Below are positions 1 to 64,000 of a stretch of DNA of 64,000 nucleotides, piece by piece; position 1 is the first letter of the stretch, and each line of letters starts with the position of its first letter. The position numbers and the translations under genes are program-made. The DNA comes from Ranitomeya imitator. Taxonomy: Eukaryota. The stretch spans positions 16,244,001-16,308,000 of the forward strand of contig NC_091288.1 in assembly GCF_032444005.1 (NCBI RefSeq), in the 5' to 3' direction. The notes under the pieces were generated by a model, which ran no database searches, was not told the DNA's origin, and was given only the letters and a program-made list of their open reading frames with translations.

Positions 1-397
1 GATCTGATTCTCCAACATCACCGTGAGTCTGTTCCTGTTTGATGCACCTGTTAGGGCCTTGTGTAGGCTTCATTAGTCAGTACACGGGAGCCGTGTGGCC
101 TGCTTAGTAAAGGCCAGGGAGGTTATACGTAGAGTAGCATTATCACTCGTTTATTGTTTACATTTGCTTGTTAGACATATTTTGAGTCTGCAATAGTTGT
201 AGCAGCTTACTGTTTTACAGAAAAGTTAAAGTTCATAACTCTTGTAAATTGTCTATTGCCATTGCATAACCCTGTTTGCATCGTCCTCATTCCCTTCATT
301 CCTTGCCCTCCAATAAATCTACCCTTTGTTGTTTGCACCTCATCTTGTGTACAGTAGTCTTCCTGCACCGTGGTGGTTCCCCGGCAATCGCTTCACA
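1..397. repeat. Possible 3' end of an LTR-like repeat, cut by the window edge
   Basis: Ends ...GCTTCACA just where homology to the duplicated block at ~24620 begins. Left end and TSD are outside the window. Confidence 0.3.
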
Positions 398-728
398 ACA
401 AGCGTAACACTTTTGCTAGACGGATAAAAGAACTTGGTGACAAGAAGTCTAGTTGCCCGATGAGATCAGATTTAGAGCCTTTAATAAGCAAAAAAACAAA
501 CAAAAAATGGCCAATTAATTTAAGTATTAAATCTAATTCTTAAAAGACAAAGGGGAAGTCTTTCTGTGAAAGTTCTCAAGAAGTTTGGAGACAAGAAAAA
601 TAGACAATATCCATCACTCACCACAGATCTTGTGATGAAGCCAATACAGGTGCCAGAAAAATGCCACTTGCAAAGAATCATAGAAATTATACTGCAACAC
701 TGATAACAGCAACAATTATCTGTCACAC

Positions 729-1026
729 TGTGATGGTATTCGGTAAGGAAGGGGGGCCTCAAACTGTCCCTGGGACTGAGACCCTAACTATCCCTGTCCT
801 AGGGGTATGCTTGAAGGTAGAGAGGCCCGAGTTGCCTATCTTACTATGCTCATGCTAAACCCTGATCTGTCCCCTCCCCCACTCCATGAGGCCTGGGACA
901 GAAAACAAAACACAAAGACAAAACAGAGATAGCAGAAAACCTCTATCATACAAACACACTAACCAACAATAGGAAGGAGGATAGGGACAGGGAGGAATAA
1001 ACTAAATGGGAAAGGGACCAGGAGAT

Positions 1027-1062
<36 letters not shown>

Positions 1063-1306
1063 ACTAAACCAAACCACAGAATACTTCTATAACAACTCTA
1101 CTCCAACCACTTAGCTTTAGCAAACAGCACAGGGAGATGAATCTTTCACCGGCAGGGACAAGAAGGTCTGACCAGTTTATATAGGAAGAGGAAATGACCA
1201 GATCAGAAGAAGCTGAAATGGAGCTGCATGTTTCTGACCAGCATGGAAAGGGTTGTTCACCTCTTCAGAGGAAACTAAATCCATTTATTATGGGATACAA
1301 ATCACA
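729..1306 (-). mobile_element. Solo LTR-like element (shared with copy B at 25241-25800)
   Basis: TGTGA...TCACA inverted termini and a minus-strand TATA-like CCTATATAAA. Contains a (CA)n tract at ~1028-1060. No clean TSD. Confidence 0.55.
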
Positions 1307-1745
1307 CCATCTCTAAAGAAGAACTGCGATTCATTACCCGAAGTGACCGTCTAACTCCAGGTCTTCCAGGGAGACGTGACACCCTTGTGACATTATCTAT
1401 TCGCATCTTGGTTTCAGAATCTGGGTCCCAAAAAAGAACAATAATCAAACAACATATACCATCAGGATGCCTGTCATATTTCATGTAAACAATGGCATAA
1501 TTGCTGCTTTTTTGTGTTAATTCTGACTTAAAAAGAAAATAAATTAATACAAAAAAAATAATAAAAAGCAAACAAGTAGTCACATGTACTCATAAGTGGT
1601 ACCAATGAACAAAACAATTAATCCTGCAAAAAAATAAATCTTACTGAAGAAAACAGAAGAATAATAAAGCTACAGACCTCCAAATAAGACAACCCAAAGG
1701 CAACTATTCTAAGACCTTATTGTGCGGAAGCAGTAAAACATATAG

Positions 1746-1748
<3 letters not shown>

Positions 1749-1795
<47 letters not shown>
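1749..1795. repeat. (TA)n microsatellite; empty site of the Tc1 insertion seen in copy B
   Basis: Direct reading. The flanks match both sides of the Tc1 at 26264-27916. Confidence 0.95.
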
Positions 1796-1797
<2 letters not shown>

Positions 1798-2531
1798 CTA
1801 TCACTGTAATTTTAGTGACCCACAGAAAACAAATATGTCGCTTATACCTCATGGTGATAGGGATAATATTTCAATAAAAAAAATTTTTTTGTAGAATTGC
1901 TGTTTTTCCATTCCTTTCTTTGCAAAATGTGAATTCAAGTTTTTCAATACTTTATATAAAACCAGAATATGGTAATTAAAAAACAACAAGCCGTAAAGAA
2001 AATTAAATTATGGCTCTTGGTGATGAAGCTCCGGATTTCAATACAATCATCTGATGGTGGATCTTATTTCATCTTGGAGAATTATTGCGCCGTCTTGAAT
2101 AATAATTAAGTTAATGATGCTAAATTGTAAACAAATCAAACAATATTAAAAGCTAAAAAAAAGTGTAAAAATAAACAATGGTCTTTGTTTTCACTGTTCT
2201 TGTGATGTTTTTCCTTTTGTGACTTGCTCATATTTTGTGGAAGTAATGGCAGTGGAGCCTTCTGTATGAAATAAAAACTACATTTCACCATTAAGCAACA
2301 GCATTGAAAAATTAAAATGTTTGCTCTGAAAACAAAGTGACAAAACGCCAATGACAATGGAAGGGATTTTCCGTGTGGCTATTCTGCTGTATGGGAAAAA
2401 TCTGTTTACTCTGCTTCTATATGACGTAATAAAAGTTGTCTGTAGTGAAAATGAAAGGAACTTTTTCTGCACAGAATATCAACAAGGCGTCAGAATAACT
2501 TGGACAGGTAACAACTCCTGTAGACTGGACG

Positions 2532-3193
2532 ATGATCTGGCTTCTGAAGCTCTTGTTGGTACTGGAAACAATTCAAGTGAGGCTAAAGAAGATAAAGAGA
2601 AGGACCAGGAACAATCCATGTTTTCTGAGTAAAGATGAGATAAAAGAAGCCGAAGAAGCTAAAGAACGAACCCAACGACTTTTAACTGATGCGCTGAAGA
2701 AAAAGGAAAGTCTCCTGGTGGAAGATCCCAAGGTGTTTGGAGACCTAAATTTAGAGAAGCTTTATCCATTCCTCACCACAGATGTGGTGGAGGAGCTGAT
2801 CCGAGAACTAGAGAAGGTGACGTTTGCAAAAAATAAAGATCCTAAGCAAGATATTGGAACTGTTGCGTATGTATACCGCGGCTCTGAAGATAGAACTATC
2901 TACCTATGTGAACTATTTTGGATAATGGATCCAAAATTTAAATTCCAACAAGACACAATCATCCACGAGGTTTGCCACATTCTTGGTTATGGTCATACAG
3001 TCCAGGAGAACAGTGACCGAGTGCAGAAGTCTCCACAGTCTATGTTGTGCCCTCAGACCACTTACTCAGTGGCTTCAGCCCTGACATCATCCATGGATCA
3101 TCCTGGAACCTTCACAGACGGCTCCTACTCCTGCTGTGGTGAGACCTCCCGGGACACCGTGTGCGAGAAATCCTGGATCTGTAACCACATCAG
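2532..3193 (+). CDS. Zinc metalloprotease-like protein, copy 1, protease exon (M35-like N-terminal region, HEVCHILGYGH motif)
   Basis: 221-aa ORF with AYVY...IYLCELFW...QDTIIHEVCHILGYGH (motif at 2964-2996) and GSYSCCGETS...VCE. Upstream acceptor TTTTTCTGCACAG at 2474; donor ATCAG|GTAGGT at 3193/3194. Confidence 0.8.
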
Positions 3194-3858
3194 GTAGGTG
3201 TCACATATTTATGTATTTCTAGACAGTATAATGTCTAGTGATTTACTGATCTACTGCAAATTGCCATAAAGAGGAAAGAGCGGAGCAAGTTGGTTACATC
3301 TACAGGGTGATGAGTAGTTTTTCCCTCATATGGGGCAAAGTTTAATTTTACTACCCTCGATCTATATCTAAATACCCTGACCAGGATGCTGACACCCAGA
3401 ATCCGGAGTATATTGGGTATATAAACAATGGGAGGGAATGTATAGAATGTATAATACATGTGGCATAACTATTGGCTGTCTGTGCACCAGAAAATTAAGT
3501 CTAAAGCAGCTCTTGATTTTACATACTTTCTCATGTAAGTGATTCCTCTGTGCTTGGAGAGACCAAGCTCAATTTTGTTAAATCCTCAATTTTATTAATT
3601 TTTTTACAAAAGTAACACAAAGGGCAAAAAGTTGAAATTTTTGACCATACCTGTCTTGTGGCAAATTTTGGAACCGGTTTATGATAAATAATAAATATCC
3701 CTCTTTGTGTTTCTACAAGTGAATCTGAGACTAAATAGTAGCTCCGTAGCTTATAAACGCGGCTGCTGAAATTTACTCACTCCCTAGATTCAGATACAAA
3801 AGTAAAAGGTCAGGAGAACAACTAGGTCTCAAGTAAGGGCAAATTATCAGGAGAGTAA

Positions 3859-4214
3859 GGCTAGGTTCACATTGCGTTAGGGCAATCCGTTTAGCGCAGA
3901 GCGCTAGCGGATTGCGCTAATGCAATGTCTCTAGAGGGATCGTGTTTGCCGATCCCGCTAGCGCAGATACCCAATCTGCGCTAGCAAGGAACGAACCTCG
4001 GACGCTGCAAGCAGCGTCCAAGGTCCGTCCGAAAATAACGGCACATAGATAGCGTATGCCGAAAATGGCATGCGCTAGCGATGCGCTAGAGATTAAAACC
4101 ACATTGCCATCAATGGGTGCGCTAACGGACCCGTTGCATGGCATTAATTGCGACAATTTCGCCGTGTAACGGAGTCTGCTAGCGTTAACCCATAAACGCA
4201 ATGTGAATCTAGCC
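3859..4214. mobile_element. PIF/Harbinger (Tourist-like) MITE
   Basis: TIRs GGCTAGGTTCACATTGCGTT / AACGCAATGTGAATCTAGCC, flanked on both sides by TAA (3856-3858, 4215-4217). Confidence 0.85.
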
Positions 4215-4289
4215 TAAGATCTGATTTTTAACCTTGCATCTAACTAATTTGATAATTTTATTTTTTTTATTTTTATTATTATGTATCAG

Positions 4290-5199
4290 GTTGGTGAAGT
4301 TGATGCACAAAGTAGAACGTCTGTGGAAACAAATATTGCTGGTGCCGAGATGTCCTGCTGGTGACGAGACTGATACTACCAGTGATGATACAGATGCTCC
4401 GGTAGAAGAGATGGGGGCAGATACTTGTAGCGTAAAGACAGAATTTTCTTTTGAAGATCCGGATATATCTGATGATGAGATAGATGAGGAGCAGACAGAT
4501 ATTGTTATGCAGATGGTAAAGAGATGGACGACTCTGGTGAAAACTCAGTACAGTCTGTTGAAGACACAAACCAATTTGTTAGAGAAGCAGAAAGATCTGA
4601 TGAAACAAATCAATCTATTGAAGACGCAGAGAAATCTATTGAAGACGCAGAGAAATCTATTGAAGACGAAGAGAAATCTATTGAAGACGCAAAGAAATCT
4701 ATTGAAGACACAGAGAAATCTATTGACGCAGAGAAATCTATTGAAGACACAGAGAAATCTATTGAAGACACAGAGAAATCTATTGAAGACACAGAGAAAT
4801 CTATTGAAGACACAGAGAAATCTATTGAAGACACAGAGAAATCTATTGACGCAGAGAAATCTATTGAAGACACAGAGAAATCTATTGACGCAGAGAAATC
4901 TGTTGAAGACACAGAGAAATCTATTGAAGACGCAGAGAAATCTGTTAATGGCACAGGATAATGTTTTGAAGAAAAAGGACAATATGGAGAAGACACTGGT
5001 CGATATTTTTGAGACACAGTTCGATATGTTGGAGACACAGGTCAATGTGGCGAAAACAGAGGCGGATGTGGTGAACACCCTGAGCGATATACTGAAGACA
5101 CTGGCCGATGTGTTGGAGACACAGTGTGTGTGGAAACGTAGGCTGTTATGGTTTAGGTACAGGATGAGGTTTTGGACCAAGTATGGGGCAGAGAATTGA
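4290..5199 (+). CDS. Copy 1 second exon: acidic linker plus heptad-repeat coiled-coil tail
   Basis: T-rich acceptor ...ATGTATCAG|GTTGG at 4289/4290, phase 2 and in frame with the copy 1 donor. Open to TGA at 5199. Could alternatively be a separate ORF from ATG 4303. Confidence 0.65.
4611..4945 (+). repeat. Coding 21-bp tandem repeat (LLKTQRN x16)
   Basis: Unit AATCTATTGAAGACACAGAGA. Three units are 18 bp (LLTQRN), so the frame is preserved. Confidence 0.95.
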
Positions 5200-8100
5200 A
5201 ATAATGGCCCCACATTCAGAAAAAAATACACTAGAATCTCAGTGACTTAAAAAAATTTACTTTTAAAGGGTTAAGTGTCCTGTTGTGCCATAATAAAGAG
5301 GTTAAAACAATATCATGATTTTACTACTACATGTTCTGTACACGACTGATGTTATAATCAGATCAGGGATACGACAATCGATGACCTTTATGACTATTTA
5401 CATATAGTAATTATTAATACAATCCACTTATCATTTGCAGCCTGGAAGCCAACAAGAACTTGATTTTGGTTGACAAAAAAGGCTGACACTTGTAGTTATT
5501 ATTTTTAGTTTATAAACCAAATAAATTAAAATTGTTCTTCTCAGTTTCTGTATTTTTCCTAATAACAATAAAAAAAATTATTATCCAACAAGAGGATAAA
5601 CCGCACTCCTGACTTTGGAAGAAAATATAGAATAGACTTTATTTAATTAATCAGTATCTCACAAAGCATTGTAGCATTGCGGGAATGTTTTCAGACTGAT
5701 GAAGGTCCTTCTTCAGGCTCTATGAGGAGGAATAAGGACAGCCTTGCCTCCCATTTATTTCCACACTACTTCTGGGTAAGAAGGATAGAATTGGGCTTAA
5801 ATATTTATACAATCAGATACAATTTTGAAAACTCTGGTCCAGACTGATTTTCTATGTGATACGTGAAGGATGTGAGTGATCAGCGATGTATCGGCCATTA
5901 CGTAATAAAGGAGAAATGTCAAAGGTCTAAAATATGACTATACAAGATGCCACTAAGTAGTGAAAAAAAAATACTTTATAAAAGAGGATAAACGAATTTG
6001 CAAGGAAATGGACATCCCAGATTCTCTCCTGGCTGATGTTAAATTCCTATATGGTTTGGCAGACTCCACTCCTGAACAATTGGGTAGGGACCGTTCATTG
6101 AGTTAAAAGAAAAAAGTTAAAAAAATGCCCCCAGCACAAAGTGATCAATCCACCATTGACATCTTTGTGGAGTTGGTAACCAGAGATCTGGAGAGATTGG
6201 AGACCGAAACCAAAAGTGGAAAGTACAATTTATCCAGATCTGAAATAGAAGTCTTAAAGATGTTGGAAATACGGTCATCATGAACCAGGGAGATTATGTA
6301 GCTATGTGTCAAAAAATCCTGAATGAACGTAGAGATTATGAGAAATTATCCTCCAATCCCACTGCTAAGTATGTTAAACAACTCAAAGGGATCCTAGACA
6401 GGGGTTTGGAAGACTCCCTAATTGATAAAAATGAGTATGATTTTCTCTTTCCACAGTACCCAGTAATGGCAACCTTTTATTGTCTTCCAAAGGTGCATAA
6501 AGGTCTGACACCACTAAAGGGGAGACCTATAGTATCAGGGATTAACAGCCTGTGTCATCATGTAGGAATGTATCTAGATGTAATTTTGAAACCCCATGTT
6601 GTCTCGCTCAACTCCTATACAAGAGATTCCAATGACCTCTTGAGGAAATTGGACGATTTAGTTCTGGAACCAGAAGCCCTTTTTGTGTAGTATTGATGTG
6701 GAGGCTCTCTACTCATCCATCAATCATGGGGATGGTCTGAGGGCAGTGGAGTATTTCATTAGGAGTATAGGTCAACAATATACAAGACACAACAAATGGG
6801 TATTAGATCTATTGGAGTTTTGTTTGACAAAAACATCTTTTTGTTTGATGGCACAGTCCACCACCAGCTCAGGGGCACAGCGATGGGCAATTCTTGTGCG
6901 CCTATGTACGCTAATTTTCTCCTGGGCTGGTGGGAGAAGACTATCGTTTTTGGGGAATCATTTATCGAAGAACAGACCAAAATTTTCTTTTGGTCGAGAT
7001 ACATCGATGATGTGCTATTAGTGTGGAATGGGGATGTCACAAGCTTTACCACCTTTGTGTTAAAATTAAATGACAACCCTTTGGGATTACGCTTCACTTG
7101 TGAACATCATGAGAACCAATTACCCTTCCTATATCTGTGCATACAAAAGATGCCGGATGGTCATATCAATACCAAAACATACAGAAAACCAACTTCCACA
7201 AATGCCCTCCTCCGGTGGGACAGCCACCACCCCGTGCCCCTGAAAAAAGGTATCCCTAAGGGACAATATTTGAGGGCACAGCGGAATTGTTCATCCATGC
7301 AGGATTATCGTGACCAAGCAGATGATTTGTGACTACAATTCCTAGATAGGGGTTACCCTGATGGCATTTTGAGGAAAGCATTTAAGGAAGTTGAAAAGGT
7401 GAGCAGAAACAATCTCCTGGTACCAACTCCCAAAAAAGATGACATACCAAAATGTAGGTATATTACAACTTTTAATAATGGTGCACAGCAGATCTGGGCT
7501 ATTTTACAAAAACATTGGTCCATCCTTCATATGGATGAGGACATTGGAGAAATAGTTGGAAAATGCCCTAGCATCACTTTTCAGAAAGGAAAATCTATAG
7601 ATGACAGATTGGTACACAGCCACTACACCGCACCAAGAAAGGAAACCTGGCTTTCCAATCAATCCAAAGGATGCTATAAATGCAGTGGCTGTGTGGCATG
7701 TCCTGTTCTAGCAATAGGATCAAACTTCAGGAGTGAAAGAACTGGAAAAGAATATCTGTTTTATCACTTTATAAATTGTGGAACGAAGGGAGTGATATAT
7801 AGAGCTGTGTGCACCTGCGGTCTTGAATATATAGGCAAAACTATAAGGGAATTCAGAAGACGAGTAGGAGAGCATCTGAGAGATATCACCCTAAAAAGAG
7901 ACACTCCATTAGCTAAACATATGAATGCCAAACATTATGGTAAGAGCTGTGATTTGAGGTTTATGGGAATCGATAAGGTCATTCCACCAAGGAGGGGTGG
8001 AAATTGGGACCAGATATTGTTACAACGTGAGACAAAATGGATTCATCGTCTGAAAACACAAACACCTGGAGACTTTAATGAGATTTTCACCTACAGCTGT

Positions 8101-9112
8101 TTTCTTTGACATCTTAGGGTAAACCATTATTTCATAAACCCTGCGCACCATTCTGCCCTTCCTTCCCCCTCTTTGTTTCTATTAAGGGTTATGTAGGGCA
8201 TATACAGGGCTAGCAATCGTGGAATGGGGGCGCCATCTCTCGTGTATCTATCCGTAGGGTGCCAACCTCCATTGATAGGTAGGGTACAGCCGGTAGGAGT
8301 TTTGGAGGGAAATGCTGATATCCTACACACTTTTCTTCTTCTCGTTGTCTTCCTTCCATTCACTTATAACGTTTGGCATTCATACAACTTTATACCATTT
8401 CTCCAAAAGCATAAAATTTTGATCCCAATTACCCTCATCGGTGCCCTAATTGTGGAGCGGAGTCTGCTGTGATCATCATTTTCATTTTTTTTCGAGAGTA
8501 CAATGCATTTTTTCTGAGAGTACAACTATTGCTTTAAGAGTATAATGATTAAAATTTAGGAATGTGATCTTTAATTTTTCCCCTTTTATTTACTTTACCA
8601 GCAAATGCCTTGACATTCTGGCCCTCCTTCCTTTATGGAGGTTTAGATAGGATCTTTTCTTGGAGAATTGAAACTACTGTTTGTAATAGAAAACACCCGT
8701 TTTTCTGGCGACTGGACCTTGAGGGGTTATTTTTATTCAAGTATGTCCCTGGCCCGGCACAGAGTTCTAATTACGCTCTAGTATGTCCATGCGCTGCATA
8801 GTATGCCTATGGGAAGAGAGGCTTGCGGCTCACTTATGCGTTCCAGAAGAGAGGCGCATGAGCTGGACACTATAGTTACAGGAAGGGACGCAAGCATTCC
8901 ATGAGAGAGGCACATAGGATATGATGTTGGCACGTCCTAGGACAAGTGCGCATAGGAAATTACGTCAGAACACTTGAAACACGAGGATCTGGTGGTGGTC
9001 TATTTAACCGGCGGCACTACAGTAGGTATGAGATACCACATTATTCCCCCATTTGCATCATGGGTGTCCACTTGGTATGACGGATGGAGACCCGACTTTT
9101 CCTTCAACAATA

Positions 9113-9152
9113 CCTTCCCCTGATGAGTATTAGAAACGAAACGCGTGGGAAA
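9113..9152 (+). ncRNA. Minimal type I hammerhead ribozyme motif (G at the cleavage position)
   Basis: TTCCC-CTGATGA-GT(ATTAGAA)AC-GAAA-CGCGT-G-GGGAA. Stem I TTCCC/GGGAA is perfect; the motif lies in the Penelope 3' region. Confidence 0.65.
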
Positions 9153-9233
9153 CAGAATCCTTGGGGTGACGTTATGGGCTCAAACTGGCTTTTCATGTGA
9201 GGTAATGTACGGATGGAATAAGAGATGCCTCCC

Positions 9234-9268
<35 letters not shown>

Positions 9269-9564
9269 ACCAGGATTAAAGAGCCATTTTTTTTCTCTAT
9301 GAGATGAACGGAGGAACATGAGGTGAGATTGTTCCTTTTCTCCTATATATCGGTAACTGGATTTGTTATCGTTTGACCCTCACACTATTTGGGACACATT
9401 GCCAGTTATATTTTGCTGATCATTAAGGACTGTATATAAGTCTTGGTATAGTGGTTTTAGTACTTCTACTCCTGTGTTTATGTACATATATGCATCTTTT
9501 TTTGGTGGACTCATCAAACTTTCTTGGTTAGGTTCCTTTATATTTGGAATCATATTGTTGTCTG

Positions 9565-10539
9565 TGTAAGGGGGTGTGCAGGCAGCTGGTTTGAGCTCTG
9601 TATTCCTGTGCATGCCTACCTAATGAAACTGGGTATGTTTTGTGTTTGCTGTGTGCCCGGTGTAGTTTATGATAGCTGACACTGTTTACTATGATAATGA
9701 CTGACACTGTTCTGATATCTGTGTGATAGGGACAGGAATAGGGACAGTCAGTGGCAGTGGTGGGTCAGCATTAGTAAGGGTTATGGCAGTGTAGTTCTGG
9801 GTTAGTGTTAAGGGGGCGCTGTAGAGTAGGAGATTAGATTGTGTTGAGAATTGGTTTCTGTCAGAGTAGTGACAGTTGAGAAAGGGGGCGGGGCCAGCGT
9901 AGCGGCAGGGAGAGCGCCTTCCTGAGGTAATTTTCAGTGAGTGGGAGGAGCTAAAGCTGTGTGAGGAGAATTGTTCTAGAAGGAGTTGTGACAGAAAGCT
10001 GAACAGCGTAGAGTTGAGAGAGCGAGGCAGCCTGGAAGAATCAGAGGCTCGTCTGTGGGTTACCTCCTGTGGCGTCCGGGACTTATGGTCCGAACAGGAA
10101 TTGCGGAGGCAACCTGAATTTTCACCCAAGATGGGGAAAGTGGACGGGGAGCACTCAGTATCAGCCAGCTGGATGGTTCAGGAAGCTGCGGGCCTGGGAG
10201 CCATGGTGCAGGAAGAAAAGCTGAGGGAGCAGACCAGGGAAAACGCAGGAGATGGATTACTCATGTATTAGGAAAATGGATGGACTGTAACTGTTATTAA
10301 GATGCACGAGTTAAGTAAAGTTTTATTGAAAATGAATCGGGACTTTGATAACATTTGTGTGTGTCTGCGACAGATTGGAGCCCTGTATGCTGCGAAGGAT
10401 TCTGACTCACAGGTGGGTGAACTACTTGACACACAGCACACCACAAAATAGACATGATATTTCTGTAGCGGAGTGTTAGGGTGTGATGAGGAAGCAGCAG
10501 CAATCCCTCGGTACGGCTACCGCCTTGGCCCCCGTTACA
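9565..10539. mobile_element. Solo LTR nested in the Penelope 3' region
   Basis: TGTAA...TTACA termini with a 4-bp TSD TCTG (9561-9564, 10540-10543). Confidence 0.8.
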
Positions 10540-11691
10540 TCTGCATACAATTAAGTGTTATTTACTGAGTTGGACTGGTGGCTTCTCAGTTTTTTTAAAT
10601 ATAGTTAATTAAAAGTTACATTTTAACTCATTGATCCCACCCTGATTTACTCACCGCTAAGTAGCGAAGTCTGAAGTGCCGCTCGTTAAAAGTGGGGTGG
10701 ACACATTGGACATTTTGGTGTCAGCATTAGCATGTGTGTACAGAGAACGTAAAATATTCTTGCGTCCCATGAGAAGAGGTCAGACACTTGCAGACGGACA
10801 GCTTGTCAAAAGAAAGGAGATGATGTGGAGTCTGCATTACAGCTAGTTATAAGTGGGGGTGAGTAGTATTTGTTCCAGATGGTGCCCAGGAAAGAAAGTG
10901 AGTGCCAAGGATGCATCAGCTTGTAGTGTCGGTGTAATCTGTCCAAGGCAGAGAAGACCTGTCCTCCTGCATGTGAGTACTGTCACTAAGAAGAAAGTGC
11001 GAGGAGATCTTCCATGGATGGGAGCATAGAGGTATTGTAACTAAGTGAACCATGCATCTGCTGACATAGTGACAGTAAGCTGCCGTAGAGGAAAGGAGTC
11101 GCCATTTACAAGGTGAGCATATTGCCTTATGTCATTTTTAAGATTGCATTTTTGGTTCTAGTGAGGACAATAGGGATCATGTAAGTGCCGAGAAGCGCAG
11201 GTTTTATTGATACTGTGAGAATTTGTAATGTTCCGAGAAAAACTTTCTGAGACAGAAGTCGGCTCCTCTGGTTATTATTCTACTTTATCAACCAAAAACT
11301 GATTACAGCAGTCTCTGTCTTTCTGCACTGTAGAAGGAGGAAATTAGCATATGTAATTTGAGCAAACAGCAGCTTAGAGACCTTGCCATAGCCAAAAATA
11401 GCTTTTTAGAACAAAATGGGGTCTAGATCTACAAATAGAATAGTCTCCCGCCCACTTGTCATTTTTAATTGCTTTTGTAATTTTAAACTACATAAAAAGC
11501 AGATACATTTGCATTTTCCATCCAATTGTATTTACCCCAAATATTGCCATTCAATCTTCAGATATTACTTTAGAATGCATAATGCCTCTACATAGTATTC
11601 AATACAATGTCAACCACACAATACTTAAATAATACTCATGTTTGGAGTCCAAGTAATACTGTCAAATAGTGCGGAAATAGTCAACAGCGAA

Positions 11692-14600
11692 TGTTAAATA
11701 TGCTTATTTTGCACATTTATTTAATCAAGACTATTTACCAGGTGCTTACTCTTAAAGAAAATATGTCATGATATTTTCATAAAAAATGTAGTGGTTTATT
11801 GAATTGTCCACAGAAAAACCACATTGCAGCAAAACATAAAAATAAATGAAATAGTTACGAACAGATTGTCCATTTGTTAATATCAGCGCTTGTTACTCAT
11901 CGTTTCTGAGATGGAGTAGAAGTCATCTTTCTTTCATGGAGTAGAATCATGGCTACCAGCTGTTCCTTCCTTGTGTGTCTTGTCTGACGTCCATGGTAAA
12001 TGATGGTGAAGGCAGGAGGTGACAGCCCCACGTGACAAGCCCCCACACCCTCCTAAGAGACGTTATTTATATGTCCCACAGACCACGTGTTCCCGCTATA
12101 TGGTGTTAACTTATACTCTGAGCTACATATACAGAAATAGCTTCTGTAATGTCAGCGAGAGACAATGTGTTCAATACAGAATTCAGTATAAGAATAATTA
12201 AATTAATAATTAATATTTAACAATTCCCCCTTTTGAGGGTGACAGACATTGATTGGAACCCTCAAAGTAAACATATTAATAAGATCGTCTTTCATCTTCT
12301 TTAGCAAAATAATTTAATCTTCATAATAATATAAATAATAATAATATTGTTATACGTACTCAATATTATATTGGTATTTAAATTCATGTAATGGTAAGCC
12401 GTGACTAATATTCATATAAAATATATAATTATACTTCCCTATATCTACTTGAAGCATTTCAGGTCTGATCATCATCTGGTCTCATCTTGATGTCTTCTTC
12501 TTAGTTCTTTTAAAACAATCTTTATTATAATTCTTTTGAAATAGATGATAGCATGTAGATATTGTAGAGACCGCGTGTCATGTGTCAATCAAAGATCATA
12601 AGTTCAAATGTTGATAAGAAAACAAAGTTTATAGATGAAATGTAGCTTTAATATCTGTGTGGTGTCACCTGGACACACCTGGACTTACATTGGCTCGCCT
12701 TGGATCTGGAATCCTTCCATATCATCCGCATTGGTCTTGGAACAGGTGTGACGTCTTTGGTCAGCACAGCAAGGGTTACATTGACTCTTCCTTGCTAAAC
12801 ATAGCATTATAACCAGCCTTTAGTGCACAGGACACATGTCAGGGTTGTAGCGTCCTGACAATTACCTGATTGTTCACCAGCTTTCATGGAAGTCTTATAG
12901 GTGATAGGAAACCAGTGGAACATGATAAAAACGTAATAACACAGTTCATCTTAGCATCATAGGATCATCGTCCTCTCCAATTGTGGTTGTCAGTTTAGAT
13001 ACTGTACTCATAGTTGTCAGTGATGGATGCTGCAGTTGTAGTTGTCAGTGGTGACATGAATTGCAATTGACACAGTCTATTATTACTCAGAAATCATAGC
13101 ATTGTTACCTTGTGGAACTTCTGGATAACGGCTTTTTATTCTTGCAACTTTTAAGAATCAATTGAATTTAGAAATATGAAAAGTCTTTATTAACATAACT
13201 TCAGTATCTTTATTGAAGTCTTCATTCCCTATTCTATACCAAATCTGGTAATTTTCCTAACTTGTAATATCATAGCTTACCATAGCAATCAATAATATCC
13301 ATATAATTATTATCAAAATATTAATATGAAATTCCTATTTGGAAAAAAATAAAATGATAATAATAAATGATAATACATTATTAACCATATTTTTCATGTG
13401 AAGGGACATTTTTATGTCATAGGTGTAATTAGTTTTTGAACCCATATATGTCAGTGTGTCTTTTTATGTAACAAGTATTTCCATCTTTATTACTAAAACT
13501 TTATTAATAAACTATATTTATTAGACCAATAATATGTAAGAATGTATAGCCATGAACCAAAATAAGAATATATATATGAATAAATTAATGAAGGAATGAG
13601 TGAAATAATTGTTGTATTTAACTCAGAATTGAAACACTTCTCTTATAATAAAACCTTATGATCACTATATTTGATGAAGCAATATTCTTGTATTAAACAT
13701 TACTTTATTAAATATTGATTTTTTTCTTCTTGAGATAAAAAATAAAAATGAAAAATTAAGAATAAAAATGAAGTAATAAAAAATAAAAAATAAAAAATAA
13801 AAATGAGAATAAAAAATAAAAATAAGGCCTTTATATGTTGATGACAAATGCTGAGGTTATGTCTCAGTAACACATTCCCTTTAATATTTCCATTATCTAG
13901 ATGTTGTCATAACCTTGGATTACCAAAATATTGAAATTATGCAACTTTGCATACAATACCCTTTATTAGAGAAAAAATTTCCTTTTTTAATACTTAATGT
14001 TATTATACCCAATAATACCTTATTAATATTTCTTCTTTATTAAAATGTGTGAAGAAGAGGTATTGATGAAATGCGATGATGTAATCAAGATCAAAAACAC
14101 ATTTCCCCCTTAATATAAAAAAAATATTATTTTATGAAAAAATAATTTGTAAAAGCCAACATTAAAAATAATTAATTTTATAACTGTCATTTCAGCCTTA
14201 TGCCATATATTTGTTTGAAGATGTGTACCCATCTATGTAACTAAAAAAAAAAACACTAGATACCATAAAATTATAATTTGGAAAAATGTTCTAAATGTAG
14301 ATTTTCTTGATTAAACCATATTGATGTGTGATTGCACTTATTCACTATTAACTAAATCAAGAAATAATAATTACTAAAGAAATATAGAAATAATATTTCA
14401 TAGAACACCATGAGGCCTCTGTCATACTGTACATACACATCAAACTTTCCTCGTTATTCCCTCTTACGTTAACTTCACTCTTAGCAGCTGCTCATACTCT
14501 CATCTGTCATCTTTCACTCAGACTGTGACACACATAGAAGTTGAAACTACATATTTCACATACAAAGAATAAGAATACATGTATATTAACCCAAATTACT

Positions 14601-17600
14601 GTATACTAATTATCAATGCGCATTGCAAACTATTAAATTTAATATTTTAATATTTCTTTGAATATTCCCCAAATACACATTATCTAACACTATGTGAAAT
14701 ATTCTATAGATAGAATTCATCCATCAGAAACTTGAGCATTTGTTCTACAGCTATATTTGGTACAGGGCCTGCAACTGAATCCATTTGACTTGTAAAGGCT
14801 GAGGGGCTTCTAAAGCTTTTTACAGCTCTAAATTGAAACAGGGGTGTGACATGTCATGCCATGCAGTGGGAAAAAAAAATATTATATTTTTACCATGCAA
14901 AGGAAAAAAACAAGTTTTATATTGTTACAGGAAAAAATTACAGTACACAAATTTTAGATTGTTAGTTATGTATTATTTATTTTAAGTGTTAAATATATAT
15001 AAAATCATGCAGTTATTATAACTTCCTGTGTACATAAAGACATAAATCTATGTAAGAGGTTTTTTTTTTATCAATTCCTGTTTTGAAATGAAAATTCTAA
15101 GGAAAAATAAAAGATAAAGGTTAATTTCATATTTATTTAAAAACAAAATAATTTAAATATCTTATACATATATATATATATTTATTAAATGTATTTAATG
15201 TAATTATAAGTATTACTGGAGTAAATTTTAATTATTTCACTATACATATAAAAATACAGTTAATATAATGTCTACTTATACAAATATGCTACAGTATTTA
15301 CTGTATACTATATTAATATATATAACTGCAGAATTATATTGTATAAAATAATTACATATTAATAAATAATACATTGCATAACTCATTTACACATCATATA
15401 ATATAATTACATCTTTAGCAAATTCCTAAACCAAAATTTACCTCTCTGTCGATAATTTGTTGAAAACCTCTATTTAAAATTGCCATTTTTAGACTTATGG
15501 ATTTTTTAAAGAGCTGTGATAATGAAGTGTTCAGCTCACCCCCCATGCTCACCTGTTTCTGTCAGTCAATTTCCGCCATCTTTACAGAGAGAACGGACCC
15601 TTCAGCTTTTAACCCTTTTAGAGCAACTTCAGTGGAGGACCCCTGAATCATTTTATAAGGCTTTTAAACAAATATGTAATTTTCTTCGTACTTCATAGAT
15701 GTGATTTTGGGTCAGTTTTGGAGATTTTGATTTTAGCTTCTGATAAGATTTAATTATGTTATTAGATTTCAAAAACTTAGTATAATTTATTTTCCTTTCA
15801 AAATTCTCATGTTTTCTAGAAAAATCAAGGGATTGCGCACATTCAAATAAAGAATCTTTTTGTGGCGCAATAACACGAGATGCAGGATTTAGGAATCCAA
15901 ATTTGTTTACAATACAATTTATCATTGATTGTTTATTGAAATTTGTAATGACAGTTTTGTACAACCTTTCAAATATGGACATGAATGTGAAAGTACATTC
16001 TTTCCGGCCAATCTTCAATTTTAGAAGAATATCAATATCTGGATAATTTTCTTTTAATCCACAGAATATCAAAATTTTTAATCTTTCTATATCAGTAATT
16101 TCTTCATGGAACTCATCATTCTGCATTTTTAATGAGAACCTTCTGGAAAAAGTTACTGGAAGCCACATTTTAAACAACTGATTTTTCTCCTCATTAATCA
16201 AATCAAACTTATCAGCAAAACTCTCAAATATCTCTGAATTTCTTCACACATGGATTTTGTCATCATATGCAGGAATGATTTTGCATAATTTTAAGATTTT
16301 TCTAGATTTAGTTTGAAGGAGTTGTTCGGACTCTCAGTCGTCTTCTATCTTTAGTGACCCATGTACATCTGTTTCTTGTGCATCATTTTTGTCAGTTGTC
16401 ATGTCTCCTACGTTTCCTCCATCTTGTTTTTCATCATGAGACACAAGGTCACCTTGAGTGGCCATTGCAGACACGTGTGTCACATCTTGTTGACTCTCCA
16501 CATTACAGTCAATCTTGGGAACATCATTAATTTCCTTGGAAATTCTTTCTACACAGTCTTTTTTTGGACTTCTCAGTAACAAACTTGTGAAATACATAAA
16601 CCATATGTAAAACATTTTTAATTTGCTCTTTTTCTTTTTTTTCTAGATATTAGCTTAGAATCTATCTTTAGATTTGCTATCTTGCATTCTGCAAATAAGC
16701 TACGCCAAAATATTTCTAAGTTTTTATACTTTTCACCTAGACTTAAAAATTCCAGCGAACTTGACTTAGCATATGAATTAATTAAATCCATTTTTCTTAC
16801 CTTGAAATATCTCATCTTGTAGTTCCTTTGTTGGACAACGATGGGCTCTGATCATCAGCACGTCTGTCTTCAGCACATCTGGCACTTGTAGTACTCCTAC
16901 TACTTGTCAATCCAACTGGCACCTGTTAGTCTCTGTTACTCATAGGTTCTGTGAGATCTTTGTGACTTTAAGTTTTGTAGTGGAATTCCTGAAAACTTGC
17001 ACAACATCTAGCGAAGCTCTTCTTTTCCCCTGTGTGCAAGGTGAAGGAAATTCACGCAAAAATAGCACAAAAAATCAAAACTGGCTGGCTTGGCCAATGT
17101 TAAATATGCTTATTTTGCACATTTATTTAATCAAGACTATTTACCAGGTGCTTACTCTTAAAGAAAAATGTCATGATATTTTCATAAAAAATGTAGTGGT
17201 TTATTGAATTGTCCGCAGAAAAACCACATTGCAGCAAAACATAAAAATAAATGAAATATTTACGAACAGATTGTCCATTTGTTAATATCAGCGCTTGTTA
17301 CTCATCGTTTCTGAGATGGAGTAGAAGTCATCTTTCTTTCATGGAGTAGAATCATGGCTCCCAGCTGTTCCTTCCTTGTGTGTCTTGCCTAACGTCCATG
17401 GAGAATGATGGTGAAGGCAGGAGGTGACAGCCCCACGTGACAAGCCCCCACACCCTCCTAAGAGACGTTATTTATATGTCCCACAGACCATGTGTTCCCT
17501 CTATATGATGTTGACTTATACTCTGAGCTACATATACAGAAATAGCTTCTGTAATGTCAGCGAGAGACAATGTGTTCAGTACAGAATTCAGTATGAGAAT

Positions 17601-17627
17601 AATTCAATTAATAATTAATATTTAACA
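11692..17627 (-). mobile_element. AT-rich LTR retroelement or endogenous retrovirus-like element with a decayed gag-like ORF
   Basis: Two ~530-bp LTRs (11692-12222, 17098-17627) with TGTTAAATA...TATTTAACA termini. Minus-strand PPT AAAAGGGGGAAT next to the left LTR; PBS-like TGGCCAAGCCAGCCAG next to the right LTR. Confidence 0.85.
15653..16815 (-). pseudogene. Disrupted gag-like reading frame
   Basis: ORF pieces 16618-16815, 16334-16615 and 15653-16201 join across stops and frameshifts (...LCKIIPAYDDKIHV*RNSEIFESFADKFDLINEEKNQLFKMWLP...). It sits just downstream of the PBS, where gag is expected. The identity is inferred from position. Confidence 0.55.
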
Positions 17628-19545
17628 ATTCCCCCTTTTGAGGGTGACAGACATTGATTTGAACCCTCAAAGTAAACATATTAATAAGATCGTCTTTCTT
17701 CTTCTTTAGCAAAATAATTAATATTATTATTATCATTTGCATATAGTAATTAGAAATGTAATCCACCTATCGTTCACCTTCTGGAAACCATCGAGAAATT
17801 GATTTTGGTTGACTTAATTCTCATCTCAGCAATGAACCTACATTTTTATGTTTTCCATGAAAAATCTACAGAGAAGCCGATACCTGCAGTTATCATTTTA
17901 GTTTGTAAACCAAATAAATTACAATTGTTCTTGTGAGACTCTGTATTCTCCCTTATAACGTAATTGTTAAATTTTTAGTCAAGAAGAGGATGAACCGCAC
18001 TGCAGACTATGGATGAACTGATAGAATAGACTTTATTTAAATAATCAGTATATCAAAAATAATTGCAGGAATGTTTTTGGACCGATATCAGGTCCTTTTT
18101 TTCAAGCTCTATGAGGAGGTATAAAGACAGAATTGTTTCTTATTGATTTCCACTCTACTTCTGGGTAAGAAGGATAATTATGGGCTTAATAATCTGAGAC
18201 ACAATTTATAAAAAAAAACACTGGTCCAGCTTTTATAAGTGACGTGTGATGTGAGTGATCAGTGATTCATGAGCCATTACATAATAAAGCAAAAATGCCA
18301 AAGGTCTAAAATATAAGATGCCACTAAGTAGTGAGGTCTGAAGTGCCCCTCATGAAGAGTGGGGTGGACACATTGGACAGTTTGTTGTCAGCATTAGCAT
18401 GTGTATACAGAGAACATAAAATATTCTTATGTCCCATCAGTAGAGGTCAGACACTGGCAGAAGAACAGCCTGTCAGAACGAAGGAGATGATGTGGTGCCC
18501 AGAATTAAAAGTCTGCATTATAGCTATCTAAAAGTGGGGGTGAGTAGTGTTTGTTATATATGTTGCCCAGGACAAAAATGAGGGCCTCAGAGAAGCCAGA
18601 AGTAAAGCAGGAGTATCAGCTTGTACTGACGGTATAGTCTGTCCCAGGCGAGAAGATCTGCCCTTCAGTATGCGAGTAGTGTCGCTAAGAAAAAAGCACA
18701 AGGAGATCTTCCATGGGTGGGAGCATAGAGGTAAGTTAACCGTGAGTGAAGAGTGCATCTGCTGCCCCCTTCCCTTCCTGATTTCCTATTCTTTTGTAGG
18801 TTTGTTTCAGATCACCAAATTATTTTTCCCTTAATAATAAAAATCTTCATTTAAAAACTTCATTTTGTGATTACTTGTGTTATCTTTGTCTAATATTTAC
18901 ATTTGCTTGATGATCTGAAACATTTAAGTGTGACAAACGTACAAGAGAACAGGAAATCAGGAAGGGGGCAAACACAACTGCAAGCCACCATAAAGCCAAA
19001 GATCTGCCACAGAAAAGGAGAGCATATTAGCTAATGTCATGTTACTTTTAAGATTGCATTTTTGGTTCTACTGACGACATTATAATGATCTGTATAACTA
19101 TAATTGAAACTTATTGAGATGAACCTCAGCTTCCCAGATTTGTGGTCTACTGAACTTCATTCTGTTTCCTATAATATTATTTGAAGATCTCTATAAGGCC
19201 AGAGTCACACTAGAGAGAAATATGGACGAGGGCTATGTGATAAAAAAAATCGCATAGCACTCAGACCAATGTTAATCTATGGGGCAGCTCCTATCATCCG
19301 TTTTTTTCTCGCCTGCTTTATATGTGCGAGTGAAATCGCAGCATACTTCAATTTCCACTGTATCTCGGCCAAGACTCGCCAATGCAAGTCTATGGGTGTG
19401 AGAAAAAAACAGAATACACACAGACCATCAGTGTGACTTGCGAGAAATACGAACCGGTGTCCTTTAGAAAAGCCGGCAATTCAGTGCGCTATACCGTAAA
19501 ATCACACAGACATGTTAAAATAGAATACATGTATACACATAGTAT

Positions 19546-19585
<40 letters not shown>

Positions 19586-20184
19586 ATCATTGACACACAC
19601 ATATATATTTATATTTCATAGAGATATAGATGGCAGAATAGGTGAAAATTCAATTGTCGGCATCTGTGAAATCATAGAACCCGACAGGTTATGAGCCATG
19701 ATTTAAATACAGTAAACCATTGCACATCTGTTATTTTTTTATATGTCCCTCACTAATAATGTTAGTAGTGTGTGTGTAAAATTTTGGAGCTGTAGGTGTT
19801 AATTTAAAGGGTTAATTCACGGGAAAAACTGGCCTGAGCTCCTTCCCAATTTTCTCCGCCAGAGAGGGAAAGCCAGTGACTGAGGGCAGATATTAATAGC
19901 CTAGAGAGGGGCCATGGTTATAGGACCCCCCTGGCTAAAAATATCTGCCCCAAGCCACCCCAGAAAAGGCACATCTGGAAGATGCACCTGTTCCGGCACT
20001 TAGCCTCTCACATTGACCCCTTATTACCCCATATGCCACCTGCTACAGAGCAATGGGAAGAGCGGGTAAGTGTCGGAATCAGTGCATGGCTGGAGGCAGA
20101 TTTTTTTAGCTGGGGAGCAATATCCATGGTCTCTCTCCAGGCTATTAATATCTGCCCTCAGTCAAAGGCTTTCCCACTCTGTAC

Positions 20185-23100
20185 ATAGAGAGACTGAAAT
20201 TCTCGCCCGTTCTTCCTTGGCAAACAGCTCGAGCTCAGTGAGGTTGGATGGAGATCGTTTGTGAACAGCAGTTTTTAGCTCTTTCCACAGATTCTCGATT
20301 GGATTGAGGTCTGGTGTTATGGACCTGGTGGTTAGGACTGTTATGGACCTAGTGGTTAGGAGCACCCGGAACGACCTGGTAGTTAAAACAATACAGGACA
20401 AGCTCTGGGAAGTGGGAACGCTGCTGACCGCAACCCCTAAACCTATCACACACACTAGAAATAGCCGTGGATTGCTCCTAACACTCCCTATGCAACTCGT
20501 CACAGCCTCAGAGCTAGCTAGCCCTAAAGGTAGAAAATAAAGCCTACCTTGCCTCAGAGAAATTCCTCAAAGGAAAAGGCAGCCCCCCACATATATTGAC
20601 TGTGAGTTAAGATGAAAGTCACAAACACAGAGATGAAATAGATTTCAGCAAATAGAGGCCCGACTTACTAAACAGACAGAGGATAGGAAAGGTATCTTTG
20701 CGGTCAGCACAAAAAACTACAAAAAACCACGCAGAGTGTGCAAAAAGACCTCCGCACCGACTCACGGTGCGGAGGTGCCACTCTGCATCCCAGAGCTTCC
20801 AGCTAGCAAGACAAAATCATAATAGCAAGCTGGACAAGAAAAATAGTGAACAAATAATTAACTAGCAGGAACTTAGCTTCTGCTGGAGTAGACAGGTCAC
20901 CAGAAAGATCCAGGAGCGAACTAAACCAGTACTAGAACATTGACAGCTGGCATGGAGTAACGATCTAAGTGGAGTTAAATAGAGCAGCAGCTAAAGAACA
21001 ACTTAAGTCACCTGTGGAAGGAACCTCAGAAGCAGCAGCTCCACTCACAGCCACCAGAGGGATTCCATGAACAGAACTCGCCGAAGTACCATTCATGACC
21101 ACAGGAGGGAGTTCGATAACAGAATTCACAACAGTACCCCCCCCCCCTTGAGGAGGGGTCACCGAACCCTCACCGGAGCCCCCAGGCCGACCAGGATGAG
21201 CCAAATGAAAGGCACGAACTAGATCGGCAGCATGAACATCAGAGGCAAAAACCCAGGAATTATCTTCCTGACCATAACCCTTCCACTTGACTAGGTACTG
21301 GAGTTTCCGTCTCGAAATACGAGAATCCAAAATCTTCTCCACCACATATTCCAACTCCCCCTCGACCAACACCGGGGCAGGAGGATCAACGGAGGGAACC
21401 ATAGGCGCCACGTATCTCCGCAATAACGACCTATGGAACACATTATGGATGGCAAAAGAAGCTGGAAGGGCCAAACGAAATGACACAGGATTGAGAACTT
21501 CAGAAATCTTATACGGACCAATGAAACGAGGCTTAAACTTAGGAGAGGAAACCTTCATAGGAACATAACGAGACAACAACCAAACCAAATCCCCAACACG
21601 AAGCCGGGGATCAACACAGCGCCGGCGGTTAGAGAAACGTTGAGCCTTCTCCTGGGACAATGTCAAATTGTCCACCACCTGAGTCCAAATCTGTTGCAAC
21701 CTGTCCACCACAGTATCCACACCAGGACAGTCCGAAGGCTCCACCTGCCCTGAAGAGAAACGAGGATGGAAACCAGAATTACAAAAAAAAGGCGAAACCA
21801 AAGTAGCCGAGCTGGCCCGATTATTAAGGGCGAACTCAGACAAAGGCAAAAAGGACACCCAATCATCCTGATCAGCAGAAACAAAGCATCTCAGATATGT
21901 TTCCAAAGTCTGATTAGTTTGTTCGGTTTGGCCATTTGTCTGAGGATGGAAAGCCGAAGAAAAAGACAAATCAATACCCATCCTAGCACAAAAGGACCGC
22001 CAAAACCTCTAAACAAACTGGGAACCTCTGTCCGAGACGATGTTCTCCGGAATGCCATGCAAACGAACCACATGCTGGAAAAACAATGGCACCAAATCAG
22101 AGGAGGAAGGCAATTTAGACAAGGGTACCAAATGGACCATCTTAGAGAAGCGATCACAAACCACCCAAATGACCGACATCCTTTAAGAAACGGGAAGGTC
22201 AGAAATAAAATCCATAGAGATATGTGTCCAAGGCTTCTTCGGGACCGGCAAGGGCAAAAGCAACCCACTGGCACGAGAACAGCAGGGCTTAGCCCGAGCA
22301 CAAGTCCCACAGGACTGCACAAAAGAACGCACATCCCGTGACAAAGAAGGCCACCAAAAGGATCTAGCCACCAAATCTCTGGTACCAAAGATTCCATTGT
22401 TGCCCAAAATTTCGATTTTGGTTTCATCTGACCAGAGCACCTTCTTCCACATGTTTGGTGTCTCCCAGGTGGCTTGTTGCAAACTTTAAATTACACTTTT
22501 TATGGATATCTTTGAGAAATGGCTTTCTTCTTGCCACTCTTCGATAAAGGCCAGATTTGTGCAGTGTACGACTGATTGTTGTCCTATGGACATACTGTCC
22601 CACCTCAGCCGTAGATCTCTGCACTTCATCCAGAGTGATCATGGGCCTCTGGGCTGCATCTCTGATCAGTCTTCTCCTTGTTTGAGATGAAAGCTTAGAG
22701 GACGGCCGGGTCTTGGTAGATTTGCAGTGGTTTGATACTCCTTCCATTTCAATATGATCGCTTGCACAGTGCTCCTTGGGGTGTTTAAAGTTTTGGAAAT
22801 CATTTTGTATCCAAATCCAGCTTTAAACGTCTCCACAACAGTATCACAGACCTGCCTGTTGTGTTCCTTGGTCTTCATGATGCTCTCTGTGCTTCACACA
22901 GAACCCTGAGACTATCACAGAGCAGGTGCATTTATACGGAGACTTGATTACACACAGGTGGATTATATTTATCATCATTAGGCATTTAGGACAACATTGG
23001 ATCATTCAGAGATCCACAATGAACTTCTGCAGTGAGTTTGCTGCACTGAAAGTAAAGGGGCCGAATAATATTGCACGCCCCACGTTTCAGTTTTTGAATT

Positions 23101-23269
23101 TCCACAAAAATGTAAAATAACCGATAAATTTCATTCAATTTCACAATTGTGTTCCACTTGTTGTTGATTCTTCACCAAAAATTTACATTTGGTATATTTA
23201 TGTTTGAAGCATGATATGTGGGAAAAGGTTGAAAAGTTCCAGGGGGCCGAATACTTTCGCAAGGTACTG
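20185..23269 (-). mobile_element. Fragmented Tc1 transposon (pieces ~20185-20314 and 22397-23269)
   Basis: TIR CAGTACCTTGCGAAAGTATTCGGCCCCC ending at 23269. Transposase fragments KTKEHNRQV..., ARRKPFL, VLWSDETKI and PDLNPIENLWKELK. The middle of the catalytic domain and the second TIR are missing. Confidence 0.85.
20315..22396 (-). mobile_element. Ty3/Gypsy chromovirus 3' fragment (integrase, chromodomain, PPT, 3' LTR 20315-21133)
   Basis: Integrase fragments SFWWPSL...CARAK, SAFHPQTNGQTE and GPY; chromodomain YVVEKILDSR...YLVKWKGY. Poly-G PPT next to ...ACAACA at 21133. Same family as 37883-43639. Confidence 0.92.
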
Positions 23270-24960
23270 CATATAGATGTCAGTGACATCTTTGATGTGA
23301 GGAAATCGCATCCTCGCATTACAGACTGATGACATATACGGATCACTGTTCATGAAACATTTGTGCGATTCTTGTCTGTGAAAACGGACCGATTTTTTTT
23401 TTATACGTCTAGTGTTACTCCGGCCTAAGTGCGAAAGTTTTGTATTGTGGGAATAATCTGGTCTTGGCATCTTCGCTACATTTTCTAGTAGTGTGAGATT
23501 CATCAGCAATTCACGAAAATAATAGGCGTGAAAATGGGAAAAATTGTCTATGATTCAGTGGTACAGTATGCGTTCTCTCTAAGTGGTCAGTCATGAAGTT
23601 AGAAATGCTTTGCAGTGTGGAACGAGAGGAAAGTTTACAGGTGAAAATGAGAGTGCATTTAGCCCATATGTGGTATTATTGGCAGAAATTGCTATACATA
23701 CCTTTACTTTATTCTCATACATTTTTTCCGCCTCTACCATCGGTTGTGCATATGAATTAATAAAGTAACCAAATAAGTAACTTCAAGTCTGCCTGTTGAG
23801 ACAGTTACTTGGTAGTAAAGTCCTGTGATTACAGCAGCCTCGGCACTGATTCCAGCAATCAGGTTCTTTCTCCCTGCACTGTGGGAGGGTAGGAGTGGCG
23901 AATGCAAAGGGAGCCAGCGGGTTTGTGGAAACAGAAATCAGAGATCCGGCCTCTCGTTCAAACAGGTAAACTCTCTGGATTGTGGGAAGCGAGGAGAGGC
24001 AAGTGTAAAATGAGCAAGAAGAATCTGCGAGTCAGTAAATTAAATAACCTCTCTCCCACTTGTCATTAATAGCCATTTTTGTAATATCAAAGTAAATGCA
24101 TAAAACACAGCTACATAAACACTTTCCACCCAAATGGATATAGACAAGTGCTACTCTATAGTGTTCCGATATCACCATACAGTCCCTATATAATGCCTCT
24201 ATACTCTATCCTAATGCCATCATACAGAACTCACATATAACGTTGATAGATTTTCCATGTGTCCAAAAATTCCATAGTATCGTGCTTGTATTATACTTCA
24301 ATGTCGTATCCATACCCCCAGGAAGCGAAAAAATAAAACTTGTGTATAGTGTTTGAATAATACCGTCAAGAAGTGCTGCAAAATCAATCATCTAAAGTGA
24401 CTATAAGAGAGGATAGTGGTTGGTTAAAGTTACTAATATTCCTTATATTACTGCATGGGGTTTTCTGGAGACTGTTTTCCTATAAACTTTAGTTCGGGGA
24501 AACAGAACAGAAAATGAATGTAAAAAACAACGAAGGGAATTTTCTATAGCAATGTAATAATAATTTTATCTCTATGGCGCCAACATATCCCGCAGCACTT
24601 TACATTTTAGAGGGAACTTGTTCAGACAATAAACGTAAGACTTCTGCCGGACGGATAAAAGAACTTGGTGACAAGAAGTCTAGTTGTCCGATGAGATCAG
24701 ATTTAGAGGCTTTAATAAGCAACAAAAAAACAAACAAAAAATGTCCACTTAATTTAAGTATTAAATCAAATTCTTAAAAGACAAAGGGGAAGTCTTCCTG
24801 TGAAAGTTCTCAAGAAGTTTGGAGGCAAGAAAAATAGACAATATCCATCACTCACCTCAGATCGGGCGATGAAGCCAATTCAGGGGCCAGAAAAATGCCA
24901 CTTGCAAAGAATCATAGAAATTATACTGCGACACTGATGACAGCAACAACTATCTGTTAC

Positions 24961-25236
24961 GGCACGGTGGCTCAGTGGTTAGCACTACAGCCTTGCAGCG
25001 TTGGAGTCTTGGGTTCAAACCCCACCAAGGACAACATCTGCAAAGAGTTTGTATGTTCTCTCCGTGTTTGCGTGGGTTTCCTCCTGGTTCTCCGGTTTCC
25101 TCCCACATTCCAAAGACATACTGATAGGGATTCTAGATTGTGAGCCCCATTGGGGACAGTGATGATAATGTGTGCAAACTGTAAAGCGCTGCGGAATATG
25201 TTAGCGCTATAAAAAAAATAAAAGATTATTATTATT
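24961..25236 (+). mobile_element. tRNA-derived V-SINE-like element
   Basis: GGCACGGTGGCTCAGTGGTTAGCACT A-box head, GGGTTCAAA B-box, central GAGTTTGTATGTTCTC...GCGTGGGTTTCCTCC domain and AATAAA/(ATT)n tail. Absent at the equivalent site in copy A. Confidence 0.85.
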
Positions 25237-26263
25237 ACACTGTGACTGTTTTCGGTAAGGAAGGGGGGCCTCAAACTGTCCCTGGAACTGAGACCCTAAC
25301 TATCCCTGTCCCAGGAATACTCTTGAAGGTAGAGAGGCCCGGGTATCCTATCTTACTATGCTCGTGCTTAACCCTGATCTGTCCTCTCCCCCACCCCATG
25401 AGGCCTGGGACAGAACTGTAATGTAAACAAGACACAAAGACAAAATAGGAATAACAGAAAACCTCTATCATACAAACCAATAATAGGGAGGAGGATAGGG
25501 ACAGGGAGGAGTAAACTAAATGGGAAAGGGACCAGGAGATAAAAACACACGTACTTCAGCAAACCACAGAACACTACTACGAGTCTACTCCAACCACTTA
25601 GCTTTAGCAAACAGCACAGGGAGATGAATCTTTCACCGGCAGGGACAAGAAGGTCTGACCAGTTTATATAGGAAGAGGCAATGACCAGATCAGAATCAGC
25701 TGAAATGGAGCTGCATGTTTCTAACCAGCATAGAAAGGGTTGTTAACCTCTTCAGCACCAGAGGAAACTAAATCCCTTTATTATGGGGATACAATTGACA
25801 TCATCTCTAAAGAAGACCTGCGATTCATTACCCGACGTGACCGTCTAACTCCAGGTCTTCCAGGAAGATGTGTCACCCTTGTGACATTATCTATTCGCAT
25901 CTTTTTTGGAAAAGGTTTCAGAATCTGGGTCCCAAAAAAGAACAATAATCAAACAACATATACTACCAGGATGCCTGTCATATTCCATGTAAACAATGGC
26001 ATAATTGCTGTTTTCTTGTGTTCATCCTGACTTAAAAAGAAAATAAATTAATACAAAAAAATATCAAAAAGCAAACAAGTAGTCACATGTACTCATAAGT
26101 GGTACCAATGAACAAAACAATTAATCCTACAAAAAAATAAATCTTACTGAAGAAACCAGAAGAATAATAAAGCTACAGCCCTCCAAATAAGGCAACCCAA
26201 AGGCAACTATTCTAAGACCTTATTGTGCGGAAGCAGTAAAACATATAGTAAAGAATATATATA

Positions 26264-27916
26264 CAGTTAGGGCCAGAAATATTTGGACAGTGACACAATT
26301 TTTGCGAGTTGGGCTCTGCATGCCACCACATTGGATTTGAAATGAAACCTCTACAACAGAATTCAAGTGCAGATTGTAACGTTTAATTTGAAGGGTTGAA
26401 CAAAAATATCTGATAGAAAATGTAGGAATTGCACACATTTCTTTACAAACACTCCACATTTTAGGAGGTCAAAAGTAATTGGACAAATAAACATAACCCA
26501 AACAAAATATTTTTATTTTCAATATTTTGTTGCAAATCCTTTGGAGGCAATCACTGCCTTAAGTCTGGAACCCATGGACATCACCAAACGCTGGGTTTCC
26601 TCCTTCTTAATGCTTTGCCAGGCCTTTACAGCCGCAGCCTTCAGGTCTTGCTTGTTTGTGGGTCTTTCCGTCTTAAGTCTGGATTTGAGCAAGTGAAATG
26701 CATGCTCAATTGGGTTTAGATCTGGAGATTGACTTGGCCATTGCAGAATGTTCCACTTTTTGGCACTCATGAACTCCTGGGTAGCTTTGGCTGTATGCTT
26801 GGGGTCATTGTCCATCTGTACTATGAAGCGCCGTCCAATCAACTTTGCAGCATTTGGCTGAATCTGGGCTGAAAGTATATCCCGGTACACTTCAGAATTC
26901 ATCCGGCTACTCTTGTCTGCTCTTATGTCATCAATAAACACAAGTGACCCAGTGCCATTGAAAGCCATGCATGCCCATGCCATCACGTTGCCTCCACCAT
27001 GTTTTACAGAGGATGTGGTGTGCCTTGGATCATGTGCCGTTCCCTTTCTTCTCCAAACTTTTTTCTTCCCATCATTCTGGTACAGGTTGATCTTTGTCTC
27101 ATCTGTCCATAGAATACTTTTCCAGAACTGAGCTGGCTTCTTGAGGTGTTTTTCTGCAAATTTAACTCTGGCCTGTCTATTTTTGGTATTGATGAATGGT
27201 TTGCATCTAGATGTGAACCCTTTGTATTTACTGTCATGGAGTCTTCTCTTTACTGTTGACTTAGAGACAGATACACCTACTTCACTGAGAGTGTTCTGGA
27301 CTTCAGTTGATGTTGTGAACGGGTTCTTCTTCACCAAATTAAGTATGCGGCGATCATCCACCACTGTTGTCATCCGTGGACGCCCAGGCCTTTTTGAGTT
27401 CCCAAGCTCACCAGTCAATTCCTTTTTTCTCAGAATGTACCCAACTGTTGATTTTGCTACTCCAAGCATGTCTGCTATCTCTCTGATGGATTTTTTCTTT
27501 TTTTTTCAGCCACAGGATGTTCTGCTTCACCTCAATTGAGAGTTCCTTTGACCACATGTTGTCAGCCCACAGCAACAGCTTCCAAATGCAAAACCACACA
27601 CCTGGAATCCACCCCTGACCTTTTAACTACTTCATTGATTACAGGTTAACGAGGGAGACCCCTTCAGAGTTAATTGCAGCCCTTAGAGTCCATTGTCCAA
27701 TTACTTTTGGTCCCTTGAAAAAGAGGACGCTATGCATTACAGAGCTATGATTCCTAAACCCTTTCTCCGATTTGGATGTGGAAACTATCATATTGCAGCT
27801 GGGAGTGTGCACTTTCAGCACATATTATATATATAATTGTATTTCTGAACATGTTTTTGTAAACAGCTAAAATAACAAAACTTGTGTCACTGTCCAAATA
27901 TTTCTGGCCCTAACTG
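26264..27916 (-). mobile_element. Near-complete Tc1 transposon (1653 bp)
   Basis: TIR CAGTTAGGGCCAGAAATATTTGGACAGTGACACA at both ends, TA flanks inside a (TA)n tract. Confidence 0.95.
26519..27557 (-). pseudogene. Tc1 DD34E transposase with one N-terminal frameshift
   Basis: 316-aa ORF 26519-27469 with WTDETK, MDNDPKH and SPDLNPIE. The N-terminal MWSKELSIEVKQ lies in another frame across the poly-T run near 27490-27508. Confidence 0.85.
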
Positions 27917-28671
27917 TATATATATTTGCTATCACTGTAATTTTAGTGACCCACAGAAAACAAATGTCGCTTATACCTCATGGTAATAGGGATAATATTT
28001 CAATTAAAAAAAAAAATTGTAGAATTGCTGTTTTTCCATTCCTTTCTTTGCAAAATGTGAATTCAAGTTTTTCAATACTTTATATAAAACCAGAATATGG
28101 TAATTAAAAAACAACAAGCCCTAAACAAAATTAAAATATGGCTCTTGGTGATGAAGCTCCGGATTTCAATACAATCATCTGATGGTGGATCTTACTTCAT
28201 CTTGGAGAATTATTGCGCCGTCTTGAAGAATTATTAAGTTAATGATGCTAAATTGTAAACAAATCAAACAATATTAAAAGCTAAAAAAAAGTGTAAAAAT
28301 AAACAATAGTCTTTGTTCTCACTGTTCTTGTGATGTTTTTCCTTTTGTGACTTGCTCATATTTTGTGTAAGTAATGGCAGTGGAGCCTTCTGTGTGAAAT
28401 AAAAACTACATTTCACCATTAAGCAACAGCATTGAAAAATTAAAATGTTTGCTCTGAAAACAAAGTGACAAAACGGCAATGACAATGGAAAGGTTTTCCC
28501 GTGTGGCTATTCTGCTAAATAGGAAAAATCTGTTTACTGCTTGCTTTTATATGATGTAATAAAAGGTGTCTATAGTGAAAATGAAAGCAATGCAGCAAAC
28601 TTTTTCTGCACAGAATATCAAGAAGACGTCAGAATAACTTGGACAAACAGGTAACAATTCCTGTAGACTGG

Positions 28672-29336
28672 ATGATGTCCTGGCTTCTGAAGCTCTTGTT
28701 GGTACTGGAAATGATTAAAGTGAGGCCAAAGAAGATACAGAGAAGGATCATGAACAATCCATGTTTTCTGAGTAAAGATGAGATAAATGAAGCCGAAGAA
28801 GCTAAAGAACGAACCCAACGACTTTTATCTGATGCTCTGAAGAAAAAGGAAAGTCTCCTGGTGGAAGATCTGAAGGTGTTCGAAGACATGACCTTAAAGA
28901 CGCTTTATCCATTCATCACCACGGATCTAGTGAACGAGCTGATGCGAGAACTAGAGAAGGTGACGTTTGCAAAAAATAAATATCCTGTAAAAGATATTGG
29001 AGTTAACGCGTATGTATACCCCGGGTCTGACGATAGAACCATCCATCTATGTGCACCATTTTTTAAAATGGATCCAAAATCTAAATCCCAAGAAAGAACC
29101 ATTATCCACGAGGTTTCCCACTTTCTTGGTTATGGTCACACAGTCCAGAAGAACAGTGACAGAGTGAAGATGTCACCACAGTCCATGTTGTGTCCTCAGA
29201 CGACTTACTCTGTGGCTTCAGCCCTGACATTGGACATGGACCATCGAGGACCCTTCACAGATGGCTCCTACTCCTGCTGTGGTGAGACCTCCCGGGACAC
29301 CGTGTGTGAGAAATCCTGGGCTTGTAAGTACATAAG
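28672..29336 (+). CDS. Zinc metalloprotease-like protein, copy 2, protease exon (HEVSHFLGYGH)
   Basis: Intact ORF about 79% identical to copy 1 (hand count); motif at 29107-29139. Acceptor at 28613; phase-2 donor ATAAG|GTTGGT at 29336/29337. The unspliced frame stops at 29349. Confidence 0.8.
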
Positions 29337-30609
29337 GTTGGTGACATAAATTTCCATACAGTATATAGTTGGCTCCTATATATGTGCCCTATTTCATTCT
29401 TTTCCTTAGCTATGGTGGGCATACTTTCAAAGTTATGTTTGGCAGAAGTGTGACATAAGAAGGAGCGACGGTTCTGTGTTGTTTAGTTACTGTTTTTTTC
29501 CCCACTACTTTATTGTTAATCTTTGCACCTACAATTTTGAGACCGGAGAAACGTCCAGCGCTTGGTTTTATTTTCTGTATATGTTCAAAAGGAAATGAAA
29601 TAAAATAATAATACAATAATAAAATAAATATATAATATACAAGTATAAAATATAAAATATATCATCTAAATAAAGTAAACAAAATAATATTTAGAAAAAA
29701 AAAAAGTATGGTAATTTTATAGTTGCCAACTGCCGTGGAAATTACTGTGACTCTAGGACTAAATGGAGTTTATGCAAACCCCACCCAAAACAGGGAGCTA
29801 CAGGTGCTTTCCAAGATCGTTGGGGCTTTCCTGGGAGCTGGGAGATTGGGGTGGGACTTAAATGTCTGCAGAAATGTTGGCAATTATGTAACTTACTAAT
29901 TTATGGTTAATAATTGTGATCAGTAATACAAAAAACAAAAAAACACAATACTATCACCATAAGTGCCAGTATTCACAGGAGATCTGTACTTAGTATGCAG
30001 TGTCTGTGTAGAGGTAATACAGAGATCACTGGTGACATTATACACAGGACCTCTATATAGTATACAGTGTATAGTGTCAGTGTATAGGTAACACTGACTC
30101 ACCAGTGACGTCTCTAGGTGAAGTCCTTCATCTTTCATCCAGCACAGACCGCCATAATTTCTTCCAGCCAGGACTCGTTTCTGCAGGAAATAACACAGTT
30201 ATTTCAAGCTCCGCTTGCAGAACACATTACTTAATTTTTCACAACTTCTACATTACACCACATGAAGAAAAAAAGGCGATATAGTGTCACTCTGCACAGT
30301 AACAGGACCGCCCCCCCATTTAAAACAGTATACTCAAAAAATAAAATAAATACATCGCTGCAGTAATAATATCCCTTAATTAGCCCCTATGGTAATATTC
30401 CCCATCCTGGCCCCGTGTGTCTCATTCCTGGCTCCAGCCATATGTTCTCGCATCCTGCCCTCATGAGTATCCATTCTACACCATATGATCTCCCCATCCT
30501 GCCCCATCTGTCTCCATCGTATCCATCCTGCCCCATGATCCAATCCTGCCCCATGTCTTTCATTCTGCCCCGTGTCTCCAATCATGCCCCGTGTCTACAT
30601 TCTGCCCAT

Positions 30610-31545
30610 GCCTCCAGTCCTGCCCCCAGTGTGTCCAGCAATCTGCCCCAGTGTGTCCAGCATATTACCCCTAGTGTGTCCAGCATATTACCCCCAGTGT
30701 GTCCAGCATATTACCCCCAGTGTGTCCAGCAACCTGCCCCAGTATGTCCAGCATATTGCCCCAGTGTCCAGCAATCTGCCCCAGTGTCCAGCATTGCCCC
30801 AGCGTGTCCAGCAATCTGCCCCAGTGTGTCCAGCATATTACCCCCAGTGTGTCCAGCATATTACCCCCAGTGTGTCCAGCAATCTGCCCCAGTATGTCCA
30901 GCTTATTGCCCCAGTGTCCAGCAATCTGCCCCAGTGTGTCTAGCATTGCCCCCAGACAGTGTCTCCAGCAATCTGCCCCAGTGTCTGACTCCAGCATATT
31001 GCCCCCATTGTGTCCAGCAATCTGCCCCAGTGTGTCCAGCAATCTGCCCCAGTGTGTCCAGCATATTACCCCCAGTGTGTCCAGCAATCGGCCCCAGTAT
31101 GTCCAGCATATTGCCCCAGTGTGTCCAGCATTGCCCCCAGACAGTGTGTCCAGCAATCTGCCCCAGTGTGTCCAGCATATTACCACCAGTGTGTCCAGTA
31201 ATCTGCCCCAGTGTCTCCAGCATTGCTCCAGTGTCTCCAGCATTGCCCCAGTGTCTCCAGCAATCATCTGCCCTAGTGTGTCCTCCAGCATTGCCCCAGT
31301 GTGTCCAGCAGTCTTCCCCAGTGTCTCCAGCATTACCCCAGTGTGTCCAGCATTGCCCCAGTGTCTCCAGCAATCTGCCCCAGTGTGTCCTCCAGCATTG
31401 CCCCCAGTGTGTCCATCAATCTGCCCCAGTGTCTCCAGCATTGCCCCAGTGTCTCCATCATTGCCCAAGTGTGTCCAGCAATCTGCCCCAGTGTGTCCAG
31501 CAATCTGCCCCAGTGTGTCCAGCAATCTGCCCCAGTGTGTCCACC
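30610..31545. repeat. C-rich minisatellite (~20-24 bp units, CCCCAGTGTGTCCAGCAATCTG) inside a repeat element (~29900-31886)
   Basis: Direct tandem repetition with unit variants. Confidence 0.9.
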
Positions 31546-31890
31546 ATTAGCTTACCAAAAAAAAAAAAAAGAGTCTCCTCACCTGACCTGGCACTCCAGC
31601 GCTGAGCTCCCTCCAGCAGTGCACACTCGCCGGCGACTGACAATGACGTCAGACGCCGGCGACGTGTGCGCTGCGGCCGACATCAGCCGCCAGCCTCCAA
31701 TTGGCTGGCAGCTGTTGTTGTTAACTATTGACGTGCGGGCGCGCGGCCGCACGTCAATAGGAAAGCGCCGCAGCGCCGGAAGGGGCCCGGTGAGCAGACG
31801 AGACGGGGCCTGATGCGGGCACCCTCTCTCTGCCCACCGGGTCCGGGAACACATAAATGTCAGCGGGCAGTGGGCATTCACCACCACACT

Positions 31891-31996
31891 CAGGGGCGGA
31901 TTATCAGGGGGTCAATCTGTGCGGTAGCCCAGGGCCTCCCCACACCACTGGGCCCTGGGCTACCGCCCATATTGACCCTCTTATAATCCGCCCCTG
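31891..31996. mobile_element. Small hAT-like MITE
   Basis: TIRs CAGGGGCGGATTAT / ATAATCCGCCCCTG; no clear TSD. Confidence 0.55.
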
Positions 31997-32479
31997 ATAA
32001 TTAGTAATAGAACAGGAAGCCACAGTGTGTTGTATAAATAACAATGACATTTGCAATCTTGAGAACAAGCCTCCATCAGTAGTAACACCCATAGTATTCA
32101 CCAATAATCAGGGTACTTGGCCCATTAGCATTCCTTTAGCTATACATATTGATGGGGGAGAATTTATAAAGACTCTGAGCCTCCACTTTTGCTTATGTCA
32201 TTCATCTAAAACTAAACGCTGCAAAAGAGCAAAATGTTGCAACTCTCTTTTTTTATGGCAGAAAACTGTAATAAATTCCAACCTAACCCCCATATGTTTC
32301 CATGGTCTGTGACGGAATGATCGCTCCATAGCTCACAAACATGGCCGCTGCAATTTAGCTTCTTCTCAATTTCAAATAGAGGACAGCTAGCTTCTCAGCA
32401 CATAGTTTTGGTCATCAATCTTAGATTTTCTTTACATAAATAAAAGCATATATAAATGAAATTTTTTTTTGGTTAATAG

Positions 32480-32837
32480 AGAGATGTCCCGGAAGAACCC
32501 GTGGAGACATATGGGAAGATACAGAAACCTCTGAAGAAAAGACTCTACCAGAAAGCAGACAAGTACTGATACTCGGCCGGCGCACAGATTCATGTCTCAG
32601 GTGAAAAGACACATAGATCTGTTAAAGACGCAAAACAATTTGTTGAAGAAGCAGAAAAATCTGATTAAGAAACAAAACAATCTGATGAAGGGAAATGGTG
32701 CTGTTGTGAAGAAAAAGGCTGATATGGTGAAGCTACTGGCCAGTATGGTGGCGACAAAGGCTGATATGGTAAAAACACTGGCCAGTATGGTGAAGATAAA
32801 GGTGGATAGGGTGAAAAAAATGTTGATGTTTCCATGA
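32480..32837 (+). pseudogene. Copy 2 second exon: short heptad-repeat tail with a premature stop
   Basis: Acceptor TTTTTTTTTGGTTAATAG at 32479, phase 2 and in frame with MSQVKRHIDLLKTQNNLLKKQKNL..., which resembles the copy 1 tail. In-frame TGA at 32532-32534. Confidence 0.6.
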
Positions 32838-34127
32838 AGACTCTTCAAAGATGCTGACACCTGCAGTTATCATTTTAGATTGTAAACCAAATAAATTAGC
32901 ATTGTTCATCTGTGACTGTACATTTTTTCTAAAAGGAATAATATAATAATTACTTTTTTTTTTCAATAGTCTTTGACTTGAAAAGCAACATTGCAGCAAT
33001 GCTTCAGGCTGATGAAGCCTAGCAGAAGGATGGAAGGATGGGGAGCTGAGCAAGATAAGTCTGCACTTTGGCTAGCTATTAGTGGGGGTGAGTAGTACTC
33101 AGTTTACATGGTTCCCAGGGCTATAGTGAAGGCCACAGAGGAGGTGAGACAGCGTGCAGCTACCATTTATGTGCCAGCTGCAGTAGCGTAGCTACCGGGG
33201 GCAGAGGGTGTGACCGCCTCAGGCCCTACGCTCTGAGGGGGCCCACCTGGAGCTACACTACTGTAACTGCATCGGCACGCGCAATCTCCCTGCTCTGCCG
33301 CTATAGGGCTCCTAAGCAGGCGAGGGGGTCCGGTGCCAGCAGTGGGCCCCCCGCCTGTCATCGTAAGGTCAGCTGTATCGGCATCTAGCTGATACAGCTG
33401 ACCGCAGTGATGAGGGAAGGAGCGCTGCGCTCCTTCTCCCATCATCCCCCCCATTGTCTGACAGCGGGCTCGATGATGTCACCGCCTGGCGCCCGCTGTC
33501 AGATGAGAGGGAGCAGGGAGCGCCGCTGGAACATGGAGGAAGAGAGGTGAGTATTTATTGTGTTTTTTTTTTATGGGGGTGCTGTCTTATATACAGGATC
33601 TGCCTATGGGGGGGGGTGCTGCCTTATATATAGGACCCCCCCACCCCTCTTATCAAACAAGCTGTAAAAGGCTGGAGAAGGCTTCAACCAAGTCAGGAAT
33701 GCCTTCGCCCTATATCGTTGAGACTATTCCTTCGATAATATCACAACATCACAATCTCCTTATCAGTGGCAAGTCGCTCGTATCAGCAGCCCTCGCTATC
33801 TCTTTGTTTGCAGCGCAGCGCGCATTAGTGATTTGTTACAGCGGTCAAAAAACTCAGAGTCAGAAGGCGGTTTAATCAACGAAGGACTTAGTAATTTGCA
33901 GCGACGCTCTGCGCACTCACGTATTGCGATCTCGCTGATAGAGGCACCTGGGTCTCGGTTAACTCATCCAAGGGACCAATATCGCCTCTATATAAATAAA
34001 ATTTAAAAAAATTCACGAGGCCGAAGTGCAGACAAGGGGCTGCTGTAATTCCTCATTTTTTCCCAAATAAATCACCTGACTTCCTCAAGTAACATATCTT
34101 GTCTCTTACAGGGTCTATAAACCCACA

Positions 34128-34690
34128 GTTTGGGTATTAAGCCATTCTTATGTCTAAGGTGCGAGCAAAAGAGCCGAACTACGGCCAGGTGGAAAAGATC
34201 TAGGCTGCCTGGGTCTAACGTTCAGCTGTAGAGGTATCAGAGGTCTCCAATGGCAACATGTGTTCCCAGAAATAGTCAACATCGCTAAGAGGGCCGAAGG
34301 GCCGGCGATATTAGTGTTGCATGCCAGTGGCAATGATCTAGCAAGCAAAGATTGCTGAGCTCTGTACAGTGATGTCAACAGACATGGAGCAGTTTATCTG
34401 TTTATTACCGGATATGATATTGGTGTGGTCGGAGATAGTGCCGCAAGCCATCAGGCACGGAGCTAAGGAAGCAAAAGCCATAGAGAAATCACGAAGAAAG
34501 ATCAACGCACGGATAGCGAAATTTGTAAAGGGAAAATCGTCGTTGACCGGCTGGAAGGAAATAACTCGGCACTATTGAGACCAGATGGAATTCACTTCAC
34601 AGACATTGGTCTCCTCATATTTCTATCAGGTTTGCAGGATGGAGTTGAACAGGCCCTAACGTTGATGGGTGGGGGTCGAAGTCACGTGTA
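34128..34690 (+). mobile_element. Decayed SGNH-hydrolase ORF, probably from a Ngaro/DIRS-order retroelement 3' fragment (~34000-34900)
   Basis: VWVLSHSYV*GA...GIRGLQW...LVLHASGNDL...WSEIVP...RPDGIHF, matching SGNH blocks I, III and V, with stops and a frameshift. Confidence 0.6.
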
Positions 34691-34915
34691 GGTAGTACTC
34701 ATGATCCTCCGTGGCGGAAGTGGAGGAAGGGGCGAAGCTTCGTAGCCGCTCATTGGCTGGCCGCCAGTCGGTCGCAGACTAGGCCCACGGCTGTGAGCCC
34801 GTTGCGAAATGTAATTTGTCCCTCCCTGCATATCAAATTAATAAACTGTGACCGACTAGTTCAACCCATCTAAGCCTGCTCATGTTGTCTTTTCGGGATT
34901 GGTGGTAGGGGGGAA

Positions 34916-35429
34916 GTATTGGGGTATCAGGTGCAGTAATAGGGATACATACGGCAGCAGCGGCTCAGTATTGGGGTATCAGGTTCAGTAATAGGGTCAC
35001 ATACGGCAGCAGAGGCTCAGTATTGGGGTATCAGGTTCAGTAATAGGGTCACATACGGCAGCAGAGGCTCAGTATTGGGGTATCAGGTGCAGTAATAGGG
35101 ACACATATGGCAGCAGCGGCTCAGTATTGGGGTATCAGGGGCAGTAATAGGGACACATACGGCAGCAGGGGCTCAGTATTGGGGTATCAGGTGCAGTAAT
35201 AGGGTCACATACGGCAGCAGCGGCTCAGTATTGGGGTATCAGGTGCAGTAATAGGGACACATACGGCAGCAGAGGCTCAGTATTGGGGTATCAGGTGCAG
35301 TAATAGGGACACATACGGCAGCAGCGGCTCAGTATTGGGGTATCAGGTTCAGTAATAGGGACACATACGGCAGCAGAGGCTCAGTATTGGGGTATCAGGT
35401 GCAGTAATAGGGACACATACGGCAGCAGC
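34916..35429. repeat. 52-bp satellite, ~10 copies
   Basis: Unit CAGTATTGGGGTATCAGGTGCAGTAATAGGGACACATACGGCAGCAGCGGCT. Confidence 0.92.
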
Positions 35430-35559
35430 TATCTTAAGAACATGGCAAATGTGATTATACCACTTGGTTTGATCGCTACACTCCAGACCTAGCAGTGCTC
35501 ATGTGTGGGTAGTATTTCTTTCCCCTTTTTTTACTTAGTAATAGGGACACATACGGTAG

Positions 35560-36989
35560 CAGTGGATCGCCCCCACGTAAGGGCACTCGGTATCGGGTCC
35601 TTTAGTTCCCTCAGCTGGATTGTCACAGTGGCCCGACCCGGACCGTGGCCCTATGAGGGGTGCCCAATAAAAGGGTACAGTTTGTGGATAACGGTAGTGT
35701 TTGTGACGCCACCTGTGGTATTCGGTCAGGGTGACCGATGCTGCTTAAGGGTCCGCTGGGGTGATGGAATGGCAGCTAGATAGTATACCTTCCCACAGGT
35801 GAAGTATATCCCCAGGGCTTCCCAGAAGTGTAGATGGTGAAGGTGGATGGTGCAAGGCGCGGTGAATAACGAGGACACAATGGGTGCAGTCTCTTTACCT
35901 TTACTGAAGGCTTCAGAATCCACAGTCCCGGGTGCCGCATGACGGGGTAGGCAGAGTCTGGCCGGTCTGATGGCAATTCCAGAGTCCCTCTATCCAGGTG
36001 GAAATCAGTAGCCTTCCCCTTGCGCACAGTAACGTAGTAGGTCCCTACGTGCATTAGCTCCCATAGGGTCCTCACTCTTGTTACTCTTCTCTCGGTCCCC
36101 CAGATGGATAGGACCAACCCGTATGACTGTGGTGGCCTGAGGCTATTTTATAGGGACCTTAGCGTCGCCCCTCCTCCACATTGCCACCTTGTCTGCTTAG
36201 GTTCTTAGGTCAGGCAGCCAACTTGGAATCGACTGTCCTGCTGGTCTCTGAAGTAAAGCGTAGAGTCTATTACTCCCTCGATGTTCCGGCTACCAGATCT
36301 GCGCTCAGTGGGACGCAGCCTGCTCCTAGCTGGTCTCCCACTGGTGTTTTACTCCTGTTGCTACGACTTCTGTGCTCACTCACTATGGCACACTTCCTTT
36401 TTTGTACTTTCTTAGGAGGCAGCCGCATGGGTTGCAGGCGCAGCTCCGTGTCCTTCTTTTCCTTTCCTGGGCCGAGCCCAGTCTGCTCCTCTCCTTCCCT
36501 CCTGACTATCTCCTTATCCCTCCAGTCAGAACTCCCTAACTTCCTAACCAACTCCCAGTTTTACCCAAGGGTGAGGAGTGGCCTAATAGATAGAACCCTT
36601 AGCTCCCCCTGGCGGCCGGCGTGTGAAGTGTGTGTGGCTGTGATACCTGGCAGGGTGAACTCCTTTGGTGCCATCAGACGTAACATCGCTCCCCCCTGGT
36701 GGAAGTACGACATTACTGCAACGACCAGGACTCTGGGGCGCTGCACTTCTCCCCCCTCTCTCTCTCCCCGTTAAATCCAGCACTCCCGGGCTGGGAAAAG
36801 AACACAACAATTACAGGTTAGCAAAAGACATGCAACATTTTTGAAATGCTTAAACAAATAAATTAACAGTGCTTCCCTTTATGGGAGGTGAGAACAGTTG
36901 AACGTTGCAAACAAAAACATATTCACATTATGCATTTTATAAAAGAGAACAGTTACCAACTTATTATGAAATACAATTACCCATACAGG
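35560..36989 (-). mobile_element. LTR-like repeat (~35560-36745) with PPT and a short internal stub, cut by the Tc1
   Basis: The end GGGGCGCTGCA is followed by a pyrimidine run (minus-strand purine tract). The left boundary is uncertain. Confidence 0.5.
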
Positions 36990-38771
36990 TACAGTCATGG
37001 CCAAAAGTATTGACACCCCTGCAATTCTGTCAGATAATACTCATTTTCTTCCTGAAAATGATTGCAAACACAATTTCTTTGGTATTATTATCTTCATTTA
37101 ATTTGACTTACATGAAAAAACACGAAAAGAATTGTCCTAAAGCCAAATTGGATATAATTCCACACAAAACATAAAAAAGGGGGTGGACAAAAGTATTGGC
37201 ACTGTTCGAAAAATCATGTGATGCTTCTGTAATTAGTGTAATTACCAGCACCTGTAACTTACCTGTGGCACCTAACAGGTGTTGGCAATAACTAAATCAC
37301 ACTTGCAGCCAGTTGACATGGATTAAAGTTGACTCAACCTCTGTCCTGTGTCCTTGTGTGACCACATTGAGCATGGAGAAAAGAAAGAAGACCAAAGAAC
37401 TGTCTGAGGACTTGAGAAACCAAATTGTGAGGAAGCATGAGCAATCTCCAGGCTACAAGTCCATCTCCAAAGACCTGAACGTTCCTGTGTCTACCGTGCG
37501 CAGTGTCACCAAGAATTGTAAAGCCCATGGCACTGTGGCTAACCTCCCTAGATGTGGACGAAAAAGAAAAATTGACAAGAGATTTCAACACAAGATTGTG
37601 CGGATGTTGGATAAAGAACCTCGACTAACATCCAAACAAGTTCATGCTGCCCTGCAGTCCGAGGGTACAACAGTGTCAACCCGTACTATCAGTTGGCGTC
37701 TAAATGAAAAGGGACTGTATGGTAGGAGATCCAGGAAGACCCCACTATTTACCCCAAGACATAAAAAAGCCAGGCTGGAGTTTGCCAAAACTTACCTGAA
37801 AAAGCCTAAAACGTTTTGGAAGAATGTTCTCTGGTCAGATGAGACAAAAGTAGAGCTTTTTGGGCAAAAGCATCACCATAGCTGTTGTGAATTCTGTGGC
37901 TGAATTCACTCCTGTGGTCACAAGTGGTACTGCAGCTTCTGAGCTTCCTTCCTCAGGTGTTCTGGTGAGCTCGTTAACTGCTTCGTTACTTAACTCCGCC
38001 TGATGCTGCTATCCTTGCTCCTTGTCAATGTTCCAGTGTTGGATCTGAGCTTCTCCTGATTGTTCCTGTGACCTGCTGCTCTGTATAGCTAAGTGCTTTT
38101 TTGCTATTTTGTTGTTTTTTTTCTGTCCAGCTTGTCTTTTGTTTTGCTGGTAGCTCTGAGAGGCAAAGGGTGTACCGCCGTGCCGTTAGTTCGGCACGGT
38201 GGGTCTTTTTTGCCCCCTTTTGCGTGGTTTTTGCTTTAGGGTTTTTTGTAGACTGCAAAGTTCGCTTTACTATCCTCGCTCTGTCTAAGATTATCGGGCC
38301 CCACTTTGCTGAATCTATTTCATCCCTACGTTTTGTCTTTTCATCTTACTCACAGTCATTATATGTGGGGGGCTGCCTTTTCCTTTGGGGTATTTCTCTG
38401 GGGCAAGTCAGGCCTATTTTTCTATCTTCAGGCTAGCTAGTTTCTTAGGCTGTGCCGAGTTGCATAGGTAGTTGTTAGGCGCAATCCACAGCCGCTTTTA
38501 GTTGTGTTTAGGATAGGATCAGGTGTGCAGTCTACAGAGTTTCCACGTCTCAGAGCTCGTTCTTTTGTTTTTGGGTATTTGTCCGATCACTGTGTGCGCT
38601 CTGATCGCTAAGCACACTGTGTCTCTGGATTGCCTTCATTACACCTTTCATTAGCAGACATAACAGAACAAGGAGCCAGACTAATGATTCTCAATAGAGG
38701 GAAAGAAAAAGTTCTGACATCATTTTTTTTTTCTGCTCTGTGTTCATTTTTTTTTTCCCCTAGACATTTGG

Positions 38772-39622
38772 GTGATTCTGGACACAGGTGTGGACATGGA
38801 TATTCAGGGTCTGTGCTCTTCAATGGATAATCTCGTTATAAATGTACAAAAGATTCAAGATGCTATTGATCGGAAATCTATGTTAGAACCAAGAATTCCT
38901 ATTCCTGATTTGTTTTTTGGAGATAGAACTAAGTTTCTAAGTTTCAAAAATAATTGTAAGCTATTTCTGGCCTTGAAACCTCATTCTTCTGGTAATCCTA
39001 TTCAACAGGTTTTGATTATTATTTCTTTTTTGCGCGGCGACCCTCAAGACTGGGCATTTTCTCTTGCGCCAGGAGACCCTGCATTGAGTAGTGTCGATGC
39101 GTTTTTCCTGGCACTCGGATTACTTTACGATGAGCCTAATTCAGTGGATCAGGCTGAGAAAAATTTGCTGGCTTTGTGCCAGGGTCAGGATGATATAGAA
39201 GTATATTGTCAGAAATTTAGGAAATGGTCAGTACTCACTCAGTGGAATGAATCTGCGCTGGCAGCTTTGTTCAGAAAGGGTCTCTCTGAGGCTCTTAAGG
39301 ATGTCATGGTGGGATTTCCTATGCCTGCTGGTTTGAATGAGTCTTTGTCTTTGGCCATTCAAATCGGTCGACGCTTGCGCGAGCGTAATCTGTGCACCAT
39401 TTGGCGGTATTGCCTGAGGTTAAACCTGAGCCTATGCAGTGCGATAGGACTATGACCAGAGTTGAACGGCAGGAATACAGACGTCTGAATGGGCTGTGTT
39501 TCTACTGTGGTGATTCCACTCATGCTATTTCTGATTGTCCTAAGCGCACTAAGCGGTCCGCTAGGTCTGCCGTCATTGGTACTGTACAGTCCAAATTCCT
39601 TCTGTCCATTACCCTGATATGA
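38772..39622 (+). pseudogene. Gypsy gag with a frameshift near 39390 and a CCHC zinc knuckle
   Basis: Retrotransposon gag-type ORF 38772-39455. CFYCGDSTHAISDC is in the next frame, which ends in TGA at 39620-39622 in frame with pol. Confidence 0.85.
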
Positions 39623-39625
39623 TCT

Positions 39626-42600
39626 TTGTCGTCGTTTTCTGTCATGGCGTTTGTGGATTCAGGCGCTGCCCTGAATCTGATGGATTTGGATTATGCTAAA
39701 CGTTGTGGGTTTTTCTTGGAGCCTTTGCGGTGTCCTATTCCATTGAGAGGAATTGATGCTACACCTTTGGCCAAGAATAAACCTCAGTACTGGGCCCAGC
39801 TGACCATGTGCATGGCTCCTGCACATCAGGAAGTTATTCACTTTCTGGTGCTACATAATCTGCATGATGTGGTCGTGTTGGGGTTGCCATGGCTACAAAC
39901 CCATAATCCAGTATTGGATTGGAATTCCATGTCGGTATCCAGCTGGGGTTGTCAGGGGGTACATGGTGATGTTCCATTTTTGTCGATTTCGTCATCCACC
40001 CCTTCTGAGGTCCCAGAGTTCTTGTCTGATTATCAGGATGTATTTGAAGAGCCCAAGTCCGATGCCCTACCTCCGCATAGGGATTGTGATTGTGCTATCA
40101 ATTTGATTCCTGGTAGTAAATTCCCTAAAGGTCGATTATTTAATTTATCCGTGCCCGAACACGCCGCTATGCGCAGTTATGTGAAGGAATCCCTGGAGAA
40201 GGGACATATTCGCCCATCATCATCACCACTGGGAGCAGGGTTCTTCTTTGTAGCCAAGAAGGATGGTTCGCTGAGACCGTGTATTGATTACCGCCTTCTT
40301 AATAAGATCACTGTTAAATTTCAGTATCCCTTGCCATTGTTATCTGACTTGTTTGCTCGGATTAAGGGGGCTAGTTGGTTCACTAAGATAGATCTTCGTG
40401 GTGCGTATAATCTGGTGAGAATCAGGCAAGGAGATGAATGGAAAACTGCATTCAATACGCCCGAGGGTCATTTTGAGTATCTAGTAATGCCATTCGGACT
40501 TGCCAATGCTCCATCTGTGTTTCAGTCTTTTATGCATGACATCTTCCGTGAGTATCTGGATAAATTCCTGATTGTTTACTTGGATGACATTTTGATCTTC
40601 TCTGATGATTGGGAGTCTCATGTGAAGCAGGTCAGAATGGTTTTTCAGGTCCTGCGTGCTAATTTTTTGTTTGTGAAGGGATCAAAGTGTCTCTTCGGTG
40701 TGCAGAAAGTTTCATTTTTGGGGTTCATCTTTACCCCTTCTACTATCGAGATGGATCCAGTTAAGGTCCAAGCCATCCAGGATTGGATTCAGCCGACATC
40801 TCTGAAAAGTCTGCAAAAGTTCCTGGGCTTTGCTAATTTTTATCGTCGCTTCATCTGTAATTTTTCTAGCATTGCCAAACCATTGACCGATTTGACCAAG
40901 AAGGGTGCTGATTTGGTTAATTGGTCTTCTGCTGCTGTGGAAGCTTTTCAGGAGTTGAAGCGTCGTTTTTGTTCTGCCCCTGTGTTGTGTCAGCCAGATG
41001 CTTCTCTTCCGTTCCAGGTCGAGGTTGATGCTTCTGAGATTGGAGCAGGGGCGGTTTTGTCACAGAGAGGTTCTGATTGCTCAGTGATGAAACCATGTGC
41101 TTTCTTTTCCAGGAAGTTTTCGCCCGCTGAGCGTAATTATGATGTGGGCAACCGAGAGTTGCTGGCCATGAAGTGGGCATTCGAGGAATGGCGCCATTGG
41201 CTTGAAGGAGCCAAGCATCGCGTGGTGGTATTGACTGATCATAAGAACTTGACTTATCTCGAGTCTGCCAAGCGCTTGAATCCTAGACAGGCCCGTTGGT
41301 CGTTATTTTTTGCCCGCTTCGACTTTGTGATTTCGTACCTTCCGGGCTCTAAAAATGTGAAGGCGGATGCTCTGTCTAGGAGTTTTGTGCCCGACTCTCC
41401 GGGTTTATCTGAGCCAGCGGGTATCCTCAAGGAAGGAGTCATTGTGTCTGCCATCTCCCCTGATTTGCGGCGGGTGCTGCAAAAATTTCAGGCGAATAAA
41501 CCTGATCGTTGTCCAGCGGAGAAACTGTTCGTCCCTGATAGGTGGACTAATAAACTTATCTCTGAACTTCATTGTTCGGTGTTGGCTGGTCATCCTGGAA
41601 TCTTTGGTACCAGAGAGTTAGTGGCTAGATCCTTCTGGTGGCCATCTCTGTCACGGGATGTACGTACTTTTGTGCAGTCCTGTGGGATTTGTGCTAGGGC
41701 TAAGCCCTGCTGTTCTCGTGCCAGTGGGTTGCTTTTGCCCTTGCCGGTCCCAAAGAGGCCTTGGACACATATTTCGATGGATTTCATTTCTGACCTTCCC
41801 GTTTCTCAAAAGATGTCAGTCATTTGGGTGGTCTGTGATCGCTTTTCTAAAATGGTCCATCTGGTGCCCTTGGCTAAATTGCCTTCCTCCTCTGATTTGG
41901 TACCTTTGTTCTTTCAGCATGTGGTTCGGTTGCATGGCATTCCTGAGAATATTGTTTCTGACAGAGGTTCCCAGTTTGTTTCAAGGTTTTGGCGAGCCTT
42001 TTGTGGTAGGATGGGCATTGACCTATCCTTTTCCTCGGCTTTCCATCCTCAGACTAATGGCCAGACCGAACGAACCAATCAGACCTTGGAAACATATCTG
42101 AGATGTTTTGTTTCTGCTGACCAGGATGATTGGGTGTCCTTTTTGCCGTTGGCTGAGTTCGCCCTTAATAATCGGGCCAGCTCGGCTACCTTGGTTTCTC
42201 CATTTTTTTGCAATTCTGGGTTCCATCCTCGTTTCTCTTCAGGACAGGTTGAGTCTTCGGACTGTCCTGGTGTGGATTCTGTGGTGGACAGGTTGCAGCA
42301 GATCTGGACTCAGGTAGTGGACAATTTGACCTTGTCCCAGGAAAAGGCTCAACTTTTCGCTAATCGCAGACGCCGTGTGGGTCCCCGACTTCGTGTTGGG
42401 GATCTGGTTTGGTTATCTTCTCGTCATATTCCTATGAAGGTTTCCTCTCCTAAATTTAAACATCGTTTTATTGGTCCGTATAGGATTTCTGAGGTTCTCA
42501 ATCCTGTGTCTTTTCGTTTGACCCTCCCAGACTCCTTTTCCATACATAATGTATTCCATAGGTCGTTGTTGCGGAGATACGTGGCACCTATGGTTCCATC

Positions 42601-42976
42601 TGTTGAGCCTCCTGCCCCGGTTTTGGTGGAGGGGGAATTGGAGTATATTGTGGAGAAGATTTTGGATTCTCGTGTTTCTAGACGGAAACTCCAGTATCTG
42701 GTTAAATGGAAGGGTTATGCTCAGGAAGATAATTCCTGGGTTTTTGCCTCTGATGTTCATGCTCCCGATCTTGTTCGTGCCTTTCATGCGGCTCATCCTG
42801 GTCGGCCTGGGGGCTCTGGTGAGGGTTCGGTGACCCCTCCTCAAGGGGGGGGTACTGTTGTGAATTCTGTGGCTGAATTCACTTCTGTGGTCACAAGTGG
42901 TACTGCAGCTTTTGAGCATCCTTCCTCAGGTGTTCTGGTGAGCTCGTTAACTGCTTCGTTACTTAACTCCACCTGA
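39626..42976 (+). CDS. Gypsy Pol: protease, RT, RNase H, integrase, chromodomain
   Basis: 1116-aa open frame with FVDSGA, YLDD, EVDASE...YDVGNRELLA, H-x-H...C-x2-C, DDE core, GPY and a chromodomain. Confidence 0.95.
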   Translation: MSSFSVMAFVDSGAALNLMDLDYAKRCGFFLEPLRCPIPLRGIDATPLAKNKPQYWAQLTMCMAPAHQEVIHFLVLHNLHDVVVLGLPWLQTHNPVLDWNSMSVSSWGCQGVHGDVPFLSISSSTPSEVPEFLSDYQDVFEEPKSDALPPHRDCDCAINLIPGSKFPKGRLFNLSVPEHAAMRSYVKESLEKGHIRPSSSPLGAGFFFVAKKDGSLRPCIDYRLLNKITVKFQYPLPLLSDLFARIKGASWFTKIDLRGAYNLVRIRQGDEWKTAFNTPEGHFEYLVMPFGLANAPSVFQSFMHDIFREYLDKFLIVYLDDILIFSDDWESHVKQVRMVFQVLRANFLFVKGSKCLFGVQKVSFLGFIFTPSTIEMDPVKVQAIQDWIQPTSLKSLQKFLGFANFYRRFICNFSSIAKPLTDLTKKGADLVNWSSAAVEAFQELKRRFCSAPVLCQPDASLPFQVEVDASEIGAGAVLSQRGSDCSVMKPCAFFSRKFSPAERNYDVGNRELLAMKWAFEEWRHWLEGAKHRVVVLTDHKNLTYLESAKRLNPRQARWSLFFARFDFVISYLPGSKNVKADALSRSFVPDSPGLSEPAGILKEGVIVSAISPDLRRVLQKFQANKPDRCPAEKLFVPDRWTNKLISELHCSVLAGHPGIFGTRELVARSFWWPSLSRDVRTFVQSCGICARAKPCCSRASGLLLPLPVPKRPWTHISMDFISDLPVSQKMSVIWVVCDRFSKMVHLVPLAKLPSSSDLVPLFFQHVVRLHGIPENIVSDRGSQFVSRFWRAFCGRMGIDLSFSSAFHPQTNGQTERTNQTLETYLRCFVSADQDDWVSFLPLAEFALNNRASSATLVSPFFCNSGFHPRFSSGQVESSDCPGVDSVVDRLQQIWTQVVDNLTLSQEKAQLFANRRRRVGPRLRVGDLVWLSSRHIPMKVSSPKFKHRFIGPYRISEVLNPVSFRLTLPDSFSIHNVFHRSLLRRYVAPMVPSVEPPAPVLVEGELEYIVEKILDSRVSRRKLQYLVKWKGYAQEDNSWVFASDVHAPDLVRAFHAAHPGRPGGSGEGSVTPPQGGGTVVNSVAEFTSVVTSGTAAFEHPSSGVLVSSLTASLLNST

Positions 42977-44382
42977 TGCTGCTATCCCTGCTCCTTGTCA
43001 ATGTTCCAGTGTTGGATCTGAGCTTCTCCTGATTGTTCCTGTGACCTGCTGCTCTGTATAGCTAAGTGCTTTTTTGCTATTTTGTTGTTTTTTTTCTGTC
43101 CAGCTTGTCTTTTGTTTTGCTGGTAGCTCTGAGAGGCAAAGGGTGTACCGCCGTGCCGTTAGTTCGGCACGGTGGGTCTTTTTTGCCCCCTTTTGCGTGG
43201 TTTTTGCTTTAGGGTTTTTTGTAGACTGCAAAGTTCGCTTTACTATCCTCGCTCTGTCTAAGATTATCGGGCCCCACTTTGCTGAATCTATTTCATCCCT
43301 ACGTTTTGTCTTTTCATCTTACTCACAGTCATTATATGTGGGGGGCTGCCTTTTCCTTTGGGGTATTTCTCTGGGGGCAAGTCAGGCCTATTTTTCTATC
43401 TTCAGGCTAGCTAGTTTCTTAGGCTGTGCCGAGTTGCATAGGTAGTTGCTAGGCGCAATCCACAGCCGCTTTTAGTTGTGTTTAGGATAGGATCAGGTGT
43501 GCAGTCTACAGAGTTTCCACGTCTCAGAGCTCGTTCTTTTGTTTTTGGGTATTTGTCAGATCACTGTGTGCGCTCTGATCGCTAGGCACACTGTGTCTCT
43601 GGATTGCCTTCATTACACCTTTCATTAGCAGACATAACACATAGCGTTTACAGGAGAAAAAAAAGAGGCATTCAAAGAAATGAACACGGTCCCTACAGTC
43701 AAACATGGTGGAGGTTCCTGATGTTTTGGGGTTGCTTTGCTGCCTCTGGCACTGGACTGCTTGACCGTGTGCATGGCATTATGAAGTCTGAAGACTACCA
43801 ACAAATTTTGCAGCATAATGTAGGGCCCAGTGTGAGAAAGCTGGGTCTCCCTCAGAGGTCATGGGTCTTCCAGCAGGACAATGACCCAAAACACTTCAAA
43901 AAGCACTAGAAAATGGTTTGAGAGAAAGCACTGGAGACTTCTAAGGTGGCAGCAATGAGTCCAGACCTGAATCCCATAGAACACCTGTGGAGAGATCTAA
44001 AAATGGCAGTTTGGAGAAGGCGCCTTCAAATATCAGGGACCTGGAGCAGTTTGCCAAAGAAGAATGGTCTAAAATTCCAGCAGAACATCGTAAGAAACTC
44101 ATTGATGGTTACCGGAAGCGGTTGGTCGCAGTTATTTTGGCTAAAGGTTGTGCAACCAAGTATTAGGCGGAGGGTGCCAATACTTTTGTCTGGCCCGTTT
44201 TTGGAGTTTTGTGTGAAATGATCAATGTTTTGCTTTTTGCTTCATTCTCTTTTGTGTTTTTTCATTTAAGACAAATTAAATGAAGATAATACCAAATAAT
44301 TTGTGTTTGCAATCATTTTCAGGAAGAAACTGAGTATTATCTGACAGAATTGCAGGGGTGTCAATACTTTTGGCCATGACTG

Positions 44383-45325
44383 TATGTACACAGTGACTGC
44401 ACCAGCAGAATAGTGAGTGCAGCTCTGGGGTATAATACAGGAGGTAACTCAGGATCAGTAATGTAATGTATGTACACAGTGACTGCACCAGCAGAATAGT
44501 GAGTGCAGCTCTGGGGTATAATACAGGAGGTAACTCAGGATCAGTAATGTAATGTATGTACACAGTGACTGCACCAGCAGAATAGTGAGTGCAGCTCTGG
44601 GGTATAATACAGGATGTAACTCCGGATCAGTAATGCAATGTATGTACACAGTGACTGCACCAGCAGAATAATGAGTGCAGCTCTGGGGTATAATACAGGA
44701 TGTAACTCCGGATCAGTAATGCAATGTATGTACACAGTGACTGCACCAGCAGAATAGTGAGTGCAGCTCTGGAGTATAATACAGAATGTAACTCAGGATC
44801 AGTAATGTAATGTATGTACACAGTGACTGTACCAGCAGAATAGTGAGTGCAGCCCTGGGGTATAATACAGGATGTAACTCAGGATCAGTAATGTAATGTA
44901 TGTACACAGTGACTGCACCAGCAGAATAGTGAGTGCAGCTCTGGGGTATAATACAGGATGTAACTCAGGATCAGTAATGTAATGTACACAGTGATTGCAC
45001 CAGCAGAATATTGAGAGCAGCTCTGGGGTATAATACAGGATGTAACTCAGGATCAGTAATGTAATGTAAGTACACAGTGACTGCACCAGCAGAATAGTGA
45101 GTGCAGCTCTGGGGTATAATACAGGATGTAACTCAGGATCAGTAATGTAATGTAAGTACACAGTGACTGCACCAGCAGAATATTGAGAGCAGCTCTGGGG
45201 TATAATACAGGATGTAACTCAGGATCAGTAATGTAATGTAAGTACACAGTGACTGCACCAGCAGAATAGTGAGTGCAGCTCTGGAGTATAATACAGGATG
45301 TAACTCAGGCTCTGTGATGTATGTA
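44383..45325. repeat. 86-bp satellite, ~11 copies
   Basis: Unit TGTATGTACACAGTGACTGCACCAGCAGAATAGTGAGTGCAGCTCTGGGGTATAATACAGGATGTAACTCAGGATCAGTAATGTAA. The 86-bp period is also visible in the ORF-track offsets. Confidence 0.95.
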
Positions 45326-45547
45326 CAGTGAGTCTCATTTTTATTGATTGATTCAATAATTAATAGACAGTATGTGAATACAATATTTGGTTTCAGAGAA
45401 CAGAAACCTGATAACTTTGCAGGAAGTGTTCACTTTCCATTCTTTCCTCTCACTTAGTGATAAATGATAATGGAAAGTGAAAGCTCGGAGAGTTTATTAG
45501 GCGAGGACTCCTGCAGAGATTGACTTCTCTCTCTGTGACTTGGAGAC

Positions 45548-46110
45548 ATGTGTGACTACTTTGAGCTGGGGTCGATGGCGGAGGATGAGGACCGGACGGC
45601 GGTGGAGGCGCTCATCATTACTCTGAATATTCTGCATGACGCACTCAACAAGAAGGGGTGGCTGCTGGCAGAGCCAGGCAGAGACTATGGGCAGCGGGCA
45701 GAGAAGGCTCCTCTGATCTGCCCGCAGCTCGTAGAAGACCTTATTCACACTCTGCAGCAGATCGAGCTGCTCAAGCACCATACAACCAAGTCTGACATTG
45801 GCGCCGTCTACCCAATACCAGGTGCACCCGTCGTTGGCCTGTGCCAAGAGTTTTGGCTTCGACATGAAGATCTGAGACCCTGCTCCCGCCCGGGGTCATT
45901 AATCACAGCAGCCGCCTGTATTCTAGGGTACGATGATGAGATCTGGATAATGGCCAGGATGGAAGAAGACCAGAGACCGGTCCTGAGGGGGCGTCTCATC
46001 TGCGATGCCTTCGAATTCTGGATGAGGCACAAAGGGAATTACGTGAACGGTTCTTATACCTGTTGTGGGGAGACGTCCGTATACTCCGTCTGTGAGGACT
46101 CGGATATGAG
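45548..46110 (+). CDS. Metalloprotease-like family copy 3, protease-domain exon, HExxH lost
   Basis: Aligns with copy 1: LHDALNKKGWLLAE vs LTDALKKKESLLVE; GLCQEFW; GSLITAAACILGY; GSYTCCGETS...VCE. Phase-2 donor ATGAG|GTAAAA at 46110/46111. Confidence 0.7.
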
Positions 46111-46393
46111 GTAAAACGGGGGGAGGAACACAGGGGGCGTAGGGAGGCCTGAAGCCCCTCCGGCACATAACCACAGTGGTACATGGTGGGGGGAGGTACA
46201 CAGGGAAGCCTGAAGCCCCTCCGCCACATAACCACAGTGGTACATGTTGGGGGGAGGAACACGGGGGGTGCAGGGAGGTCTAAAGCCCCTCCGCCACATA
46301 ACCACAGTGGTACAAAAAAAATATATAGCACGTCACTCTGTAACTGGGAGGTGCTCGGAGAGGGATACCACACCCTTAATAAGTACAATTAAA

Positions 46394-46615
46394 AAAAAAA
46401 TGCAGAAAAAAATGGAAGTGCAAAAAATAAGTCAAAGAGATACGGCTTAAACCCAAACAGGTAAGGAGCCACATATCCATAACGGCATCACGACATAGAA
46501 GCCGCGGCTTCTATGTCGTGATGCCGTTATGGATATGTGGCTCCTTACCTGTTTGGGTTTAAGCCGTATCTCTTTGACTTATTTTTTGCACTTCCATTTT
46601 TTTCTGCATTTTTTT
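46394..46615. repeat. Perfect 222-bp palindrome with no spacer
   Basis: 111-bp arms checked base by base, centred on CCG|CGG at 46504/46505. Confidence 0.95.
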
Positions 46616-47081
46616 CTGCATGTTTTGCATTTTTATTTTTTTCTCCAGGGAACCCGGCTGTATGTTTTGCTTTTTGCTTTTTGCTTTTTATCTCCATGGA
46701 ACCCTGAGATACTTTATATATCCTATTTTAGGATTTATTGAGACATCATTCACATTGCTTGTACGATGTTATACTTTCTATGTTATTCCTATACTAGTGT
46801 TCACTACGGCTGTTTTTGTTACTATGTACCAGTATATACATCTACCATATCCCAAGGAAGTGCTCTTCTCATATACTGGAGTGACGTGACTCTTTGTGCA
46901 AATTATGTTGTAATATTACACTATTCTGTATGCAATGCTTGTATATATATTCTCTCACGTACGCCTTTTTTACGTGAATCTCTCTCGGATGTTGTATGCA
47001 TAAAGATGACTGTTTCTGTCTCGTTTTAGGCATATATGTATATATTGTCTGACCTTTATTGTTTATTTTGTTTTGTTTTTT

Positions 47082-47138
47082 CAATCCTAGTCTGATGAAG
47101 GTCTAAGTTTCAGACCGAAACGTTATATATTGGGATTG
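47082..47138 (+). ncRNA. Minimal type I hammerhead ribozyme motif
   Basis: CTGATGA-A-GGTCT(AAGTTTC)AGACC-GAAA-CGTT, with distal stem I CAATCC/GGATTG. Confidence 0.7.
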
Positions 47139-48974
47139 CATTGGAATAAATCTAATTTGCAGACTTCTATGAGTGCCGGAATTTTTTGAATTGAACCACA
47201 GTGGTACATGATGGGGTGGGGGTACACAGGGAGGCCTGAAGCCCCTCCGCCACATAACCACAGTGGTACATGATGGGGTGGGGGTACACGGGGGGCGCAG
47301 GGAGGCCTGAAGCCCCTCCGGCACATAACCACAGTGGTACAATGTGGGGGGGTACAGAGGGGGCGCAGGGAGGCCTGAAGCCCCTCCGGCACATAACCAC
47401 AGTGGTATATGGTGGGGGAGGGGGTACACAGGGGGCACAGGGAGGCCTGAAGCCCCTCCGCCACATAACCACAGTGGTACATGGTGGGGTGGGGGGTACA
47501 CAAGGGGTGCAGGGAGGCCTGAAGCCCCTCCGCCACATAACCACAGTGGTACAAGGTGGGGGGGTACAGAGGGGGCGCAGGGAGGCTTGAAGCCCCTGCG
47601 GCACATAACCACAGTGGTATATGGTGGGGGGGTACACAGGGGGCACAGGGAGGCCTGAAGCCCCTCCGCCACATAACCACAGAGGTGCATGGTGGGGGGA
47701 GTTACACAGGGAAGCCTGAAGCCCCTCCGCCACATCACCACAGTGGTACATGGTGGGGGGAGGTACACAGGGGGCACAGGGAGGCCTGAAGCCCCTCCGC
47801 CACATAACCACAGTGGTACATGGTGGGGGGGAGGTACACAGGGGGCACAGGGAGGCCTGAAGCCCCTCCGCCACATAACCACAGTGGTACATGGTGGGGG
47901 GAGGTACACAGGGGGTGCAGGGAGGCCTGAAGCCCCTCCGGCACATAACCACAGTGGTACATGGTGGGGTGGGGGATACACAGGGGGTGCAGGGAAGCCT
48001 GAAGCCCCTCCGCCACATAACCACAGTGGTAAATGGTGGGGGGGAGGTACACAGGGGGTGCAGGGAGGCCTGAAGCCCCTCCACCACATAACCACAGTGG
48101 TACATGGTGGGGGGGAGGTACACAGGGGGTGCAGAGAGGCCTAAAGCCCCTCTGCCACATAACCACAGTGGTACATGGTGGGGGGTACACAGGGGGTGCA
48201 GGGAGGCCTGAAGCCCCTCCGGCACATAACCACAGTGGTACATGGTGGGGTGGGGGATACACAGGGGGTGCAGGGAAGCCTGAAGCCCCTCCGCCACATA
48301 ACCACAGTGGCACATGGTGGGGGGAGGTACACAGGGAAGCCTGAAGCCCCTCCGGCACATAACCACAGTGGCACATGGTGGGGGGGAGGTACACAGGGGG
48401 CGCAGGGAGGCCTGAAGCCCCTCCACCACATAACCACAGTGGTACATGGTGGGGGGTACACAGGGGGTGCAGGGAGGCCTAAAGCCCCTCCACCACATAA
48501 CCACAGTGGTACATGGTGGGGGGTACACAGGGGGTGCAGGGAGGCCTGAAGCCCCTCCACCACATAACCACAGTGGCACATGGTGGGGGGGAGGTACACA
48601 GGGGGCGCAGGGAGGCCTGAAGCCCCTCCGCCACATAACCACAGTGGTACATGATGGGGTGGGGGTGGGTACACAGGGGGTGCAGGGAGGCCTAAAGCCC
48701 CTCCACCACATAACCATAGTGGTACATGGTGGGGGGGGGGTTAGTAAACAGGGAGGCCTGAAGCCCCTCCTCCACATAACCACAGTGGCACATGGTGGGG
48801 GGATACATAGGGGGCGCAGGGAGACCTGAAGCCCCTCTGGCACACCCCCCAGTGGTACATGGTGGGGGGTTACTGTGAACATTTTTGCATGGGATTAGGA
48901 ATCTAACTGCAGCAGAATCTGATTTACATACAGTTACTAACTGCTGCTGCATGCGAGTAGGTGTCCGTATACAG

Positions 48975-49083
48975 GTTGGATCTCCTCAGAGAGAACCAGC
49001 TCCGCCGCAGAGGTTCTGTCTCAGTATCTAACATTTTTGGAAGAAGAAAGGAAATTACTTGTTTAGATCTTTTCACAGCTTGA
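48975..49083 (+). CDS. Candidate second exon of copy 3 (R|LDLLRENQLRRRG...FTA*)
   Basis: Acceptor TATACAG|GTTGG resembles the copy 1 acceptor context, is phase 2 and is open for 35 codons. The peptide resembles the unspliced copy 4 tail (MGLQLRESL). The polypyrimidine tract is weak. Confidence 0.45.
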
Positions 49084-49244
49084 AGCCGTCTGTTCATTTT
49101 TTATTCAATGTTGCTTCCTCCTTCCTATCTTTGGCCTAAAGACATTAGCAACAAAGTAACAGAAATGATTTGTTGCATTTTGTGGAGCCATCGGAATACA
49201 AAGCAATGACTATCAAAGCAAGTAAAAAATAGAAAAAAAAGAAA

Positions 49245-49292
<48 letters not shown>

Positions 49293-49437
49293 GAAAAAAA
49301 GGAACAGCACAACTCGAGTACTTATCTTCAGGTGCAGGGCCTCAGGCAACCAGTGCAGCGATTGCACCAAGTTTACAGACACTCAAAAAAGAGGCAGCAC
49401 TCCATAGTTTAAGTGAAAAATGTGGAAGGTTTAATCG

Positions 49438-49493
49438 ACCCACATAGCCGGGCGACGTTTCAGCTCCATCTGACCCTTTATCAAGCAGTGAGT
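49438..49493 (-). ncRNA. Hammerhead ribozyme variant (U3-A8), minus-strand copy
   Basis: Reverse complement reads ACTCACTGC-TTGATAA-A-GGGTCAGATGGAGCT-GAAA-CGTC-GC...GTGGGT. Confidence 0.55.
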
Positions 49494-51583
49494 AACCATT
49501 CCAAGTGTCTATTTATATGTGTCTCAACCCATATTAGATTAGGTCCAATCATAAATTACATATTCATAATGACATATACATTATTCATTTATATTTGCAT
49601 CCTGTGCTATATATAAAGTGCATTGTGCTTATGTGCATTAAAAACCATACTATCTATAACCCAGCAGATCATCCTGAAGATATTCACAATTATAATGATA
49701 ATAGATATATTAGTGTTAATTATGTTTACATTTCTCTGCACTCATCCCTGTCTTTCATGTGGGCTCATGGAGGACGACATGCCTGCAGGTCGGCGTTCTC
49801 TGCCGCTCACTGCGCATGTCACAGTCGCATCATCATGCTGAAACGCCATATCGGCCAATGAGGCGCTCTGTGTGGCATTTTACACATGGCGCATGCGCAG
49901 TAGCGCCGAAAACCGCCATGTTGGTAGTGGCTGATTATTCACTCTGTTATCTATGTAGCCCATACTTATGCATATTAATAATGCTCGCGCTGCAGCGCTA
50001 AGCAGGACACTCATATGTCAGCAGCTGCACGATTACACATAAAGGGGCTTTATATTAATTTAAAATCAGCCATTTACCATACAATGCTGTCTGGCTACAC
50101 ACAGCGCCCACATCCAAAGCAAGCGGATCTAACACCCAATAAGGAATATGTATTATTTTATGTTTATTTAAGATCTGTAAGAACCAAGTATATTCACTTT
50201 GATGGACTATATAAGATGCATAAACATACCTCGGCACTACGGACGACTGCTTATCAAAACAGTCCCCGTGAGCCAATAGAGTTACTCTGCCCCTCAGTTG
50301 TCCCTCCGGACCAAAGTGTTGCAGACATAACACCTATATGGTATTCGCACCATTGTTCTGGTCCACTTATCTCATATACTAAAGACATTCAACACCTCAG
50401 TTGTTTTTACTGTTTATTTAGATGAGAAATCCACCCGGGTCATAGGCACTGCAATAGCCAAACAGCAAATATTACATTGAATATTTGTGTATATTTAGTA
50501 ATAAAAAATAAACATAAACAAAAATAATTAATATCTTTCTCCTCCATGATACCACATTCTGTCCAGGTGACTTTTTCAGGAATAGCATCTGATGGGTAAA
50601 AAATAAGATAAAAATTACTGATATGAAGTATCCAACATATCTTAAAACATCCTGGCCCCAATTATACAGGAAGGAAAAAGGTTAGTACATACCCCCCTAT
50701 AACACCGTATGAATACTAAAATCTGCATTTAATCCTTTCGGTTTGAGTGTTTTCAACTCATAGATCCATTTGAGCTCCCTTTTTTTTAGAATCTGTTCCC
50801 TATTGCCTCCCCTCCTCTGAATCGGGACCACATCAATGATCCTACATTTAAGATCTTTTTCTTGGTGGTTACAGTCCACAAAATGTTTGGGGACTGGGAG
50901 GTCCATTCTTTTCTTTCTGATGGTATACCTATGTTGGTTCATCCGCACTTTAAATGCACATATTGTTTCACCAATATACCAAAGATTACACGGGCAGGTT
51001 AAGAGGTATATTACATGGTCTGTATCACATGTCAGGAACTCTTTTATCTGATAGACTTTGCCTGTTTCAGGTTGCTCAAAAGTGGGGCCCTTCAGCATAT
51101 GTGTACAATTCACACAGGACAAACAGGGATAACAACCCCTTTTCTTTTTGCCCGTCAGTGTCAATTGTTGGTTTCTCATTAAAGGCCCAATATCTGATTT
51201 TATTAGATAGTCCCCTATATTTTTGCTTCTTTTGTAGGAGTAAAGTGGTGGCATTAAAAATTCACTTATTTCTGGGTGACACCTACCCAGCATACCCCAA
51301 AGACAGGGATGAGTGCAGAGAAATGTAAACATAATTAACACTAATATATCTATTATCATTATAATTGTGAATATCTTCAGGATGATCTGCTGGGTTATAG
51401 ATAGTATGGTTTTTAATGCACATAAGCACAATGCACTTTATATATAGCACAGGATGCAAATATAAATGAGCACTGGATGTAAATATGAATGAATAATGTA
51501 TATGTCATTATGAATATGTAATTTATGATTGGACCTAATCTAATATGGGTTGAGACACATATAAATAGACACTTGGAATGGTT

Positions 51584-51639
51584 ACTCACTGCTTGATAAA
51601 GGGTCAGATGGAGCTGAAACGTCGCCCGGCTATGTGGGT
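51584..51639 (+). ncRNA. Hammerhead ribozyme variant (U3-A8), plus-strand copy
   Basis: Same motif in the inverted repeat, with a GUC cleavage triplet. Confidence 0.55.
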
Positions 51640-51677
51640 CGATTAAACCTTCCACATTTTTCACCTGAATCATGGAG

Positions 51678-51895
51678 NNNNNNNNNNNNNNNNNNNNNNN
51701 NNNNNNNNNNNNNNNNNNNNNNNNNNNNNNNNNNNNNNNNNNNNNNNNNNNNNNNNNNNNNNNNNNNNNNNNNNNNNNNNNNNNNNNNNNNNNNNNNNNN
51801 NNNNNNNNNNNNNNNNNNNNNNNNNNNNNNNNNNNNNNNNNNNNNNNNNNNNNNNNNNNNNNNNNNNNNNNNNNNNNNNNNNNNNNNNNNNNNNN
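51678..51895. other. Assembly gap (N run)
   Basis: Direct reading. Confidence 1.
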
Positions 51896-53163
51896 TTGTT
51901 TTTTAGAACATAAATAAAAGATATACACATATTTAGAATCACTGAGTTCAGACATGTCTGATCTATCAAAATATAGAATAAATTTATCTGATCAGTAAAC
52001 GACATAACGATGAAAAAAAAATCAAAACTCCAGAATTATGTTTTTTGGGGGGCAGTGGCCAAATTGGAATAAAATGCGATCAAAACATCTCATCTACACC
52101 AAAATGGTAACAGTTGAGGGTGCAAAAAAATAAGTCCTCACCAGGCCCCAGATCCCAAAAAAAGGAGATGTTAAGGGTCTCAGAAAATGGTGAAATAAGC
52201 AAACTTAGTTTTTCATACAAAAGGTATCTATTTTTTCACCACTTAAAAAAAAAAATCTACGCACGTTTGGTATCTGCGTGCTCATAATGTCCTGGCGAAT
52301 CATAGTGCCAGGTCAGTGTTAGTATTTAGTCAACATGGTAAATAACAAAAAAAAAAAATTGTGGAATTGCACTTTTCTGTGTCTTCTTTTTTCTTCCTGT
52401 TTTCCAGAACATTATATGGATTAAATCAATGGTGTTGTTCAAAAGTAAACTCATCCTGCAAAAAAAAACAAGCCTTCGTACGGCCATGTTGACATAAAAA
52501 TAAAACATCATGGCTCTGGGAAGAAGGGGAGGAAAAAAATAAAGTGTAAAAAATCTAATATTGCAACGTGGTGAAGGGGTTAATAGTTGTAGTTTGTGCA
52601 GAAAATGGGACAATATTGCAGCACTGATAGCAGCAGGCCATTGTCTAACACAGGGTGAGTAGCTCATGTACGTTGTCTCGCTCTCTGAGCTCCGAAATCC
52701 TCTCTCTTATCCATGTTCTTCATAAAAAAAAAAGCAGCTGCCTTTCCTGCCTGAGCTTTTATTCTGGCTTTGAGTCATCAGTGACCTCAGACCTGTAGTC
52801 CCGGTGCCATAGGGTGGGGTTATGGAGAAGCCCACCGATCCGGCCACCCTGAGGTCACATGATTCTTCTTCTCCATCTTATGCTATCTGTAACATGACTA
52901 AGTCCAAGTACGGTAAGTTGGAAACTTATGCAGATTGCAAACTTCCAAATATTAATTCCAAACACGTTTTGTGCAGAATTAACTCATTGTATCTCTAGTT
53001 GTCACCATTACAAATAAATTGCTCCATGTGTGTCGGTCTGATGAACGCCTGGTAGGAATTGAAAATATCTGCATAGGGAAACGAGTCAGTGGTGGTATTC
53101 TCTACCATGGGTGGTTCCTCATATGTTCTGTTCTTCCCCTTTAGGTTTTTTCTACATAGTGAA

Positions 53164-53745
53164 ATGGATGAAGAGCAGAGGACGGTGGCAGAAACTTCTA
53201 GAAAGGCAACTCTGAATGTCCTGACCGACGTCCACAGAAAGGGTCTCGTTGTGGATAATTCTCACCTACTGCAACCCACGGTATCGTTCCCTCTAATCTC
53301 GAGGACCCTTCTAGGAGACCTGGTAGAGAAACTGAGGACGGTGACGTTCAAGTGTGACAAAAAGCCAAGAAACGAAATTCTCTTCGCCTACCCTGCACCC
53401 CAGGACATCGTGTATCTGTGCCCCCTCTTCTGGAAACAGAAGCCTCGGTTGGACCACGGATCTCAAATTGGAACATTAATTCTCTGCGTGGCACAAATGT
53501 TGGGCTACAGACACATCCTCGATGGAACAAGTGATGCTGAGGAGCCTATGGGGGTCCGGAAAGGGACCTTACTGAGGGCCGATGACATTTGTGCTGTATT
53601 CGAAACTTGGATGAACCACCGGAAACCGTACGTGGAGGGTTCCTACTCCTGCTGCGGGGAGAACGTCCAGGACTCGGTGTGCACAGAGTCCTGCATGGGA
53701 TTACAGCTAAGGGAAAGTCTGCAGGAGGTCGACGAGAACGGCTAA
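53164..53745 (+). CDS. Metalloprotease-like family copy 4, HExxH lost, no 3' intron
   Basis: Acceptor TTCTTCCCCTTTAG at 53144 and ATG at 53164. Has YLCPLFW, SQIGTLILCVAQMLGYRH and GSYSCCGENVQDSVC; the frame is open to TAA at 53745. Confidence 0.72.
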   Translation: MDEEQRTVAETSRKATLNVLTDVHRKGLVVDNSHLLQPTVSFPLISRTLLGDLVEKLRTVTFKCDKKPRNEILFAYPAPQDIVYLCPLFWKQKPRLDHGSQIGTLILCVAQMLGYRHILDGTSDAEEPMGVRKGTLLRADDICAVFETWMNHRKPYVEGSYSCCGENVQDSVCTESCMGLQLRESLQEVDENG

Positions 53746-54723
53746 CCGCAAGGGCTAGTAAGGATTAGAGGACATTGGGCCTGATATGGGCTCACATGGG
53801 CGTATTTCATGGTTCATTCACAAACGGCAATGACCAGACTGGCCACGGGTCTCCTGACCCAAACTGAAAGCCCCCATAGATACATGTAGGCTGCAAGCAA
53901 CGGTCAGGAGACCCACGGTCAGTCCATGGATCATAGACCATATACTGACCGTGAAATACGCTCATCTGGACCCAGCCCAAAACTGAGCTGAGGAACATTC
54001 CTTACTACAAACGATCCCCAGAGCGTGGAAGTGCGGATCCAGCACCATCCATACTCGGAGCAGACCCAGCACCCTCGGCAGACATTTGCGCTCATCACTA
54101 GTGGTCACTTCTCAATGAGCCAATTCATAGGGAGCACAGAAACAACGAAGAATGGACAAACCCTAAATGGGACATTCACAGTAGGAGAGGTCATCACTGA
54201 CTAATGGGGGATGGGTCCGCCACCACTGCAGCCTCCAGTTTGCCGAAGCTCTGCACTTGCGACTTGCAGCATATCCCAGTTCTAGTGACCGATACTGGAT
54301 GGTGCTACCTGCACAGCATTGGGAATAGGTTTGGAGGCTTTTCTGAACCTCAGGTTCCTTTAATGGAGGCTTTGGTGGTAACAGCATATTACGGTATATT
54401 GCTCGGCCCCCAATATTAGCGTTCGCGTTATCTCTTTACATGGAATGTAGCAACAGAAAATGAACTGGTGTTTTAATCAAATCCTTATACTAAATGTAGT
54501 TTAATAAAAATGTATAATGTTTTGGTTTTTTTTCCACATCATGATCTATATATTTAAGAAAAAAAAAAATGTATAATCATTTTCATGTTGGGCACTAGGC
54601 TCAATATTAAGCTCCTACTTCCTATTGGGCACATGGACATAAGGAGCAACTGACTCCGACACCACAGAATTAGTATTTATTGAGCATGTCCTCATTATGG
54701 TTAAAAGATGGCTTAGAAGAGAA

Positions 54724-54953
54724 GAGGAGGAGGTGAGCTGTGATATCACCTATTGTGCATGGTGGATCCTGTGTTATCTACTGTATATAGAGGTGCTATC
54801 AGTCATTGTACAGGAGGAGGAGGTGAGCTGTGACATCACCTATTGTGAATGGTGGATCCTGTGTTATCTACTGTATATAGAGGTGTTATCAGTCATTGTA
54901 CAGGAGGAGGAGGTGAGCTGTGACATCACCTATTGTGAATGGTGGATCCTGTA
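54724..54953. repeat. 90-bp tandem repeat, ~2.5 copies
   Basis: GAGGAGGAGGTGAGCTGTGACATCACCTATTGTGAATGGTGGATCC... recurs at 54811 and 54901. Confidence 0.85.
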
Positions 54954-55399
54954 CTACCAGTCATGGAACAGTATGCATACCCCCTAGATTTTTTTTTTTT
55001 AATCAGCACATACCCTCTTATTATCATCCATGCCCATTTTCCTCCTGTGGTTCATGCCTCCTAATATTACTATTTACAGAATGTTGACACAGTTCAGGTT
55101 TGTTTCATAATGTAAGAATTTTCCCGTCATTCACAAAACATTTTCTTCCCTTCCCGGAATAAATCATCTTCAACCTGCTGAGCAGGAACTAAACGGAATA
55201 TTCTCAAACATAGAAATCACCTACAGCTCACAAGAGAGTGAAAACAAGGAGCTGGAAAACCCCAAGAACAATGCTACTAAATTATGAGCCCAGCAGTCTG
55301 CAGTGATCTCCAATCCTTTTGTGTCATACTTACCAAAGCAGTAGCGCAGAGAAAGAGGCACAGACACACAGATTTGTGCTGCTGCTTTCTAATAAGTGC

Positions 55400-55870
55400 A
55401 TGTCTTAACCCCAGTGCTGAATTCACAGCTACACTGCTCAGAACTGCTTTATAACGTTATCCTTGCTGTTATTTTCTGGTAAGAGTTTAATTTACACTAT
55501 TGCTGGATTCACAGTTACACTGTTAAGTACTTCTTTATAATGTGACCCACGCTGCTATTTTATAGTAAGGGTTTAACATATCCTAGTGCTGGATTCACAG
55601 CTAGACTGCTCAGTAAGGCTATATAATATTTTCCATGCTGCGGTTTTCTAGAAACTGCTTCTCACTCAGTGCTCGATTCACAGTTATGTTACAGTATAAT
55701 GTCCTACATGATGCAGCTTTCTGATTTATATCTCACCCCAGAACTGGTTTCACAACTAAACCTCTCAGTAATGCTTTATAATGTGATCCATGGTTTTGTT
55801 TTCTAGTAAGTGTATAACTCATCCCAGCGCTGGATTCACAGCTACACTGTTCATATTGATCTATAATGTC
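55400..55870. repeat. Degenerate tandem repeat (core TGCTGGATTCACAGCTACACTG)
   Basis: The core recurs about six times at ~80-90 bp spacing. Confidence 0.6.
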
Positions 55871-58800
55871 CTCCATGCTGCCTTTGAACTTGGGCTACAT
55901 ACAGAAGAGCAGGAATCCCTCATGTCTGTGTGTGCTGTGTATGGGAGACATAGCCGCTAGTTATGCCCCACTAGCTCAGAGACAACTAAAAATTAAAGCT
56001 AGAGGTGCAGAGAGGAAAACTGGTGAAAAACGCAGGGAACAAATCAAATAACGTCCAGAAATAGTGTTTTTCCTCATGTGCACACAGGAATGATTATATT
56101 TAGTCACCTGAACGGACAGACACACCTCAAAAACCTCAGGAACATCCAAGAACTCCCCAGACTGACTGTTTGGGATATTATTTTGCCAAGCGTCCTTCCT
56201 TTTGCATGACACTCAGTAACATCAGGACTTTTTAGTTTGTCTGTTCAGGTGCCCACAGCTGACGAACAAGTCAGCAGGACGACTTTTTAGTTCCCCTTTT
56301 AGTAAATTTCTTCCTCCGACCTTTAACAAATCACATTGAGAGATCACCATGATCTGCGAGACAAAAATAGAGAACAACTTCATAACACATGAAATAGTCG
56401 CATAAGTGGCAAAAAGGCCTAAAGTCCATCAAGTTCAACCTTTCTCCACCAAATGCAAGTAAAAATGTATTCTAAATGTAAATACATAGATACCAGACAG
56501 TCTGAGGGGTAACCTCAAAAATACAGGGGCGCAAACCCCCCAATAAAGGGGAGTGATGGGCATGACAGTACGACACACAGGACACGGACCACCACATTCA
56601 TTCTGAGACCAATCGAAATAGTAAGTTGTTAAATACTGGCCCCAGATCAGAGCTCAGATTGTTTCAGAGCCAGAGACCCCCTACCACATCCATATAAAAA
56701 AAAAAAAAATCAGACCCCTGTACTTGCCGCTCTCTCTGAGGCTACTGTACACAGGCTCCCATCTCTGATTAGTGTCAGGACCCTCAATGCATCAATCCGC
56801 ACAAAGCCCCAATTCTGACCTGTATCACAAGCTGGGATGATGGACCCTGAAGGACTTGATGGGGCAGTGGGTCCAGTTACAATATAGTCACTGTGTTATC
56901 CTGGTGCTAAACCAGTTAGTTTGAATAAGGGCTAGTTTGGTTTTGAGCTTTCACTCTAGATGGAGGGGGTTACAAAAGGTAAACAGTAATGATTGCATAA
57001 TAATGTATGATCTAAAACAACGTTACAATCAATAGAGAAGAAATAAAAAGTTTAATACAAAATGTTGCAAAAATGAGCGCTATGCTTCCCTCTAGTGGTA
57101 AAACGTTGGTATTACACCCTGCAATATGAGCTTTTTGGACCACCTACATGTCCATTAGGGCTATCAATCGTCCAGAAATTCCAGGACTGTCTGTAAAAAC
57201 ATTTTTTTTTTTTTTTTCCCCGTCCATAAAAAAATAAAAATTAAAAAGGCGTCCATGATTTTATTTTTGAAGCTGAAGATTATTTAAACTGTAATTACAA
57301 GTTTACAGTGAATGCAGTGTTCCTCCTTGTTGACAAGCATCACTTATAGTCATGATGCTTTATGATGGTTTTCCAATGTGTCTGATTTTTTTTGATAACT
57401 TGTCGAGAGTGAAGTTGGCGACTCCAATGTACACATGAAGACGGCACAATGGCCACATTAAATAGTTACAAGATACATTCACTTGGAGGGGATTTGTTTT
57501 ACGGCATTGGGTGCTTTTTTTTTTTTTTTTGCATAGAGTAAAAGTGAATGAGAGGAAAAGGCAACAGGGTTTGTTTTTTGTTTTTTTTTAAAATCCGAAT
57601 CTGTTCTCATTAATCAAAAGGTAAGTTCTGCAAAGTAATAATCCGCCCACAGCATGGATTCTATACTTGGATGGACATTTTTTATGTTCCCTTTGAAAAA
57701 GGTACAAGGAAGGGATCCGTATACTACTATAGGCAATAAAGCCACGTCTAGATCAGCTCTCCGTGCACTTATCTTCTGTTGAGCTCAGCAGCTAACCTGG
57801 AAAGCAAGACTGCAGTGTAAAGCATGGCGACGTGGCAGAGCAGCAGTTTGAGATCCTGGTGAGGTGGACGTCAGACTACCTTTGGCTCCAGCTGACAGTG
57901 CAGCCATGTTGGAGCCGAGATACAGAACTTAGAATATATATAGCAGAAATGATAAAATTCTGCTTTAAATCCTGTTGTAGATTTCAGGACACAGCAAACT
58001 GCTAATAAGGATCAGATACAAATAATCCGGCGGGATCGGGCGAAATCAGTTCGTTTACAGATGGGAAGATTTAGCTGAACTTCACTCACTGGAAGCGACA
58101 AGCAGATGTCTGATACCGCAGATCCGATCCCAGCATCCCACCGTCCTGACTGCTCCGGGCACAAAGGCTCCGGTGCCGAAGGATCTGGGATATTGGATTA
58201 GTGATGAGCGGTAATTTAGGCCTCATTCACACGTCAGTATTTTGCATCAGTGTTTATTCGCCAAAACCAGGAGCGAAACTTACAGAGAAAAACGATAACC
58301 GAAAGATCAACTGACGCCTGTTCTGTGTTTTGGCGAATTACAATGTGAGAATAAAGCCGATTCCACCGTCCGTTCACTATGGGGTACAGGGAGCAGGAAC
58401 CAGCAAGTGGCGACTGTCCGCACCCTGCAATCTCTCTACACGGCCTTGCACTGAGTTTTAGAGAGTGCAGCTTCTTTTCCTGCCCTTAGGCTGGAACTTT
58501 TCCTAAACTCCTCAGCTCTGCAGCTTGTCTAGATTGGTTCAGTATTCAGGTGGGGAGGAGGGGGACGCAGCTGCAGTTTGCGTCTCCTAGAGGGAAGCAG
58601 GAGATATCGGATTAGTCAAGAGAAATGTGAAAGAAGAGCAAGTGCGCCTGAAAGTGACCGTGCGCACCTGAATGAGGAAGCATGCATGCCTGAAAAAAAA
58701 AAAAAAGGAGTGCGCTAGCAAGCCTGAAAAAAAAAATAAAATAAAAAAGTGAGTGTGACAGAGTAAAGAGAGCAAGTGTGAAAGAGCAAGCATGGGTGGA

Positions 58801-59465
58801 AAAACAAAAAAATGAAGAGCTAGTGTCCCAGAGTAAAAGGAGAGAGAGCGAGCGTGCTACCCACCCACTGTGGCGCTTCCAGGGACCCCCTGAACCGACC
58901 GGCCGGGCCTTGGAAACCAATGGTTTTTCTAACTCACAGGTATGTCTGAAGAGGTTCACCAGTCAGGGACAGGAAACCAACTGATGCGGGAGAGAGGTGC
59001 CGCCCCTTTATGTCTGTAGGTTTCTTGTCCCTGGTGGGCAGATCCTTCTCTCTCATGGTTCTGTCTTGGGAGACCGAATAAATAACTTTCTTCTCGTCAG
59101 GCCAGCCGTACAGGGGACAAGGCTGCTCCCGTTTCCCTTTTATTCGTCAGAGTTGCAATGCCACACACCGCCCATATTAAGGGATGGCACAGTTTCTAAA
59201 ATTAAAGCAGCCCCGTGTTTCTAATCCTGTACAACCCCTGGAATTTTCAGGTGCTCCCTTATCCCATTCACATGCTAAAGTGAATACATTGTGGAGATCA
59301 GATGATCACGGAGCCGTCGGAACGCTGGAGAAACGCGACCTGAGAGAATGGATCTTATATTACTATATACAGGAGAGATTGAGGAGGGTCCGTATAATGA
59401 AGACTCCCCCGACTGTATGACAAAATGTAACAAGAGAGCGAGACTCCGGGGAAATTTGTTGCATT

Positions 59466-59471
59466 TTTATT
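59466..59471 (-). promoter_or_regulatory. Candidate polyadenylation signal (AATAAA) for chpf
   Basis: Minus-strand AATAAA after a U-rich, 3'-UTR-like stretch. Other candidates exist (e.g. ~61695). Confidence 0.3.
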
Positions 59472-60169
59472 AAAAGTATATTGAAAATGAAAGACAAAAA
59501 AACAAACAAAATATTAAATAGATTTATAATACAAAAATGATTGTTCTAAAGACGAGGAGCCTTCATTGTCTGTAATAACTGAGAATGATTGTGCCCGGCG
59601 ATCGGGAGGTGTAGACGACCCTCAATGCCACGCACAAGTGGCCTCCATAGACGGCGCCAACACGGCGGGCGGCGCAGTCTGCAGCTAATGGCGCTTCCAT
59701 GGTATTGGGCACGCGGATATGCAGCAAAGCTCGGTTCACTGCACGGACGTTACCAATGAAAGTGCTGCAGTGATTTGCAAACCGCACCGATCGGCACGTC
59801 AGCACCGTTTGTGGCCGCACCATGTGAACACAACCCGAAGTAGAGGGAAATTACTGCGGAAGATGAAAAGGAGCAATAGGAACATTCAAGTTCTATGGAA
59901 AACACAGAGGAGCGAGGGACTCGTAAAAAGGATCAATTATATATAAAATGTCTCCAAACCAGATTCACTTCGTTCTATTTCCGGATAAAGAAAGTTCTGC
60001 AACTTTGTGCTTCAAATGTCCGATTGCGGCTTGTAATCCGGAAATGATAATGGCCGATACATTACAGTAACAGGTTATTCTTCTTGGAATGAGAAGTTAT
60101 ACACTGTTTCTATATCAATTCCTGCAGTCTGATCTCTGCTTGCTGTCAGTCCCATCATGTGATGGACGC

Positions 60170-61305
60170 TGGTGCAGAGATCTTTACATTACTGCTATCC
60201 GTCCTGCACGTGCTGGGAAGGGATCGTTACATTACTGCTATCCGTCCTGCACGTGCTGGGAAGGGATCGTTACATTACTGCTATCAGTCCTGCACGTGCT
60301 GGTGAAGAAATCGTTACATTACTGCTATTAGTCCTGCACGTGCTGGTGAAGAAATCGTTACATTACTGCTATTAGTCCTGCACGTGCTGGGAAGGGATCG
60401 TTACATTACTGCTATTAGTCCTGCACTAGCTGGTGCAGGGATCGTTACATTACTGCTATCAGTCCTGCACGTGCTGGTGCAGGGATCGTTACATTACTGC
60501 TATCAGGCCTGCATGGGCTGGTGCAGGGATCATTAGCAGTAATGTATCAGTCCTACACGTGCTGGTGAAGGGATCATTACATTACTGCTATCAGTCCTAC
60601 ACGTGCTGGTGCAGGAATCGTTACATTACCGCTATCAGTCCTACAAGTGCTGGTGCAGGGATCGTTAGCAGTAATGTATCAGTCCTGCACGTGCTGGTGA
60701 AGGGATCATTACATTACGGCTATCAGTCCTACACGTGCTGGTGCAGGGATCGTTACATTACTGCTATCAGTCCTACACGTGCTGGTGCAGAGATCGTTAC
60801 ATTACTGCTATCAGTCCTACACGTGCTGGTGCAGAGATCGTTACATTACTGCTATCAGTCCTACACGTGCTGGTGCAGGGATCGTTACATTACTGCTATC
60901 AGTCCTACACGTGCTGGTGAAAAGATCATTACATTACTGCCATCAGTCCTGCACTAGCTGGTGCAGGGATCTACATTACTATCAGTCCTGCACGTGCTAG
61001 TGAAGGGATTGTAACATTACTATCAGTCCTGCATGTGCTAGTGAAGGGATCGTTACATTACTGCTATCAGTCCTGCATGGGCTGGTGCAGGGATCATTAG
61101 CAGTAATGTATCAGTCCTACACGTGCTGGTGCAGGGATAGTTACATTACTGCTATCAGTCCTGCACGTGCTGGTGAAGGGATCGTTACATTACTGCTATC
61201 AGTCCTGCACTAGCTGGTGAAGGGATCGTTACATTACTGCAATCAGTCCTACACGTGCTGGTGAAGGTATTGTTACATTACTGCTATCAGTCCTGCACGT
61301 GCATC
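60170..61305. repeat. 44-bp minisatellite, ~25 copies
   Basis: Unit CACGTGCTGGTGCAGGGATCGTTACATTACTGCTATCAGTCCTA. Confidence 0.95.
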
Positions 61306-62530
61306 CATCACATGATTGGAGACAGATTTTAGTATTTCCTGGAAACATGTGATGAAAAAGTTCCTATTAACCCTCTCACTGCAGACAAACTTTGCTTTCT
61401 CCTCCCCATCTTTTTAGGTTTTCATTAACATCATTGTATAAGCTTTTTTTTCTTTTCTTTATCAGGCAAGTTGATGCCATTCAACATAAGAATTCTCTGA
61501 CACCCATTACCTTTTTTTCGGCTTGAGATTGTCAGTGATGTAGTTTTTAGTGGCACCATTTGGCGGTAGAAGAGATGCTTTGGTGCCATTTACTGCATTT
61601 TCGGGCAGTGCGGTGTCAGCTCCTTAGGGCCTTTAACAAACTGGCTGAATAATTGTATATTATCATATCAGATGAGGCGATACAGAATAAACATTTTATT
61701 TCAGTATATAATCTAGATGACAATCTCCTAGGATTGGGCTTCCCAGGTGCCGGCCAATACGCGCCTACAATGATGCGCCATTTTAGTGGTATTTATGGGG
61801 TTAAGCAGCGACTGGGAATGCCTACATTCGTGGCAGATATCGGTGGTATAACAGCTCCACAAACACATACCCGCTACATGACAACCTAGTACATCATTTA
61901 GCGGGTCTGGAGCGGGCGCAGGAGCCGCGTTGTACCACCGATATCTCGCATTAAGGGACTTAAAAACCAATACTAGGCTCCAAGTGAATGACAGCAAGCA
62001 GAGATCTTGAAAACTGGGGAATCTTTACAAAAAAAGTATTTTACAATAAATCAATGTCCTAGAGGATGGACGTTAGTCTCCAACTGTAATTAATAGCATT
62101 ACCACTGACTGACAGCAAGCGGAGATCTTGAAAATACAAAAATTAGATATTTGAGGCTTCCATTTTATAAAAATAAACTTTCATTTGTCCCAGGAGGGGT
62201 GGAGTGTATAAAACCTATAAACGCCTTTAGATGGCGCCGTACCGATCTCCAGCCCTTTCTACAGATCTATCCCCTTCCCGACCGACCAAGTGGCCCCATG
62301 AATAGGAAAACCAAACAGAGCGAGTGTGGATCCTGCACGACGGAAGGGCCTGGGGAGGGGACGGCCAGAAATTTTTCAGGCAAACTATAAATTACTAGAC
62401 AAATGATGACATCACAAGACTCACATGACCACTGCAACCAATCACTGATCCAATGATGAAGGCCACATAGGCCAATGACTGGCTGCAGCGGTCACGTAAA
62501 TTAAAAGACATCACGTGGACGGTGCTGGAA

Positions 62531-62661
62531 NNNNNNNNNNNNNNNNNNNNNNNNNNNNNNNNNNNNNNNNNNNNNNNNNNNNNNNNNNNNNNNNNNNNNN
62601 NNNNNNNNNNNNNNNNNNNNNNNNNNNNNNNNNNNNNNNNNNNNNNNNNNNNNNNNNNNNN
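62531..62661. other. Assembly gap (N run)
   Basis: Direct reading. Confidence 1.
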
Positions 62662-62697
62662 GGTTCAAAATTGGGCTAAGGTCACATGTTGGAAAAA

Positions 62698-62739
<42 letters not shown>

Positions 62740-63414
62740 TTTTTCCAACATGTGACCTTAGCCCAATTTTGAACCATTTATGCACACCCCCTCTATGTTT
62801 CCTTTTTCTATCACAGGACATCCACATCCCCAGCTGATTGGGGATTTTATAACAGTCGACCAAAAAAAAGAAATGAACAAAGAAAATGGCCACAGTCTTG
62901 GTGAGAGCCACAGATTACACAGCACAAGGATAGGACAACAAGAAGTAAAAATCTTATAAAACCAAAGAGACCACAGAGATAAATTAAAAGGTTCACAAAG
63001 ATTTGACAGGTTGTGTATGCGTTTCCCCCTTTCCCCTCCAAGTGTTCTTTTTTTTGGGAAAATCAAACAAAAGAAGAAAAAAAAAAAAAAAAAAAAAACA
63101 CAACTCGGGAGCCCGATGGGCCCCAGCAACGCGTCCTTCAGTTTGTGAGCAAGTAGTAGAAGCAGCAATGGTGGCGGAGTGCGTGCGGGAAACACCAGTC
63201 ACCAGGCTTCTGGCGGTCCATTATTGAAGGGGGATGTCCCCTCGCGTCCATCCACACGTCAGTTTGTTCGCCAAGGCCGTAGACCTTGTACAGTAATTGG
63301 GACCTTACGGGAGGTGCCACAAAGGCCTTGTACCTGGCACCGGCTGCAGTGTCCGGGTCAAGCAGTCTGAGGGTCTCTGAGGTCCCAGGACCACACGTGG
63401 CCTCACAATTGTGG

Positions 63415-64000
63415 TCAGGTGCTATTTCCCTGTTCCTGCTCGAATAACAACATGGCCAGCTGGGACCGAGAGCCCAGTCCTTCCAGATTACTTTGCACGC
63501 ACCGATGGTAGATTTCCTCGCTGAGCCGCGGGTTACAAGCCCGCGTGCGGTAGGGCTGGAGGAGTGCCGGCTCCACAGCCCGGAAAACATGGAGCCCAGA
63601 GTAGCGAATAAACATCTCGTAGATGTCTAGCATCTCCAAGATCTCCTCGTTCTCCTGGGCATCGGCAGCCATTTTTGTCCTGGCCGCCATGTAGTCAGCG
63701 TTGTAGAAACAAGCTTCGTCGAAAACATCTCTGTCAAAGCGTCCAGCGTCCCGGACGAGTTCCAGAATCCCCGATGGAGACTGCTGCCCGTGCTCTGACA
63801 CTTCAGGGTTATAACCTTGGAAGTGAATGGGGAAGAAGACCTGCCAGTTGTTGATGGTGTTCATCCGGCAACGGTTGAGAAACTCTATGCCAACGCGGCT
63901 GCCGACGCCTGCGAGGAAGAAGAGAGTGTCCACCGGGTGTTTCTTGGAGATGATGTCCATGAGCCGAATCTGAGAAGGAGCGTCGGTCTTCACACTGATC
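63415..64000 (-). CDS. chpf: Chondroitin polymerizing factor (chondroitin sulfate synthase 2), 3' part of the last coding exon
   Basis: Recognisable C-terminus ...RLMDIISKKHPVDTLF...FLNRCRMN...HVFRAVEP...LEGLGSRSQLAMLLFEQEQGNST. The GNST ending matches CHPF as I recall it (CHPF2 ends ANST). The exon continues beyond the window. Confidence 0.93.
   Translation of the reverse strand, partial: ISVKTDAPSQIRLMDIISKKHPVDTLFFLAGVGSRVGIEFLNRCRMNTINNWQVFFPIHFQGYNPEVSEHGQQSPSGILELVRDAGRFDRDVFDEACFYNADYMAARTKMAADAQENEEILEMLDIYEMFIRYSGLHVFRAVEPALLQPYRTRACNPRLSEEIYHRCVQSNLEGLGSRSQLAMLLFEQEQGNST

Follow-up and report, generated by a model that had tools for sequence, protein, structure and literature searches.

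Does the Ranitomeya imitator locus near the beginning of the 64-kb window (the whole stretch of 64,000 nucleotides that was analysed) hold two separate reading frames, one protease-like and one made of heptad repeats, or one gene, and what kind of protein could it encode? A preliminary description of this DNA had proposed a single two-exon gene that the open-reading-frame track splits in two. Here, we show by comparison with RNA contigs, structure prediction and family searches that this locus, referred to below as copy 1, is one real protein-coding gene of a dendrobatid frog, that its two exons are transcribed, and that the track divides it. The explanation that we favor as a whole, and consider probable, is that the two exons encode an aspzincin fold, a zinc knuckle and a helical tail in a protein with a presumed intracellular role. 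The features are collected in Table 1.

The coding part of exon 1 ends with CACATCAG/GTAGGT (slashes mark exon boundaries), where 3193 is the last exon base, and exon 2 follows a T-rich tract at TGTATCAG/GTTGGTGAAG, where 4290 is the first. Splicing in phase 2 joins 662 and 910 nt into 1572 nt, which read as 523 codons and a final TGA, free of internal stops, with the junction peptide ...SWICNHIR/LVKLMHKVERL; splice sites, phase and length are all as originally described. RNA contigs cover 2585-3196 and 4290-5480, and RNA depth in the intron is zero outside an interspersed repeat. RNA across the 3193/4290 junction, which the preliminary description had named as the check on its model, is present: an X2 contig runs out of exon 1 into a 30-letter stretch that is identical to 4297-4326 and hence crosses the junction, and the match of an X2 contig begins exactly at 4290. 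The junction was recovered as loose ends when the RNA contigs were aligned to exon 1 alone; in the whole-region RNA alignment the T-rich tract 4249-4289 was handled as a repeat and joints located there were dropped. The spliced product can also be aligned over its whole length with a 435-aa protein annotated in the same species (P0002, XP_069591640.1; gene range about 2.2 kb), with identical junction residues.

Could the locus nevertheless consist of two independent genes, or of a protease gene next to a non-coding satellite that is open by chance? Several frames of the 21-nt repeat are open, on both strands, so openness alone is no proof of coding. However, none but the frame dictated by the phase-2 splice remains open in the non-repeat flanks as well, the same frame is kept by relatives in four genera, and both exons are joined in one RNA contig. 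This spanning contig refutes the two-gene and satellite readings, to which we attach next to no probability. Contamination or horizontal transfer was also considered as an origin of this copy, and was rejected in view of the intron, the paralogs and the relatives across amphibians and sauropsids.

The single gene carries a MITE-like element in its intron, with 21-nt terminal inverted repeats. Loose ends flank it on either side and the RNA depth on it runs from hundreds into the thousands, for which reason we ascribe the signal to many copies elsewhere. Translation probably starts at ATG 2532, with which the N-termini annotated for two further R. imitator proteins, P0074 and P0083, are colinear. 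RNA coverage starts at 2585, downstream of this proposed start, and the next in-frame ATG does not occur before residue 132. A donor-like GGACAG/GTAACA at about 2506 would place ATG 2532 within an intron; it was provisionally rejected, as P0074 and P0083 are colinear from the homologous ATG. Beyond the stop codon, AATAAA signals are found at 5292 and 5520.

Table 1. Positions within the window of the features of copy 1 and its paralogs.
Feature	Position	Strand	Basis or remark
Copy 1, coding part of exon 1	2532..3193	+	ATG 2532 to donor CAG/GTAGGT; 220 codons plus 2 bases
Aspzincin (M35)-fold domain, residues 29-191	2616..3104	+	AF2, VIA-align, Pfam
Zinc-site motif HEVCHILGYGH (HExxHxxGxxH), residues 145-155	2964..2996	+	Read in sequence
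Btk-type zinc motif H190, C201, C202, C211	3099..3164	+	Pfam BTK, family conservation
Copy 1, intron	3194..4289	+	1096 nt, GT..AG, phase 2
MITE-like interspersed element in intron	3858..4215		Inverted repeat, terminal inverted repeats
Copy 1, coding part of exon 2	4290..5199	+	Includes stop TGA 5197-5199
Acidic linker, residues 246-296	4363..4515	+	Composition (20 D/E, 1 K/R)
Helical tail, residues 297-500	4516..5127	+	TRF, P0002 model
LLKTQRN array	4612..4972		TRF: period 21 nt, 17.6 copies, 87% matches
Basic/aromatic C-terminus (WKRRLLWFRYRMRFWTKY...)	5128..5196	+	Similar ends in P0002 and P0081
Copy 1, 3' untranslated region	5200..5480	+	RNA depth to about 5480
Copy 2, exon 1	28672..29336	+	79% protein identity to copy 1; donor TACATAAG/GTTGGT
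Copy 2, translated start of exon 2	32480..32534	+	In-frame TGA 32532-32534, 18 codons into exon 2
Copy 2, untranslated relic of acidic and heptad tail	32535..32837	+	tblastn matches of copy 1 tail
Copy 3	45575..46112	+	Paralog without HExxH; zinc knuckle kept; same phase-2 donor ATGAG/GTAAAA
Copy 4	53188..53712	+	Paralog without HExxH; no GT at homologous donor position

The AF2 model of exon 1 (pLDDT 90.2) has its best Foldseek matches in 1ge6, 1g12 and 2x3b. With VIA-align, 128-136 residues within model residues 29-191 superpose on 2x3c, 1ge6 and 1eb6 with Z-scores of 10.0-11.2 and an rmsd of about 3 A, and the next group after the aspzincins scores 7.2 and 5.6. This modelling shows residues 29-191 in a predicted aspzincin (M35) zinc-metalloprotease fold. 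Copy 1 itself reaches 29.4 bits against the Pfam Aspzincin_M35 (PF14521) gathering cut-off of 30, which is passed by P0002 (33.8 bits), by the turtle, alligator and ostrich relatives (33.6-46.7, with 46.7 for ostrich) and by the axolotl relative (58.6). The first half of the zinc-site motif, HEVCH (residues 145-149), is part of helix 138-151 of the model. In place of the aspzincin third-ligand signature GTxDxxYG, copy 1 has GYGHTVQ, in which His takes the place of Asp and Gln that of Tyr. The relatives from axolotl, lizard, turtle and birds have G-x-x-D-x-x-Y, and throughout the family table the last motif position is occupied by Asp in salamanders and sauropsids but by His in anurans. The HExxHxxGxxH motif seems to have arisen by an Asp-to-His change within an aspzincin lineage. 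We predict that copy 1 is an active endopeptidase which would bind two zinc ions, one catalytic via H145, H149 and H155 and one structural. Catalysis may not be assured, however, since the third-ligand Asp and the following Tyr of the aspzincins are both replaced.

The structural zinc would belong to residues 190-211, which motif matching and conservation show to be a likely Btk-type His-Cys3 zinc knuckle. Copy 1 scores 24.9 bits for Pfam BTK (PF00779; cut-off 24); H190, C201 and C202 do not vary among 50 sequences, in which the conservation of C211 is at least 90%. A Foldseek match of the knuckle to the BTK PH-TH is not significant (E 1.4). No other part of the family's proteins is as conserved as the knuckle, and the HExxH is not invariant.

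The paralogs show that copy 1 lies in a tandem, fast-diverging cluster, with at least four paralogs in the window. Between the copies dN/dS is 0.54, and the exons are 88% identical vs 92.4% in the upstream flank. Copy 2 had been put forward as independent support for the gene model, and this holds for its splice: two RNA contigs (X2 and X3) connect ...GTACATAAG to AGAGATGTCCCGG and confirm the donor at 29336/29337 and the phase-2 acceptor at 32479/32480. The homologous tail that was also invoked is not translated, as the in-frame TGA stops translation ahead of it, and copy 2 is therefore a truncated form whose 239-aa spliced product is identical to the RefSeq protein P0083. The region of the relic is read through in the Phyllobates relative P0077.

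Is the protease domain still a protease? Possibly proteolysis has been lost and a zinc-knuckle plus helical binding module remains, with function residing in the tail as a scaffold or in membrane or partner binding. The family-invariant residues are indeed those of the His-Cys3 knuckle and not of the HExxH, the latter is missing from many relatives and, within the window, from two of the four paralogs, both the aspzincin Asp and Tyr are replaced in frogs, and the dN/dS value would indicate relaxed constraint. Nonetheless, HExxH and the third-position His, which together form the complete HExxHxxGxxH triad, are kept by copy 1 and by almost all of the anuran relatives that have the tail, and the fact that Hyloidea and Ranoidea alike preserve the triad speaks for selection on metal binding. 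We consider loss of the enzymatic function unlikely, and continue to regard copy 1 as a putative metalloprotease.

The HExxH domain, the acidic linker and the long heptad tail anticipated in the preliminary description are all present in the spliced product. For the C-terminal half, the layout was derived from the model of P0002, which predicts a helix across the exon junction, a disordered acidic linker (the equivalent stretch has pLDDT below 50) and a long helix with 21-nt/7-aa periodicity; residues 289-434 of this model form one helix of 146 residues with pLDDT 85-90. The LLKTQRN array of copy 1 is far longer than that of P0002, which adds about 88 residues. It is built from 14 seven-residue and three six-residue units, and the latter break the register three times. 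Each heptad has adjacent Leu-Leu only, with one canonical core position hydrophobic, and a net charge of +2; the P0002 model is that of a monomer. Pfam gave no match for exon 2 and the tail at E <= 1, ApoL (PF05461) included. The name CCDC70 that is attached to a Leptodactylus relative appears to reflect repeat similarity only.

What could such a tail do? The tail may oligomerise. The C-terminal module would concentrate or position the protease, either through self-association of the Leu-stripe helix or through binding to an acidic surface. Alternatively, the tail is a single long basic helix that forms no oligomerising coiled coil and whose binding partner is instead acidic, for instance nucleic acid, an anionic membrane or the protein's own acidic linker. 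The strong excess of basic residues (43 K/R vs 14 D/E in residues 297-500), the single hydrophobic core position per heptad with its three register shifts, the acidic linker directly upstream and the one straight helix of the monomer model are in line with this idea. Yet a strict seven-residue period whose Leu-Leu stripe runs for about 120 residues is what coiled coils typically show, the non-repeat flank (residues 440-500) has more conventional a/d hydrophobics, and relatives have other coiled-coil-like tails. A solitary basic helix hence is a real possibility, albeit not the one that we favor; oligomerisation through the tail is putative.

Hydropathy reveals neither a signal peptide nor a transmembrane segment in copy 1 (the highest 19-residue value is 1.32), in agreement with the earlier observation that no signal peptide is obvious. 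The N-terminal hydrophobic run spans 11 residues, is interrupted by Lys and is followed by a basic cluster. The lack of both elements, the intracellular type of Cys-rich zinc knuckle and the ApoL domain of relatives suggest a cytosolic or peripherally membrane-bound protein. A secreted skin or venom-type protease, similar to the fungal and bacterial M35 enzymes, would fit a poison frog as the source and the secretion of known M35 enzymes, one of which, AsaP1, is a toxin according to the titles of its structures. Against this, signal peptide and propeptide are both absent from copy 1, its Btk-type cysteine zinc knuckle is known from cytosolic proteins and its relatives are fused to ApoL. Secretion seems very improbable to us, and an intracellular location is assumed below.

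How widespread is this protein family? A family search returned 61 matches in 1.84 billion representatives, and these place the family, as far as sequence matches tell, almost only in non-mammalian tetrapods. Among the matches that these searches returned, no entry was identical to the 523-aa product. The architecture, which the preliminary description did not recognise, is already present in databases as annotated models from Ranitomeya, Phyllobates, Anomaloglossus and Leptodactylus; it stands as unfamiliar insofar as we found no study of the family in the literature and no paper on vertebrate aspzincins or aspzincin-ApoL fusions. The annotated but uncharacterised frog relatives (P0002, P0074 and P0083 of R. 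imitator, P0077 of Phyllobates terribilis and P0081 of Anomaloglossus) share the two-part architecture and the junction residues, and their exon 1 is 86-94% identical to that of copy 1.

Tandem expansion, the dN/dS value, repeated loss of catalytic residues and variation in tail length would fit a role in an arms race, for instance in innate immunity; the suggestion of an immune role comes entirely from the domain partner ApoL in relatives and this evolutionary pattern. More speculatively, and with considerable doubt on our side, these proteins could constitute an unstudied family of intracellular effectors of non-mammalian tetrapods that acts in cell-autonomous immunity. In it, an aspzincin and a Btk knuckle would be coupled to a targeting or oligomerising module, for which sauropsids have a membrane-inserting ApoL domain and amphibians an expandable heptad helix, and the His-His-Asp site would have been rebuilt in anurans to a metzincin-like His-His-His site inside the aspzincin fold. 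The locus points to a vertebrate lineage of intron-bearing, expressed and tandemly expanded M35 proteins that lack a signal peptide and are fused to a Btk-type knuckle and either ApoL or a heptad helix. If active, the protein would represent a new class of intracellular vertebrate metalloprotease and a natural switch of the third ligand, from Asp to His, inside a single fold. The physical link to ApoL opens a way to test ApoL-related innate immunity beyond mammals.

Finally, copy 1 can be compared with known systems. The closest counterparts with a different C-terminus are the sauropsid aspzincin-ApoL proteins of Chrysemys (XP_065417389.1), Alligator sinensis (XP_025050415.1) and Struthio (XP_068804927.1), which have a homologous protease and zinc knuckle in the same N-terminal order at 30-36% identity. 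Their third ligand is Asp, and they have a C-terminal ApoL membrane-insertion domain where frogs have the acidic linker and heptad helix; within the family ApoL is found only in sauropsids (E-values 5e-29 to 3e-17). The Btk motif of Tec-family kinases and some Ras GAPs (PF00779) has the same H-P-G-x-F-x-D-G-x-Y-x-C-C-x8-C pattern with the four ligands conserved, but it packs against a PH domain, whereas in copy 1 it follows the protease domain and a PH domain is absent. The HEVCHILGYGH of copy 1 matches the metzincin consensus HExxHxxGxxH, but the metzincin fold does not match: the best of these structures (MMPs and serralysins; 1ayk, 3tt4 and 1k7g) reach Z 3.1-3.6 vs 10-11 for the aspzincins. 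M35 aspzincins are secreted fungal and bacterial enzymes, some of them virulence factors. Grifola frondosa peptidyl-Lys metalloendopeptidase (1ge6/1g12), Aeromonas salmonicida AsaP1 (2x3a-c) and deuterolysin (1eb6) have the same fold as copy 1 at 15-19% sequence identity, with HExxH on the active-site helix in both, and the M35-type G-T-x-D-x-x-Y-G signature is shared by the salamander and sauropsid relatives. In the frog protein, by contrast, the third ligand is His instead of Asp, the Tyr is replaced and the ligand follows the second His at a distance of 6 residues, compared with 9 residues in GfMEP. Copy 1 further differs from these enzymes as an animal, apparently intracellular protein made with neither signal peptide nor propeptide, and its protease domain is extended by a Btk-type zinc knuckle and a long C-terminal module.

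The gene under study (copy 1) is a two-exon gene that is spliced and expressed. Exon 1 is an open reading frame from the ATG at 2532 that ends in frame in ...AAC CAC ATC AG, followed by GTAGGT. On the acceptor side, a long T-rich tract precedes TGTATCAG and then, from 4290, G TTG GTG AAG. Joined, the two exons give 1572 nt, equal to 523 codons plus TGA with zero internal stops, and the junction peptide ...SWICNHIR/LVKLMHKVERL; the donor, acceptor and 523-aa frame proposed in the preliminary description all match the sequence.

The copy 1 exon is present in public RNA runs, in which Logan contigs from four runs span 2585-3196 and 4290-5480, leaving 3197-3831 uncovered. With exon 1 aligned alone, a contig from run X2 passes 3193 and continues into 255 letters starting AAGTTGATGCACAAAGTAGAACGTCTGTGG, identical to window 4297-4326; the aligner matched the opening seven bases of exon 2 (GTTGGTG) to the intronic GTAGGTG at 3194-3200. 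When both exons were aligned, the tract 4249-4289 was masked as repeat, so the 3193/4290 joint is unlisted there. RNA across this joint, the check proposed initially, is thus found in X2, and contigs from runs X1 and X6 carry the same junction with 1-2 differences, which stem from alleles or paralogs. Coverage begins at 2585, with no RNA contig over the ATG; the probable start is 2532, because it is colinear with the annotated N-termini of two R. imitator proteins, P0074 and P0083, and because no further in-frame ATG occurs before residue 132. One contig from run X3 omits 61 nt (GT..AG; window 4999-5059) within exon 2. Such a skip would change the reading frame close to the C-terminus; a minor splice variant, a paralog transcript or misassembly of repeat-like sequence may account for it.

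Within the intron, RNA-contig depth is very high at 3832-4215, reaching hundreds to thousands of times exon depth over a MITE-like element. Contig ends hang loose on both sides of this element, and the depth therefore comes from other copies, many of which are transcribed or read through genome-wide.

Features of the window
Feature	Position	Strand	Remark
Copy 1, exon 1	2532-3193	+	
MITE-like element	3858-4215		in copy 1 intron; 21-nt terminal inverted repeats
Copy 1, exon 2	4290-5199	+	
Copy 2, exon 1	28672-29336	+	
Copy 2, exon 2	from 32480	+	
Copy 3	45575-46112	+	HExxH lost, His-Cys3 knuckle kept
Copy 4	53188-53712	+	HExxH lost, His-Cys3 knuckle kept
Transposon-derived ORF	6280-8109		between paralogs
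Transposon-derived ORF	20965-21981		between paralogs
Transposon-derived ORF	26519-27469		between paralogs
Transposon-derived ORF	38772-42976		between paralogs
Transposon-derived ORF	50697-51431		between paralogs
Tandem repeat	30415-31605		between paralogs
Tandem repeat	47100-48900		between paralogs
ORF	63415-63993	-	continues past window end

Copy 2 had been put forward as independent support for the model. Contigs from X2 and X3 join ...GCTTGTAAGTACATAAG to AGAGATGTCCCGG, the copy 2 junction 29336/32480, which bears out the donor position and phase-2 acceptor. The translated tail does not stand: in this genome the frame reaches TGA 32532-32534 after 18 exon-2 codons, and the downstream acidic and heptad parts (32535-32837) are a relic, showing a deletion and a frame change against the intact Phyllobates terribilis relative P0077 (380 aa). 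The spliced 239-aa product is identical to P0083, which also points to R. imitator as the source species. Copy 3 has a phase-2 donor at the same position as copy 1 (ATGAG/GTAAAA), and copy 4, without GT there, continues 10 codons to a stop. Exon 1 of copies 1 and 2 is 88% identical, compared with 92.4% in the 430 nt upstream, and its dN/dS is 0.54, exceeding 1 in the first 30 codons. Both upstream flanks (2100-2531 and 28240-28674) contain a TATA-like TATATGA(C/T)GTAATAAAAG about 100 nt 5' of the ATG and a donor-like GGACAG/GTAACA just 5' of it.

The long tandem repeats between the paralogs are proline/cysteine-rich, have several open frames spread over both strands, and look like satellite-type sequence, not genes. 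From their translations, we take the transposon ORFs to include reverse transcriptase with GIY-YIG-like (Penelope-type), Ty3/gypsy pol with integrase and chromodomain, and Tc1/mariner transposase. The terminal ORF may be usable as a synteny anchor; judged from its translation, it presumably encodes the C-terminal portion of a chondroitin sulfate synthase/polymerising-factor type glycosyltransferase.

An exhaustive HMMER search of 1.84 billion cluster representatives returned only 61 relatives. One of the best matches, R. imitator XP_069591640.1 (P0002; 435 aa), and spliced copy 1 align over their full lengths, with identical junction residues; copy 1 differs mainly by about 88 additional residues of LLKTQRN units. 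Annotated proteins from R. variabilis, Phyllobates terribilis, Anomaloglossus, Leptodactylus and Engystomops share this two-part build; they go under the names "uncharacterized", "Lysine-specific metallo-endopeptidase domain-containing" and, in one case, "CCDC70". The architecture, initially unrecognised, is therefore already in public annotation for several frog genera, although our literature search yielded no publication that deals with vertebrate aspzincins or aspzincin-ApoL proteins. The family occurs in frogs, salamanders, turtles, lizards, crocodilians and one ratite, with one weak teleost match, a few short metagenome contigs and no mammals among the matches with taxa looked up. Turtle, alligator and ostrich members carry an ApoL domain C-terminal to the zinc knuckle (E 5e-29 to 3e-17).

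What might the exon 2 tail do? In the full-length P0002 model, helix 216-238 crosses the exon junction and is followed by a disordered acidic stretch (241-287) and one unbroken helix (289-434, pLDDT 85-90). In copy 1 the acidic linker has 20 D/E in 51 residues and the helical part 43 K/R against 14 D/E; the array comprises 14 seven-residue and 3 six-residue units. Self-association of the tail is plausible; binding to an acidic partner instead is a serious rival, given the atypical, strongly basic heptad core. Either way, the tail may concentrate or position the enzyme. No 19-residue window of the copy 1 product reaches transmembrane hydropathy, and its N-terminal hydrophobic run is 11 residues, broken by Lys; the protein is probably cytosolic or peripheral-membrane.

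The exon 1 model (50-sequence alignment; pLDDT 90.2, pTM 0.82) has the predicted fold of an aspzincin. Below E 1e-3, Foldseek returned only Grifola peptidyl-Lys metalloendopeptidase structures, with AsaP1 and deuterolysin next, and VIA-align over residues 29-191 gave Z 10.0-11.2 for aspzincins, 7.2 for Pra1, 5.6 for minigluzincins and only 3.1-3.6 for MMPs and serralysins. A language-model search likewise indicates M35. Copy 1 scores 29.4 bits against the Pfam Aspzincin_M35 cut-off of 30, which P0002 and axolotl, turtle, alligator and ostrich relatives pass; the domain is a divergent aspzincin.

The adjoining H-P-G-x-F-x-D-G-x-Y-x-CC-x8-C stretch exceeds the Pfam BTK-motif cut-off (24.9 bits against 24). 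Across the 50 sequences H190, C201 and C202 never vary and C211 is present in at least 90%. Copy 1 protein would have two zinc sites, with putative peptidase activity through H145/E146/H149/H155. The other main rival reading is a non-catalytic scaffold role, since conservation is stronger at the knuckle than at HExxH, which is lost in many paralogs, copies 3 and 4 included.

Salamander and sauropsid members have HExxHFLG-x-x-D-x-x-Y, the aspzincin signature; anuran members have HExxH-x-LGY-x-H. Compared with known aspzincins, copy 1 lacks the Asp/Tyr signature that its relatives display. The anuran linear motif fits the metzincin consensus, but the modelled fold is that of an aspzincin, not a metzincin.

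Follow-up and report, generated by a model that had tools for sequence, protein, structure and literature searches.

A frog family of M35/aspzincin-like zinc-peptidase domains with a histidine in the column of the aspartate zinc ligand

Gene copies and other elements at the locus

The window analysed here is a stretch of 64,000 nucleotides from the frog Ranitomeya imitator (NC_091288.1, positions 16,244,001 to 16,308,000). It contains two similar genes, copies 1 and 2, and two paralogues, found by tblastn, whose sequences have diverged far more. The 11-residue pattern HExxHxxGxxH had been described in two copies in a preliminary description of this DNA, and both are present. Translation of copy 1 agrees with that description, HEVSHFLGYGH was found in copy 2, and these are the only two sites in the window matching a degenerate DNA pattern for the motif (0.00 expected from 100 shuffles). 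The features are listed below, H-type denoting domains with an intact HExxH and His at position 155.

2532..3193 (+): exon 1 of copy 1, coding, 221 codons, with base 4290 supplying the end of the last one; aspzincin-like domain and BTK zinc knuckle
2865..2921 (+): copy 1 M35 lead-in AYVYRGSEDRTIYLCELFW, residues 112-130, aligning with residues 80-123 of GfMEP (1g12) and with AsaP1
2964..2996 (+): copy 1 HEVCHILGYGH (H145, E146, H149, G152, H155), from the pattern search and column statistics
2994..2996 (+): copy 1 codon of His155; hmmalign of 93 family and 49 classical M35 domains puts it where aspzincins have their Asp zinc ligand
3030..3047 (+): copy 1 SPQSML, proposed as a Met-turn (unsupported); Met occurs at position 171 in 15 of 26 H-type domains, and M171 is modelled as helical
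3099..3164 (+): copy 1 BTK-type zinc knuckle, H190-x10-C201-C202-x8-C211, from Pfam BTK
3194..4289 (+): copy 1 intron, GT..AG; contigs join 3193/3194 to 4290/4291
4290..5199 (+): copy 1 exon 2, an open reading frame with an acidic linker and a KTQRNLL-repeat coiled coil, to the stop codon
28672..29336 (+): copy 2 coding exon 1, with HEVSHFLGYGH at 29107-29139; Pfam M35 35.5 bits
45575..46102 (+): paralogue 3, HExxH replaced by TAAAC, third position D, BTK knuckle retained; from tblastn, alignment and tree
53188..53712 (+): paralogue 4, HExxH replaced by LCVAQ, third position H, BTK knuckle retained; from tblastn, alignment and tree

The open reading frame of copy 1 exon 1 spans 2532-3197 (+) and encodes the conserved stretch AYVY..IYLC..FW..HEVCHILGYGH, within which Y113, C126, F129 and W130 of the lead-in are conserved family-wide in the column statistics. 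The exon translation of copy 2 is 100% identical to P0001, annotated as an 'uncharacterized protein' of R. imitator. At the nucleotide level the two exons share 87% identity, and the surrounding alignment block is 90.4% identical. The overall dN/dS between the copies, 0.54, gives no signal of gene-wide positive selection.

Paralogues 3 and 4 lie 7 kb apart. They are most closely related to the first and second domains of frog proteins that carry two such domains, for example P0024 of Leptodactylus, and may therefore be two exons of a single tandem pseudo-protease gene.

Several other elements share the window. Between the two gene copies, an intact-looking Tc1/mariner transposase reading frame of 316 aa with HTH_Tnp_Tc3_2 and DDE_3 domains occupies 26522-27469 (-). 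A run of open reading frames at 6280-8109 (+), with reverse-transcriptase-like and Cys-rich endonuclease-like sequence, is possibly a decayed retroelement; Pfam returned no match to these frames at E 0.001 or better. At 30415-31605, on both strands, a long GC-rich low-complexity repeat (GC 0.54) is built of PQCVQQSAPVCPA-like units with open frames in several phases, and is probably a satellite or minisatellite, not a gene.

Transcription and splicing

Both frog genes are transcribed and spliced. RNA-like Logan contigs from four public runs cover 2526-3194 and 4290 onward and are absent from 3224-3839. Two of them (record 25 in X6 and record 12 in X15) bridge 3193/3194 directly to 4290/4291, and the reading frame runs across the spliced intron into the open reading frame ending at 5199. 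For copy 2, a loose contig end in run X2 reads as exon 1 spliced to the EMSR... exon of P0001. The runs themselves are only guessed to be RNA, and they are taken as such because the contigs are spliced. Within the copy 1 intron, the stretch 3840-4150 has a very high summed contig depth in all four runs, up to about 5000, as might be expected of a dispersed repeat expressed or abundant at other sites.

The layout of exon 1 followed by a coiled coil recurs in P0003, P0004 and P0025, and annotated Phyllobates and Ranitomeya proteins show it. Exons 1 and 2 were analysed separately, and a Pfam search of copy 1 exon 2 gave no family. Downstream of copy 2, at 32553-32891 (+), there is a coiled-coil exon-like sequence that resembles a Phyllobates C-terminal tail and contains stop codons in the tblastn alignment. 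The annotated copy 2 protein, P0001, ends in a short alternative tail and not in the coiled-coil stretch.

An M35/aspzincin fold

Against the Pfam Aspzincin_M35 (PF14521) gathering cut-off of 30 bits, the domain encoded by exon 1 scores 29.4 in copy 1, marginally too low, and 35.5 in copy 2, and family relatives score 33-59. A profile built from 16 family members (A1), searched against the PDB, matched 1g12 at E=3.3e-9 and AsaP1 at about 8e-7, and nothing else meaningful. An AlphaFold2 model built on A1 has a mean pLDDT of 85.2 and a pTM of 0.81. When this model was compared with the PDB by Foldseek, no match reached E 0.001 or better (best E 2.1e-3), and the best seven chains were all M35 enzymes, namely GfMEP, AsaP1 and deuterolysin, with probabilities of 0.89-1.00. 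For clear separation of folds, re-scoring with VIA-align was needed. Model residues 29-191 align with complete mature M35 enzymes at Z 9.9-11.0, and the runners-up are Pra1 at Z 7.0 and all others at 5.5 or less. An ESM Atlas search with the axolotl relative likewise returned M35 neighbours, mostly bacterial. As modelled, the domain of copies 1 and 2 is an M35/aspzincin fold, belonging to the M35 superfamily by descent and not to the metzincins. The M35-like scaffold that the preliminary description proposed is thus borne out by the family profile and the predicted fold.

The same description had considered the active site a hybrid, in which metzincin-style zinc ligation was combined with a possible Met-turn at SPQSML. 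The extended metzincin motif HExxHxxGxxH is matched exactly in copies 1 and 2, the active-site helix stops at the Gly in the model, and Pfam reports a faint match to Reprolysin_3 (E=0.15), all of which would suit a genuine metzincin, or a metzincin/M35 hybrid, with the third His and the Met-turn forming a metzincin active site. Against this, chains of MMP, serralysin and meprin align with the model at Z 2.6-3.5, compared with 10-11 for M35 enzymes, and have Foldseek probabilities of 0.04-0.06; moreover, close relatives of the frog proteins carry the canonical aspzincin GTxDxxY in the same columns. Among the H-type domains in which M171 is not Met, it is Lys in 7 (the ranoids, with SQQYKLCP) and another residue in 4, and the model places residues 168-172 in a short helix.

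The patchy conservation of Met, the helix and the fold result rule out a Met-turn at SPQSML, and metzincin membership is ruled out by the fold (Z 3.5 or less) and the non-conserved Met. A metzincin or hybrid origin is accordingly given next to no probability. The metzincin consensus in the frog proteins is convergent, reached via a one-residue change on an unrelated fold, because many M35 enzymes already have the spacing HExxH-xx-G-xx-D and a single D-to-H change suffices.

The third-ligand column

A search of 1.84 billion representative proteins with the A1 HMM recovered about 80 clusters of a distinct family, with E values from 1e-227 to about 1e-17. Below these, scores fall to classical M35 proteins, which match around the active site only. 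The 93 family domains and 49 classical M35 domains were aligned to the profile with hmmalign. In the classical enzymes, HExxH is followed by a spacer of 5, 6 or 8 residues and then by the Asp of GTxDxxYG; 13 classical domains in the list have the 5-residue form (HExxH-xx-GTxD-xxYG). This spacing recurs in the family's eel, Colossoma, axolotl, turtle and lizard proteins, for example HEVSH-LL-GTDD-VVY. Copy 1, reading HEVCH-IL-GYGH-TVQ, aligns with it residue for residue: G152 takes the place of the Gly, H155 that of the Asp ligand and Q158 that of the Tyr. The earlier statement that no GTxDxxYG is present is literally correct for the window copies. A homologous remnant does exist, however, and overlaps the third His: it reads G152-Y-G-H155-T-V-Q158-E, with Asp changed to His, Thr to Tyr and Tyr to Gln.

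Conservation of position 155 depends on the rest of the site. Among the 58 domains with an intact HExxH it is D in 32 (D-type) and H in 26 (H-type), and nothing else. In the 26 of 84 family domains that are dead, having lost HExxH, it is D in 7, H in 4, N, T and R in 3 each, E and Y in 2 each, and L and S in 1 each. Asp or His thus occurs in 58/58 intact against 11/26 broken domains (Fisher p=5e-10, a value that ignores shared ancestry and is only indicative). G152 is kept in 55 of the 58 intact domains and in 23 of the 26 that lost HExxH, while the catalytic Glu, E146, is kept in all 26 H-type domains. The behaviour of position 155, conserved only where HExxH is, would be expected of a metal-ligand column and is the chief argument for His-His-His ligation. 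Because the third His sits in the Asp-ligand column and is invariant there where HExxH is intact, His-His-His zinc ligation on an M35 scaffold is the best reading of the alignment, with His155 predicted to contact the zinc. Of the metzincin-style ligation put forward in the preliminary description, the placing of the third His in the ligand position therefore stands and the metzincin or hybrid ancestry does not.

Another residue, such as E159 or D162, or water might instead supply the third ligand on the aspzincin fold, leaving His155 as a structural or second-shell residue. Being larger than Asp, His may be unable to adopt the same geometry, and two nearby positions are well conserved in H-type domains, E159 being E in 20/26 and N160 being N in 22/26. 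Position 159 is nevertheless less conserved than H155 and is K or T in some active-looking domains, whereas His155 is found in 26/26; the column admits only D or H as long as HExxH is whole, and N, T, R, E, Y, S and L turn up in it once that motif is broken. A non-ligand role for His155 is considered unlikely.

A further change concerns the Tyr of GTxDxxY, present in 26/32 D-type and 0/26 H-type domains, and its loss in the latter could mean altered or lost catalysis. In keeping with this, the H-type domain might bind metal without being a peptidase, serving as a pseudo-enzyme, as a module that binds or senses zinc, or as scaffolding for the coiled-coil tail. The motif Tyr is missing in all anuran members, a cytosolic protease would here have no propeptide or other visible latency device, and dead paralogues are common and retain the BTK knuckle. 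The next structural neighbour after the M35 enzymes, Pra1, is a fungal M35-like zinc scavenger. Yet the catalytic Glu, a non-ligand residue, persists in every H-type domain across deep frog lineages, while dead paralogues lose the whole motif, and the dN/dS of copies 1 and 2 shows a sequence that is not freely drifting. This alternative is rated improbable, though a little less so than a non-ligand His155.

Zinc knuckle, N-terminus and C-terminal tails

The peptidase domain is followed by a knuckle that Pfam assigns to BTK (PF00779) in copy 1, with 24.9 bits against a cut-off of 24, and that phmmer aligns with the Tec PH-TH module 2lul. Neither Pfam nor structural alignment revealed a PH domain before the knuckle, which comes after the peptidase domain. 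Its putative ligands H190, C201, C202 and C211 show no variation in 83 of 84 domains, and the other domain has a gap. As they are invariant in active and dead domains alike, the knuckle is probably a structural zinc site needed by the fold.

At the other end, model residues 29-191 align with residues 2-167 of mature GfMEP. Since only 28 residues lie upstream of the mature-domain equivalent, copy 1 appears to lack the long propeptide of M35 zymogens. N-termini vary among paralogues.

The region after the knuckle differs between lineages, with an ApoL domain in turtle members and coiled coils in salamander and frog members. P0042, P0047, P0054 and P0063 (turtle and related) combine the aspzincin and BTK module with an Apolipoprotein L (ApoL) domain scoring up to 102 bits. 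This fusion suggests that the setting of the vertebrate family is one of membrane action or innate immunity.

Distribution and evolution

All named H-type proteins are anuran and come from Discoglossus, Pelodytes, Xenopus tropicalis and many Neobatrachia. Mammal or bird members were absent from the named matches of the family search. Public annotation names family proteins only 'uncharacterized' or 'Lysine-specific metallo-endopeptidase domain-containing'. In Pelobates cultripes, a single annotated protein, P0018 (626 aa), contains three almost identical active D-type aspzincin-BTK domains in tandem. Near the family boundary, the sole named protein from outside the vertebrates is P0078 (608 aa) of the ciliate Halteria grandinella, a weak outlying match of 77.7 bits.

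A quick and poorly resolved maximum-likelihood tree, for which the motif columns were left out, places the non-anuran domains in one clade and the anuran domains in another (support 99 for each). The non-anuran clade is entirely D-type. The anuran clade includes active domains of both kinds, H-type in Discoglossus, Pelodytes, Xenopus tropicalis and all sampled Neobatrachia and D-type in Pelobates and a Xenopus laevis group, and several dead clades. Every one of the 26 non-anuran domains has Tyr158 and no anuran domain does, and the reverse is true of Tyr153. Because this split separates anurans from non-anurans, remodelling of the site in the anuran ancestor seems to have preceded the replacement of Asp by His. 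That replacement takes one base, GAY to CAY. Parsimony counts at least 3 D/H changes on the poorly resolved tree, and a single H-type clade is not rejected (p-AU 0.52).

Proposed mechanism

The explanation that we favour, with a probability of roughly 0.6, combines a cytosolic-type M35 fold, a predicted His-His-His catalytic zinc, a BTK structural zinc and a coiled-coil tail. The protein of each gene would be cytosolic-type, without a signal-like propeptide, and its N-terminal ~190 residues would form the M35/aspzincin zinc-peptidase fold. H145 and H149 on the active-site helix are predicted to bind the catalytic zinc, with E146 as the presumed general base. The helix would stop at G152, and H155 would provide the third ligand where ordinary aspzincins use the Asp of GTxDxxYG. 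A second, structural zinc would be held by the BTK-type His-Cys3 knuckle (H190, C201, C202, C211), followed by the coiled-coil exon in frogs and by the ApoL module in turtles. The proteins of copies 1 and 2 would be expected to cleave peptides.

The suggested order of events, drawn from the family, begins at the base of the frogs, where Tyr158 would have been lost and a Tyr at 153 gained. Later within frogs, Asp155 may have become His by the single-base change, possibly only once. This step would have produced the exact HExxHxxGxxH by convergence, without a Met-turn or a metzincin fold.

More tentatively, and at odds that we put below even, the frog genes could represent a natural ligand swap in which an intracellular aspzincin passed from His-His-Asp to His-His-His early in anurans, moved its Tyr from 158 to 153 and is still an active peptidase in a tandemly expanded vertebrate effector family that also gives rise to pseudo-protease paralogues. 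An innate-immune role of the vertebrate family with aspzincin, BTK and ApoL or coiled-coil modules is possible.

Comparison with known systems

Zincins are divided into metzincins, aspzincins and gluzincins by their third ligand (PMC6043653). The M35 family is defined by HEXXH and GTXDXXYG, with His, His and Asp as ligands, and is discussed as a bacterial and fungal family (PMC12924839). A literature search on vertebrate M35 or Aspzincin_M35 (PF14521) proteins found no paper, and the vertebrate family appears to be unstudied. It deserves notice: the literature treats M35 as bacterial and fungal only. Its architecture is unusual in that it lacks a propeptide and adds a BTK knuckle and a tail of ApoL or coiled-coil type.

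One of the closest counterparts is GfMEP, the peptidyl-Lys metalloendopeptidase of Grifola frondosa (1g12/1ge6, MEROPS M35), whose whole mature enzyme resembles the frog domain at Z 10.5-10.6 with 126-134 residues aligned. Both have the lead-in AYVYP..IYLC..FW..GTxxHExxH, with HExxH on the active-site helix. In GfMEP, Asp130 of GTKDYAYG follows a spacer of 8 residues, whereas the frog domain has its His after a spacer of 5 and has lost the motif Tyr. GfMEP is secreted with a propeptide. In contrast, the frog protein begins about 28 residues before the mature-domain equivalent and adds the BTK knuckle and the coiled coil. AsaP1 of Aeromonas salmonicida (2x3a/2x3b/2x3c) gives the best Z, 11.0, and deuterolysin of Aspergillus oryzae (1eb6) gives 9.9. 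Unlike the frog protein, both are secreted microbial enzymes with propeptides and Asp ligation.

The D-type vertebrate relatives, found in eel, Colossoma, axolotl, turtles and lizards as well as in Pelobates and Xenopus laevis, have the same aspzincin and BTK architecture and score 115 to 379 bits with the family profile, far above classical M35. They keep the Asp at 155 and, outside frogs, also the Tyr of GTxDxxY; in turtle members, ApoL takes the place of the frog coiled coil. The knuckle shares the H-x10-CC-x8-C spacing of the Tec kinase BTK motif (the Tec-homology zinc knuckle), but in Tec kinases it comes after a PH domain and in the frog proteins after the peptidase domain.

Metzincins such as astacins, MMPs, serralysins and adamalysins resemble the frog domain in HExxHxxGxxH and in a helix broken at Gly. 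They differ in fold, in having the conserved Met-turn that the frog domain lacks, and in showing no sequence-profile relationship to it. The metzincin consensus alone is therefore not enough to place a protein in a clan. Zincin clans are defined by which residue is the third ligand and where it lies, and the frog family appears to have exchanged that residue while keeping its fold. Its members would thus act like aspzincins with a substituted ligand, and the matched natural D-type and H-type domains offer a way to study how ligand identity tunes zinc-peptidase chemistry.
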